Positions 1 through 64,000 of a stretch of 64,000 bases of DNA are shown here, one piece after another. The DNA is from Cyanophora paradoxa CCMP329 (Eukaryota > Plantae > Glaucophyta): positions 124,001-188,000 of the forward strand of contig QPMI01000588.1 of NCBI GenBank assembly GCA_004431415.1, read 5' to 3'. How positions within the stretch are numbered: position 1 is the first letter of the stretch; the number at the start of each line of letters is the position of its first letter. The position numbers and the translations under genes are program-made. The notes beneath the pieces are model-generated. The model ran no database searches. It was not told where the DNA came from and saw only the letters and a program-made list of their open reading frames with translations.

Positions 1-349
1 ATCAGCGCGGGGGCAGGTTCCTGGCGGGCGGGGGCGATGCGGGGGCGGCGGGGCCGCGCCTGCGGCGGGTGCTCGCGGCGCGCGGGGTGGACGTGCGCGT
101 GGTCTAGCACCGCCGCCCGCCCCAGATCTGGAGCCCCGGGCGCCTCTGCTCGCCCGGGCTCGACTAAGAGGGAGACGGTGCAGAGCAATTGCAAGAACAT
201 GGCGGTGCCGGGGCGTCCTCAGCAGCATAGTGGGTCCCCGGAATGAGAGTGTAAATATCGAATTCTCGAAGTTGTTGGAGTCAAATCTAGTATTGAGAAG
301 TCAACTCTTGTTAGCCCTGGCGTGAATATGGCGGGTGCTACTTTGCGTT

Positions 350-1015
350 TTCGACGTCCGATCGCGAGGCGGAGGGAGAGGGCGGAGAGGCGCGGGGCGG
401 GGCGGGCGGCGGAGGCGAGGGCGGCGAGGAGGGGCCGCTCGGGGCGGGCCCCGTCGGGCCCGTAGCGGCGCAGGTGGACGGCCACTGAGAGCTCCCGCAG
501 CTCCGCCGCCGCCCCCAGAGCCTCCAGCGCCCGCACCGCCTCCTGCCGCGCGAGGGCGGGTTGGGGTACGGGGGGTACGGGGAAAGGGGGGGGTACCTGG
601 ACGCGGAAGACGGGGCCTCGGCGTCGCAGTCGAGGGGAAGGCGAGGGAGCGGAGGGCGGGGAGGCGGGCGGCGGCGGCGAGGGCGGCCGGCTCGAGCTGC
701 TCGGGGCCTCGCTCCCCGCCAGCTCGAGGCGGGCGAGGCGGCCGGCGGCGGGGCCGGCGGCGAGCCGCGCGAAGTCGGCGGCGGGGCCTGGAAGAACGGC
801 ACCTCGAGCCCCTCCAGGGCCCCCAGGGCGCCCAGCGGTCCCAGCCCGCCCTCCACGACCCCCGCGCACAGGCCCCGCAGCCCCGGCGCCGCCTCCGCCA
901 GCGCCCCCGCCGCCCCGCGTCCAGCGCGTCGTCCGGCTGCGTCCGCAGCGCGAGGGCCTCGAGCGCCGGCAGCCGCCCCAGGAGCGAGCGCAGGCCTAGG
1001 TGGTGGCCCTCGAAC
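350..1015 (-). pseudogene. LRR (RNI-like)/F-box-LRR family gene fragment, boundaries uncertain
   Basis: Minus-strand segments LLGRLPALEALALRT, RLARLELAG and LEALGAAAELRELSVAV...LSALSLRL resemble the LxxLxxLxL repeats of the gene at 46082-48638. Flanks look disrupted. Confidence 0.4.
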
Positions 1016-2817
1016 AAGATCGAGAAAAGGCCAATCTCTCGGCCTCGATTTCTGTACAGTGAGTTTGCAATTGAGGGGGGCTTCCTCTTTCGATGTCGCT
1101 TTCCGATGCTCAGAATCTTAAGCTTCAGCAGTTCGAATTCGTCCGTCGAGTTTGCCGTTGTTTGTACGCAAAGGCGACCGGGTTCGATGATCTTGTGGTG
1201 GGCTCTGCAGCTTGCCAAGTTGTGCACGTGGGCGCACCCGCGTACGCGTGAGCTGCCGCGCAGCTGCAGTATGCGCCGCGGCGCACTGCGCCCAGCCCAT
1301 GGCCAGCCTGGCCGGGCAGTCCATGCCAGGGCCCGGGGCGCGGCCGCGTGGGGCCCGGCCGGGGCGCCCCCGCGGCCGCGGGCCGGCGACGGCCCGGCCT
1401 GCCGCCGGCTGCCGGCTCCGCGGCACGCGTACGTTCCGAGCTCAAGGCTCCCCCGGCCTCCCGGAGTCCGGGGGGAGTCCGGAACTTGTGACGCGCCCCG
1501 CGTCACGGCGTGACGCCCGGCCGCGGCCGTCAGTGCCCGTGTCAGGCTGACACTCGGACAGCAGCTAGCGTCCGACGGTCTCCGGTCCACTGGGCCAGCT
1601 CCCGCCGGGCCGCCGGGTCCATGCAGCTCGCAGCTGCGCCCGTACGCGTCCCCCGGGTGCGAGGGGGTAGACAGGCCGCTAACTAGAGAGTTCTATAGCG
1701 CCAGAAGTATATGATATGCATGTGCCTTGTGTCTGCGCATAGCGGGGCGACGGGGGCACCTCAGAAGCGATGAATGTGGTCTAGTGCATGTGAAGTGTGA
1801 GTGTGTGATGAATGTGAACGTAGAGCTTGCAACCGAGCTCTTGCACTGCGCAAGCTCCTCTGGGCGCAGCTCCCGGATGTAGCCACACGAGACGCAGTCC
1901 ACCTTCTCAGGCCCTGCAGGAACGCATGTGTTACGCAATTGTTACGCATGCGTTGCGCATGCGTTGCGCATGCGTTGCACTTAGCGTTGGGCATGCGTTC
2001 AATAAGCGTCGTACTATACGCACCGCAGGAATCCTGATAGTACTTGGATAGGAGGCCGTCGATCTTGCTAGGATCTTCGATGAAACGTTCAATCCCGCTC
2101 CGCACCGCGGGATCGACTGCATTTGGATACATGTACAGGAAGCGAGCCTGCTCGAGGCCGAAATGAATTATCACAAACCACAAATTATATTAATGGGAGA
2201 TGACAGGCACAACGAACCCCGTCCTTCTCCAGCATGATCCGTACTTTGTCTTTGCCAGTATTCTGAAGCACGTGGACGAGGACGGCAAGGCGTCGATCGG
2301 CGGCTGTAACGGCCTGCGGGCCGTGCTCCTTGTAGACCAGCTCGGGTTTGGCACCGTACTACGGTACGTGAATGCAACCTGTGCATGCATAATTAATTAG
2401 TAGATAGGGTTTATAAATAAAAAAACTATCGATGCACGCTGATTGGCGTCTCAAAAACATCCGTCGCGATGTCCACGCCATCGCACTTTGTTAATGTCTG
2501 CGGGCGGACAAAGATGTGCAGCGCTTAAGCTTTCGGCAGTCACTTGGTGCAACTTGCCTGACCCGGCGGGAGTGTGCAAGTTTTTGAGCATGTCCAGAAG
2601 TTCGGGCGTAACGCCGGATGCCCCATGGCCAGCTGCAGCGGCCGCGGCCGCAGCTGAAGGTGGCGGCGAGGCATGTGCATTCGCCCCGCCAGCAGCTGTC
2701 TGCGACGCGCTCCCCTGCTCCGGCTCTGCGCTCGCGCTTCAGACTGCGTTCGCGATTGATCGAAAAGCATTGAAAACGCGTCGCACTTCCGCAGCTGACG
2801 ATGGCGTAGTAGATTTT

Positions 2818-2823
2818 GCTCGG
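2818..2823. repeat. Left 6-bp target-site duplication GCTCGG of the PLV
   Basis: GCTCGG immediately precedes the TIR start (ACACATATTG) and recurs at 29509-29514. Confidence 0.95.
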
Positions 2824-2908
2824 ACACATATTGAAAAACGAATTTAAATCCCTCCGCTTCGCGCTTCGCGCTTCGCTCCTGGATTTAAATTCGTTTTTCA
2901 ATATGTGT
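2824..2908. other. Left terminal hairpin: 28-bp perfect stem, 29-nt loop containing (GCTTCGC)x3
   Basis: 2824-2851 ACACATATTGAAAAACGAATTTAAATCC pairs with 2881-2908. Confidence 0.95.
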
Positions 2909-3234
2909 TAATTTAATACTAAAATACATATTTATCGATTAATTTCTTTAACTTTTTATGCAAACTTTGTATAAATTAATGCAAACTTTGTATTAAAAAT
3001 GATAAACGCGTTTAATTTAATGCATATTCACGATTGATTCAATCGATATTATATCGATAGATTATGTTCTTTGTCGATTACATATATAACTTCGATTGAT
3101 TAACATTAAACTACTTAAAGAACGATATAATCGCGATTAATTCGCATAAATTCGCATAAATTCGCATAAACTCGATATATCTCATCGGTATTGAAGTAGA
3201 CCACCGCCCATTTTGTATCGGAAAACGCAAAAAC

Positions 3235-3490
3235 TGTCACAGAGTTGCATTATGTCCAATTAAACAATCGATGGAATTGCGGATTTACATTTTTGCACCG
3301 AAAAAGTGTCACAGAGTTGCATTATGTCCAATTAAACAATTGAGGAGATTGCGCGATTTTCTATTGGAATATCTCGGAACTGCATCATGTCCAATTAAAC
3401 AATCGATGAGATTGCTGATGAACATTTTTGCATCGAAAAAGTGTCACAGAGTTGCATGGTCTCCAATTGATCAATCGATTAGATTGCAGA
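3235..3490 (+). repeat. Four degenerate ~65-70 bp tandem repeats inside the TIR
   Basis: Recurring TGTCACAGAGTTGCATTATGTCCAATTAAACAATCGAT-like unit, mirrored at about 28840-29097. Confidence 0.8.
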
Positions 3491-3600
3491 TGTTCTATAA
3501 AACAGAATAAATGAAATCAAGTGTGACAGATAGTATTCAAATGATATTCAGTAAGATATATTTCTATTTTTGAGAAGAGTAGTAAGGGGGGCAGAATGTC

Positions 3601-4037
3601 TGTGACGCCTGTGACGGCTGTGACGCCTGTTTTCAGAAGTCTGTCATTTTTGAAAATTTTAAAAAGTTTGAAAGTAGGCGTCACAGGCGTCACAGGCGTC
3701 ACACTCAATTAAATTAGGTGTCACAGCGAAAATGCAGACCATTTCCAGTAAGACAACTTCGCATTTTCGAAAAGGTGGATTAATGAATAGTGTTTTGTAG
3801 GTGTCAGAGGTGTCACAAGACGGATTTCAGTAAGACAAGAATATATTTTTGAATATCTCAGTAAGAGAAAGAGATTCCATTTTTAATTGGGTGTGACGGC
3901 TGTGACGGCTGTGACGGCTGTTTTCAGAAGTCTGTCATTTTTGAAAATTTTAAAAAGTTTGAAAGTAGGCGTCACAGGCGTCACAGGCGTCACAGTCAAT
4001 TAAAGAGGCGTCACAGTCAATTAAATAGGTGTCACAC
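3601..4037. promoter_or_regulatory. Two iteron-like cassettes: (TGTGACG[C/G]C)x3 - AT-rich spacer - inverted (GGCGTCACA)x3; putative replication origin
   Basis: Cassettes at about 3601-3704 and 3892-4037. The same cassette occurs at 18152-18286 and twice in the right TIR. Origin function is inferred. Confidence 0.6.
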
Positions 4038-4202
4038 CCGATTATCTGACCATTTTCAGTAAGACCATGTGAAATTCTGAATTTCTCAGTGTCAACTAAC
4101 TCGGAAATCGCAATACTCTATGTTTCTCCGATTTCTCCAACCCTGAAAACACACCTGTTATTCTCTCATTTATCTCATGAGATACTCTCGTTTCGCCAAA
4201 AA

Positions 4203-4493
4203 ATGACAAACGATTTCCCATCATGCTGTAAAGGAAACATGCCGATTAACCAGCAGTATTACAATTATTATGGGCATTACTTCTTGATTGTCAAGAAACT
4301 CCAAGAGCATTATGAGATCTTCCAAGAGATGGGATTGCGAATTACAAGGAGATCAACCCTTTGTAGTTTCTTGAAAAAGAATGGTGCTAAATGGGATAAG
4401 ACAATTCGCAAATGGTATACAGAAGATCCCAAGAGTCCCCTTCTGGATGTTTTCGAAACAGTGAATTTGGATCGGTTTAATCATTTCCAATAG
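4203..4493 (+). CDS. Small viral protein with DUF5710-like motif
   Basis: LKKNGAKWDKTIRKWY resembles the AKxxGAxWDxxxKxWY motif. First ATG outside the TIR is at 4203. Confidence 0.5.
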   Translation: MTNDFPSCCKGNMPINQQYYNYYGHYFLIVKKLQEHYEIFQEMGLRITRRSTLCSFLKKNGAKWDKTIRKWYTEDPKSPLLDVFETVNLDRFNHFQ

Positions 4494-5409
4494 CCAAGAA
4501 CTCTAACTGGAATGAGTTGTCAATCCCATTCATATCTACAAGATCACCATAATAATCGCGAAACTCAACTGTTAACTCTCTAATGACCAAATTGCGATCG
4601 GTTATTTTTATGTATTCACTGTGCTCTCCACTGTGATAAACATACTGTCCAATATCTTTACTTAATTGCAATCTGAGAATCGCCCCTTGATTCTGTGGTT
4701 GAGATTGTGGGACAATATTGTGGTTTGTAGCAAATGGGGAGAGTTCTTTAATGTGCATGTATAAATACTGTTCCGCATTCATGTCTGTCATCTTGGATGC
4801 TTCTAACTTGTAGTTTAAGCGAGATGCCTCGAATTCATATCCTGTGAATGTGATTCCCCATTGTGGATGGTTTGGGGTGATTGGGATTCCTGCAAAATAG
4901 AGGAAATTCTCGGGGGCATATAAAGACCTTGCAGACTCTGGGAAATCGTAGGTTTGCTCAATTGAAGCGACCCACTCCACAGAACTAACCCCAAGAAGTT
5001 TACCCAATCTCTGTGTAGATGCTACCATCTCGAATTGAACATTACTGTAAAACTCCAATTTGTAGGAGGTAGGGTTGTAGTAGACCTTGAATGCATATGT
5101 GAGATTGTTGCTCCCAGTAAATGTGAAATTCAGACCATAATTATATGGACTGGTGACCCCGAAATGCCCTTGATTAATATAACCACTTGGGAGAAGGAAG
5201 ACCTGCTTGGTTTCAGAGATGCCTTGGTAGTAAAATCTGACAAGAAGGTGGTCTGTTCCAATGGAATTATAGATGCTGTTGGGGATCTCTGCATACAAAA
5301 CTCGACATTCTCTTGGTTTGGTCACTGGGGTTGTGAGTGAAACCTTGTAGGAGTTTTCTATTTGTCCATCTGATCGGTCTCTGCTATCTATATTGACCAG
5401 CCGAATCAT
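4477..5409 (-). CDS. Minor capsid (penton-like single jelly-roll) protein 1
   Basis: N-terminal IDSRDR, then AEIPNSIYN, YLYMHIKEL and C-terminal LTVEFRDYYGDLVDMNGIDNSFQLEF, typical of PLV/NCLDV minor capsid proteins. Confidence 0.75.
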   Translation of the reverse strand: MIRLVNIDSRDRSDGQIENSYKVSLTTPVTKPRECRVLYAEIPNSIYNSIGTDHLLVRFYYQGISETKQVFLLPSGYINQGHFGVTSPYNYGLNFTFTGSNNLTYAFKVYYNPTSYKLEFYSNVQFEMVASTQRLGKLLGVSSVEWVASIEQTYDFPESARSLYAPENFLYFAGIPITPNHPQWGITFTGYEFEASRLNYKLEASKMTDMNAEQYLYMHIKELSPFATNHNIVPQSQPQNQGAILRLQLSKDIGQYVYHSGEHSEYIKITDRNLVIRELTVEFRDYYGDLVDMNGIDNSFQLEFLAIGND

Positions 5410-5437
5410 TTTAATATATGTTTATAGATAAAAGAAG

Positions 5438-6448
5438 ATGCCTGTGGATTACATCGAAGTGAGCTCTTTCAATACAATTTCGGGAGATGGACCTACTTCG
5501 AGTTTTATTGCTCGCCTCCCAAGCACCTATGAATTTGTGAGAGCAGTAAGACTGGTTTCAGCAGAATTCTATAACAGCATTCCCATGGTGAGTGGTGAAA
5601 CCAAACCAGGAGATGTGACAATAGATAATGCATTCTACCTTTATTGGTCTGAATATTACCAAGGTGCAGGAAGCACTGGTATTCCAACTGATCGACCTGC
5701 TGCTGATTATGAATCATGGAAACACATTGTGATAAGTCGCAGCACACCCATTCAAAACCACCAACAACTGGTGAATGTAATTAACTCCAAACTTGCATTG
5801 AGAGAGCCACCAGTAGCAATTCGCTGTAAATGGGATGATACACTGAAACGAGTAATATTCCATTCCACCATACCGTTTTACCTGGCTTTCTCAACCGCAA
5901 TTAACCCAACCCAGGCGCAGATTCAGAGGTTTTTGAGTTCTGCTCGACTGCTTGGTCTTGATCCTGGGAGATATGGTAACACACCAATCCAATCACAAGT
6001 TTATAATACTCTGACTGATGGTATCTTTACTGGGTCGATGGTGCATGGTATTATATCTTCATTTGAACCCGAGAAGACCAGGGATAGTGTCCTATTTGTG
6101 AGAGTAAAGGAGCTGGGTGATCTTGTGCAATGTGGTGATGGTCTCCTCACTGGATATTTCCACAAAATCGTGGTTCCTGATAAAGATTATGGTGAGCATG
6201 TCGTTTATAATTCAACAGAAGCCCATCCGATCTATAAATACTATAACAAGAATCTGGGACTCTCCACATTTTCGGTTGATATTGTGAATGCAGTTAATGA
6301 ACCAATTGATTTCGAGGGTCAACCTGTCCACCTCACCTTCGAAATTCGATATGGTGATGAACCTGCTGGGGATCCTGTGTATGAATATTTCAAGAGGAGG
6401 ATGGCGGAAACACATCCATCTTATCCGGTTATTGCGAATTTTGCGTAA
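5438..6448 (+). CDS. Minor capsid (penton-like) protein 2
   Basis: Same motif layout (AVRLVSAEFYNS, LFVRVKEL, FSVDIVNAVNEPIDFEGQPVHLTFEI). Divergent from penton 1 and directly upstream of MCP. Confidence 0.7.
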   Translation: MPVDYIEVSSFNTISGDGPTSSFIARLPSTYEFVRAVRLVSAEFYNSIPMVSGETKPGDVTIDNAFYLYWSEYYQGAGSTGIPTDRPAADYESWKHIVISRSTPIQNHQQLVNVINSKLALREPPVAIRCKWDDTLKRVIFHSTIPFYLAFSTAINPTQAQIQRFLSSARLLGLDPGRYGNTPIQSQVYNTLTDGIFTGSMVHGIISSFEPEKTRDSVLFVRVKELGDLVQCGDGLLTGYFHKIVVPDKDYGEHVVYNSTEAHPIYKYYNKNLGLSTFSVDIVNAVNEPIDFEGQPVHLTFEIRYGDEPAGDPVYEYFKRRMAETHPSYPVIANFA

Positions 6449-6511
6449 AATCAAGGATCATTGGTGAATTTTTTATGTTGCAGTATAATAAAAGAGATAA
6501 TCATGGATATT

Positions 6512-6817
6512 TGTCGCGTGCGGGATTAGTGTGTAGGCACGCGGGGATGCGACCTGCCGACCCTGGGCTCGGCGGGGCGCTTGGGATCGCGAGGGATCGC
6601 TATCGCTCTGTAGTATTCTCTAGAACAGTGTATCCCTATGAGTGATCTGTACCCGGACAGGCCCGGCGTACCCGTAGTAGCTATAATAAGCGGTGGCCGA
6701 GGCGTACTGACGCCGACGTCGGCCCTAGCAGCACGTAGGCTGCACTAGCAACTAGCAGCACGAACTCGGAAGGCTGCACTATCTAGCTCCGCATGCACGA
6801 TAATCATGCATGCGACA
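6512..6817 (-). repeat. 3' LTR (306 bp), preceded on the minus strand by the polypurine tract GAGTGGAGGAG
   Basis: Matches 11560-11858 except for a 7-bp indel near 6764 and a substitution at the second base. Confidence 0.92.
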
Positions 6818-9532
6818 ACTCCTCCACTCGGAAGACCACGTCCGCGTGGTCTAAGTACCACGGAAATATCTACAAGCAAGCATATTTACAAAGTTTCGCG
6901 GCAGGGGACTGCCGGGAATAAAAGACTGAAAGCCATATTTACAGAATCGCGAATTTCGCGCACTCCGGCAGCTCGACTGCCGGGAATTGAAAATAGACGA
7001 GTGACCGGCTACTGCCGGGAATTGAAGAAGACCTCTAGCCAGTATGGGCTATGTACATCGTAAAACCATCAACTCTCTAATTTATAAATCGAAACCAAGA
7101 GCTAAATCGATTCTCAATTTCTAAATGCAAAACCGTGTCAAGAGGGGGGTGGCGGCAGTATATATATATGCCGCAAGTAATTGTTCATCTCCGGCCCAGA
7201 GGGCCAAGGTCAAGCTTCGGGCCGGCGGCCCAAGGGGACGAGGGGATTCTGGTGCATTGGATGTCTTTCCGCAGCAGGCTTTCGCCCATGAGCCACGCGT
7301 TGCGCAGCGAGAGCACGTCGCAAAGCGATTGCGAACAGCGACGCAGGGCCATGGCGCGCGAGGCGGCGCAGCGACCCTCTCCAGAGCGCCCCCCCACGCA
7401 AGCTAGCGCGGGTGACCTAGACGCTGGTACTCGTGACCACGCCTAGGCGAGCGCCCCTTAGGCTCTCGCGGCAAGTGCGGCGCGGTCTAACTCGTCGGGT
7501 TGACGGGCGGGTGCCATGTCAACGGGTGTAGAGCCGGATCAGGACCCGGATACGCCCACAGAACTGCTGCAAACGCCCATGCACGGACGCTGAGCAGCCT
7601 GCCCAACACCGTGCCGTATGCCTATGGGAGAAGAGCCAGCGTCAGGCGTCCCTGACGTGGATTCTCATGCAGAGGGATGGTACCCCCGTCGTCGCACTTG
7701 GCGCTGTAGCCAGCCGACCGCCCAGCCGCCCTATGGCTGCCGCTGGGTCTTCATTGTGCGCGCACCTCAGAGGGCGAGGCCCCCGTCGCTACGCCTGGCT
7801 CGGAGCCAGCTAGCCGCCCGACGCTGCCCCGCAGGCTAGCCGTCCGGTCTCGAAGCTCGTGTGAGCTGGGCTGAGAGCCCGCCGCACCGCTCGGCCGGGA
7901 GCCGCAGCGTGCCGCCTGGTAGCCAACTGAACGGGCGTCACCAGGACTTTTCTTCGCTCACAATGGGCGGGGCAGTGTTGCCCGTCGCACGCTCGGCTCA
8001 GGGCCGCAGCGCGCCGCCTGGATGCCAACTTGGTGGGCTTTCTACCAGGTCTTCAGATGGGCCACTGAGCCCTTCGCCCTGCTAACGTCCGGCCCGATTC
8101 CTGGGACAGATCGCGACACGGGCGGCCTGGGCGCCGGCTTGGCAGGCGCCAACAGGACTTAGGCTCGCGATGAAGCCGCCACTGGGCACAGCTCGGGGCC
8201 AGTGCCAGCCGCCTGGCCGCCTCGGGGACACGCCAGGACTTCACTTCAGGGCTCGAGCTCTTGGGGACGCAGTGATCCCAGACTCGTGCTCCTTCGGAGC
8301 TCGGAAGCTCACGACTTTTGCAGGGGCGCAGGGGCCGCCTGTCATGCTCGCAATTGCAACACGCTGCCAGGCGCTCCGAGGCTCGGCCGGGCCAAGCATC
8401 TCGCCTCCGGCGTCGAGCTTTCCTTGAGAGTGCATCCTGGGCGCAGGGTCCGCGCGAGGATCACATCTCGCGTCGCAAGGGCTACGGGGCCGCTCGCTCT
8501 TCATGCTCGCGGTCAGCTCCCAATCGCAGGTCCGGAACCTTGCGGGGGCTTCAGATCTTGCGCAGGCGCAGGCTGCGATCAAGGTTCGCAGGCCTTGCGG
8601 GCCATGGGGCTTTCTGAGGGCAGGCCTCCGGCCCCACGCCCAAGCTCTGCAGAGCACGCCGTGATGTACGGTGCGCTCAGCGGCTGGGGGCTCTGTGCGT
8701 TCGGCGCTAGCCTGGCGTGCAGCGGGGCCACCGGCCTCCCACTCACGCTCAGCTGCGGCTGCAGCTAGAGCTGCAGCTTGCCCAAGCTGCCGTGGCCGAC
8801 GGCTCTGAGGCCAATCAGGGCGTTCAAGGAGGGGTCCGCAGGTGGGACTCCTCCCCTCGGAAGACAGACACCCGGGGCAGCAGCCGAGCTGCATGCGCAT
8901 GGCGGGGTGTACATGTGCGTGTGCACAGGTGCGCTTCGGGGCGGCGAGCCGCTCTTTTCGGCGTCCTCTGGGGCTTGCTTCTCGCGAGAGGAGGGACTCC
9001 TCCTCTCGGAAGACTTGTACCCGGCCGGAGGGGTACATGACTCTCGGTTTCGCGCGGAGGGCGAACCGGATGCAAATATTTACAAATATTTACAAATTCA
9101 CAAGGGGCTATTTACAAGGGGCTCCTCGTGTGCATGTGCACAGCGGCCGCGCGTGGTGCGCACCGGGACCCGCTCGTGATCGCGAGCAGCTGCAGGAGGA
9201 GGCCTAGGGACTCCTCCTCTCGGAAAGCGTTGTACCCGCCGCAAGGGTACCGCCAGCCCAGGCCGGGCTTCAGGCCTAGGAAGGGCGAGCTCCTGGCTCG
9301 TCTGCCCACTCCACTCCTCTTCTCGGAAGACGTCGTCCCCGACGTCAAGAATTATGTACACATGTACAAATGTACAGCCCGCCGAGGCAGGTATACTGGC
9401 CGCTATATTTCAGCGACGTGCCGGCACTTGCACTGAAGGCCGGGGGCTGGCGAAAAATTTCGCGGAGCTTCGCGAGAATTCGCAGGGCCTTGCTCTGGCG
9501 GCTGCCCAAGCCGGCCAGGCCCCACATGCATT

Positions 9533-11065
9533 TTACTCGGCCGCGGGGGCAGGCAGGGCAACGGGAGCCTTGCCCTTAGCGCGAGTCGGCGGGTCGGGGC
9601 AGGCACTGTGGTGGTGCCCGGTTTCGCCGCAGCGACCGCAGACCTCGCTCTCATCTACATAATCCTCCCCGTCTTCGTACTCATACGCATCATCGTATGA
9701 GTCAGCCGCGGCCTCCGCCCGTTCGTTCCGCGCCCAACGGTTGCGGGGAGCATGCGGGGGGCGCTTTGGGCAAATGAAAGCCCAGTGAAGGCGCTTCGAG
9801 GCTGGGACGCTAGGGTCGCCAGCGCAGTTCCAGCACTCAGAGGGAGGGTACTGAGGGTACCCAAGCTCGGCCATGCGCTGCATCACAGCGGCAAGGTCGT
9901 CTGGCGAGTGGGACTGCACGGCCCAAGAGGACCCATGTGCAGAGACAAGAGGCCCAGTCCGGCGCTCAGCTGCTGGCCGAGAGGCAGGCCGAGGGACAGC
10001 CCCAGCGGCGGGCTCCAATGCTTTGACTGGCACAGCGTCCCCATCGTCAGCATATGAGGGGGCTTTATAGCCGGAGGCTCCCCGGGCGCGCTTCGCCTCA
10101 GGCTCCGGGCCACGGGCCGCGGGCACCTGCAGGCTGATGTCATAGCGCCCGTGCCGCTCGCAGATGCGCTCGAGCACGTCTTCAACCCCAAGGGGAGTGA
10201 GGGCGGCGCCCTGGCGCGCGATCTGAGCCTGCAGCTCGTCGCGGAAGCGCTCCATCGTGTACTGATTGCGCTCAGCAGCGGTGGAGGACCGGACGTCGAA
10301 GTTCCGGTACTGCGGGTCGTTGCCCGTCTTGCGCCGCACGAGAGCGTTCTCGAGCACATGGAGCAGGTGCTCTGCGTACGTTTTCCCCTGCGGCAGCGTG
10401 TGCCAGAGGTACGGATTGATCCAGTTAAGCCACGTCAGCGGGTCCTCGCCGGTGAACGGGGCCATGATCGCCTTCTCGGACTCAAATGGCAGGCCCTTTG
10501 CGGCGGCCGCCAAAATGAAAGCCTTGAGGCCCGGTGCACGCATGTACGTGTCCCGGCCGGCGTTAAACTCGGCCTCGACGCGGCGGATCGTGTCCTCCAG
10601 GAGGAGCAGTTCACCGTCGGTCTCGTTCGTGCGCGCCTCCGCAGGGAGGGCTGCCAGCACGGCCACACGAGCACGCTTCTCAGCCAGCGTGATCTTGAGC
10701 GAGTCAAGGTGCCCGCGGCGGCGCACGATCTGGTCCGAGATCGGCCCGCGGCTCATGTTGCTGAGCATGTGGCCCGCGAGAGCCTCAACCTTAGCAAAGT
10801 TCGGGCCCTGGGGTCCCGGCTCGGGCTCAGTGGCATACTTTGTCGTCTGAGACGCGCTGTTGCCAATCTGGCCAAGCCAAGCGTCTACTTCCTGCAGCGT
10901 GGGCCGCGCAGGAAGCAGGGACACAATAAGGTGCCCTTTCTCGTCGCGCGCCGGCGCCTCAGCAGTGAGCTGCTGGATGGACATGCCGGGGTCCGGAGTG
11001 ATCGCATTGGAGGCGATCATGTACTCGCGCATGTCCGTAGTGACAGTCATTGGGAGCCGCGACAT
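9533..11065 (-). CDS. gag: Gag-like protein with two zinc knuckles
   Basis: About 510-aa ORF inside the LTRs. Canonical CGRCGETGHHHSAC (CX2CX4HX4C) plus an extended CWNC-X12-H-X4-C. Confidence 0.8.
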   Translation of the reverse strand: MSRLPMTVTTDMREYMIASNAITPDPGMSIQQLTAEAPARDEKGHLIVSLLPARPTLQEVDAWLGQIGNSASQTTKYATEPEPGPQGPNFAKVEALAGHMLSNMSRGPISDQIVRRRGHLDSLKITLAEKRARVAVLAALPAEARTNETDGELLLLEDTIRRVEAEFNAGRDTYMRAPGLKAFILAAAAKGLPFESEKAIMAPFTGEDPLTWLNWINPYLWHTLPQGKTYAEHLLHVLENALVRRKTGNDPQYRNFDVRSSTAAERNQYTMERFRDELQAQIARQGAALTPLGVEDVLERICERHGRYDISLQVPAARGPEPEAKRARGASGYKAPSYADDGDAVPVKALEPAAGAVPRPASRPAAERRTGPLVSAHGSSWAVQSHSPDDLAAVMQRMAELGYPQYPPSECWNCAGDPSVPASKRLHWAFICPKRPPHAPRNRWARNERAEAAADSYDDAYEYEDGEDYVDESEVCGRCGETGHHHSACPDPPTRAKGKAPVALPAPAAE

Positions 11066-11559
11066 GGCGAGCACTCAAAGACCACTTTTCAATACAGATC
11101 AAATTTGAGCACGAGGCTCTTTGGAGCGCGGATCGGAGGCTCTTTTGATGCCGGATCTCGCGCGAACCGCGAGATTCCGACTTCACAGGCGACGATATGC
11201 TGCTTACGCAACACACCGGTGCACAATCCAGGCCCTCGGGCTTAGGATCGGCGATGGCTCAAAGTTGCCCTTGCGGGGGAACTTCGGCGGCACGGCGCGA
11301 GGCCGGCGGCACGGCTCAAGGCCGGCTCGATCAGGCTCAGGACGACGGATCGCCCCGTGCAGCACGCAGAACCGTATACCGGAACGCGGCTCCCACTTTT
11401 CGGCGGAACTATGCGTTCCGCTTACTGTGGGCTGATGCAGACACACACTACGCACTACTGGCGGCGCGGCGCACGCGCGGCGAGGCCGGGGGCGCAGCGA
11501 TCGGACCTGGTGTCGCAAGATGCGACCCTTCAAGATTCAGTTCCCGGCAGGATGGCGCC

Positions 11560-11858
11560 TATCGCGTGCGGGATTAGTGTGTAGGCACGCGGGGATGCGA
11601 CCTGCCGACCCTGGGCTCGGCGGGGCGCTTGGGATCGCGAGGGATCGCTATCGCTCTGTAGTATTCTCTAGAACAGTGTATCCCTATGAGTGATCTGTAC
11701 CCGGACAGGCCCGGCGTACCCGTAGTAGCTATAATAAGCGGTGGCCGAGGCGTACTGACGCCGACGTCGGCCCTAGCAGCACGTAGGCTGCACTAGCAAC
11801 TAGCAGCACGAAGGCTGCACTATCTAGCTCCGCATGCACGATAATCATGCATGCGACA
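11560..11858 (-). repeat. 5' LTR (299 bp), followed on the minus strand by a PBS-like GGCGCCATCCTGCCGGG
   Basis: Direct repeat of 6512-6817. The PBS assignment is tentative (no leading T; tRNA identity unverified). Confidence 0.9.
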
Positions 11859-13289
11859 ATATTACTTCGACCCTCCAACGTCTTTCTCTGAAAGAAGCTC
11901 TAACAACCCCGGAAGAAGCCAAGGCGTTCTTCTTGGACAACTCTCTCATGCTTGGTCTTGAATCCAAGTCGAAGCCAGTTCTTGTTGTTGTGAACCCAAG
12001 CAACACTTTCGAGAATAATGCTGGAAATCGCATTTCTTTCAAGCTCCCTCGCTACAATTTCTGTGGAAAACTCGAACTTGCGTTTGACCTTCCAGCTGTC
12101 ACTTTTGCTGGTGATACCGACCTTGTTCGCAATGGATACGTTCGCCCAGTTGGTGCTCTTGTCTCTCGACTCGAAATCACCTATGGATCTTACACATTCC
12201 ATGTGCCTTCTGATTTCCTTGCTCATTTCCCTCTTATCTATTACAGTGAGGATCAACTCGCCAAGAAGAAGCGTTCAATGGGAATGGTTCATGGTATCCC
12301 TGCCCATGGAACCAACCGACTTGGTGGGTCATTTTTCACTGAAATCCCAGTCCCATGGCTAAACCACTACCTACCTCTTGGTGCTCTCTCAGGAGAAATG
12401 GTGGTAACTGTCTGGTTCAAGGATGCTGGAAAGGGTTATGTTGAGACTTCTTATGGTGGTCGTGCTCTTCCTGTTGTTGGTGGAACAGCTGCTGATAAGA
12501 CAGAGGATGATGGACTTGGTGCTACTGCTAATGCTACTCTTGCCCATGTTGGTCAACAAATCACCACTTTTGGAATTGGTGCAACAACAACCCCGAAATT
12601 AAAGTCACTTCTCCTCGTCTTTACATGCATGCTATTAATGTTTCTGATGAACTGTTTGCTACTGTCATTGAGAAGGTGAAGACCACTGGTATGGCTATTC
12701 CTGCTCTGGATATTGGTTTTGTTGACAGTGTCAATTTTGCTGCAAAAGGCAATGCTCAACCAAATCGTATTAACCTGTCACAGATCTCTGGTCTTGTCTA
12801 TGGTCTTCTTGTTTCAGTTCGTGATGCCGCAGGTATTGATGGTTTCAATGGTTCCCACAGTGTCCTAAAAACGCATGCTAACTCAAAAGACATTACTTTC
12901 ACTGTTGAAATTAATGGTCAACGTCTCTATGCTACTGAGCCCATCCCTCTCCTCAAAGGTGCCGAATTAATTGCGGATGCCTTCAAGTGCTCAAATATGG
13001 ACAAGGTTGCAGACGAATATGTCCTCAGTGGTCTACCATTCTGTGTTGATGGAGAGAAAGCGATTCGCAACATTGCCCAGTCTGGCTATGTTGATCTCAC
13101 GAACTCCTCCTCCTCTTTCCTCACTCTATACATGCCTTCTGACCAGACAATCACTGTTAATGTTCGTGCTCTCATGCACAGTTTCATTATTGTTGACAAA
13201 GATGGGCTCCGACGAATTAATCTGTAAAACCATGATCAGTAACGTTTCGTTATTTTTATCTATCTTTAATAAGAAAGATCTACAAAGCC

Positions 13290-14072
13290 ATGAACGACTT
13301 AGAGGAGTTTAATGCAGGTGAAATGATTAACCCACCATTTCGTGCACTTTTCATAGGCAAGTCTGCAGCAGGCAAGTCAGAATGTGTGAAATATTGGTTA
13401 AAGCAGCTGCATGATGCGAAAAAGATTGATACTGTTCTTGTTGTGAGTGGGACGTCCTTCAATCATTTCTGGGATGCAGTTGCAACATTGCAACTCGGGA
13501 AATGGGATGCTGCTTACATTTCCAAATTACTGGATGAAAGGCAGGAGAAAATCGAAAAAGGGGAACCTGTCAATCACCTGTGTGTGGTCTTAGATGATCT
13601 AATAGACAACGAAATCATTGATTTGACCCGAGACAAAATCGTGGGATCTCTTTATTCCAGAGGTCGCCATTCGAAAATCTCGATTATCTGCATCACACAG
13701 AAGCTGAGGAAGGTTTCTTCAACAATTCGAGTAAATTCGGATTATGCTGTGTTCCTGAGTGCTGCAAATCGCAAAGAACTCGAAGCAATTGAAGAGGAAT
13801 ACAATATCATGCGAAACAAAGACGATTTCTATAAGATGTTTGAGGAGTATGTGCACTCTTACCAATATATTGTGTGGTCTTCTGCGAATTACTCGGTGAA
13901 CTATTATGTTGATAAAGCGGATCTGGTCAAAGATTTCCCATTTCCTCGGTTCCACAGGAAGCCCAAAAAGAAAGAGGACGAACTACCACCTCCACAGAAA
14001 GAGGAAGCCCCCAAAGAGGTCAAGAGTGGTGTTCATTCGAATAAACTGATGCGATATAAGAGAGGTTTGTAA
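13290..14072 (+). CDS. A32-like FtsK-family genome packaging ATPase
   Basis: Walker A GKSAAGKS, Walker B CVVLDD, signature RGRH..ISII.ITQ..IR.N. Confidence 0.93.
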   Translation: MNDLEEFNAGEMINPPFRALFIGKSAAGKSECVKYWLKQLHDAKKIDTVLVVSGTSFNHFWDAVATLQLGKWDAAYISKLLDERQEKIEKGEPVNHLCVVLDDLIDNEIIDLTRDKIVGSLYSRGRHSKISIICITQKLRKVSSTIRVNSDYAVFLSAANRKELEAIEEEYNIMRNKDDFYKMFEEYVHSYQYIVWSSANYSVNYYVDKADLVKDFPFPRFHRKPKKKEDELPPPQKEEAPKEVKSGVHSNKLMRYKRGL

Positions 14073-14100
14073 AATAATCTCTGCTTCTTATAAATATACA

Positions 14101-14835
14101 ATGCCTTCCAAACGCAAAGTTGGTGTTCCTGCTGGTGCTATGTCATATTCTGCATCCTCTGGAACCGGTTCTATGAACACAGAGCCCCTGAAATTCAATG
14201 GTGTCAATGAAGTGAAAGCATCACAGCAACAGGAAGATCCCCTCAATGCTGCTTACGAAGAATCACCAGATGATAAAGCGCCCCAAGCATCCACAAGTGA
14301 CCAGTTGAATATTTCGCCCGAAACCTCTAAGATGAAGGCAGTTGGTGAAGGTGCTCGTCGAATTATTGGTGCTGCTGATGACAAAGGACTGGGTCTGCAA
14401 GATCTCTCACTTGCTCGCAAAGGTGAAGGTGTCTCCAAGGAATCAGACAAGGTAATTCAATCCATGGCTGGTGAGGTGACCTACAAGACAGCACCAACTC
14501 AAAACATCCACCGAATTCCCAAAGCCCAATGGGACGAAATGACTGCGAAACTTAAAGATCTGGAAGCGAAATCGAGTGCACTTGAACAGTATGTCTCTGA
14601 GAAGAAAGAGAGAGCGAAATTAAAGGAGATGCTGCGAAAGGAGGTGTATAGAATGGGAATCACTGGTCTCCCAGATAAGCAGTTCATTGGTAAGAAAGAG
14701 ACTCAAATTGATGAGCAGGCAGTTGATGAGATGAAGAACAAAACCCAGAAGGGCACCATTGAACCTGGTGCTACCAAATCAGAGGTCGATAAAGGTGTTG
14801 CCCCAACAGTATATAAACGACGAGTTTGGCTATAA
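14101..14835 (+). CDS. Hypothetical viral protein (charged, coiled-coil)
   Basis: 244-aa ORF in tandem gene array with viral codon usage and an AT-rich leader. Confidence 0.7.
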   Translation: MPSKRKVGVPAGAMSYSASSGTGSMNTEPLKFNGVNEVKASQQQEDPLNAAYEESPDDKAPQASTSDQLNISPETSKMKAVGEGARRIIGAADDKGLGLQDLSLARKGEGVSKESDKVIQSMAGEVTYKTAPTQNIHRIPKAQWDEMTAKLKDLEAKSSALEQYVSEKKERAKLKEMLRKEVYRMGITGLPDKQFIGKKETQIDEQAVDEMKNKTQKGTIEPGATKSEVDKGVAPTVYKRRVWL

Positions 14836-14862
14836 TTATCTCGCTTTAAGAGAGAGAGCATC

Positions 14863-15096
14863 ATGGATTTCTTGCGAAAAATCATTGAAATGTTTAATCT
14901 CCACATTGTGAGCAATTGTCACAGTGGTTGCTGTGATACAAAAGTCGAAATCGAATTCTCTGACACTGAAAGTCATGGATCTGGCGGTAGGCGATTATCC
15001 ACAGACTCGGTTGATTTCGAGGAGCATATTAAAACAGAGACTGTGAGGCGACGCTCTGTATCTTTCACAGATCCAAAATTAAATCTCGGCAATTAA
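14863..15096 (+). CDS. Small hypothetical viral protein (CHSGCC motif)
   Basis: 77-aa ORF closely following the previous gene. Confidence 0.5.
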   Translation: MDFLRKIIEMFNLHIVSNCHSGCCDTKVEIEFSDTESHGSGGRRLSTDSVDFEEHIKTETVRRRSVSFTDPKLNLGN

Positions 15097-15297
15097 TATC
15101 GAATGCTCAGTCTCTCTGAGATCTATGCTATCCTGGGCAGGAAATCCGCTGAATATGCAACAGAAGCCGCAATAAAAAAGCGTAGACAGGAACTGGTCTC
15201 GATCTGCAAAAAATGACAAGGGATTTAAGGGTAAGGTGTGTTTGATTGGTGAACCCGGACAAATTATTTTCTCGTCCCAATATAAGGAACATATCAA

Positions 15298-15525
15298 ATG
15301 GAAACTGAATCTGTGGTCGAATTCGAACTTGCAATGAGCGAAATGGATCCCAATGAAAAGAAAAGGTTGTATGACCGCTTGTATTTCCAGAAACGCTATC
15401 AAGATGAGGAGTTTCGAGAATTATATCGTAAAAAGGCACTGGAACGATATTATCGCAGGAAAGCTGCTGAGATGGATCCCAATAATCCAGTGAAACGCCC
15501 AGTAGGTCGTCCCAGAAAATACTGA
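15298..15525 (+). CDS. Small basic DNA-binding protein with C-terminal AT-hook
   Basis: KRPVGRPRKY AT-hook preceded by a Y/R/K-rich helix. Confidence 0.65.
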   Translation: METESVVEFELAMSEMDPNEKKRLYDRLYFQKRYQDEEFRELYRKKALERYYRRKAAEMDPNNPVKRPVGRPRKY

Positions 15526-15719
15526 ACCGCCCCCAAAGTCCCAAATATCCGCTGAATCCTTTTTGTTACCATGATCAATCGACTTTTCGATGGATCATTA
15601 CCATGTATCGAGCGCCAATCGGAGAACCCAAAGGTATTTAAAGGTTAGGCGCCAAAAAATGACAAGGATCCGGAGAAATTAATTTCTCCATTAAGTATAA
15701 GAAGCCCCCGATTTTCGAA

Positions 15720-18083
15720 ATGAACGCTGCCGCCAAGAAATCCCTGAAACGCCTTGTTGATTGGCTTCGTGAAGACGATGTCCTGTCTGAGAATATCGTA
15801 ATTCCTGTTGATCCTGATACCAAAAGACCGCTTTTCGCTCATAAAGACGGAACCTGGGATTGGGATAAATTCGATGAAGCCCTGAAATCCGGTAAGTATA
15901 CTGCTTGGGGCATTCTCGCTCGTAATATCCTGGTAATTGACTTCGACCAAGAGGAGGATTTCGCCAAATTCGAGGAGCAATTCCCTGATGATTTCGGTGG
16001 TGTTAATCCTCTTGCTAAAACCAAAAAAGGATATCATGCATTCTTTGCCCGACCTGTTGAGTTTGATTGTTGCAAGATTTGGGATAAAGCCGGTGCATTC
16101 AAAGGAAACCCTAAGATCGACTGCAAAACGATTGCATCCACTGGGACTGCTGGGGTAATTAATGTTTGCCCCAGTCCCAACAAAACATGGATCAGAGAGC
16201 CATGGGCATCTGAGTGTGAGTTGAATGAACCCAGTGCTGAGTTGCAAAAGTGGATTGTTGAAAACTACGAATTCCCCAAATATGCACATTCTTATTTTGA
16301 GAGGTGTGCTGAGGAGACTTTGCAGAAACATATTCTCTCTAAACTCGAAGAATTCGGTTTCATCTTGCCCACAATCATCAATGAGACCAAGATGGGATAC
16401 AATTTCACTGCTGAGAACAAAGGTCTGGTCTGTCCCTGCTGCAAGGGAAGCCATGACTCGAACAATTGGTATATTGTTCAAGGGAAGGAGAAGGACAAAT
16501 ATATTGTTTCGAGTTACAGTGCAAACTGCAAGAAGCGAAGCATCACTGTTCGTGTGAAGGAAGAGACAGATGTGAATATCGAAAATCTAATTGATCGGGC
16601 TGCTGGATCTGATGGAGCCCATCATGATGTTGCACAGGTTGCCTATCTTGTTCTGCAAGACAGATACAAGTATTCCAACAAGACCTGGTTCAAGTTCAAT
16701 GAGACATGTGGAGTCTGGGATATGGATAACACAGGTAAACGAATCTTTCTATGTCTGAGTGCAAGAGTTTGTCCTGTATTTCTGAAACGTGCAATTGAAT
16801 TCTCACAGAAAGCACTTCGTGATGAGGAAAATCGTAATTCGTTCGAAGATAAGGCAAAGATCTTGCTTGGAATTGCTAAGAGTCTCAAACAGTCTTCCTA
16901 CATCAAATCGCTTCTTAGTTTCCTCGAACCCTTGTTTGATGACAGGACCTTTTTCGAGAGACTTGATACTGTTCCCAACATCATTGGATTTACAAATGGT
17001 GTATTTGACTTGAACTCCATGACTTTTCGAAAGGGACTCCCAGATGATATGGTGAGCAAGACCGTTGGCTACGATTATACCACAGAAATCGACCAAGAGA
17101 AGGTTGCAAAGATTAAATCCATCTATGCAGACATTATTGAATCGGATACAGACCGCGAATTCATGCTGGGATTAATCGCCTATGCCCTGAGTGGTTTGAC
17201 AGAAAATCAGAGATACACTTGCTGGACTGGAATTGGAGCAAATGGGAAATCACTGCTCCAAGAGTTGGTGAAAGACACATTTGGTGAGTATTATGGGTCA
17301 CTGGACATGACATATTGGACTAAACCCAAGAAGAGTTCGTCAGAGGCTTCCCCAGAACTCGCCTGCATTCTTGGTAAACGAATTGTTTTCAGTAATGAAG
17401 CAGAAGATGGTGATATGCTTCAACTGAACAAAATCAAACAGGTTACTGGTGGGAATGAGATGAAGGTTCGAGCTCTTTTCAAAGATCTTGTTACATTCAT
17501 TCCCATGTTCCAGTTGTTCTTGTCCACAAATGACAACCTGGGAATCAGTAAACCAGATGCAGGCATTCAGAGGCGAATTATCTACTATCGATTCGAAAAT
17601 GTCTTTAAAGTGGATCCTCAGCCTGGTGAGAAGAAGGCAGACATCACTCTAATGCGTCTCATGAAGAATGATGACGATTATAAAATGGCGCATATGTCCA
17701 TTCTCCTGGAAATGTGGAGAACCCATTCTCTCAATGAATTCGTCACCAAACCTCCCCAGTCCATTGTTGATCAAGGAATGGAGTATTTCAATGAGAATGA
17801 CAAGATTGGAGAGTGGATTCGAGAGAATTATGAACTCACCAAGAGTCAGGGCGATTTCACTACAAGTGAGTCCATCATGAGTGACTTCAAGAGAGACCAC
17901 ATGGGCAAATCTGATGAGAAAATCACAGAATGCACTATCTTGAAGAGACTTCGCGAAGTCTTTAATGTGAAGGCTGAGAGAAAGCGAGTGAATGGTATTC
18001 TTTGCCGTGGTTACTTTGGGATCAAAAAGAAGCATAGTCGCAAGTTGGTGGATGACAGTGATGTTGAAGGTGGGGATGAGTAA
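15720..18083 (+). CDS. PrimPol (bifunctional primase-polymerase)-Zn-D5/SF3 helicase
   Basis: N-terminal GIL...LVIDFD...TKKGYHAFF...CPS (Prim-Pol), CPCC..H..C Zn motif, D5_N IGFTNGVFDL, Walker A GIGANGKS, KRIVFSNE, IKQVTGG, DAGIQRR. Confidence 0.92.
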   Translation: MNAAAKKSLKRLVDWLREDDVLSENIVIPVDPDTKRPLFAHKDGTWDWDKFDEALKSGKYTAWGILARNILVIDFDQEEDFAKFEEQFPDDFGGVNPLAKTKKGYHAFFARPVEFDCCKIWDKAGAFKGNPKIDCKTIASTGTAGVINVCPSPNKTWIREPWASECELNEPSAELQKWIVENYEFPKYAHSYFERCAEETLQKHILSKLEEFGFILPTIINETKMGYNFTAENKGLVCPCCKGSHDSNNWYIVQGKEKDKYIVSSYSANCKKRSITVRVKEETDVNIENLIDRAAGSDGAHHDVAQVAYLVLQDRYKYSNKTWFKFNETCGVWDMDNTGKRIFLCLSARVCPVFLKRAIEFSQKALRDEENRNSFEDKAKILLGIAKSLKQSSYIKSLLSFLEPLFDDRTFFERLDTVPNIIGFTNGVFDLNSMTFRKGLPDDMVSKTVGYDYTTEIDQEKVAKIKSIYADIIESDTDREFMLGLIAYALSGLTENQRYTCWTGIGANGKSLLQELVKDTFGEYYGSLDMTYWTKPKKSSSEASPELACILGKRIVFSNEAEDGDMLQLNKIKQVTGGNEMKVRALFKDLVTFIPMFQLFLSTNDNLGISKPDAGIQRRIIYYRFENVFKVDPQPGEKKADITLMRLMKNDDDYKMAHMSILLEMWRTHSLNEFVTKPPQSIVDQGMEYFNENDKIGEWIRENYELTKSQGDFTTSESIMSDFKRDHMGKSDEKITECTILKRLREVFNVKAERKRVNGILCRGYFGIKKKHSRKLVDDSDVEGGDE

Positions 18084-18151
18084 ACAAAACTGAATCGATT
18101 CTAATACTGATTGAATTTCTTATTTTTTAAAACCCTTACTGTAAATGGTTT

Positions 18152-18286
18152 GTGTGACAGCTGTGACACCTTTTTAATTGGGTGTGACGCCTGTGACGGC
18201 TGTGACGCCTACTTTCAAACTTTTTAAAATTTCAAAAATCTACAAACCTCTGAAAACAGGTGTCACAGGCGTCACAGGCGTCACAC
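18152..18286. promoter_or_regulatory. Internal copy of the iteron cassette directly downstream of the primase-helicase
   Basis: GTGACGCCTGTGACGGCTGTGACGCCT-ACTTTCAAAC...-GTCACAGGCGTCACAGGCGTCAC, same orientation as the right-TIR copies. Confidence 0.65.
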
Positions 18287-18437
18287 CCAATTAACCACAG
18301 ACTCCCCCCTGTGGGTCGATGACTGTTTCGATTCTTAATCGGACAATATAAAAACGTATCGGAAATCGGTGTGTTTTGACAAAAATTGACTGGCGATTTA
18401 AAGGATCATTGCGTTTTCCCTTTGACTTTGACAGAAC

Positions 18438-18629
18438 ATGGATTATTTCGATGAAATTCGGCAGCAGCTGGTTGAAAATAATGATATTGCAGAGGTGGCG
18501 GAATATATTGCAAAGATCAGATCAATCAATGGTAGAACCTATCACAAGAAGCGTGTTTATGCAAGCAGACTCGACACAGTAAATGTATATGTCCCCAAAG
18601 GCACGAATGTGCGAATCATTAGAACCTGA
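18438..18629 (+). CDS. Small hypothetical viral protein
   Basis: 63-aa ATG ORF between the cassette and the next gene. Confidence 0.45.
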   Translation: MDYFDEIRQQLVENNDIAEVAEYIAKIRSINGRTYHKKRVYASRLDTVNVYVPKGTNVRIIRT

Positions 18630-18686
18630 AAAAATGCGAAATGCGTTTAAAACGCCCAAAAATAATATGTTCCCTTAAAGTAAAAG

Positions 18687-21600
18687 ATGCCCCGCCAATC
18701 CAATAGAATCATCAAAGAAAAGAAAAACGAAATACTTGGTCTCTTAGGAACCCTTTTAGTTACTGGTGATATTACAGAATTCGAATGTGATCGCCAGGCA
18801 GCAATCTTGGATAGGAGACCAAGATTATCTCAACTCACAGAAATTACAAATCGCCTCTATGATCGCTTTGAGAGAATGGAGGAGTTTAGGGATGAGGGTT
18901 TAAGGCTGGGAACAATTGAACCCGAGATTGAAGATGGGGAAGCAATGAACAAAGCATATTCTTGGTTGACCTATCGAGCCAGAGGGGAGGTTATCCAAGA
19001 TGGGATTGAATTCTTGGAGAGAATTGCACCCACTCTACCTCAGAGACTCAGACAGAAACTCCAAGACCTGAGAGCAATTAAAACTCGTCTCACATTCATC
19101 TGCAAGTTCACCAAAGTAAGCGATCCAAGGGTGTGGATCACCAAGTTCATTTACAGTGATTACCTTGTCATCACAAGATCTCGAAACATTGATGTTGAAC
19201 TGCGAAATGCACTTCAAGCAATGCAGGAACAGATGATGCAGGTGGACAGTTACAGACTGGATCGCATTGAGATGCTGAGAGTGGTAATAATGTCTTATGC
19301 TCCTGTGGGTGGTTGCTTCTTCTCAACACCTGAGTGGATTGGATCAAAGAGAGCAACTGTGAATGTGAAGAATATTGATGGGCAAGATTGCTTCAAGTAT
19401 GCAATCTTGGCTTACCTGCACCGAAATGATATTAATAAACACAAGAGCAATGAACCCAGCCAGTATAGAAGATGGTTAAACGAACTCAATTTCGAAGGCA
19501 TCCAGTTTCCAGTTGCCTGTGATGCAGAGGTTATTGATCGATTTGAGGAGCAGAACCCTGAACTGAGTATCAACATTTATGGTGCAGATAATCAAGCACA
19601 GTGTTTCTATCCTCTCCATCAATCCAGCAACCCCAGGAGAAAGACCAAGATTAACCTTTTATTAATCGAAAACGAAGAGGATGATAGAGGGCATTATATC
19701 ACCATCATGTCTCTGAGTAGACTTCTGAAAACCACCTTTGATAAAGCCCATGATGGTCGCATCTATTACTGTGAGACCTGTCTGTCTCGTTTCAGAACTC
19801 AGGAGAAGCTGGATGTTCATATAGAAGCGAATCGCTGCATTGATTGGAGGGAGAGCAAAGGTAAATGCCCAAAATCTGGAAGTCACATTGCATTTGGGCT
19901 TCAACATCTTCGCAAAACTGTGTGGCTTCCCACTATCTGCTATGTAAAAATGGATAGTCATTCGGTTCCAATTGATGAGAACCGCAGTAAGAGAGAGGTA
20001 AAATCGGTTTTTCTAACAGTTGTGATGGGAGATGAGGTGATCTATACATGGAGCGAAATAGATGAGAAACCGAAATTTGCATCAGCAGGTGATGATTTCG
20101 ACACCTTACATGGTGTTACTCTCTACCAAAGTAACACCATACCAGAGAGATTACGATTAGATGAATATTATGTGAATCGTAAAGGGATTGATGCAGGCAC
20201 CACAATGGAAGGTGAATTATACATCAGACCCCCTACAAGAATGCAGATAATTGCAGCAGGTGGGAATTTCGGTTTGATGGACACCAAACCAGGTATCTAT
20301 CTTACCAGCTACTATGCAGATGACATCCCAATGACAGGAGGATTGCTCTCTCTACCATCTGATCCAGCAAACTATGATGATAAAGATGCAGCAATCCAAA
20401 TTAATGTTACTGATGTTAGTGACTTAGATAGTTCAAGACCCAAATTAATATTCAGCAGAGAGAGATTGTTACCCAATGCTCTCATTGGAAACCGAGATGA
20501 CTACAAGAGATGCGAAATGTCATGGATAAAAACGAATTATAATGGTGGAGTTGGTGAGGGAGTTTTAGAAATCAATCAGAGGGCAGCAGCAAAGAATATT
20601 CACAATGAGACCATATCAAGAGTGGTAACAGAGGATTACCTTCAAGCCCAAAACTACATAGATGAAACAGAACTGAATACAATTATTGCAGGTATTAATA
20701 TTGGTGTGACAGGGGATTACCTTCCTCTCACAGGAGGGATTATTGATGGAACAGTGACAGCATGCAACTTCTTTGTCCATACTGAAAGCAATCAAACCTT
20801 CCCTGTTGTCCATCCAGGAAGTGAATATGAGATACCTGATGATCCAGCTATTATGCCCATAAAGATTGATCTCCCTTCTGATTATGTAGGAAGGGGTGAA
20901 CTCAAAATCATATCTTTCACAGGAGACTATAATGATCTCATTAATAAACCCACACCATCCAATTTACACCCTGTTGCATATTCGGGTAGTTTCCTTGATC
21001 TTAATAATCGAGCACACACCCACACAAAGGCAGAGATCACAGATTTCGCACACACTCACACTAAGTCCCAAATAACAGATTTTGCACACACCCACACCAG
21101 GGCAGACATTACGAATTTCGCTCACACTCATTTTAAATCGGAAATCACAGATTTCGCACACACCCACACAAAGTCACAGATTACAGATTTTGCACACACT
21201 CATGTAAAGAGTGAGATTACAGATTTTGCTCACAATCACACAAAGGCAGAGATTACAGATTTTGCACACACTCACACCAAGAGTGAGATAACAGACTTTG
21301 CTCATACTCATACTAAATCTCAAATAACAGATTTTGCTCACACACACCTTTGGGGAGATATTACAGATCGACCTACTCTGGATCCATTCACAGCAACCAC
21401 TATCAGAGCAAACAGCACAATGTATGTAGGATCAGGTCAGATTGTAGAGCCAGCAGGACCTATGTTTGAGGAAACATGGTTTTTCCACAATTCGCAGAAC
21501 TATTATGATCAAACTCTACTTGTCAGAGGAAATGCATATGCAAGGAATTTCTATGCTATGAACCCCACAGATAGCACCACTATTAGTAGATGTATTACAG

Positions 21601-21929
21601 AAGCAGATCTTACCAGTCAACTTAATGCATATTTCAATGGAAAAATTCAAGCAGGAAAGTATGTTTACACTACTCCTGCTATGAATTACAATAACTTATA
21701 TGTGTTCAATCTAACCATCTATTTTACCAGTGCATTTGCTTCTCCTCCTGTTGTAACAGCAACAGTAAGGCATGAAGGACAGGCAAATGCTACAACACCA
21801 GTCATATTTACTGTGAACCTGTTAAATGTTTACAGTAGTTATTTCACTTGTGAACTGTTTACTGATCCATATGCAATGGAAAACACATCCAAAACTGTAA
21901 CAATTCACTACATTGCTGTTGCAATTTAA
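18687..21929 (+). CDS. Chimeric protein: pPolB N-terminus (terminal protein + vOTU-like Cys protease + Zn finger) fused to a phage-type tail fibre with HxH repeats and an H-type-lectin/gp53-like tip
   Basis: PEWIGSKRATVNVKN..DCFKYAILAYLH..FPV..FEEQNP..SINIYG..GHYITI..LSRLL..CETC..H..C matches the Polinton pPolB N-terminal region. No PolB catalytic motifs follow. C-terminal half has GDYNDLINKP, (AHTHTKxxITDF)x10 and IQAG..F..AF..PPVV..IHYIAV. Confidence 0.8.
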   Translation: MPRQSNRIIKEKKNEILGLLGTLLVTGDITEFECDRQAAILDRRPRLSQLTEITNRLYDRFERMEEFRDEGLRLGTIEPEIEDGEAMNKAYSWLTYRARGEVIQDGIEFLERIAPTLPQRLRQKLQDLRAIKTRLTFICKFTKVSDPRVWITKFIYSDYLVITRSRNIDVELRNALQAMQEQMMQVDSYRLDRIEMLRVVIMSYAPVGGCFFSTPEWIGSKRATVNVKNIDGQDCFKYAILAYLHRNDINKHKSNEPSQYRRWLNELNFEGIQFPVACDAEVIDRFEEQNPELSINIYGADNQAQCFYPLHQSSNPRRKTKINLLLIENEEDDRGHYITIMSLSRLLKTTFDKAHDGRIYYCETCLSRFRTQEKLDVHIEANRCIDWRESKGKCPKSGSHIAFGLQHLRKTVWLPTICYVKMDSHSVPIDENRSKREVKSVFLTVVMGDEVIYTWSEIDEKPKFASAGDDFDTLHGVTLYQSNTIPERLRLDEYYVNRKGIDAGTTMEGELYIRPPTRMQIIAAGGNFGLMDTKPGIYLTSYYADDIPMTGGLLSLPSDPANYDDKDAAIQINVTDVSDLDSSRPKLIFSRERLLPNALIGNRDDYKRCEMSWIKTNYNGGVGEGVLEINQRAAAKNIHNETISRVVTEDYLQAQNYIDETELNTIIAGINIGVTGDYLPLTGGIIDGTVTACNFFVHTESNQTFPVVHPGSEYEIPDDPAIMPIKIDLPSDYVGRGELKIISFTGDYNDLINKPTPSNLHPVAYSGSFLDLNNRAHTHTKAEITDFAHTHTKSQITDFAHTHTRADITNFAHTHFKSEITDFAHTHTKSQITDFAHTHVKSEITDFAHNHTKAEITDFAHTHTKSEITDFAHTHTKSQITDFAHTHLWGDITDRPTLDPFTATTIRANSTMYVGSGQIVEPAGPMFEETWFFHNSQNYYDQTLLVRGNAYARNFYAMNPTDSTTISRCITEADLTSQLNAYFNGKIQAGKYVYTTPAMNYNNLYVFNLTIYFTSAFASPPVVTATVRHEGQANATTPVIFTVNLLNVYSSYFTCELFTDPYAMENTSKTVTIHYIAVAI
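21012..21371 (+). repeat. Ten 36-bp coding repeats (AHTHTKS/AEITDF)
   Basis: Synonymously diverged 12-aa repeat with an HxH motif, as in trimeric phage tail fibres. Confidence 0.9.
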
Positions 21930-21948
21930 CTATTTCGTAATTATAAAG

Positions 21949-22995
21949 ATGACCTCTCTATTAGAAATCCCAAACTATGAACTTGCAGCCAAATCACTCC
22001 ATAGCACCTCTCATGGAGTAGTTGATTCAACCCCTGGGTATATTTGCACTGAAACTTCAAGTAATACCTCTTTTACAGAGAATAATATACTCAGAGTGAA
22101 AGAAATTCGATGTGATCGGAATGGAGGCAAGATAAGAACCACAGGTATTATTATCTCGAATAAAAATCAGGTTCAAGCAGGTCAAGTAGTCCCCGATTCA
22201 GCAGTTTATGATAATGTAGGTGGATTCACCACAGCACAGATAGTTACTTTTGGTAACACAAGCAATAGTTCCGCTCTTGTGGTCAAGAGTGGAGGAGCAT
22301 ACTTTGGAGAGGCATTAAAGGTGAATGGAACAGTAACAGCATCCATACTAAATGCTGGAAGTGGAATATTTGAGAGTCCAATAAATTTTGAGGGTGGGTA
22401 TAATGCGAGTAGTTTTTCAGTTGGTGTTGGTGTCTTTTCCACAATGGTAAACACACCTGAAATTGAAACAACAGATGCTTTAAATATAAAGAGAAATGCA
22501 GTGGTTACAGCAACCATAAACAATGTCTCCCCTTCAATAAATCTTATTAAATATCTGAAAGCTCCTCACCCTCGGTTTTGTATTGTTAATTATTCAACAT
22601 CAGCAGTTACTGTGGGAACTACATCAACAGCAAGGAGATTCACTTTTAATAGAACTCTTGTAGATGCAAGCAATAATATCACATTGTCCACAGGCACTTT
22701 TACAGCACCTGTCTCAGGAATTTATAGATTCTTCTTTACTGTTCAAATGTCAACAGCATCATCCACAGGTGAGTGTAGAGTTGCATTTAGAAAGAATGAT
22801 TTGGCTCTTTCCCCTCAAACGGTTCAAGAATTTTCAACTTACAATGGAAGGCGGAGTGTTCATATGGAGGCTTCTTTTGCTGTATATGCGAACGAATTTG
22901 TGAATGTTATACAAACCTGGACATCATCCATGCAATATGATGCTACAATACAAGGTATTACCTGTTTTGGGGGGCATCTCATCAGTAGATTATAA
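21949..22995 (+). CDS. Fibre/spike paralog 1 with C-terminal C1q-like domain
   Basis: Shared N-domain (RVKEIRCDRN.G..RTT, ALVVKSGGA) and C1q motif GTFTAPVSGIYRF...FGGHLI. Confidence 0.75.
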   Translation: MTSLLEIPNYELAAKSLHSTSHGVVDSTPGYICTETSSNTSFTENNILRVKEIRCDRNGGKIRTTGIIISNKNQVQAGQVVPDSAVYDNVGGFTTAQIVTFGNTSNSSALVVKSGGAYFGEALKVNGTVTASILNAGSGIFESPINFEGGYNASSFSVGVGVFSTMVNTPEIETTDALNIKRNAVVTATINNVSPSINLIKYLKAPHPRFCIVNYSTSAVTVGTTSTARRFTFNRTLVDASNNITLSTGTFTAPVSGIYRFFFTVQMSTASSTGECRVAFRKNDLALSPQTVQEFSTYNGRRSVHMEASFAVYANEFVNVIQTWTSSMQYDATIQGITCFGGHLISRL

Positions 22996-23017
22996 ACTTT
23001 TTGTTGGGACTTTATAG

Positions 23018-24040
23018 ATGGCTACCCAAATCGCAGTTCCTGTTTTCTGTTATGCAGCACCTAAATTGCATCAACTGAACCACACAGTTACAGATGCTAT
23101 TCCCGGGTTTATTTGCACAGAAACCACAGGAGCAGATTCGTTTACTCAAAATTCGATTATCAGATGCAAGGAAATTCGATGTGATAGAAATGCTGGAAAA
23201 ATAAGAACCACACAATTAATCGTAAGTAACAAGAATCAGGTTTTAACAGGTGGTGTAGTTGCTGATGCAGCTATTTATGATGATGCAGGTGGGGTGACCA
23301 CACCACAAATTGTTACTTTTGATGGGACAGAAAATAATGCAGCACTTGTAGTTAAATCAGGTGGAGCATGGATAGGTTCGGGAGCTTTTGTGAATGGAAC
23401 ACTCTCAGCTACAAATGTTTCAATTTCAGGAACAACAACATTTACAGGTGTTGTGAATGCAAATGGTGGGCTTTTTGTTCCTACTTATACAGTCCCTGTG
23501 ATGACCACAACCACAAAGATACAAACACCTGAAATAGATACAGGAGCAAATGTAGATCTGATTCTGAAACGAAATAGCACATAAGTCGCACGAATTGATG
23601 CAGGGGGTCTTACAATCGCAGCAAACTTTTATTTGAAGCAAGAAACCCAACCTCGATTTTGTGTTGGGTTTGGTGTAGCAACAAGAAGTGGAGTATATGG
23701 GCGCCTTACGAATTGGTTGCATGAATTCTTTGATAATACCAACTCATTCAATGTAGTAGAAGGGAAATTTACAGCGCCTATTAGTGGAGATTATAGATTC
23801 TCTCTTACTTCTTATAGTATTGTTACATCCTCTGTGAGTGTAGATCTGAAAGTAAATGATCAGAATGTTTCAACAGAATTCAATTTCAGGGTAAACAACT
23901 CTCAAACAGTAACCAACAAAACAATCAATTTGAGCGCAATACTTAGACTTGGAGCCGGGGATAATGTCTCTATTTATGCTATTGATACTTCCATTTCAGA
24001 GTTCACAACATTTAGTGGCGAATTGCTGAGCATAATTTAA
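23018..24040 (+). pseudogene. Fibre/spike paralog 2 with C1q-like domain, interrupted by in-frame TAA at 23582-23584
   Basis: ORFs 23018-23584 and 23633-24040 are in one frame and colinear with paralog 1 (KRNST*VARID vs KRNAVVTATIN). GKFTAPISGDYRF...FSGELL. Confidence 0.8.
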
Positions 24041-24059
24041 TTTCTACAAGTAGTTTAGA

Positions 24060-24323
24060 ATGTCGAATATATATCAAGTGGTTCTTACAGATACAGAAAA
24101 TCTCGGAATGGAGTATTGCGCTTTATCTGTTCAAGATTGGATTGATAATGCTGTTCACAACAGGGCAAGAATCGCAATCGATGATATTGTTCAAAAAGAA
24201 ATTCAATCTTGCATCTCAGGTGGTATCCAAATACCAACCTCAAAGGAAGCGATTGTATTACAGGCATTCCAAAGGGGAACTGTAAAGAAAGGCATTGAGT
24301 ATAACAATGTCACAGAAGAGTAG
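24060..24323 (+). CDS. Small protein resembling phage proteins encoded beside C1q-type tail fibres
   Basis: LTDTE...QDWIDNAVHNRARIAIDDIV...IP..KEAIV..AF.RG, recognised from memory of marine/cyanophage fibre-adjacent genes. Confidence 0.55.
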   Translation: MSNIYQVVLTDTENLGMEYCALSVQDWIDNAVHNRARIAIDDIVQKEIQSCISGGIQIPTSKEAIVLQAFQRGTVKKGIEYNNVTEE

Positions 24324-24361
24324 TGAACATTATTTTTCTTTCCTTCTTAGTAAAAGAAGCA

Positions 24362-25216
24362 ATGGGTGAATATAATCGAGTTCAACTTCCAATATATTCC
24401 CTTGGATCCCCTGCTATGCACTTTCGCCAGCATGAAGTTAATGATGAGGTTCGTGGTTTAGAATCCACAGAGAGACCCAATTCCAATGGTAACTCCTTTG
24501 ATAAAAATTCGATTATTCGAGTTAAAGAACTGAGAGCAGACAAGAATTCTGGTGTGGTTAAAACAACTCGACTCCTTGTCTCAAATGCGAATTTCTTCCA
24601 ACCTACCAATGGAGGTCCTGATGCTTACAGTGTAGACCTGAAAGCCCTCGATTTTGACAAGAATTCTGCTGCTGTAACTGTGAGATCAGGTGGAGCATTT
24701 ATTGGTGGTGGTTGCAGAGTTTCAGGTCAACTCTCCTCATCAATTGCATACAATGATGTCCCAGATACTCTTGAACAGAATGCTGAGAACCCACAACGAA
24801 TTCGGTTCTATACACCAGTTGCACAGCAACCTTTTCTGCATTTCTATGTTGCATCATCTGTCACTCTTGAAAATTCAGAATTGGTTTCCATTACAGGAAC
24901 TGATCGAGTGAGAAGGAATATTCCTCTTCCCACAGCAATGCTCTCAATGTGCAGAGCAAATAATAACCAACAAGGTCACAATTACCTATTCTTTGTTCAA
25001 GCATCCAACCATTTTGGTCGGGGATATTGTGTTTATAACAATCTGACATTTACTTATGATTTGTTTGTCACTGAGGTTGGAGTTTACAATACTATGATTA
25101 TGGGACTGAGAACAGATATAGCAGCTGTTTCAGCACTTCGTGGGGTAAACATTGCAGATATCTTCACAACAGGGTTTTACCAGGAACCAGATGTGATTGA
25201 TAACCCAACCCCATAA
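24362..25216 (+). CDS. Fibre/spike paralog 3
   Basis: Shared N-domain RVKELRADKNSGVVKTTRLLVSN...RSGGAFIG, with a non-C1q C-terminus. Confidence 0.7.
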   Translation: MGEYNRVQLPIYSLGSPAMHFRQHEVNDEVRGLESTERPNSNGNSFDKNSIIRVKELRADKNSGVVKTTRLLVSNANFFQPTNGGPDAYSVDLKALDFDKNSAAVTVRSGGAFIGGGCRVSGQLSSSIAYNDVPDTLEQNAENPQRIRFYTPVAQQPFLHFYVASSVTLENSELVSITGTDRVRRNIPLPTAMLSMCRANNNQQGHNYLFFVQASNHFGRGYCVYNNLTFTYDLFVTEVGVYNTMIMGLRTDIAAVSALRGVNIADIFTTGFYQEPDVIDNPTP

Positions 25217-25239
25217 ATTATATATCACTTTAATGTAAA

Positions 25240-26073
25240 ATGGCTGCCCCAGCACCAGTAGAGCGAATTATTACACCCCAGCTATCATTAGCAGCACCTG
25301 CAAATCACGTTTTGCAGCATGCTACCTTTGATGATGTAGAAGGTCTCCAATCAACAGAAGTCCAACCTACAATGAATACCTTTGGTTCCACCCACAAACT
25401 GAGATTGCAGGAACTCAGGTGTGATAAAAATAATGGTATAGTTAAGACAACGAAACTCCTTGTCACAAATGCAAACTTTTCTGCCCATTATGGAGACCCA
25501 GACAGCTATGGTGATCCTCTTTCTACTTATTCTTTTGAATCTCGGTCGGGAGCTATTAACTGCAAATCGGGGGGAGCATATATTGGTGATGGTCTTCGGA
25601 TTGGTGGAGCTGTTGGTGCGCCTCTTTTCGTAAATGATCAACCCAATCCCATTGATCCCAACACCAGAATTCGCACCTATGTCCCCAGTATGAATGCGCC
25701 ATACATTATAAAGATCTTCCCAATTGTTGTGAATGAGCAGACATCAGTAGTTGATTCTCTTGTTGAGATTGGTGACCACTACAAGGTGGTTGTTGATATT
25801 CCACCAGATGTTTATGCTGTCTGTCAAGTGGAGGGTGGAACTCCAAATATTGCAGTTGTGATCACTCCATATGATAATTTTGGAATTGCTTATCATGGTG
25901 TGAATTTCGGTCTTGAAGATTACCAGTTCTTGGTGAGAGCCACCAGATTTGGTATCTACAAATGCATTCTCTATGCTGAGAGAACCGATGCTATTGCAAG
26001 ACAGAATACATATGCAGAATATTACGGCACAAATCGCTACTTCCCCATTTTCGGACAGGATACTGCTCCATAG
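25240..26073 (+). CDS. Fibre/spike paralog 4
   Basis: RLQELRCDKNNGIVKTTKLLVTNANF...KSGGAYIG. C-terminus related to paralog 3 (FG..Y...G.Y.....RTD). Confidence 0.7.
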   Translation: MAAPAPVERIITPQLSLAAPANHVLQHATFDDVEGLQSTEVQPTMNTFGSTHKLRLQELRCDKNNGIVKTTKLLVTNANFSAHYGDPDSYGDPLSTYSFESRSGAINCKSGGAYIGDGLRIGGAVGAPLFVNDQPNPIDPNTRIRTYVPSMNAPYIIKIFPIVVNEQTSVVDSLVEIGDHYKVVVDIPPDVYAVCQVEGGTPNIAVVITPYDNFGIAYHGVNFGLEDYQFLVRATRFGIYKCILYAERTDAIARQNTYAEYYGTNRYFPIFGQDTAP

Positions 26074-26100
26074 AAATCTCAGGTATATATAGAGAGAGGG

Positions 26101-26373
26101 ATGGATGATAAAACAAAGAAATTCATAGAATCTGCAATGATGGTTCATGGTGATGCTAAATTCGATTATAGTGAGACAGTCTATAAGAAAGCACAAGAGA
26201 AGGTATCTGTTAGATGCCTTAAATGCAACAAGATCCTGCAAACCTACCCATTTAATCATGTAAGGGGCAGTGGTTGCAGAGAGTGCAACAAGAAATCCTC
26301 TCATGCTTACAGAAAAAAGACAACATCAGGAATTGTGATAGATGATAAACCAGTAGTATTATATTTCGATTAG
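26101..26373 (+). CDS. Stand-alone Zn-ribbon (DUF723/CapR-like) domain without a nuclease domain
   Basis: FIESA..VHG..FDYS..VY.....V.VRC..C.......NH..GSGC..C, typical of NCLDV/phage homing-endonuclease N-terminal repeats. Confidence 0.7.
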   Translation: MDDKTKKFIESAMMVHGDAKFDYSETVYKKAQEKVSVRCLKCNKILQTYPFNHVRGSGCRECNKKSSHAYRKKTTSGIVIDDKPVVLYFD

Positions 26374-26519
26374 ATCTTTGAGAGAGAAATGAGAATCTTT
26401 CCCCATTTTCCCTTGGTGATTATGCATGTATCAAAGCAGTTGGGACAGGTCTTGTGGTAGTGCAACAGAATGATATCCACCAACTCATAAGGTAGCACTC
26501 TTGCTAAGATGGTTCGCAT
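26370..26519 (-). CDS. 49-aa ORF not in the ORF track, with F-box-like LPYELVDIIL and CxxC
   Basis: Own translation: MRTILARVLPYELVDIILLHYHKTCPNCFDTCIITKGKWGKILISLSKI*. It fills the gap between its neighbours. Confidence 0.45.
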   Translation of the reverse strand: MRTILARVLPYELVDIILLHYHKTCPNCFDTCIITKGKWGKILISLSKI

Positions 26520-26559
26520 TCTACCAATCGCGTTTTTAATTTTTCTAAATTATTCATAA

Positions 26560-26961
26560 ATGAATACTCATCGAGGCTTCCATGTGATGCTGGATTACAA
26601 ATTCAGAACCCAATTAGCAGTAGGAGTGGAAAACTTGGAGACAACAACCAGGTGGTTAATGCAGTTCTTGCAAACTATTATTCAAGAGCAAGGTATTCGA
26701 GTAGTTCACAAGCATTGCGAGATTTTCGATGGTGGTATTTCTCCTCCTGGTTTTGCAATGGTTCTTCTGCTGGATGAGAGCCATTGCACTGCTCATTGTT
26801 ACTCAAATGAAGGTATGCTGGCGATCGATATATTCAGTTGTGGATTAGAAGCAGAGAGAAAAACCACGAGAGTATCTCATGAGATAGATGAGAGAATAAC
26901 AGGTGTGTTTTCAGGGTTGGAGAAATCGGAGAAACATAGAGTATTGCGATTTCCGAGTTAG
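26560..26961 (+). CDS. speD: S-adenosylmethionine decarboxylase proenzyme, prokaryotic class I type
   Basis: GFAMVLLLDESHCTAHCY..EG.LAIDIFSCG contains the E|SH self-cleavage site and the D.F.CG motif. Confidence 0.85.
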   Translation: MNTHRGFHVMLDYKFRTQLAVGVENLETTTRWLMQFLQTIIQEQGIRVVHKHCEIFDGGISPPGFAMVLLLDESHCTAHCYSNEGMLAIDIFSCGLEAERKTTRVSHEIDERITGVFSGLEKSEKHRVLRFPS

Positions 26962-27549
26962 TTGACACTGAGAAATTCAGAATTTCAGATGGTCTTACTG
27001 AAAATGGTCAGATAATCGGGTGTGACACCTATTTAATTGACTGTGACGCCTCTTTAATTGACTGTGACGCCTGTGACGCCTGTGACGCCTACTTTCAAAC
27101 TTTTTAAAATTTTCAAAAATGACAGACTTCTGAAAACAGCCGTCACAGCCGTCACAGCCGTCACACCCAATTAAAAATGGAATCTCTTTCTCTTACTGAG
27201 ATATTCAAACATATATTCTTGTCTTACTGAAATCCGTCTTGTGACACCTCTGACACCTACAAAACACTATTCATTAATCCACCTTTTCGAAAATGCGAAG
27301 TTGTCTTACTGGAAATGGTCTGCATTTTCGCTGTGACACCTAATTTAATTGAGTGTGACGCCTGTGACGCCTGTGACGCCTACTTTCAAACTTTTTAAAA
27401 TTTTCAAAAATGACAGACTTCTGAAAACAGGCGTCACAGCCGTCACAGGCGTCACAGACATTCTGCCCCCCTTACTACTCTTCTCAAAAATAGAAATATA
27501 TCTTACTGAATATCATTTGAATACTATCTGTCACACTTGATTTCATTTA

Positions 27550-28824
27550 TACTAAGTTATAACTTATTACTTAAGACGCAAGCGGACACTTGCGAAAAAA
27601 ATCGGGTTAACACGGCCGGCTGAGCTTGCAGTTTCGATTCAGTTCCCCGTTTTGTCGCACCCAATATGAACCCTCATGTGCGAACACGTCGAGTGTCGAC
27701 ATCGATATCGGCGTATACCATATACGTAGAGTCGTAGACCCGACTCACCCCGACAGCTGCCGCAGCCAGTGCCAGCCACTAGCTGCTGCATGCCAGCTGC
27801 AGCCTGCAGGCTGCCAGCTGCAGGCGAACGCGATCATCGGATAGGCCTAGGTGGCATACTAAGTTCGAATCGGCCGCGGACCACAGACCACGGCGAGTCG
27901 ACGTCGCGACTCGCGACTCGCGAATTCGAATCTCCCCAAAACGCTAGATTTACTAAGTTAATGTCGACGTCGACGTCGACTCGTCCCGCGGGCCGCGGCG
28001 TACGTGGATATCGATCGACGAACGTAGTTACCCAAAATGACGTCGTTCCCCAAAACGCTAGATTTTCAAGCTTGACATCGTTTGCAAACGGAAACTACGT
28101 GGTGGCCATGGCTTATCCGCGGATAACGGAACTTTTTTGAAAGTAACGGAAAATGGCGGATACTAGTAACGGAAAGTAACGGAAACACACCGTGACTGCA
28201 GTCTGCATGCAGCTAGCGCTGGACTAGTACCGTAGTAGTACGTATACTGCTGCTGATGTAGGCTTTATAAGCAGTCTTAGCTATAGGCTCTATAATAATT
28301 AACGCAGCTACAGCCCGCACTACGTATACGACATGCGCAGCCTGGCCATGGCAGGCTGCAGCAGCGCAGCTGCAGCTGTCATGAACGTTGCGCTCAGCAA
28401 CCGTGTACGCACTGCTCCTGCTGCATAGATAGCGTCTGTACATACGTTCGTGGCTAGCGCTAGCATAGGCGCTTGTCTTGAAGGAGCACATCAGCAGGCG
28501 AAGCCAACGCAGCGCTCGGCTAGCGGAAGCAGCGAATATTTCGAAGCTTAAGGCTCGAGGCGCCCGCCTATTAATTTTTAATGATGAATTCGAAGTAGCG
28601 AGGCTATTTAAATTTGAAGACAAAGAAAGACCGCAGTGCCCTGAATTCGAAGTCTAGATCTGGCATTTTTTCTGAGATACTGCGATGGGGCGATCGAAAC
28701 CCCCGTACACGTACGGGTATGTATCGCGTTTCAAATTCATATGCATGCATATTTCACGCACAGACAGAGCCTGCAGCTGGAATTATTAAATGGGGGGGTG
28801 CGGGGGGGCTTGCCCCCCTGCTTG
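27550..28824 (+). mobile_element. Non-autonomous Helitron-like (HUH/rolling-circle type) insertion
   Basis: Absent from the left TIR. Sits at an A|T junction with no TSD (1-bp ambiguity), starts TACTAAG and ends in the GC hairpin GCGGGGGGG-CTTG-CCCCCCTGC followed by TTG. Insertion is certain; the class is inferred. Confidence 0.6.
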
Positions 28825-29423
28825 TTCTGTTTTATAGAACATCTGCAATCTAATCGATTGATCAATTGGAGACCATGCAACTCTGTGACACTTTTTCGAT
28901 GCAAAAATGTTCATCAGCAATCTCATCGATTGTTTAATTGGACATGATGCAGTTCCGAGATATTCCAATAGAAAATCGCGCAATCTCCTCAATTGTTTAA
29001 TTGGACATAATGCAACTCTGTGACACTTTTTCGGTGCAAAAATGTAAATCCGCAATTCCATCGATTGTTTAATTGGACATAATGCAACTCTGTGACAGTT
29101 TTTGCGTTTTCCGATACAAAATGGGCGGTGGTCTACTTCAATACCGATGAGATATATCGAGTTTATGCGAATTTATGCGAATTTATGCGAATTAATCGCG
29201 ATTATATCGTTCTTTAAGTAGTTTAATGTTAATCAATCGAAGTTATATATGTAATCGACAAAGAACATAATCTATCGATATAATATCGATTGAATCAATC
29301 GTGAATATGCATTAAATTAAACGCGTTTATCATTTTTAATACAAAGTTTGCATTAATTTATACAAAGTTTGCATAAAAAGTTAAAGAAATTAATCGATAA
29401 ATATGTATTTTAGTATTAAATTA

Positions 29424-29508
29424 ACACATATTGAAAAACGAATTTAAATCCAGGAGCGAAGCGCGAAGCGCGAAGCGGAGGGATTTAAATTCGTTTTTCA
29501 ATATGTGT
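29424..29508. other. Right terminal hairpin with (GCGAAGC)x3 at 29456-29476
   Basis: 29424-29451 pairs with 29481-29508. Confidence 0.95.
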
Positions 29509-29514
29509 GCTCGG
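29509..29514. repeat. Right 6-bp TSD GCTCGG
   Basis: Identical to 2818-2823. Confidence 0.95.
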
Positions 29515-30377
29515 GCTCTAGATCTCATTTGTGCCAGTCTTCCACTTGAAATCAGGCATGCGCTTCAGCGAGAATGTCTCTCTCGAATTCGCGCGCTCGT
29601 CGACTTCTTCGAAGATCGCTGTCTGCATCCACAGCTGCATCTGGAGCACCGCTTCTACGATGTCGGGTAGCTGCTCCTTCAGTTTCGACGAGCGGATACT
29701 CCTGATCTCTTCGCCAACCTTTACGCGCACGAGACCATCGCTAACGCTCTCGTTCCCGCCCGCGTTCGACGTCATCTCGCGCTGCGCGATGCTCCACGTG
29801 CGCGTGTACCCTCCCCCGCATATATGACAGCCTGGCGCACTGCTCCAATGAGGTGCGCAGCGACCGGCCAGCCTTTGCGTGCAGTGCTTGCGCATCTAGA
29901 TGGTCAAATAAACGCGCTCAGAACGCGCCTCGTCTACGGCCATAGCCTGTTTCTGGACCTATATACATCTGGAACATACAGTCTGAAGAGTTTCCGGCCT
30001 GTAGGACCCCTGTTACCCGGGCCCCAGCCTGGCAGGGCCCTAGCGCCTCCTCAGAGCCTTCGCCTTACCGGTGCCCCAGGCTCCCTCGAGCTCAGCACCG
30101 ACGTCTCTGCGTCGACCGGCGCGTCTCGTGACTCTCGTCACGTCAACCGGCCGTATTCACGCCTCGGATGCGCCCGCGCGTGGCGGGTCTGTGCGAGCGA
30201 TCGACATACTAGTACGTGCACAGCTGCAGGGCAGCTTGTCAGGACGGCGGCACGACTGGCGACCAGGCCTGATCATGAGCTCCAGGCTTTGATCTAGATC
30301 TTGAATGATGATGATCGGTATGCGTAGCAGCTATAGATCTGCAGCTGGCTGCCTTCGGTCGCAGCTGCAGCGTGCGC

Positions 30378-33300
30378 ATGTACAGGAAGCAGTTCAGCGC
30401 TTCTATCGAACGCAGGCGGCCGCGGATGCGGCCGCGGCCGGCGCCCCGCCGGCGCTGGCACCTGGTCCCAGCATGCGCAGCGGACGTCTGCTCCCCGCCT
30501 GCACAACCCGCCGGCGCCACGTACGAGCAGAACGCGGGCCCCCGAGCGGCACGCCTCAACGAAACGCGCGCCGCCTTCTCTCGAGCCGCCACCGCGTCCG
30601 TCCCGCCTCCACATGTACAACCCAGCCCCGCGCGCGCGACTCACGCGCGCCTCGGTCGGCCCTCTCAGGCACGCCCGGCCCGGCTCCGATCAACCGCCGC
30701 TCTCGGAGTGCTCTTCATCGCGTTCGCGCTCATGGAAGCAGCCGCGGGGATCGCGGCGCCCTGGCGCGCCCGGCCGGACGCTCGCAGGCGCAGCCGGCGG
30801 CTGCTGGAAGACGCCAGCAGCAGCGGAACCGGTGCGCCGGCCGGCCTGTCTCGCCCTCCGCAACGCATTCGACTGAGCAGTGCGCGCAGGAGGCGACGAA
30901 GCGTTCAACGGGGGGTCGGGCGGGGGGGAGTCGAGCTTCACGCTGCAGACGGCCCCCGCGCGGGAGATCGTGATGGCAGCACTGATGCCCAGCTACCCCA
31001 AGGCGCCTCCCCACTCCCCTGCGCCCCGGCCCCTGCGTCCCCCTCTTGATCATGACCTTCCTTTCTGAATTCAGGTACCCGGGCTGGACGGGACGCGGTC
31101 GATGTTCATTGGGCGGGAGGCGACGGGCCGCTTCTTCGTGAGCGAGGTCGACCTCGACGACCTCAAGCCGGCGAGCCCGCACCCCGGCCCTTTTTTACTC
31201 GTATGAAAGCGAAGCGTACCCCCGCAGATCTCGTTCCACTGGATGGAGTACCTCGGACTTCCGGGACCCCCAGATGTATCCGTCGTCGCCGCCGCGGGTA
31301 CGCTTTTCGAGGTCAATTTTTAAAATCCCGCGGCGCCTTCTGATTCTTTCGGCGCAGGCGCGACGCGGAGGATCGCGTACCCCCTGCCCCTGGGACCCGA
31401 AGACGCCCTCTACCTGAGCGCGTACCCCTCCGCCCTCAAGAACGTCACGGGCGAGGTGACTGCTGGCCGGGGTACGCGCTTCCCGCGATCCCGGCTGAGA
31501 GGGATCAGGTTCGGCTCCTCTCGGGAGTAGAGGCGCTGCTGCAGAGCAACCTGACGACGGGAGTCGCCCCGGAGCTCCTGCAGGCGCCCCTCCCCCCTCG
31601 AATCGTACCTAGCGCCCTCTTACCGTACCGGTACCCCCCGCGCAGGCGTACCAGAGGCTGAGGGCCGAGGGGGCCGCGAGCCGCCTCGGGAGGCTGGAGC
31701 AGCTCCTCGCGGGGAACGGCTCGGCGCCCGTACCCCTCAGGACCGGGGTACGGACGGCCGCCTCCGCCGTGGCGGCGGCCATGTCCCGCGCCGGGCGCCT
31801 GGCCCTCCGCGACCTCATGGGGGGTGATCGAATCAAAACGCAGGCGCCCCTCGCATCGCTCTGGCATTTAATTCATTCACGCAGGCGCGATGGAGTACGC
31901 CGAGGTGCTCGCGGACCCGAGCCTCTTCGGATACGCGCGGGACGCGTCGGCGCCGGAGGGGTACGCGTACAGCCCCGAGCTGGCGCGGCAGCAGGCGCAG
32001 CGCGTCATCCTCGAGTCGACCGCGTTCACCGGGAGGGTCCTCTTCTTCGAATTCCTCTCTCTGTCTTTAATTTCCATCTTCCTCACTTTGTTGCAGGTCC
32101 GCAACATCGAGGCGACGGCGCTCTTCTCGAACCTCTACTTCGCCAACTTCTACACGAACAGGCGGAAGGTCCTCCCGACCCTTCCCTCGTCCGACTTCCG
32201 CCTCCAACCCTTCGGCTTCCGGATCCACGCCAGACGCGATACGGATGGCTCCTGGGCGTCCTTCACGCGGACCTTCTGCGCTACGCCTCCGCGAGCGGAA
32301 TCTTCGGCGTGAACGCCGCGCGGTGCTCTCCTCCCTTCCTTCCTCCTTGCTCGTCGCCAAGTTGACTTCTTGCGCTGCCCTCTAGCTCCCCGCCCCGCGG
32401 CTCCAGTTCGCGAAATGGGAGAACGCGGCCGCACTCGTAGCTGTCCACTCCGCCTGCAATTGCAAGCCCCGTCGGCGGAGTTGCGCAGACGGGAGAAAGA
32501 AGCATGGGCGGACCCGGCGTGCGCTGCCCGCTCGGCGTCTCCACTTCGTAGTCCTCCTCCACGGCGCAGTCGACGGTGCCCATCGCCAAATGGTAGAACG
32601 CCTGATTCCACCTCAAGTGAGACCTAAGGATGCGGCGGCTCGAACAAGAGTGCGCTCCAGCCCGCCGGCTGCGCGCACGCGGCCGCGCGGCCCGTCCCCG
32701 AGGTGCTGCGCATCGCGGCGCGGGCGCGGGGGCGGGACCCAGACGCCCTCGACCTGTCCAGCGACGCCGTCCTCCGGTGCGCACTTCCCTCGGCGCGAAA
32801 TCGCGAAGCCTGAAGGCGGGCAGGTACCTCTACACCGGGGAGGGGTCGGCCTCGTCTGGCATGATCGACAACGGGGAGCTCGGCGGCGGGACGGGCTCGG
32901 CGGGTGGCGGGGCGCTGCTGAACGCAACGAGCGCGCCGCCGGTGCTGGCGGACGAGCCGCTCGTGACGCCGCCGCCGGCGTACGACGCGCTCTCGTTCTA
33001 CGCGACCGAGGGCGGCACCGACGGGACGTGCTTCGGCACGTCGGGTGGGACCGGCTCCTGCGCAGGCTCGGACGCCTCGCCAGCGCTCGCCTCGTCGCTT
33101 GGCGGGACGTACACGCCCATCGACGTCGAGAGCGCGCACTGCTGCTGCCCGCAGGTGCGCCTCCGCCGCTCCTCGCCTCGCCCGATTCCTCCCTGAGCGG
33201 CGAGCAGTACGTGGCGTGCATGCCAGTTGCGGCTTGCGCGGTCTGCAGCGGCGAGTCGCACTACGAGGCCACTTGCGGCGGGCTGTGCGTCTTCCCGGCG

Positions 33301-36300
33301 CCGACGGCGACGGCCAGCCCGTCGCCCATGGCCAGCCCCTCTCCAGCCTCGCCCAGCCCGAGCCCGTCGCAGAGCCCCAGCCCCTCCCCAACAATGACGC
33401 CGAGCCCGAGCCCGCTGCCCACGCCGTCGCCCAGCGCTAGCGCTAGCCCGCTGCCCACGCCGTCGCCCACTGCGAGCGCGAGCCCAACGCCGAGCCGCAC
33501 TCCACTCCCCACCCCGGATCCGCTGCCCGGCTCGCGCGGCATCTTCTTCGGCGATTCGCTGGGACTCGCGGACGGAACGCGGATGGCGTCCACGGCATCG
33601 TCGTTCAATTTCGACGGTAGCACCGATCACGGTATGTTTGTCAGTACCGGATTTTCTGCAGAGGGCTGGTGCGTGCTCGTGCCCATCGGGTCTCGCGATT
33701 GCCATCGTTGGGTTAACGTTTGACTCGCGTGTGCAAAGGGTATACTTCATGCCCAGTTTTCATTCGGGAGAGCCGGTATTCTCTTTCATCGGCAAAAACA
33801 AAAACTTCGTGCGCATTGGCCGCAAACGGATTCAAGCAAGGGGGCCTCTGACAGCTGCTGTCGCTTACATTAGACCATCGGAGAGTGCTCGAGCTTCATC
33901 ATTCCTCGAAACCGCAACAACTGCACAGTACGACCGCCCAGTATGCGCATGCATGCCATCCGTTGCTAACTTTCACTCGCCAGTACGTTGCGGGCAAGGT
34001 CACGCTGGCGGTGGCGTACCAGGTCTCAGGCAAGGACGACGTGCTGCCCCTCTTCAGCGGCTCTGCGGCCGTTCCGGTGCGACGGAGTCCATTCATCTTA
34101 AAGCTTGTGATCATGGCGCCGATACTTCTGACCGTCGGACTTCGTGCAGACCGGCGCGTGGGTTCACCTTGCAGTAGTGAGTTTCATCGATCGATCGCGA
34201 TTGGCCGGCTGTCGTCCATTTTGCCTGATTTGCGTTTGGCCCAGGTTCAAGCTGGTGGATGGGAACACATCACTTTCGTGCGTCTAGAATGCAAAACGCT
34301 CCTCCTGGGTCTAATTAAGCGAGCAGCCGGGGGTGTCCATAGACGTGTTCAAGTCAACGTTCAGAGGTTCGCCAGCGCTTCCTCCAATTTCATCGCACCC
34401 CTTAATTACCCGTACAGGTTACATCAACGGGGAGCAAGTAAATTCGATCACTGCCGCAGACAACTCTGTCTTTTCCGCCGGCAGCATTAAAGTGCACCTG
34501 GGAGCCCATGGGACGCAGAGGACGGTGGATGGAAAGCCTGGGCCTCCGTTTCTCAAGCTTGCTGCGCTCGCAGAGTGGGCCCTCTGGGACTCGGCCCTCG
34601 ACAGTTCGGATGTCCGCCACCGAGCGCGAGGGGCAGATGTAGCGTGGAATTACTTCTATACTCCAACGAAAGTCGTCGACTACCCCTGCGACAGCAACGC
34701 CTACTGTCTGAACGTGCGTATTGCCGAAGCTAGCCTACGTGTGATACGTTCCGCCCATGCGTGCTCTATGAGCGCAGCGCACATCGAAGACGCTGCAAGA
34801 CACGTCGGGCGGAGGCCATCCGGCGTCGATCATTGGCGACGTCACTTTCCTGAACGCAAGCTGCCTGCACGCGATGTCGGCCCCCGTGGTTAACGTTAGG
34901 CCGGAGGCGCCAGTGCCGCTGCCTGGGAGACGGGGCATCTTCTTCGGCGGAATTCCCGGAGCCGGATATATATATACAGCAACGACAACAAAAAGTACGC
35001 GAAAACGGGGTTTTTCTCCTGGTCAGGCAGCTCCAACGGAATTAGCTTCGAAGGCCGGTGCGGAAAGAAAAAGCATATTCGCACTTTACAGAGAGCTAAT
35101 TGTCGGCCCGAACAGGGTATACTTCACGCCAGGCAACCATACTATAGAAACCCTCGTCCAAATCTCGTCGAATTATGGTCGTGAATTTGTACGCCACTGT
35201 TTGCCCGTCTGTGATCACGATCGATCATCGATATCGTCGAACTGATCATGATGGCTTCCTACAGTCTCTCTCCGAGCCGTCGCTATACGGGCAACCAATC
35301 GGGTTTTTCGTGCCCCGTGCGTTCGTCTTAGGAATTATCGAATCTTCATGACGCTCCTGCTGACTGCAATTCGTCTCGTCCGAAAGTCCGCGGAAGGAAA
35401 GGTGGCGCTTGCCGCGTTGACGGGCTCTACAGCTGAAGGCTTGCTGCCCATCTTCTGTGGCGCATCGGGCGTGCCGGTACGTCTTTATTCGCGGCATCCT
35501 TGTGTTAAGCACTGACAAACCTGAATCTCGAAACACTTAGACGGGCGCCTGGCAGCACATCGCCGTCGTACGTCATCTGATTGATCGCCGCTATATGAGA
35601 GTAATTGACCGCTCCGCAGACCTTCGATGCAGACAATTCAACGTTGCGCGGCTTCATCAACGGCACCAACGTAGCGATCGTAAACGTTACGCTGCCTTGG
35701 CGAACTGGCTTTGATGCGAATCCATCGATGACCGTTCTTCTGGGATCAGCTGGATTCGGTCAAATCGGCTGGCTAAGATTCACGGCGATGGCCGGATGGA
35801 CGATCTGGGAGCGCGAGCTCTCGGGGGCGGACATCCTCAACCGCTTCAGCGGAGCCTCCTTGCCTGACATCTACTCAAAGTTAGTCGAATTCCCGGCTGA
35901 CAACGTCGACTACTGCCTAACCGTGCGCCCCCCCCCCCACCCCACCCCCCCCCACCCACCCCCCCCTCCCCTCCCCTCCTCTCCCCTCCCTCCCCCAATT
36001 GCAATCTCCGCGCCTTGCCTGTTCAATCACTTGGGTCGGCTAATCACCGTGCAGCCGAACACCACGGTGCTGCGGGACACGTCAGGGCATGAACGAGCGG
36101 CGACGCTCGTGGGAGACATCGTGTTCATCAGCAGGGACTGCTCTCCAACGCCAAGCCCGAAGCCGACCGAGACGCCGAGCCCAAGCCCGTCGCCGACAGA
36201 GACGCCGAGCCCAAGCCCGTCGCCGACAGAGACGCCGAGCCCAAGCCCGTCGCCGACAGAGACGCCGAGCCCAAGCCCGTCGCCAAGTCCCAGTCCGTCG

Positions 36301-39300
36301 CCGGCCGCGGAGCCCTTGCCACTAGCTCATGCTGGAGGACTAGGCAAGCTTCAAGCTTGTCTTTTTTGCGCAATCGTCCGACGGTCGTATCGGCCCGTGA
36401 CTTGTGAGCAGGGATCTACTTTGGACCCAATGGAGGCTATGCTAGCACCCCAAGCATGAATTGGGCGGGCGTGAACAGCTCTACCGGCGGATTCACGGTG
36501 GAAGGATGGTTTGCATATATTTCCTTCATATTTTTGAGCCTCTACGTATACAGCTTGGATCAACCTTCCTCTTCAGGGTCTACTTTGTTCCAGGTAACCA
36601 TTCTGGCGAGGTGGTCTTCTCGTTCCGCAAGGGGGGTGCCGGGGACAATGCCCCCTACACTTTTGTGAGCTGCTGTTTGCCTTCGTGCGCACCGTGTACA
36701 TTTATCCTGTGGCGCAGACTATAGCCGAGTGCTCTTTCTTCACAATGGCCGCCGGCCGCCGGCATTCTTGCACCGTGCGCTTCGAAGTCCGACATGAATT
36801 TGCTGGGATCAGTCTCATCTCGATGCGCCGCAGGATGCGGCTGACAAAGTCTCTCTCGCTGTGGGCATCGACACACCGGCAGGCGCCGGCGGGAACGACG
36901 TGCTACCCCTGTTCAGCGACGCATCGGGCGTGAACGTGCGCATCCAGCCGCACGCCGCCACATCGATGCGCGCACGTCTGACCAGTACAGGCGCAAACAG
37001 AAGGGGAGCTGGAATCACATCGCCGTGGTGCGTCGAAGCTCATCAGCGCTGCCGGTCGTCGCGATCGATCCTAACCGTGCACGTGCATGCTTCGTAGGTT
37101 TTCGTCGACAGTGCTTTTTCCACCTCGGTTGAGGGCTACCGGAACGGCGAGCTGAGAACGACAATGTCCGTGGGTGGTGTGAAACAGAATTACGACTCCG
37201 CGTCCATAGAGGCTTTCTTGGGGGACCATTCGGTCGGTAGCAAGGGCACTGCGCTGGCGGATTGGGCAATGTGGGAGGGCCCGCTTTCCGCCTCCGTGGT
37301 TTCGAGTCGCGCCCAAATGACCGACTATTCAACAACCATTCCGCAACTCTTCCATTACGCAACGGACTCGTGCGGCGTGCGTTCACGATTTGACCCCCCA
37401 CGAGCGCTCTTCATGCTCCAGCGCAGACGATTTCGGCGACTCTGGCGGACACGTCGACTTCCGGGCACGAGTACACGGCGACACTCGTCGGAGACTTTAA
37501 GTGGCTCTTCACGGAATCTGGATGCGTCATCCGGAGGCGCGCCATGCGGCAGCTGGCTTCGTCCGCGCAAGACGGGCTTGTCCACGACGCCGTCAACTGG
37601 TAATTCGGCCTCGCTTATCACACGCGTGCGATCGCGAGTCTTTCTGATCATGAACGCCTACGCTTAGGTACATGCCGACGTACAGCCTGCGCTACTGCCC
37701 GGCTTCTGGGGCTCTCCTCCTGCCGCTCGACGCGTTCGCCCCACCGTCCGCCGCCGCCAATTCGCCCCTCTTCCGCTTGTTCCTCCCCGACGGGTACTCC
37801 ACGAACCCGTTCCCCATGTATGCCCCCGCGCTCCAGAAGGCGTGGGCGGTCGCATACCCCCCCGCGCCTGTCGTCCAAGCGATGGTGGCCGACCCCCGCG
37901 AGGACCCCCTGGACCCGTCCTCGTTTGCGCGCCTTCACGCCATCGTTCGCTTCCCGCTCTTCCCGGCGGCGGCCGCGCTGGGCCTCTCGGCCGACGAGGT
38001 CGCCCTCCTCTCGAACGCGTCGCTGCGCGGCGACATTCCCATCGCCGGCGCCGTGCGCCACCTGACGCTCCGCCTGACGTGGCTCGTGCACCCGCCCGTC
38101 GCGGACGGCGCCGCGGCCGCCGGCGACGGCGGGCGCGGCCGCGCGGACCTCTCGGCGGCCGACCTGCTGCACAACGTGTCCATCCGATCCGACGATGCGT
38201 TCATCGCCCAGAACGCTGCCCCGCGGTACGCCTCGTCGGGCCACGGCGCGCTGGAGGGCCGGTTCGTCGAGGGCGCCAGGTTCGGCTTCTACGTCGTGGG
38301 CGACACCGTCCTCCGCTTCCGGTCCGCTTATCGAAGCATCTGCTGAGCGCTCCGCCGCTGAACGGTGCGTCGAGCAGGCGTCCGAGCGCCGCGGACCGGA
38401 GCGCGATGGGCGGGGCGTTCGCGGGCGAGTTCCGCCTGACAGAGGCCGCCGGATGGGCGCCCTCGCGCGACCTCTGGTACAGCGTCGGCGCGGCCACCGT
38501 GCAGGACGGAGCGCTCTTCGTCGCCCGCGAGGTCCGACAGAGTCGGAAGGAGAGATGGAGAGATGGGGAGGGCGCAGCCTGAGCTCCGCGCAGGTTATGT
38601 CGGCCCCGGACGGCCCCGGCCTCCCTTCGGACCGCTTGGACGCCGACTACACCGTCCGCTCGCGTTTCCATTCCGCATACGCATCTGCCCGAGCTCGAGG
38701 GCCGACCGCGCTTGCAGGGGCGCAAGGTCGACTTCTCGGCGCCCTTCGCCACCGCCGCGCATCTCGTGAAGCTTGCCGGCGCCGATGACGAGTCCGTCGG
38801 CCGCGCCGTCGTGCTCCGCGGCTTCACGCCCGGCGTCCGGTGCGCCGCCCGCCGATTCGATTCGACGCTTCCCCCTCTCCAACGCTTTAAAATTTGCAGG
38901 GGCGTTCTGGCGCCGGAGGGCGCGCCGCCGGCGGGCGCACCCGTCGGGTCCGGGTCGCGCCGCCTCTTCTTCTACACTCAGAAGAAGTTCGCCGCCTCTC
39001 TGCTTCGCGACCTCTTGAGCTCAGCGTCCGCCGCAGCCCCGAGGTCGTCGCTGTTACGACGGACTGCCCCGCCGGCTCCCGCTTCGCCCTCGCCTCCGGG
39101 GCCTGCGTCGCCCTGCCCGGCGGCCACGCCTCCTCGCGCCACGGGCGAGCACAGGCTTTGCTCAAACCTTATCGGAAGCGGCTGAGGGGTCGCCGCAGGC
39201 TGCTCACGCTGGAGGAGGCGGACGTCTGCCCGCCCAACACGTTCGCCCCGCCGGGCAGCGTCCGCTGCGCGCCGTGCAGGCACCCGATCCCCTCCCTCCT

Positions 39301-42300
39301 CCCGTCCTCTCCTCACCGCGCGCCGCCGAAGGCGCGGGACCTTCTCCGCCAACGCGAGCTCGGCGTGCAGCCCTTGTCCCCAGAACACGTTCGGTCTCCT
39401 CGACGGCGCCGGCTGCACCCCCTGGTGAGCCCTGTAATCTGCATGTTGGAAAGGAGACTCTCTGGCTCAAGTGCTTCTCGCCAGCCCGAGCAACTCGTAC
39501 ACGCCGGCGCTGGGGTGGGCCACCGAGTGTCCCGTCTGCCCCGCAGGCCAGTTCTTGTCGACGATCACGGGCCAGCGACTTTGCCTCGCTTGTCCGCCCT
39601 CCGAGTTCTCGGCCGGAGGCGCGGTCGAAGGCTGCACCGCCTGCCCGGCCGGGTTCGTCCCGACTCAGGCAGCAGATTCCTGCAAACCGTGTCCGGTCCG
39701 CACCCGACTCATCCTAGACCTTGATTCTAGACCTGCATTCCGAATTTCGGCCGAGGTCGGCGCGCAGACGGGCACGTTCCAGGCGGCAGCCAAGGGCCCT
39801 TGCCAGCAGTGCCCCCTTGGAACGGCCGCGCTCACTGAAGGAACGGTCGGTCGATGCGAGCGCTGCGCCGTCGGATGTGCGGCCCTTTCTTTCGCCACCG
39901 CACGGCGAGCATAACATTTTCGCAGCTTACCCGTCCGACGACGGCCGCGAGTGCATCCCGTGCGTCGATCGCGACGTCCCTGCGAAACCTCGCTCTTCCG
40001 CTATTTCTGATCTTTTCTCGATGCGCAGCTGCGCCGAGGGCACGTACATGAAGATCCGCGGCGGCGTTTGCGACGTCTGCCCCGAGAACTCGATCGCGGC
40101 GGAGCGGGGTCAGGGCTCCAACTGCACGGTATCCGCTGTGCCCTTTCTTCCCTCCGCTTCAAGCCGGTGCTGAGATTTTGCGCAGGCCTGCCCCCCCGGA
40201 ACGGTCTCCTGCTGACCTCCGACTTCGATCCCTGATCATGAGTTCGTTGCTGCTGACTTCTGCTCGCGATCAGGTCTCCTCCGCCGACCGCCGCTCATGC
40301 ATGAGGTCCGCCCCGAAATCGAACCCATTTTAAAGTTTCGCTGTGCATACGCCTCCGATCCGCCTGACTCGATTCCAGCTGCCCGCCCGCGCAATACCGC
40401 TCCGCGTCCCTCTCCTCGTGCACGCGCTGCCCCGAGGTGCGGCCCTCACTTTGCCCACCCTGCTGTCTCCAATTCGACCCGTGAACCCCAGGGCACCTAC
40501 GCGGAGGGGTACGGCTCGGCGGAGTGCACGCACTGCCTGCCGGGCTTCGTCTCGCGGCCGGACCGCCTCGGCTGCTCCCGTGCCGCCCCTCCTTCCTCGG
40601 CTGCGCGCCGTCCTCCCCTTCACGCACCGGACCGCAGCGTGCCCCGCGGGGACGGCCCCCGGCGCCAACCGCACCTGCGCCGCCTGTCCCCCCCGCACGT
40701 ACGCCGACGCGGCCGCCACGGCGTCGTGCAAGGCCTGCCCGAGGTCCCTAGAATCCATTTCCTTAGTCACTAGCGTCAGTCGACGTCTCAGCGCGCCCGC
40801 AGCGGCTACGAGTCGAGTGGTGACGCCCACTCGTGCGTCGCCTGCCGCGCCGGTGCGCTCCCCGCCCTCTCGTCGCGACCTGCACCCCGTCCCGCCTCAT
40901 TTAATTTCCGCCGCAGGCTGGCACCTGCCGTTCGGGGCATCCACCTGCGCCGAGTGCCCCGCCAACTCCATCTCTGCTGATGCGGCCTCCACTTCGTGCT
41001 CCGTGCGCCCCTCGCTCGCCTTAGACTCCTTTGCCGGCCGTTCACACGGTTCCGCAGCCGTGCCGGGAGGGCTACGTCAGCAGTCCGGACCGCACGCAGT
41101 GTTGGCCGTGCTCTGCAGGTTGTCGCACTTCGCCTCTTAAGCTTTAAGCTTGCGTCAAAGTCTCGCATCTCTGACGCGCGCGCTTCATGATCAGGCACGT
41201 TCCGCAACGCAACGGGCCTTACGTGCACGCCCTGTCCGTGGGGCACCTTCTCCGCCTCGCCCGCCTCCGTCTCCTGCACTCCGGTCGGCCGCTCTCCGCC
41301 CGCCCGCCTCCGCTCTTCGTTAACCGCGCCGCAGTGCGGGGCCGGAGAGCTGTGCCCCCTCGCCTCCAGCGAGCCCCTGGAAGCCGTCGTCGACGAGGAC
41401 TTCGAGTGGGCGGAGCTCGAGGAGGCGGCCGAGGGAGGGGTGGCGCGCGCCGCCCGCGCCCGCCGGCGGCTGCGCGAGTCCGGAGCGGCGCGCCGCGGCC
41501 TGCGCTCGCACGCCCGGGAGACGGAGAGCGTGCTCGTCAACGTCCGCCGCGCGGCGCTCCGGATCCTTTGTCACACACCCGCTGACGCTCTCGGGCAGTA
41601 CGGGAACCTCAACTGCACGGTCAGCGAGCCCTCCATCAAGGACGAGACGGACGCGGTGGGCCCCTCTGCTCGCGCGCTTCGATGTGTGGTCGCGATCGCT
41701 TGATTCGCCCATCGCAGAACCGCGTCCTTGCGGACCGCTTCATCATTCTGGGGAGCGCCTGCCTGGCCGGGTCCGATCTAAATCTGCAGGCCGCCATCGA
41801 TGAGCCGCGAATATTCATGTGACCTCCGCGCAGCATGCTCTTCGTGGGGATCGTCTTCTACGTCTGGATCTACCTGATCCCGCGCCACCTCGCCCACATG
41901 TCCATGCGCGAGCGGGCCGGCAAGGTCCTATCATTAATATTTCCAGCCGGCTGCACCCTTTTATTCTCTCCTCTAACTGTGGCTCAGGTCGCGTGGCTGC
42001 ACTACTTCTACCGCGACGACGATACCGCCCCGCGCACCATCAGGCAACTCGAGCTCCCTCCTCGCGTGTGGCTTCGAGATGACCCGGGACCTCCTCACGC
42101 GTGGGGCGCAGCGGGGCCTTCTTCACGGTCCTGGGCGCGACGGCCGTGGCTGTGGCCGTCTCCTTCGTCGTGGCGCAGCAGGCGACCGCGAACTTCATGG
42201 TCACGCAGGTCCCCCGATCTGACCGCCTCTGATCCCGACGCCCGCTGCCCCCTGGCCACGGTGACGTTGGCGTTGGGGCCGGGCAGAGTCTGAACCCCGG

Positions 42301-44109
42301 GGTGAGCCCGACGCTCGCGAGCATCGCCGGCGAGTTCGGCGTCGCCGTCGCGTTCCGCGGCTACCCGGGGCCCTGCGTCGCCCCGGCCAGCGGCGGCGCC
42401 GCCTCCGCCAGCTCCGCCGACGCCCGCGTCGCCCTCACCGGTGCCCACATCCCTGCTTCTACTCGGACAGAATCTGAAACCGCGCAGGCATCGCCGCGAC
42501 GTCTGCGGCGGCTGCAACGGCGATGACGCTGCAGGCGGCACCCGGCGCCGGCAAGACCTGCACCGTCCGCTGGTCCTGCACCTCCTGCCGCGTCTCGAGC
42601 TTCGAGTCCGGCGGCGGCACCTCCGTCGAAGTCGAGCTCGCGCCGCCCTTCTCCTTCCCCCTCTCTTTGGCCATGGCCGCCTCTGTCCAGTTCGTCGTAA
42701 AGGTAGTCGACCTTTCTTCGTCCTGTGTTTCTATCCATCTTAGACGGCGGCAGCTCCCCGGCGGTACGAGCGTGAACGGCTCGGCGACGCCGGCGGCGGC
42801 CGAGCGGCTCTTCCGCGGCGAGACGGCCGCGCGCCTGCCGGTGACGCTGACGGCGATGCACTTCGCACCTGCCGGCGACGCTGACGGCCTTGCGCGCTTC
42901 AAGGTTCGAATTCGCCGCAGTTTCTCGGACAGACGTGCGCTGCGACTGACGGGGCGCATGCGCAGCCCGGGGCGATGGCGGTCGACAACGCGGCGGCGGA
43001 GGTGGGCGAAGCCACCTTTGAGCCCCTCTCCCGCCCCCAGGCGCGCCCCTCGAGCTCCCAAGTGCACCGGTAGATTTGTTTGATTTCGGCTGACGTCGAC
43101 GCGCGCCGCGCGGCAGAACCGGGTCGCGTTCCGCGTCGACTTCGCGATCGCCCCCAACTACGTCCTCGTCGACCGCAAGACCAAGAACGTGCGCCCGCTC
43201 GCCGATTTCATTTCATTTCAAGTTCCCTCCGTTTGATTCAGCGTCCCTCAGTCCGTGCTGGACTTCCTGTCGGGCCTCTACGCCCTGGGCCTCGCCGCCT
43301 TCGAAGTTGTCGCCCAGGTCCGTCCTTTGAGTTCCGAGGTTCGGCTAAACTGACTTAGCTTCGCTCGCGTTCAGCTCCTGGCTTTGTACGTCGTCCTCAT
43401 CAGGGTCCTCCGGGTCCGTCGGCGTCACGCGGCCGTCGCCTTAAAGCTTATAATTAGCTTGTCGGCTCTGACGCCCGCGCAGAGGCGGAAGATGGTGACG
43501 GTGCGGGAGACGGAGGAGGACTTCGAGGGGGCGGACCAGGACGAGGACGCCTCGGTCACGGCGTTCAGGGGCGTCGGGCCGGGGGCCTTCGCGCCGGGGG
43601 AGAGCGGCAAGGGCGCGGCGGGGCTCCAGCGCCGCAAGTCGGACGGCCACCTAAGCGTGTCCTCGAACCCTCCGGCGGCGTCGCCGAGGCGGGCGCGCGA
43701 CCGGCGCGCCTCGACTTCGGACGCGGACCGGGACGCGCCGGCCGGCCATGGCCAGCGGCCGCAGCGGGACGAGCTGCCCGCGCCCCCGCTGCTGGTGCAC
43801 GTGGCGGTCTCAGAGGAGGGCACGGGGGCGGCGCCTTCCGTCTTCCAGCCCCCGACGATGCTCTCCCTGCAGACCGACCCCGACAGCGAGCTCGCCGGTG
43901 CCGCGGCGCTCCCGCCCTGCGACACGCCGACGGACGTCGACAGAAGGACGCCGGCGCCAGCGCCGCAGCAGGGCGGCTCGGCCCCCACCAGGTGTCCTCC
44001 TGCTCGTGCGGAGGAAAGCCACCCCGGCTCCGGCCAACACCTCAGCCCGCCGGCACCAGCGGCTGCGGCTGGGCATGGACGCAGAGAGCCGGTGGAGGTC
44101 GTGCTGTGA
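30378..44109 (+). CDS. Very large multi-exon cell-surface protein (possibly more than one gene): LamG-like domains, S/P/T linkers, Cys-rich ephrin-receptor-like (GCC2/GCC3) repeats, transmembrane segments
   Basis: Signal-like [14 protein letters not shown]; repeated LPG.RGIFFG, DVLPLFS and G.W.HI motifs; many C..CP.G repeats at 39200-41280; hydrophobic [15 protein letters not shown]; short introns ending GCAG. Start and exon structure are approximate. Confidence 0.55.
36170..36289 (+). repeat. 30-bp coding tandem repeat x4 ([10 protein letters not shown])
   Basis: GAGACGCCGAGCCCAAGCCCGTCGCCGACA repeated. Confidence 0.85.
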
Positions 44110-46081
44110 CCTTCCTCGGGACTCCGAGGCTCTTTACCAAGTTATCCAGAGCAAGTACTAGTATCAAGCTTTAAGCAGCCTATTCTATAGCTAACTTTAC
44201 ATTAGCGTTATCGCCGCACGTCCGGACGTTGTGCGTAGCTATATATATATAGGGGCTTTTTCGCCGAATTCGAATTCAAACCGATCATCGAATTGCTTTA
44301 GTGCAAGTGTGCGTAGTGGCACGTGTGCGTAAGACCGCAAAATGCAGGATTATTTTTGATTATTCTCTAATGTATCGCGATCGATATCGGGTTCATTGCA
44401 TCTTTGCTCGAGAGCCGGCCGCGGGCCGGGGATTTTCGCGCCCTCCAGAATTCCGCGTGGATCCCGGAAGGAAACTGATTAAACAACCGAATTCGAACAA
44501 GCTTGAAAGGGGGGTATACGTAGCGCGCAGTGAAGGCCCGGCGGCTTGAGGGCCATGGAGCTCACCCCCTTCGAGTTCGAATTCCAGGGGGCCCGGTCCA
44601 CCGCGTACGCTACGGGGCCGACGGGGCCCGGCTCGAGCGGGGTCTCCTGGCGGCGGCGGGGGCGCGCGGCGTGTTACGTCGTATGCGCGCAAGGCGTAGA
44701 CGAACTTCGGAAGATTTGTGCGAGCCGGAAGTGCCAAAATTAGCCGAGTCGCCAGTTTCGCGGCCAAGCGGGATCGAACCCGTGGCCCCACGTTAATTGC
44801 GGAAATTGCGCAAGGCCCTCACGTTAATTGCGTTGATTGCGCAAGAGTCGTCATCGGGCGCGTGCCAGATTATTCCCGGCGGCCAGATATATAGGGAACC
44901 CCCCCGGCCACGCCGAAAAAAGAGGGAATATTAGGCCGGCCCTCCCGAGGTAGAGCCAGTTGCTTGCCCGACCGCACGGACGCAACCGCGCCCGTGCGGC
45001 CGCACCTCTAAATAAATCGCGAGAATAGCCTCGCGACCCACCCTCCCGCACCTCTCCGACCTCAGGGCCTGGGCGGCGGCCTGGCTCGGAGCTGAATTAA
45101 ATTGCGGTGATCCGAATTTCGGACTTTTCCGAGTTCGGCAGAATAAACTTTAACCGTGTTTTTCAAAAAATCGGCCTGTCAAAAACAAGCCAACTTCGGT
45201 ATATCGAAGCTGAAGGCTTGTCGGGAGTTCCTGGCAAGAGCTGAGGTGTACGCCAAGTTCCAGTTCTTGGCTACGGCTCAGCAACTTGAGCATGGTTTGG
45301 GCCCGGCGGGCTCCGCCCCCCGGCCCACCAATGAACTCCTGCCTAAGTCTCAGACCGCTGCACTTACCAGCGGTCGCTGTACCCCACCTAGGCCTCTCCC
45401 AAGAGGCCCGCACGGCACCCTCAGGCGCCGGGCTCGGGGTACAGCAATTCTAGACTCGCAGTAGCTCGCTAGAAAAAATGCACACGATGTGGACCCCTGG
45501 GGAAGCATCAGCCAGTATCCTCGGCTAGAGAGTGCACGTGCAAGGAAACCGTGACCACACGGGGATTGCCTCTCCGGTTCGCGCCGCGAACCGTGCTCCC
45601 CTCTCACAATCAGCTCGAGATAGCTAGATGCTCGAGTTGAAGTGAATCAATAAATTACATACCCTGAGCGCTCGGCGGGAAAAAAGCACGAGAGGCCCCG
45701 CATAAAGCGCCTGTGGCACCGCCCGCCGCGGCGCCACCGGTACCTCCGGCCTCGTCCTCGGCAACGGCGACTCAGTGACTGCTTCGAGGTCGGCCGCCGG
45801 TGATTGCGGATAAGACCAATATGAAGTGTTTCGAATTCTCTCTCGGTTGTATCCATGTTAAGCTGCAGCTGCGGCTGGGCTGCAGCTGGGCCCTCGAGCT
45901 CCTGCAGCCTCCTCCCCCCGCCTCGCCTTTACCAGATAGACCTGGCAAGTACCTGCAGCTGGCCTAACAAGATAAAACTGGCAAGTTGTGCTATTTACAC
46001 CCGGGACCCCCATGCCTACGACGGCCCGGCCCCGCCGCGTTCCCACTCCGCACCGCCGCCTTCGCTGCTGGTTTGCCCGGA

Positions 46082-48638
46082 CTAGCCGAGGCGCTTGGAG
46101 CTCGGCGGCGGGAGGCGGCTCCAAACCACGCGCACCCCGCGCGCCTTCAGTTCCCGCAGCAGACGTGGCCCCGCCGCCTCCGCATTGCCTCGGCCCGCCA
46201 GGAACCTGCCGCCGCGCTCAGGTCGGGCGGAGGCGGGAGGGGGAAGGAAGCCGGGGCGCACTCGGGAATCTGATTGTGATCGTCGTCGCGAGGGCACCGC
46301 GCCGCGTCCCTGAGTGAGTGGCGGCCTCTGGAACTGGGCGCGGGGAGGGGCTGCACCCCGGGGCACATGAGGGGGCCGAAGAAGGTGAGGGCGGGGCAGG
46401 CGGCGAGGAGACCGGCGAGGCGCGGGGCCTCCCCCGCGCCGAAGGGGCAGCGAGCGAAGGAGAGGGAGCGGAGGGCGGGGGGCGGGCCCGAGGCGCCGAG
46501 GGCCGCCAGCACGCGCCACGCCTCCGCAACCCCGTCCAGTATGAGCTGCGGGGGTCCGCGTCGGTCAAGGCGCCGGCCTTAGCATGGAGGGCGGGGGCGC
46601 GCACGCTCTCGAGGCGGGCGCCGGCGGGGGAGGCGAGGGCGGCGGCCCACCAGTCGACGCGCACTGTTGAGCGGCCCTCGAGTTTGAGGACGCGCAGGGA
46701 GGGGAAGGAGCCCTCGGGGGGTAGAGGCAGCTCCGTGGCGCTGCGGCAAGCCTAAGGACCGGGCCGGCGGGACGAGGGGAGCTAGGCGCGCACTCATCCG
46801 CATCCTGCCAGCCCCGTGCCATCTTAGATGGCAGGTCCGACAGACGCGCGGGGGGTACAGCGGCACCTCGCGATCGACGCAGTCGCAAATGACGAGCTTC
46901 TCGAGGGCGGGGAGGCCGGCCAGGAGGATCACCAGGCTCGCGGTCTCCTTCCTCTTGAAAAGCTGCTCGAGCTGCTCGTCAGCAGCGGGGGGGGGGGGGA
47001 GGGGGGGAGGGGGGGAGGGGGGGGGAGGGGGGGGGTGGGTGGGGTGGGGTGGGGGGGGGGGGGGTGGGGGGGGGGGGGGGCAGCACCTGGGAGCAGTCAG
47101 AGATGTTGAGCTCGCGGAGGGCGGGGCAGGCGGCGAGGAGGCCTTCGAGGCGCAACGCGTCCCCACCGCCGAAGCTGCGGCACTGGCGGAGGAAGAGAGA
47201 GCGGAGGGCGAGGGGCGGGCCCGAGGCCTGTAGGGCCCCGAGCACGCGCCCGGAGTCAGCCAAACCCCGCAAGGAGAGCTGCGGTGCCTGTGAGGGGGGT
47301 GCGGCGGGAGCACAGAGGCCCGCGGGAAGAGCGGGGGAGAGGGAGGGGTTCGGCGCACTCTCTCGAGGCGGGCGCCGGCGGGGGAGGTGAGGGCGGCGGC
47401 CCACCAGCCGCAGGGCGTGGCGGGGCCGCGGAGGGTGAGGTGGCGAAGGGCGGGGAAGGAGCCGGCGGGGGGCGCGGGGGGCGCGGGGCCCAGGCCGGGG
47501 CCCGCGAGGGACGTGTCGATGGTGAGGCGGGAGAGGGCGGGGAGGGCGGCGAGGGCGCGGGCCGAGTCCCGTCCTTCCGGTCCCTCGAAAGGATCGCCAG
47601 ATCCAATGGATATGGCGACTTCGAGGGTCTCGAGGGTGGCGGCCGCCCCGCTCCGCTCGAGGCCGCCGAGGGCGACGGGGCGGGGCGGCTTCTCGAGGCA
47701 GAGCTCGCGCAGGCCCGGAGCGGGGAGCAGGTCCTCCCAGCCTCCTGCGCGTGCCCCGCTCGACGAGGGCACCGACGAGCTCGAGGCGGTCGGGGCAGAA
47801 GGGGTTACCTTCGACGGCGATTCCGCGTAGCGTGAGGGCGCGGAGCGAGGGGGCGCAGCGGCGGACGATCGCGCCGACCAGAGCCGAGACGTCTTCGCTG
47901 TACTCGTCGACTTTGATGCTGACCTGCGGCGGCGGAACCCTCAGGCCTAACGCCGCGGGGGGCCCAAGCGGGCAGCGCGGCGCGGGCGGCGCTAGCGAAG
48001 GCGGGCCTCGAGGGAGCGGAGGCTCAGCTTGCCGGCCGGGACGGCGGCGAGGGCGTCGAGGCAGGCCCGGAGCTCGCCCGTGGCGGTAGTGGGAAGGTAG
48101 AGCAGGCGGAGAGACAGCAGGGAGGGCCAGCAGGGGAGGGCCGCCAGGAAGCGGGCCCCGTGCTGGGCCCAGAGGCCTCCCAGGAACGTCACTTCGCGGA
48201 GACCGGTGAGGAGCGGAGCGCGCTCCGCGAGGAACGCGTCGACGCCGCCGCGGCGCCCCGCCAGCCAGCGCGCGACGAAAACGTCCCAGCAGACGTTCTC
48301 GAAGAGCGCGAGCGCCCCCCCCGCCGCGTCGATGGCCTCCTTGAACCGCTTGCAGACGGCGCGGAGCGCGTGCGCCTCGCGAAGCGCCGCGAGCCACCGA
48401 CGGCCGTCATAACACGGAGGAAGCTGCGGTGGCCGCGGCCCAGCTCCAAGTGAGATCAGGCCGCATGTACATGTGCAGCCGCGGGGGGCGCGCCGACCTC
48501 GCTCGCCACGGTCCGCAGGATTTTCATGAGCAGCTCGTCGGCGAGCATAAGCATCACAATCGGCGCTTCTTCTTCCTCGGCGGGCGCCGCGGGCGCCATC
48601 TCCTGTACGTGCCTCAAGCGAGTCTTCGAGGCCGCCAC
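46082..48638 (-). CDS. F-box/LRR (RNI-like) protein, multi-exon
   Basis: LADELLMKIL...LRAVCKRF F-box, followed by LxxLxL repeats (PALSRLTI, PALRHLTL, CPALRELNISDC). Confidence 0.7.
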
Positions 48639-49029
48639 TAGTACTAGTAAGCCGTCGGACGTCGATGCTGAGGGAGCCTAGGACGCCGGCGTAAAGGCGA
48701 AGGAGCTAGCGCGAAGCTGCTGCCGCAGTGCGAGCTGGACCCGGGACCGGAGCTGGAGACGCTGCTGTCAGCAGTCAGCTGATCAGCTGCTTTTCACACA
48801 CCCATCTCGAAGATCCCGATCTCACCGAAGTGCAAACGCGTGCAAGGATCGACGTGAGCGACGTGCAAAGGCGGCTCGGGTCGGAAGGCGGTGCGAAGGC
48901 CTGTCGCCCGGGTACGGCCGCCGTAGCCTGGGGTACGACCGGTCGAAACCAACGCGCGCTTTTCGTGCGCGGGGGCCAGCTGCAGCCCGTGCGATAGGCG
49001 GCGATAGATAGAATCTATCTAACGAGCAG

Positions 49030-51216
49030 ATGAGCTCCCCCGCTTCGAACCCAGCTAGGCGGCTGCGGCGCACCGAGAGCGATCCGATGCTGCCCGCCGG
49101 CGATGTCGCCATTGCTGTGCGTTTTACTTGCCCCGCCGAGTGCCCCATCCCCGAGCCCGCTGTTAGACGCCTTTACATGCTGGGCTGCGCGGTGCTCGGC
49201 TGATCCGCCGCCCGCAGCAATCGCTCATCAAGAGACTACAAGAGGAAGGAAAGTGCGTAAATTTGAACCGTGTTGCGCACTCGCAACGAGTCGGCTCCGA
49301 CCCTCCACACAAAAACGCCTTTCCCGCCTTCTCGACGCCGGGCTGATCAGGGCGCCCGCCGGCCCGCAGCAAATTCGAGGGTCACCGCATTCGGATGATC
49401 GGGTGCGCCAGCGCGACGCACTGCCGCCAATGCGCACCACTTCTCGATTTGACCGGTGCTGCGCGGCAGGCGGCACGTCGACGAGAACGCGCAGCGCGTG
49501 CATAAGGCGATCGTGTACACGACGGACGTCGTCGACGCGCGCGGCGCGCAGCTCCAGCGCATCTGCTACCGCGTCGAGGTCCGCCTGGCCGCGCCGCGCC
49601 GCTCCGGCCCGGCCCGAACGCGCGACCCGACGCGCGCGCCGCCGCGCCGCAGATGAACGCGGGGAAGCCGGTGTTCATAGCGGCGTCGAGCGCGGACGGG
49701 TCCATCCACGATCAAATGTTCGCGAAGGAGATGCGCCGCTTCCCCGGTGCCGCCCGCCGCCCCGCCGCCCCACTCCCCCGCCGCGTCTGACCGCTGCTCG
49801 GTCGATGCTCCCCAGGCGCCCCGTTCCACTGGATCATGTTCAAGGCACGCGCGCTCCCTCCTGCGCTCTCGCCCCGGCGCGCCGCGCCGGCGCCTGACGC
49901 GCCCTCGCCGCCGCAGAACGTGGTCAAGTCGAAGGGGGCGACGGAGGTCGGGCCGGGCCAGTTCCTCGCCTCCATCCACGACGCCTTCAACCGCGCCGTC
50001 CCGTGCGCGCCCTCCTGCATGATCCCCCGGGTCCCGTCTGATTCCGGGGCAGGGGCAAGGCGGCGGGGGTGGACGGGGACGCGGAGTTCGTGGAGCGGCT
50101 GTGGCGGGAGGGCCTGCGCCTGAAGGAGACGCGGCAGATGATGGACAAGATCAAGTACGTGAAGGACTGGGGCGACCTCACCGCCAGCGTCTGCGTCCAG
50201 GTGCGAGGGATCGGGCGGAGCGAAGGCCGAGTCAGAGTCGGCGCCGCTGAGGGGCGGGCGGGGCAGATCTCTGTGAGCGCGGCGAAGGTGCAGGAGCGGA
50301 TCGCGGCGGCCAAGGAGGAGCTGGCGGCCTCCACGCCGGGCCCCGGCAGCCGCCGCTCCTCCAACGCCTCCAACGCCGGCTCGGACGCCTCCTCCCCCGC
50401 CGGCTTCTCCGGCGGCCGCCGCGGCTCCGAGCCCCTCAACCGCACCTCCCCCAAGGTCCCCCTCCCCCGCCAGGTCCGTTTCCACCCCCGCCGGCTTCGC
50501 TTTCGTTCTCCTCTGAGGGCGCGCAGGCGTCGCACGGGCAGGGGGCGAGGACGTCCTCCCCCGGGGGCCTGCTGGACGTGAGCGGCCTCGCGGACTCGAG
50601 CCCGAGCTCGCTGCCGGGGAGCCCCGAGGGCGCCGCCGGGCCCTCCCCCGCCATCGAGTCCAGCCCCGCCTCCCTCGGGGCCCCCGCCGCCGCCTCCCCC
50701 TCCCCCTCCTCCTCCCCCTCGGGACCCACCTCCCCCTCGTCCTCCTACGACCCCTCGAGCCCTGCCTCGGCCGTCCGCCGCCCCTTCGCCCTGGGCCTCC
50801 TCGGCCGCACGGGCTCGGGGGGCAGCCCCGGCTCCCCCTTCGTCCTCCCCCGCTCCGGCTCGGGGGGCATCGGGGGCATCGGGGGCGCTGGCGGGAGCCC
50901 GGGGGCGGCGTTCGTGCTGCCGCGGCAGAGCTCGGGGTCGGCGGCGAGCAGCCCGGGGTCCGGGCACCCGGCGGTGGTGCCCCGCTCCGGCTCGGGCTCC
51001 ATCCGCGTCCCCATCATCGACGCCAAGGCCCACGCCCTCGCCGCCGCCGCCGCGGCGCAGGGGGCCGGGGGCAGCCCGCAGGGGAAGGGCCCGGGCCCGG
51101 CGGCGGGCCTGACCCGCTCCGACTCGCTCACGTCGATGGCGACGACCTCGACGGCCGTGTCGGGCGTCCCCTCCCTCGCCTCCGCCTCCTCCGACGCCCC
51201 CGGGGCCGCCCCCTGA
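49030..51216 (+). CDS. Hypothetical multi-exon protein with S/P/G-rich C-terminus (start uncertain)
   Basis: Spliceable exons HVDENAQRVHKAIVY.., MNAGKPVFIA.., APFHWIMFK, NVVKSKG.., FVERLWREG.. with GC3-rich codons; stop at 51216. Confidence 0.55.
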
Positions 51217-51752
51217 CCGCCGGACCGGTCGTCATCGCTTAACTTTCTTTGCTTCGAGGTCGATTTACTAAGTGAGCTCGCTAGCTATACTAAGTTGCTT
51301 TTAGTTGCGTTATTAGTTATTTATGGCTCTTTGAGTTGATTCGGAGTACTAGACCTTGTGCTGTGGCTTCGAATCCGCTCTCTGTACCTCCTAGAGTTTA
51401 GTTGATTGCACTTGATCTACCTCTACAAACCTACTTTGCTCTCTGATTGTAAGTATGCTTTACGTTGTATCATAACTTATCTAGTCCTAGTACCACTTAC
51501 ACTTGATTACTGTGTGTTCTTTGCAAATAGATTGGCAGTAGCTTGCTCGCCCAGGATCCCATATGCATGCCCCGCGTCCGGGCTCGAGGCGTCGACGCCG
51601 GCGAGTTCATGATCACAGCCGAATGAATAGGGTTACGGGACGGAACGAAGCACTGTACAGAGAGGGGCTCAAGGGGAACAGGGGCAGCGGATCAGAGGGG
51701 GCGGAGGCCGCGGCCGGGCCGCCCCAGCGGAGGCGGACGAGCGCCGGCGGGG

Positions 51753-52652
51753 TCACCAGAGGCGGGCGAGGGGCCGGTGGGCCGACTCCTCGACGGCCTC
51801 CTTGGCGAGGGCGAGGACCTTTGCGTGCACCTCCTCGATCGTGCCGCGCCCGTCGAGCACCTGCCCGCCCGCCGGCGTCGGGGCGGGGCCGGAGGGAGGA
51901 GGGAGGCGCGCGGGGGAGGTCGAACCTGCCAGTTCTTGGCGCCGCTCATGAGCCGCTGGAAGTTCTCCTGCACCTTCCGCTGGAAGTCGACGCGCTCGTA
52001 CCGCTCCTGCCCGTAGTCGCCGCGCTTCGCCTGCGGCCCGCCGCGCGTCAGCGCCGTGCGCGGGGCGGGCGGCAGCGGAGCCGCGGCGCGCACGGCGTCA
52101 TCGACGGGGACGTCGAGGTAGATGACGAGGTCGGGGGCGGGGAGGCCCGTGTCCGGCTGCTTGCACCACTCGAAGTCCAGGCCCTTCGCCGCGGAGAACG
52201 CCACGCCCGAGAACGCATAGCGGTCCACGACGAGCGTTTTCCCCGCACTCAGCAGCTCCTCGATCTTCGAGCTGCGCGGAAAGCGGCGGCGCGTCGGCGG
52301 CAGCGGAGGGCCTGTGCCGATGGCGGGCGCGCACGCAGCCTCCCAGCGGTTCGCGGAGAAGAGCAGGTGCAGGCATCGGTCGTCGAGCTCCTTTGTGTTC
52401 TGAAGGTAGGCATCGATCATCTTGCCGATCTCTGTCGTCCGGTCTGCGACCCAGAGGTGAGCGCCAGCATGGCGAGCTTGGCGGCAAAGCCGTCTGCGCA
52501 CCCGGGAAGCGGAGCAGTGTCGCGTTCAGCTTTTCAGCGAGCATGCGGCTCTGCGTGCTCTTGCCGCAGCGGTCGACTCCTTCGAACAGGATGAACGCGC
52601 CGCGGGAAGGCTGCCCCGCTGTCGCCGAGATGACTGGGGTGTCGTGCGGCAT
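51753..52652 (-). CDS. DTYMK: Thymidylate (dTMP) kinase, 5 exons
   Basis: RGAFILFEGVDRCGKSTQ (P-loop), RFP/DRTTEIG, HLLFSANRWE, DRYAFSGVAFS, GLPAPD, ERYE. Confidence 0.95.
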
Positions 52653-53423
52653 CTTACTGATGCTGAATTTGAAGCTGGAGTTGAAAAAGGTGCGCGAGGC
52701 GGAGCGCAGGAGCCGGACGGTCGACTCGTTCGCGCGGCAGACTGCCGCTGTTGCGGGGGAGGTTACTGCTGTTCCGAGGAAACGGGGAAATGCGAGCCTG
52801 GCTGGCAATGCAGCAAAGAGCATGCAGGGCTGGCGGGAGAAGCTGCGATTTAAATTCTTGGGGTACGCGTGATTTGGGACTTCAACGCTGCAATCAACAT
52901 TTGCTATTGAGCCAGCGGCGATCGCAGCCCGGTCGACCGCAGCCGTGCGTTGCATGCGGCGTCGGCATGGTCGATCGGCGAACGCTTGAAAACGCTTCCG
53001 AATCCGAGCTCGAGGCACCGGCGGGGCGGCATGCGCAGGGTCGAGCAGCGGGCCGTCGCGCGCGGCCCTGCCGCCCTGTCCAAAAGCCCACTTCCTCCTA
53101 CGCTGCGGCGCCAGACGGGTTCCGTTTATCGCGCGTTGCTCGCTGTTCAGCAGGCACAGCGCTAGCTGAAAGGAAAGGCGTTCATTTAAAAGGTGCTGTC
53201 TGGGAGACACTCAAAAACTGCGCGGATTGGAGGAAAGCCTACAGAAATGCCGTTGAGCTGGGGAAAAAATGCCACCGGGGCGGCGGCGGCTGTTGGCTAG
53301 TACTTATACGCTGCCGGGCGCTGGGCGCTTCGCGCGCCGGCCCGGAGACGGGCCGACGGAGGGGAGGTCCCGGGGGCGGGCGCCGGCGGCGGGCCCCGAG
53401 GCGCGGCGGGCGGCCAGGGGCGC

Positions 53424-56112
53424 CTACGCGTCGGTCTTGAAGGAGAGGGAGACCTTGGCCTCGCCGTTCTCGCCGGCGGAGACCTTGAGGGAAACCTTGC
53501 CCTCGCCGGCCGGGGCCGCCTCCTCCTTCTTGGCGGCCTCCTTCTCCTTCTTGCCGCCCTTGTCCTTCTTCTTCTCCTCCTTCTTGGGCTTCTCCTCGCG
53601 GATCTCGCCCTCCTCGAGCTCCTCCTCGGCCTTGCCGGCCGCCGCCGCCTCCTCGGCCGCCGCCTCGGCCGCCGCCGCCTTGGCCTCCTCCTCGGCCGCC
53701 TTGGCCGCCTCCGCCGCGAACTTGTCCGCCTCGGCGACCAGGCGCTCGTACTTGGCGTCCACGTCGCCCTCCTCCTCCGCCGCCGCCGCAGCCGCCTCAG
53801 CGGCCGGCGCCGGCGCCGGCGCGGCCGCCGCCGACGAGGAGGCGGCGCCGCCCTTCTTGTGGGCGGCGCCGAGGGACGGGAATTCGTCGAGCTTGACGGT
53901 GTCCGGGACCTTGGTCGGCTTGGCCGGCTTCTCGGTGGCCGTCTTGACGACGACCGGCTCCTGCTCGTCCTCGACCGGCGGCAGCGGCTCGCCGGCCTCC
54001 AGGCGCCGCTTCCACTCCTCCTCCTTCTTCTTCATCGTCTCCTGCTCGCCGCGTCGGCGGGCGGCGGGCAGACGGGGGGGCAGAGCGAAGCGGGGGCACC
54101 TTCTTGGCGAGGAGGGCCTCGATGGCGGCGGGGACGTCGGTGTTCATGAAGGGCGGCTTCACCTTGAACTTGTCGAACGCCGCGATCTTCTCCACGCTGT
54201 GGATCAGGCGCTCCGGCTGTGGCGGCGGCTCAGCGGCGGCGGAGCGGGCCGGCGGAGGGCAAGGCGGGCGGGGCGGACCTTCTTGGCAGCCGGGGCGGCG
54301 GGCTTCTTCTCCGCGCCCTTCTTCTTCTTGCCGAGGCCGCCGAAGAGGCCGCCCAGGTCCTCCTCGTCGTCCCGCTTGCGCCAGAAGCCCTTCGCGTCCT
54401 TCGTGCCCGCGATGGGCGCCGACGAGGCCGCCGCCGCCGCCGGCTCCGGGGCCGCCGCCTCCGCGTTCGGGTTCAGGGGCTTCAGGTACGCGATGATCAC
54501 GTCGACCATCTCGAGGTCCGCCTCGTACGGGTTCCGGCGCATGTACTCCGCCCGGCGCGCCTCGCTGCGCGGCCACCGCGTCAGAGCCGGCGCGGCGCGG
54601 AGCGGCCGGCGCGGGAGGCGGCGCACCGCTCGTCGTCGCGCTGCTTGCGCTCCTGCATGCGGGCCTGGCGGGAGGCCTCGCGCTCGTGCTTGGTCTGTTC
54701 GTACCAGATCTTCTCGTTGATGCGCCATTCCTGCAGGCGCTTGAAGTAGTCATCCCGCATCTGCTTGCTGTGCTGGAACAGCTCGTTCATGTGGTCGCGG
54801 AGGATCTGCCGCGCGGTCAGTGCCGCCCGCGAATCCAAAAGCCGAGCCGTCCGCAGACCTTGCGGGTGGCGATGAGGGTCGGGACCGACGAGTTGCTCGC
54901 GGCGCGGTTGGCCCGCATGTTCTCAAAGACCGTGCGCTGGGCATCCTCGGCCTCGCGAGCGCGCCTGATTTCGTCCTCCTTGGCCTGCGCGCGCGCGTTC
55001 GTCCAGGCTGCGAGAGAGAAGAAAGGCGCGGGGGACCCGGCACCTTCAGACGATCGAAGACAGCCTGGCGGTCGGCCTTCGCCTTCTGGGCCGGGTTCTG
55101 CGACGAGTCCGCGACCGAAGCGACGGCGACATCGCTGAATGGCGCGGAATGTCAGCGACCCGCGCATATCCGCAAGCTGTGGTTCGAAGGCGGACCGGCC
55201 AGAGGCAGCCTCGCGGGCGGCCTGCAGCGCCTTAATGTCGCTGAGAACCTGCTTCTCCTCCTTGAGGGACAGCGTGCTGGTCGCAAGCTGGAACTCGAGC
55301 TCGCTGCGCGGTCTGTGTTCGGAGGATGGTCGAAAGCGCCGAATGGGCGCGGCGCGAACCGGATCTGCTTGTTGATATCCTCGAGCGACGTGAACGCGGG
55401 CTTCGCACGCGGGGCGGGGGCGACGGGAGCAGCGCCGCCAGCCGCAGCGCCGGTCTGGCGGGAGTCGGCAACAATGGCGTTACCGGATGCGGCGCGGCGC
55501 ACCGGCTGGCTCTTGAGAGCATCGAGCTCGGCACGGATAGCATTCCGCTCGTTGTTCAGCTCGCGCGTCACCTTCTGCAGCGCCTTGAGCTTCTCAAGCT
55601 CCGCACTCTCTGCGTCATGGAACTGGCCCTTGTTGCCCTCGCGGCTGTCTAGCTGCTCCTTGATTTCGGCCTGCAACGAATATGTCAGAGAGTGCACCCT
55701 CGCGCCCGGCCGACCGGGCGGTGGCCCCATTCGTCGCACCAGCTTCTTCCTGCACTCATCCATCGACTCATTGATTGCCGCCAGCTGCTTCTCGAACTGC
55801 TCCCGGTTCGGCTGAGGGAACTGCAAAGAAACAAACGCGCGGGCGTGTCAGAGAGCGGCGGGGGGCGCAGCCGTGGGCGGGCCTGGTTTTGGTATGCCCG
55901 ACCATGCGGCGCGCGCGGGCGGCGACGGCGGAGGTAACTACACGCACCCGCTTCACGCGCTGCGCTGGGATGACCAGCTTCGGCGCTTTCGGCGCCTCGC
56001 CGTCGGCGGCAGCCTCCGCATCGGCGGGAGTCTCAGCCGGGGCCTCCGCCTCGGCCGCCGGGGTCTCCTCGACCTCCGGAGACGCTGCGGGAACGTCCTC
56101 TGTATCGCTCAT
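53424..56112 (-). CDS. Bfr1/proton-pump-interactor-like coiled-coil protein, multi-exon
   Basis: PQPNREQFEKQL, FQLATSTLSLKEEKQVLSDIKAL, NPYEAD...IIAYLK, LIHSVEKIAAFDKFKVKPP..VPAAIEALLAKK. Confidence 0.75.
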
Positions 56113-56565
56113 GCTGTTTCTGGCCGCCGATGGACCGGGCCACGAACTTTGCCGGACGAACTGGGGCACTAACAAATTCCCCCGTGAGCTGTTCGCGTAC
56201 CCCCACTCGGCCGAATTGCGTGTTTTAAGGCCGTCGGCGGCCGGTGGAAGGAGCGCACGCCGAAGGGCAGCAGGAGCACGCGCTCCGCCCTGCGCGTGCG
56301 GCCCGCCGGGCCACTGGATCGGCCGCTCGGTCGGCGGTTGGTTGCAAGAGTAGTCGTTAGCGGAGCTGCTCGGCGGCGCTCGGTTTGCGGTCGCATCGTC
56401 TGAATCGAGCGGCTACCGGCCTGCCTCCGAGCACCCGTGCGCTCTAGCCGGCGCGTGCAGCTCCTTCTCGAGAAACCGTGCGCTCATCCCCGGGGCGCAG
56501 CGTCGATGCCTGCGGCGGATCGCTTCCGAGTAGGCACCGGCAGCGTCGGCGCAGCGGCGGAGAAG

Positions 56566-58663
56566 ATGGAGGACGACGCCGCGGCAGCGGAGCCGCTCGC
56601 CGCGCGCTCGGAGTCAAGCCGGCACGCGCACACCACCGGGCGCTCGGAGAAGCTGCAGAACCTCTCGGTGGCCTCGGAGCCCTCAGAGTCTCCGTCTGGG
56701 GAGCCGCGGGGCGCCAAGGAGCCGCCGGAGGGCGGCCTCCTCGCGTGGCTCGTCGTCTTCGCCTCGTTCATCGTGCACGTCTGCGTCCTCGGCATGCAGG
56801 CGCGCCCCAGAGAGATCTGCTCGCACCTGCGCCGCCTCACCGCCCCCGCCGCAGTACTCGGCCGGCGTCTTCATCGTGCCCTACACGAGGGCGTTCAACG
56901 TCGGCCGCGGCGCCGTCTCCGTCGTCAGTGCGCCCGCCCGCCCCGCCCCGCCGCGCTGCCGTCGCTTCGAATTCCCGTACCCACCGCGGGGCAGGCACGA
57001 TCGCGACCGTCCTGTTCCCCCTCGCGGGGGCCCTCGTGGGCGCCGTCGCGGACCGCTGGGGGTACCGCAAGGTCGTCGCCGTGGGCGGGGTACTCTTCTG
57101 CGCCGGCTTCGCCATCAGCGCCTCCGCCCAGGAGGTCTGGCACCTCTACCTCACCCAGGGCGCGCCCCCGTACCCCCCGCCAGCCCACGCGTACCCCCCT
57201 CCCCCGCCTGAGCCGTACCCCGCAGGCCTCATCGTGGGGCTCGGCGCCTCGGCGCTCTACTTCCCCTCCGTCTCCGTCGTATCCCAGTGGTTCAAGAAGA
57301 GGTGCGGTACCCCCGTCTTCCCCTCTCGCCCGCCGCCCACGCGGGCGCCGCAGGCGGCGGGGCCTGGCGGTGGGCCTGGCGGTCTCGGGCTCGGGGGTCG
57401 GCAACTTCGCCTTCGCGCCCCTCATCGAGGCCCTCATCGCCTCCCAGGGCTGGCGGGTGCCCCCCCCCCCGCCCCCCGAGGCTCCTCCCCCGGGCCCCCC
57501 TCACGCCGCGCCGCGCGCCACGCCGCAGAACGCGCTGCTGGTGATCACGGCGCTGAACGCCGGCCTCCTCTCCGTCGCCGTCGGCTTCCTCCGCCGCCGC
57601 CTCGTCCCGCCCCCGCCCCCGCCGGGCCCCGACGGCGCCCCCGCGCGGCGGCCGCCCCTCTTCGACCTCTCGCTCCTCCGCATGCGCAACTTCCGCCTCC
57701 TCTACCTCGCCACCGCCACCGGCCAGCTCGGCAATCTCATGTCCGCCCCCCGCCCCCCGCTCAGATCCGATCCGATCCGATCCGAGCCGGGGCGACGCGG
57801 CGCAGGCCGTTCGCGCACGTGTCGCCGTTCGCGCAGGACTACGGCATGAGCGCCTCGTACGGGGCCATCCTCGTCTCCATCCTCGGCGCCGGCTCCGCCG
57901 CCGGCCGCGTCCTCCTCGGCCTCGTCGCCGACCGCTGGGGCCCCGTCCCCGTCCTCCGCCTCGCCATGCTCGTCAACGCCCTCGCCATGCTCGCCTGGCC
58001 CTGGTGCACCGCGCCCCCGGCCCTCGCCGCCTTCTGCGCCCTCTACGGCTTCACCGTGCGCCCCCTGCCCCGCGCCGGCTTCGCCCTGCACCCCCTGAGC
58101 CTCCCCTGCGCAGGGCGGGGGCTTCATCAGCCTGCTGCCGGTGGTGTCGGCGGAGCTCTTCGGGGTGGAGCGCCTGGCGCGGGCGGTGGGCCTGCTCTTC
58201 ACCTCCTTCGGCGTCGCCAACGCCGTCGGCTCGCCCCTCGCCGGCTTCCTCTTTGACGCCACCGGCTCCTACACCCCCGCCATCCTGGCATTCTCCGGTG
58301 CCATCCCCCTCTTACGGGGGGGCGGAGAGGCTCCGGTCCGCTGACCAGAGCGCGCCCGCAGCGTGCATGTTCGTCTCTGTCGGCTTCCTCCTCTTTGTCC
58401 GCGTCGAGCGCCCAGCCGGCGCCGCCGTCGCCCCGGCCCCCGCCCCCCCGCCGTCCGCCGGCGAGGGCGCCCCCCTCTCCTCCTTCTCCTCCTCCGGATC
58501 GGCGCTGAAGCCCGAGCCCGAGCCCGGGGCCGGCCTCGTTCCGGCGGGCGGTGACCGGCTCCAGGGAGCCTTGCCGCCCGACGGGGTGATCGCCGCGTCT
58601 TTGGGGGGCGCGCCGCCGCCAGCGCCGCCGCCCGTCAAGGCCCCAGCCACCATCGCCGTCTGA
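56566..58663 (+). CDS. MFS monocarboxylate transporter (SLC16/MCT family), multi-exon
   Basis: PPEGG..AWLVVFASF, GAVADRWGYR, SQWFKKR/RGLAVGLAVSGSGVG, GRVLLGLVADRWG, GSPLAGFLFDATGSY. Alternative ATG at 56506. Confidence 0.92.
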
Positions 58664-59979
58664 TCATGAATGCGATCCGTTCGAGTTCGGTGGTGGCGCC
58701 CCGGCCGCGGCCCTGCTCAAACACTATGAGCAGGAAGATGTATAAGCTGTCAACTGCCAGTTGACACTGCCACGAGGTCGACGTCGAGCTACGTACTACG
58801 GTATACTGCCAGTCAATCGATGAGCTATATATAGCTACGGACTATGAGCTACGTATCTGAGGCTATGAGCCACGGCGTTACGTGTACTAGGGTAGGCTAT
58901 AAAGCTATATACAGATTCAATTCGCAGGCCGCGCGCGTGCCAGGTTCAACCGTTGAACGTTTAAGAATATATTTTCGAGAGCCTTCGTCCAGATCCAGTT
59001 CGATTAGCTATAGAGAGACTCTGAAAAGGGTCCCCGGCCCCCGCACCTAGGAGGCGGCGGCAGCGCGGCAGGCGGAGCTCGAGGAGGCCGCGCGCGTTCA
59101 GGCACTAAACTTGAAAGCGATCATCGGATCCGGATATATAATCAAATGCAAACAGAGAACATCACACTGCATCACGGAAGAGAAAGAAATGGCGACAAGC
59201 GCCCGGCCTGCAGCTGGCGGAGACTGCCGCAGTGCAGCTGGCCATGGTGCCGGTGGGCGCGAAAAATCGTAGTTTCGAATTCGAAGACTGCTAAGCTACA
59301 GCTAAGCGGGGACCTAGACTCTGAGAGTCCTTTGAAATAGATTTAATTTGCATCGAGAGAAGGAAAACGAACAGAGCGAGAGAGGGGGCGGCTCGTGGCC
59401 ATGGTCAGACGTCGACGCGCGCACGTTTGCTCGGAGCGGCCATTCAACGATCACCACTGTGCTCATTGCTGCAGACGTCGACTAGCTATACGGCTAGCGC
59501 ATCGAACCGGAGGTCTCCTAAACTCGTCGCTTCGACTGCAAAGAGCTGTACCCCCCGCGGCGCTGCTGACACCTACTGCGATTGTACCCCATCCGTTTTT
59601 GCTGTCCCCCCGGCCCCTCCGATTGGCTGTACCCGGGACCCTTAAGCTTGATCATGAGCTCGAGGTGATTGCGATCGAGAAGCTAGCTATAGGGAGCTCG
59701 AGGGCAGCACTGCATGCGGCAGATCCGGCCGGGCGGATCGGAATGAAATTCAAATTCAAACTTGAAAAGAGGATTCGGGGGTTCATGATCAACTACGTAT
59801 ACGTATAAACAACAATTCCGAGGTTCGAATTCGAATCTCGATCGGGTGCAGTCGAGGGAGGACGAATTCGAATTCGAAAGGCAAGGCGCGCCCCCTCGAG
59901 CTCGGCCTCGATCGCGATCGCGATCGCGATCGATCTTGATGGACGCGCACCGCCCCCGGCTCTAGATCTAGATCCAGAT

Positions 59980-61337
59980 CTAGAGGAGCGGGGCGGCGTG
60001 GCGGTCGGCGAGGGCCGCCTCGTCGGCGGGGCCGAAGGCGAAGGCGGCGGCGGCGTCCCCCTCGGCCAGCGCCCCGGCGCCCTCCTCCTCGCCCTGCAGC
60101 TGCGCCCTCGGATCGGATCGGACGTCGACGCTGGGCGGGGAGAGGGGCCTGGGGGAGGGGGGGCGGCCCACCTCGAGACCCCAGGCGGCGCCCGCGCCGT
60201 CCGAGTCGCCCGCGGCCGCGCCGTCCGCCGAGTAGGGGGCGGGGGCCTCCGAATCCACCTGACGGTTCACGTCGTCGCGGGCCACCCCCTCCCTGAGCGC
60301 GTCCTCCCAGGTGTACCCCTGCCCCGTGTACTGGTCCCCCGCCAGCCGGAAGTCAAACGGGTTGAAGCTCTTGTCTGCACATGCGGGGTACGGCGTGAGG
60401 CTCCGCTGGCATGGCTCCGGGTCGAGAGGGACTGCACCTCGGCAGTGCTCCGCGTAAAAGGACTTCATGTTCCGCCAGATGGTCCGGGGGTTGCTGCAGC
60501 AGTGGATTTTGCCGTGCCCGCCCACCTTCGCCCCGTACGTCTTCACGACGGCCCAGGTCGATCCTGCACAAGTTCATCCGATCGGCTGTAGTGTTTTGAA
60601 AGCATGTCGACTGACCTGCAGGGCAGCACACGCCTTCCTTGTACTTGCTGAACTCGTGCTGAGGTTTGAAGTCCGAAGACTTAGCACTCTTGATGTTCTT
60701 GTGCTGCAGCAGCGAAAGCAATCAGCTGCAGTCTTGAAGGTAGGCGAGCGACGGGCCGGGCACGCGAACCTCGGTCTCGTAGATCGTGTACATCTCGCGC
60801 AGCTGGGGCTGGCTGGAGCCTAAGCCGTCCTTCGCGATGAGCTCGGCAGTCCCTTTCGCCGGATAGAGCACGACGCCCTTGTCGCCGTGGCAGTTGCCTT
60901 TCCACTTCCAGCTGGGCAGCTTCCTGCACATGTACAGGGCGACGGCCGCGGCGATCAGCAGGGCGGGAACGAGGGCGCCGCGCGGGGACGCGCGGGCCGG
61001 GGCCGGGGCGCCGATATCGATTCGGGAATCGGCCCGCAGGCGCCCTCGAACGAATGCACACGCACATCGCCGCCTTCTTGGCTTCCTCTTTCAATCTCAG
61101 CTCCTCGGCCCACCGCTTTTCCTCCTCGGCTTCTTTCTGAGCTGCAAGGGCTCTTTCCCGCTCGTAGCGCTGGGCTGCAGAAATCTGGTGCTGCTCATCA
61201 TACGCCGCCCGGGCGGCCTGAGCCGCGCGCGCCTCGGCTCGAGCCGCTCTCTGCATGTCCTTGGTCGGGAATCGCGCGAGCGTCGCCTGGCGATCCGCCT
61301 CGAGTTGTTCCTTGGTCCACTTGGACTGCGTCGCCAT
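59980..61337 (-). CDS. Hypothetical Cys-rich protein with N-terminal coiled coil and probable TM segment, multi-exon
   Basis: Consecutive protein-like minus-strand segments (MATQSKWTKEQ.., ALLIAAAVALYMCRK.., KTYGAKVGGHGKIHCCSNP..). Confidence 0.5.
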
Positions 61338-62052
61338 GCCGGCTGGTCTCTGCGCACTCGAGCCTGATGGCAGTCGTGTACTCAGCGCGGTCGGCTGATG
61401 TTTCTGTGCTTCTCGGCCGCGGCAGTCACACTATAGCTAGCCTAGTAGTCACTAGCTATAGTGCTGCTTCTCCAAGCTCCCGCCGGGCCCGGCCGGCGCC
61501 GCAGCGCTCGCTGCTGGGTACCGGTAGCTGCAGACTGGATTGGATCAGACGTCGACTTTTTTCCCGATCGGCGAGAACCTCCTTCGAGTTTCGAATTCGA
61601 ATTCGAAATTTCCAGTTCGAATTCGATCGATCACGAATTCGAGCCTGATCGCGGCCCGCCCCAATTGCAAACTCCGGCCGGCCGCGCGCGGGCCCGGCCC
61701 CCGGGCCCTTCTTGCGCGGTTCTGAGTCATGATCATGATCATCTTATCTAGCCCGGCGGCCCCGGCCATCACGTGCACGCTCCCCATGGCCAAGGCCAGT
61801 GTCGATCGCGAAAATGGGTACGTATACCAAGGTTCAAAATTAAGTTTGAGCTAAATCGCTTTTTGAATTCACCGACAGGACATGTACAGACACAGCTGCA
61901 AACCTAAGGGCATTTCCTCCTCCCTCGGAGTCCCTCCTACCCGGCCCACCCCTGAAGGCCGACCCATTAGATTCTCGCATCAATTGATTGTTGTGCGCGT
62001 GTAGGTACGAGCCCCGCGGGCGTGCGAGAGCGGCGGGACGCAGGGGTGCGGG

Positions 62053-62117
62053 ACGGACTCAGGGGGCGGCGCAGGTCGGGGGCACGCCTGTTTTCGCCGC
62101 CTCCATCACTGCTCCGC
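62053..62117 (-). promoter_or_regulatory. Type II eukaryotic SECIS element
   Basis: Minus strand GCGGA-GCA-GUGAU-GGAGGCGGCG-AAAA-CAGG..CCUG-CGCCGCCCCC-UGAG-UCCGU gives helix I, RUGAN/NGAN core, helix II (1 mismatch), AA bulge and apical mini-stem. Confidence 0.85.
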
Positions 62118-62189
62118 GGGGCGGGCGTCGTCCGCGCCCCCGCCGCCGCTGCTCATCGAGGGCCTCGCGGGGCTGAGCGGATCCGGCGC

Positions 62190-62640
62190 TCAGGCGCCGA
62201 GCTTGCCGAGCGCCTCCTCGATCTTGGCGATGAGGATGCTCTCGATCTCGCTCGGGTCGAAGCGGCGCGGGTTCCAGCGGCTGGCGGTCGGCAGCGTGAG
62301 GGACGTTCGGGGCTGCTCGGAGCGCGAGCTCGGGAGGAGCTCAGCTCACCTCTGGTTCTCCTTCAGGATCTGGACGTTGACAGCTTTATCGCCCACCTGT
62401 TCCAGAGTGACGGTAATAATGTTCGGCCTGAACACCGCGCGCGTCAAGCAGGGGCCGGCGCCGGGCCTGGGGCCAGGGATCGAAACCAATTGCAAGCACT
62501 CACCCGAAGTCTCCGCTGTCGACGCATTGCGCGCTGGGAAAGCGTTTGTTGATCATGCGTCGGCAGGCGGAGAACTCGCTCCACCCGCCTCAGGCGCGGT
62601 TGTAAGCGATGGTAAATGTCAACGGCAAATCCGCGGCCAT
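62190..62640 (-). CDS. Rdx/SelW-like selenoprotein (101 aa, Sec17); exons 62640-62504, 62427-62350, 62280-62190
   Basis: MAADLPLTFTIAYNRA-U-GGWSEFSACRRMINKRFPSAQCVDSGDFGPNIITVTL..IEEALGKLGA*. In-frame TGA at 62592-62590, two GTGAG..CAG introns, SECIS in the 3' UTR. Confidence 0.85.
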
Positions 62641-63182
62641 CGTTCTGAACTCTCTGCGCGACGCGGAAGAACGGGGTCAGATGAAGGTGCGCATGCCGGT
62701 CCCGAAACAACCCTCACACCCTCACACAGCGCCGCCTCATGCCGTGCGTACACCCTCACAGAGCGCCGCCAGGCCCTTCTATGAACGCTAGCTGACCATC
62801 CAAACGCAGTAGAGTGGTAGGCGCACCTGGAACTTGAGTGGAAGACTCGAAACGCCGAGGCGAGGTTGCGAGATTGGGGGTACGCGGCTGGTCAGCGTTG
62901 TACCCCCAGTGAACACTGCGGCGTGACTGCGCCGTGACTGCGGCGCCTCAACGCCCGGGGGATCCGCAGCGAGGGCATCTCGTCCATCACGCGCAGCACG
63001 TTTCGCTAATCTCATTGCATGGGAGGCCGGTGGATGGGCATGGTCGGGCCGCTGTACTTGGGCCAGCCAAGAGCCTGCTTGCGGCAACACGCCTGCTAGC
63101 TATAGCTAAAGGACAGCATCTTTCTGATAGAAAGGGCCCGAGCTGTGACCTGCTTCTTGAAAGCCAGCTTTAGAACTGGGCG

Positions 63183-63881
63183 ATGGCGGACCCCGCAGTG
63201 GAACCTGCCAGCCTGGCGGCGGTGGGCGAGGAGATGGACGAGGATGACGTTCCGCCGTACGCGCGCTTCGGCATGGACCGCGCGGCGAGCGAGAGCGACT
63301 CGGACGAGAGCTCGACCCCGCGGGCGGCGGGGCCCGAGGAGGAGGCGGCTGCGCCCGCCGCCGCCCCCGCGCCGCCGGTGATGCTCCTCGAGCACGAGGA
63401 GGAGGAGGCGCCGCTCTTCACCACGGGCGTCGACAAGGAGGCGAGCGAGCGAGCGCCGGGCTCGCGGGCGCCTCGGGCGGGGCGCGGGGCGGGGCGGCTG
63501 ATCGGGCGGGGCGGGCGGCAGATGGACTTGTTGTCGGAGAGGAGCCCGCGCTCGCGGCGGGACTCGCACATCTCGGCGCGGAGCAAGAGCTCGCGGCGCG
63601 GCTCCGGCTCGGACAGCCGCGGCTCGACCCCGGAGTACATGTCCTACCTCGAGAAGGTACCCCCGCGTTCCCCCCTCCCAAGGCAAGGCTTCCGCGGCTC
63701 ACGGGCGGGCGGCCCCGCACGCGCAGCACGGCCTGCGCAAGTTCGGCGTGGAGGAAGGGGACGAAACGGTGCTGGGGGCGCTCCCCTCGGGCCGCGCCTT
63801 CTCGCACCGGCTCCGCCTCGAGTCGGCCCGCGTCAGCCTCGACGACGTCTCCGAGCAGCCGCGCCAGGCCGCCATGTTCCC
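63183..63881 (+). CDS. 5' part of a hypothetical acidic/Ser-rich gene, truncated at a duplication junction
   Basis: MADPAVEPASL..GVDKE / MDLLSERS..YLEK / HGLRKFGVEE..AMFP, then a switch into a copy of 56188 onward. Confidence 0.55.
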
Positions 63882-64000
63882 GCTGTTCGCGTACCCACAC
63901 ACGGGGCCGAAGTTGCAATTGCGTGTTTTAAGGCCGCCGGCGGCCGGTGGAAGGAGCGCACGCCGAAGGGCAGCAGGAGCACGCGCTCCGCCCTGCGCGT
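63882..64000 (+). repeat. Direct copy of 56188-56297 (Bfr1/MCT intergenic region), running off the window end
   Basis: GCTGTTCGCGTACCC...GTGTTTTAAGGCCG.CGGCGGCCGGTGGAAGGAGCGCACGCCGAAGGGCAGCAGGAGCACGCGCTCCGCCCTGCGCGT shared. Confidence 0.9.

Follow-up and report, generated by a model that had tools for sequence, protein, structure and literature searches.

In the window analyzed here (the whole 64-kb stretch of Cyanophora paradoxa DNA), the minus-strand locus whose coding region runs from 62640 to 62190 is likely to be a real nuclear gene (tig00021254, g19723) for a selenoprotein of about 101 residues, in which the UGA at codon 17 would be recoded by means of a selenocysteine insertion sequence (SECIS) in the 3' UTR. 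Judged by itself from the sequence evidence, the selenoprotein reading of this UGA is probable. The elements that make up the predicted gene are as follows, each with the basis for its placement.

62504..62640, minus strand: exon 1, with the ATG at 62640, 16 codons, the UGA (proposed Sec17), residues 18-45, and 2 bases of codon 46 (direct reading; P0001 alignment, 100% identical over residues 29-46)
62590..62592, minus strand: in-frame TGA, proposed Sec17, within the motif NRA-U-GGW (direct reading)
62554..62556, minus strand: ATG of Met29, where the shortened public gene model P0001 begins (P0001 alignment)
62428..62503, minus strand: intron 1, 76 nt, GT..AG, phase 2 (junction in agreement with P0001)
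62350..62427, minus strand: exon 2, 78 nt (sequence and P0001 alignment)
62281..62349, minus strand: intron 2, 69 nt, GT..AG, phase 2 (sequence and P0001 alignment)
62190..62280, minus strand: coding part of exon 3, with the stop TGA at 62192-62190 (sequence and P0001 alignment)
62048..62135, minus strand: SECIS-like element, form 2 (minimum free energy fold and strict descriptor)

The proposed start codon (62640-62638) has A at -3 and G at +4, and is followed by 16 sense codons, the TGA as codon 17 (62592-62590), and a frame that remains open beyond the TGA as far as the donor site at 62503. Residues read in exon 1 past the proposed Sec17 include Cys26, Phe34-Pro35, and Cys39. Starting from this upstream AUG, the UGA-interrupted frame spans three exons and ends at 62190, giving a predicted full-length protein of about 101 residues. 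An earlier sequence-only reading of this DNA had proposed a gene concealed by a TGA at codon 17 and divided by two clean introns; both proposals hold up, as the coordinates and the uninterrupted downstream frame can be read directly on the minus strand, and the two introns (76 and 69 nt) are bounded by GT..AG at junctions identical to those of the annotated P0001. An in-frame TGA lies 13 codons 5' of the main ATG, so that, barring a spliced upstream exon, translation in this frame could begin no earlier than ATG 62640.

Several additional features were observed upstream of, or at some distance from, the predicted gene. A mini-ORF of five codons (ATG...TGA) occupies 62677-62694 on the minus strand, in the same frame as the main ATG and 13 codons ahead of it. 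Approximately 300 nt upstream of the gene start, at 62915-62945, is an 11-nt tandem repeat with 2.8 copies of the unit ACTGCGGCGTG. Two long plus-strand ORFs (56437-58256) overlap in different frames, and each resembles the major facilitator superfamily (MFS_1, Sugar_tr); these probably represent one intron-containing transporter gene, approximately 4 kb from the selenoprotein gene.

A search with the exon 2 ORF recovered one database protein, P0001, a 73-aa EukProt entry for Cyanophora paradoxa (tig00021254_g19723.t1). Aligned to the window by tblastn, P0001 matches 62556-62503, exon 2, and exon 3 at 100% identity, and both junctions are the same. The entry starts at Met29, the first ATG downstream of the TGA, and is without the first 28 residues because the gene predictor treats UGA as a stop. 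A second member of the same protein cluster, P0002 (tig00000093_g3484.t1), is identical to P0001 at 72 of 73 residues, the sole difference being one Ala/Ser exchange, and its model also begins at Met29. That both models are cut at Met29 suggests the same in-frame stop on the second contig, which argues against a sequencing error. Both public models, g19723 and g3484, would then miss the first 28 residues of the protein, the probable active site among them. The published Cyanophora paradoxa genome has a GC content of 67.6%, a mean intron length of 86 bp, and BRAKER1/AUGUSTUS gene models guided by RNA-seq (PMC6704402); the GC content in this part of the window (0.67-0.70) and the sizes of the two introns fit these species values.

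The occurrence of an orphan gene in two near-identical copies could also be expected of a decaying gene, that is, a recently duplicated pseudogene in which TGA has replaced a codon for Cys, Trp, or Arg. However, the splice sites and downstream frame are intact in both copies, which differ by one substitution in 73 residues, and a well-formed SECIS in the right place would not be expected of a pseudogene. We therefore regard decay as very improbable.

The element downstream of the stop codon provides the principal evidence for the selenoprotein reading. Its GUGA core (62109-62106) begins 80 nt past the stop codon and is followed on the minus strand by AAAA at 62094-62091 and a 3' UGA at 62061-62059. 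Folded without constraints, the 96-nt minus-strand segment between 62135 and 62040 has a minimum free energy (MFE) structure (-41.6 kcal/mol, z = -2.3) with the architecture of a form-2 SECIS: helix I leads to an internal loop in which AGUGAU faces UGA, and beyond it come a 10-bp helix II interrupted by one A.C mismatch, the unpaired AAAA, and an apical mini-stem. A strict descriptor was also applied. It requires [A/G]UGA and, one base further on, a helix of 9-13 bp in which a single mismatch is tolerated; this helix encloses AA and an apical region of 8-30 nt, and its second strand is followed by one base and GA. Across both strands of the whole window (128 kb), its single match is the hairpin itself. 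Dinucleotide shuffles of the GC-rich half of the window give a chance expectation of 0.07 strict sites per 64 kb searched, which puts the probability that a given stop has one within 500 nt, on the correct strand, at about 5e-4. The quartet, a helix II of approximately 9-13 bp, the unpaired AA, and an apical loop or mini-stem are thus all present by both fold and descriptor, and the type-II SECIS with a GUGA core some 80 nt after the stop that had been proposed from the sequence is confirmed in position and form by the measured distance, the MFE fold, and the sole strict match.

Allowing two mismatches makes the descriptor unspecific: eight sites are then returned, most of them within an island of low GC content at 12001-28000 (GC 0.39-0.43, vs 0.62-0.70 from 32 kb onward), where they accumulate because the island is AT-rich. 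The only other relaxed match in the GC-rich half (61634) falls within a series of near-palindromic repeats of the GAATTCGAA type at 61585-61650, downstream of the gene.

Rfam SECIS covariance models returned no match at E<=10 in slices of 401 nt and 101 nt around the hairpin. GUGA_AA cores have been reported as common among the SECIS elements of several algae, as compared with the AUGA of most animals (PMC3473315); the Rfam result is given little weight, and we suspect that these models may perform poorly on GC-rich algal elements. A similarity of part of the hairpin (62059-62102, minus strand) to the trypanosomatid H/ACA snoRNA TB6Cs1H1 was rejected as most likely due to chance, at 20 bits against a gathering score of 40 and with coverage of helix II and the AAAA bulge only.

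Were the hairpin instead a chance GC-rich structure, the true product could be the annotated 73-aa protein from Met29, and the 16-codon stretch an in-frame upstream ORF that arose by chance. Open frames arise easily in DNA of 67% GC; an estimate from base composition puts the chance of 16 open codons before a stop at about 0.7, which counts against the recoding reading. The failure of the Rfam SECIS models to recognize the hairpin points in the same direction, as does the lack, in searches that cover residues 29-101, of homologs showing conservation 5' of the TGA. The BRAKER/AUGUSTUS models do begin at Met29 in both copies, but the annotated start says little, since gene predictors always stop at TGA. 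Against a Met29 product, the strict SECIS pattern lies right after the stop and on the correct strand, a placement with the low chance probability given above; the start context of Met29 is weaker than that of ATG 62640; and Met29 would fall within the predicted first helix, of which residues 2-5 of the model (H2-5) would be just a remnant. Taking these points together, we consider it quite unlikely that the annotated protein is the true product.

Recoding of codon 17 also implies that the host has selenocysteine machinery, as the sequence-only reading had noted. The literature largely supports this implication: tRNA-Sec, SecS, eEFSec, PSTK, and SPS have been reported in Cyanophora paradoxa (PMC6627142, PMC3531208), together with selenoproteins and SECIS elements (PMC6627142), and the PlantRNA paper describes the selenocysteine pathway as maintained in glaucophytes (PMC3531208). 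The exception is SBP2, which was not found in an older Cyanophora assembly (PMC6627142). The 64-kb window itself contains no tRNA genes.

Searches for relatives of the predicted protein were negative throughout. Pfam, NCBIfam, PDB sequences, and the ESM Atlas returned nothing for the exons or for P0001; an exhaustive phmmer search with P0001 (residues 29-101) against 1.84 billion representative proteins recovered P0001 itself but no relatives, and tblastn-confirmed scans of metagenome and viral contigs with the same query also came back empty. Three weak phmmer matches to P0001 were to long repeat proteins (RSD-2 repeats, YDG/fn3 repeats) and were discarded as spurious. No homolog aligning Sec or Cys to the UGA was recovered by these searches of residues 29-101, the second Cyanophora copy being the only match, and conservation across the UGA therefore cannot be shown. 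Residues 1-28, which lie outside the database searches, are probably the most diagnostic part of the protein; additionally, transcriptome-derived proteomes may omit short ORFs whose start lies beyond an internal stop. By sequence, as judged from residues 29-101, the protein is an orphan and appears to be lineage-restricted.

The sequence-only reading had further assigned the protein an Rdx/SelW-like fold. The Rdx family (PF10262) includes SelW, SelT, SelH, Rdx12, and bacterial SelW-like proteins, and for comparison with it 120 bacterial loci were fetched by a DNA pattern encoding EYCTQCxW, their ORFs extracted, and 22 of the proteins aligned; the two that were checked in Pfam matched Rdx with E values of 1e-28 and 1e-30. 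The candidate and the family share several general features. Both are small proteins, of about 90-100 aa in the family; in both, the redox residue follows a hydrophobic N-terminal stretch and precedes the first helix (as predicted for the candidate), and the candidate Sec would occupy the second redox position of what would be an xxxU motif. The spacing of +17 from Sec17 to Phe34 equals the invariant spacing from C28 to F45 in the 22 Rdx proteins, though this match was noticed after the fact and is weak evidence taken alone. AlphaFold2 modeling of P0001 alone (residues 29-101) yielded, at a pLDDT of 61, a helix remnant (H2-5), three strands, and a long C-terminal helix. The Rdx topology is strand-helix-strand-strand-strand-helix, and the model covers the part from the end of helix 1 onward. 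SelW resembles the candidate in size (about 101 aa) and in this low-confidence predicted order of elements (helix, three strands, long helix), and the candidate's "RRFDP", just ahead of its last helix, corresponds in position to the "GxFPE" of bacterial Rdx proteins.

These similarities would be accounted for if the protein were a true but strongly diverged member of the Rdx family (SelW/SelT/SelH) in which the first Cys of CxxU had been replaced by Asn. However, the defining CxxC/CxxU motif is absent, with N-R-A-U in its place and therefore no Cys at -3, and no HMM or profile similarity was detected. Pfam Rdx gave no match at E<=10 on P0001 (residues 29-101) or on single exons; hhalign of the 22-protein bacterial alignment, which represents one subfamily, against P0001 and the post-Sec part of exon 1 gave a probability of 0.3%; and hmmsearch of the exon pieces with an HMM built from the same one-subfamily set scored about 0 bits, with non-colinear alignments. 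Shape searches (Foldseek PDB, VIA wide, and Atlas) with the partial model (pLDDT 61) returned weak, unrelated rows at background level and no Rdx structure, and carry little information. Nor does the candidate match the family's GxFEV-type motif or its W at +2 from the second Cys, and its inter-strand hairpin looks longer. What survives of the proposed Rdx/SelW-like fold is the place of Sec between a strand-like hydrophobic stretch and a predicted helix, the Sec-to-Phe spacing, and a low-confidence order of strands and helices, while the sequence and profile searches and the missing CxxU motif speak against it. A distant relationship to the Rdx family is possible but less likely than not, and we do not assign the protein to it; on searches that covered residues 29-101, a new family appears to fit better than an Rdx variant.

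If the selenoprotein reading is correct, translation would begin at ATG 62640, and the form-2 GUGA-core SECIS in the 3' UTR, approximately 335 nt downstream of codon 17 in the spliced mRNA, would direct recoding of its UGA to Sec. Termination would take place at the last UGA, which precedes the SECIS core by 80 nt. Beyond this terminal UGA (62192-62190) the frame stays open for 27 sense codons until it meets the UGA within the SECIS core (62108-62106); were the terminal UGA also recoded, the protein would gain a Gly/Ala/Pro-rich tail of 28 residues, counting Sec at that UGA.

Within the predicted protein, Sec17 would sit between a strand-like hydrophobic stretch and the first predicted helix, the usual place for the redox center of a thioredoxin fold. 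Because the partner position at -3 is Asn and not Cys, Sec would act as a lone redox residue. Oxidation might convert it to a selenenic acid or a mixed selenenylsulfide, and its recycling would fall to an external thiol (glutathione, thioredoxin, or a client protein), with Cys26 or Cys39 as a less likely reductant. If helix 1 begins at Gly18, Cys26 would lie approximately 2.5 helical turns from Sec17 and on the opposite face, and Cys39 would be at the start of the next strand; in this predicted arrangement, neither looks like an obvious intramolecular partner of Sec17. A more specific proposal, which we consider unlikely, is that the protein represents a new family with a minimal peroxidase-like center (lone Sec, Asn at -3, Trp at +3, and no resolving Cys in the motif) on a scaffold the size of SelW, about 100 residues, either as a glaucophyte-specific invention or as the sole remnant of an ancient family.

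Pipelines that rely on homology, such as Selenoprofiles, would be blind to orphan families. Because a SECIS-backed UGA gene without relatives or a CxxU partner Cys escapes such pipelines, surveys that depend on them would undercount selenoproteins. Glaucophyte selenoproteomes have been described as very small (PMC7539508). The candidate would additionally offer a compact natural test case for a lone Sec on a small, possibly thioredoxin-like scaffold.

Two known systems invite comparison with the Cyanophora candidate. SymSEP of Symbiodinium is a lineage-restricted algal selenoprotein (PMC7539508). It belongs to a different organism and has a different sequence, and the candidate consists of two near-identical copies in one species, with no family-level conservation yet; nonetheless, both are known in the Sec form only and in one lineage, and both were recognized by a UGA together with a SECIS. 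Glutathione peroxidases, in which Gly comes right after Sec, and peroxiredoxins, whose TxxC motif places Thr three residues before the catalytic Cys, have thioredoxin-like folds. Though the candidate is far smaller than these enzymes, has no sequence similarity to them, and has no demonstrable catalytic tetrad, it resembles them in its lone chalcogen, in the polar residue at -3 (Asn in the candidate), in the Gly that follows Sec, and in the Trp at +3.
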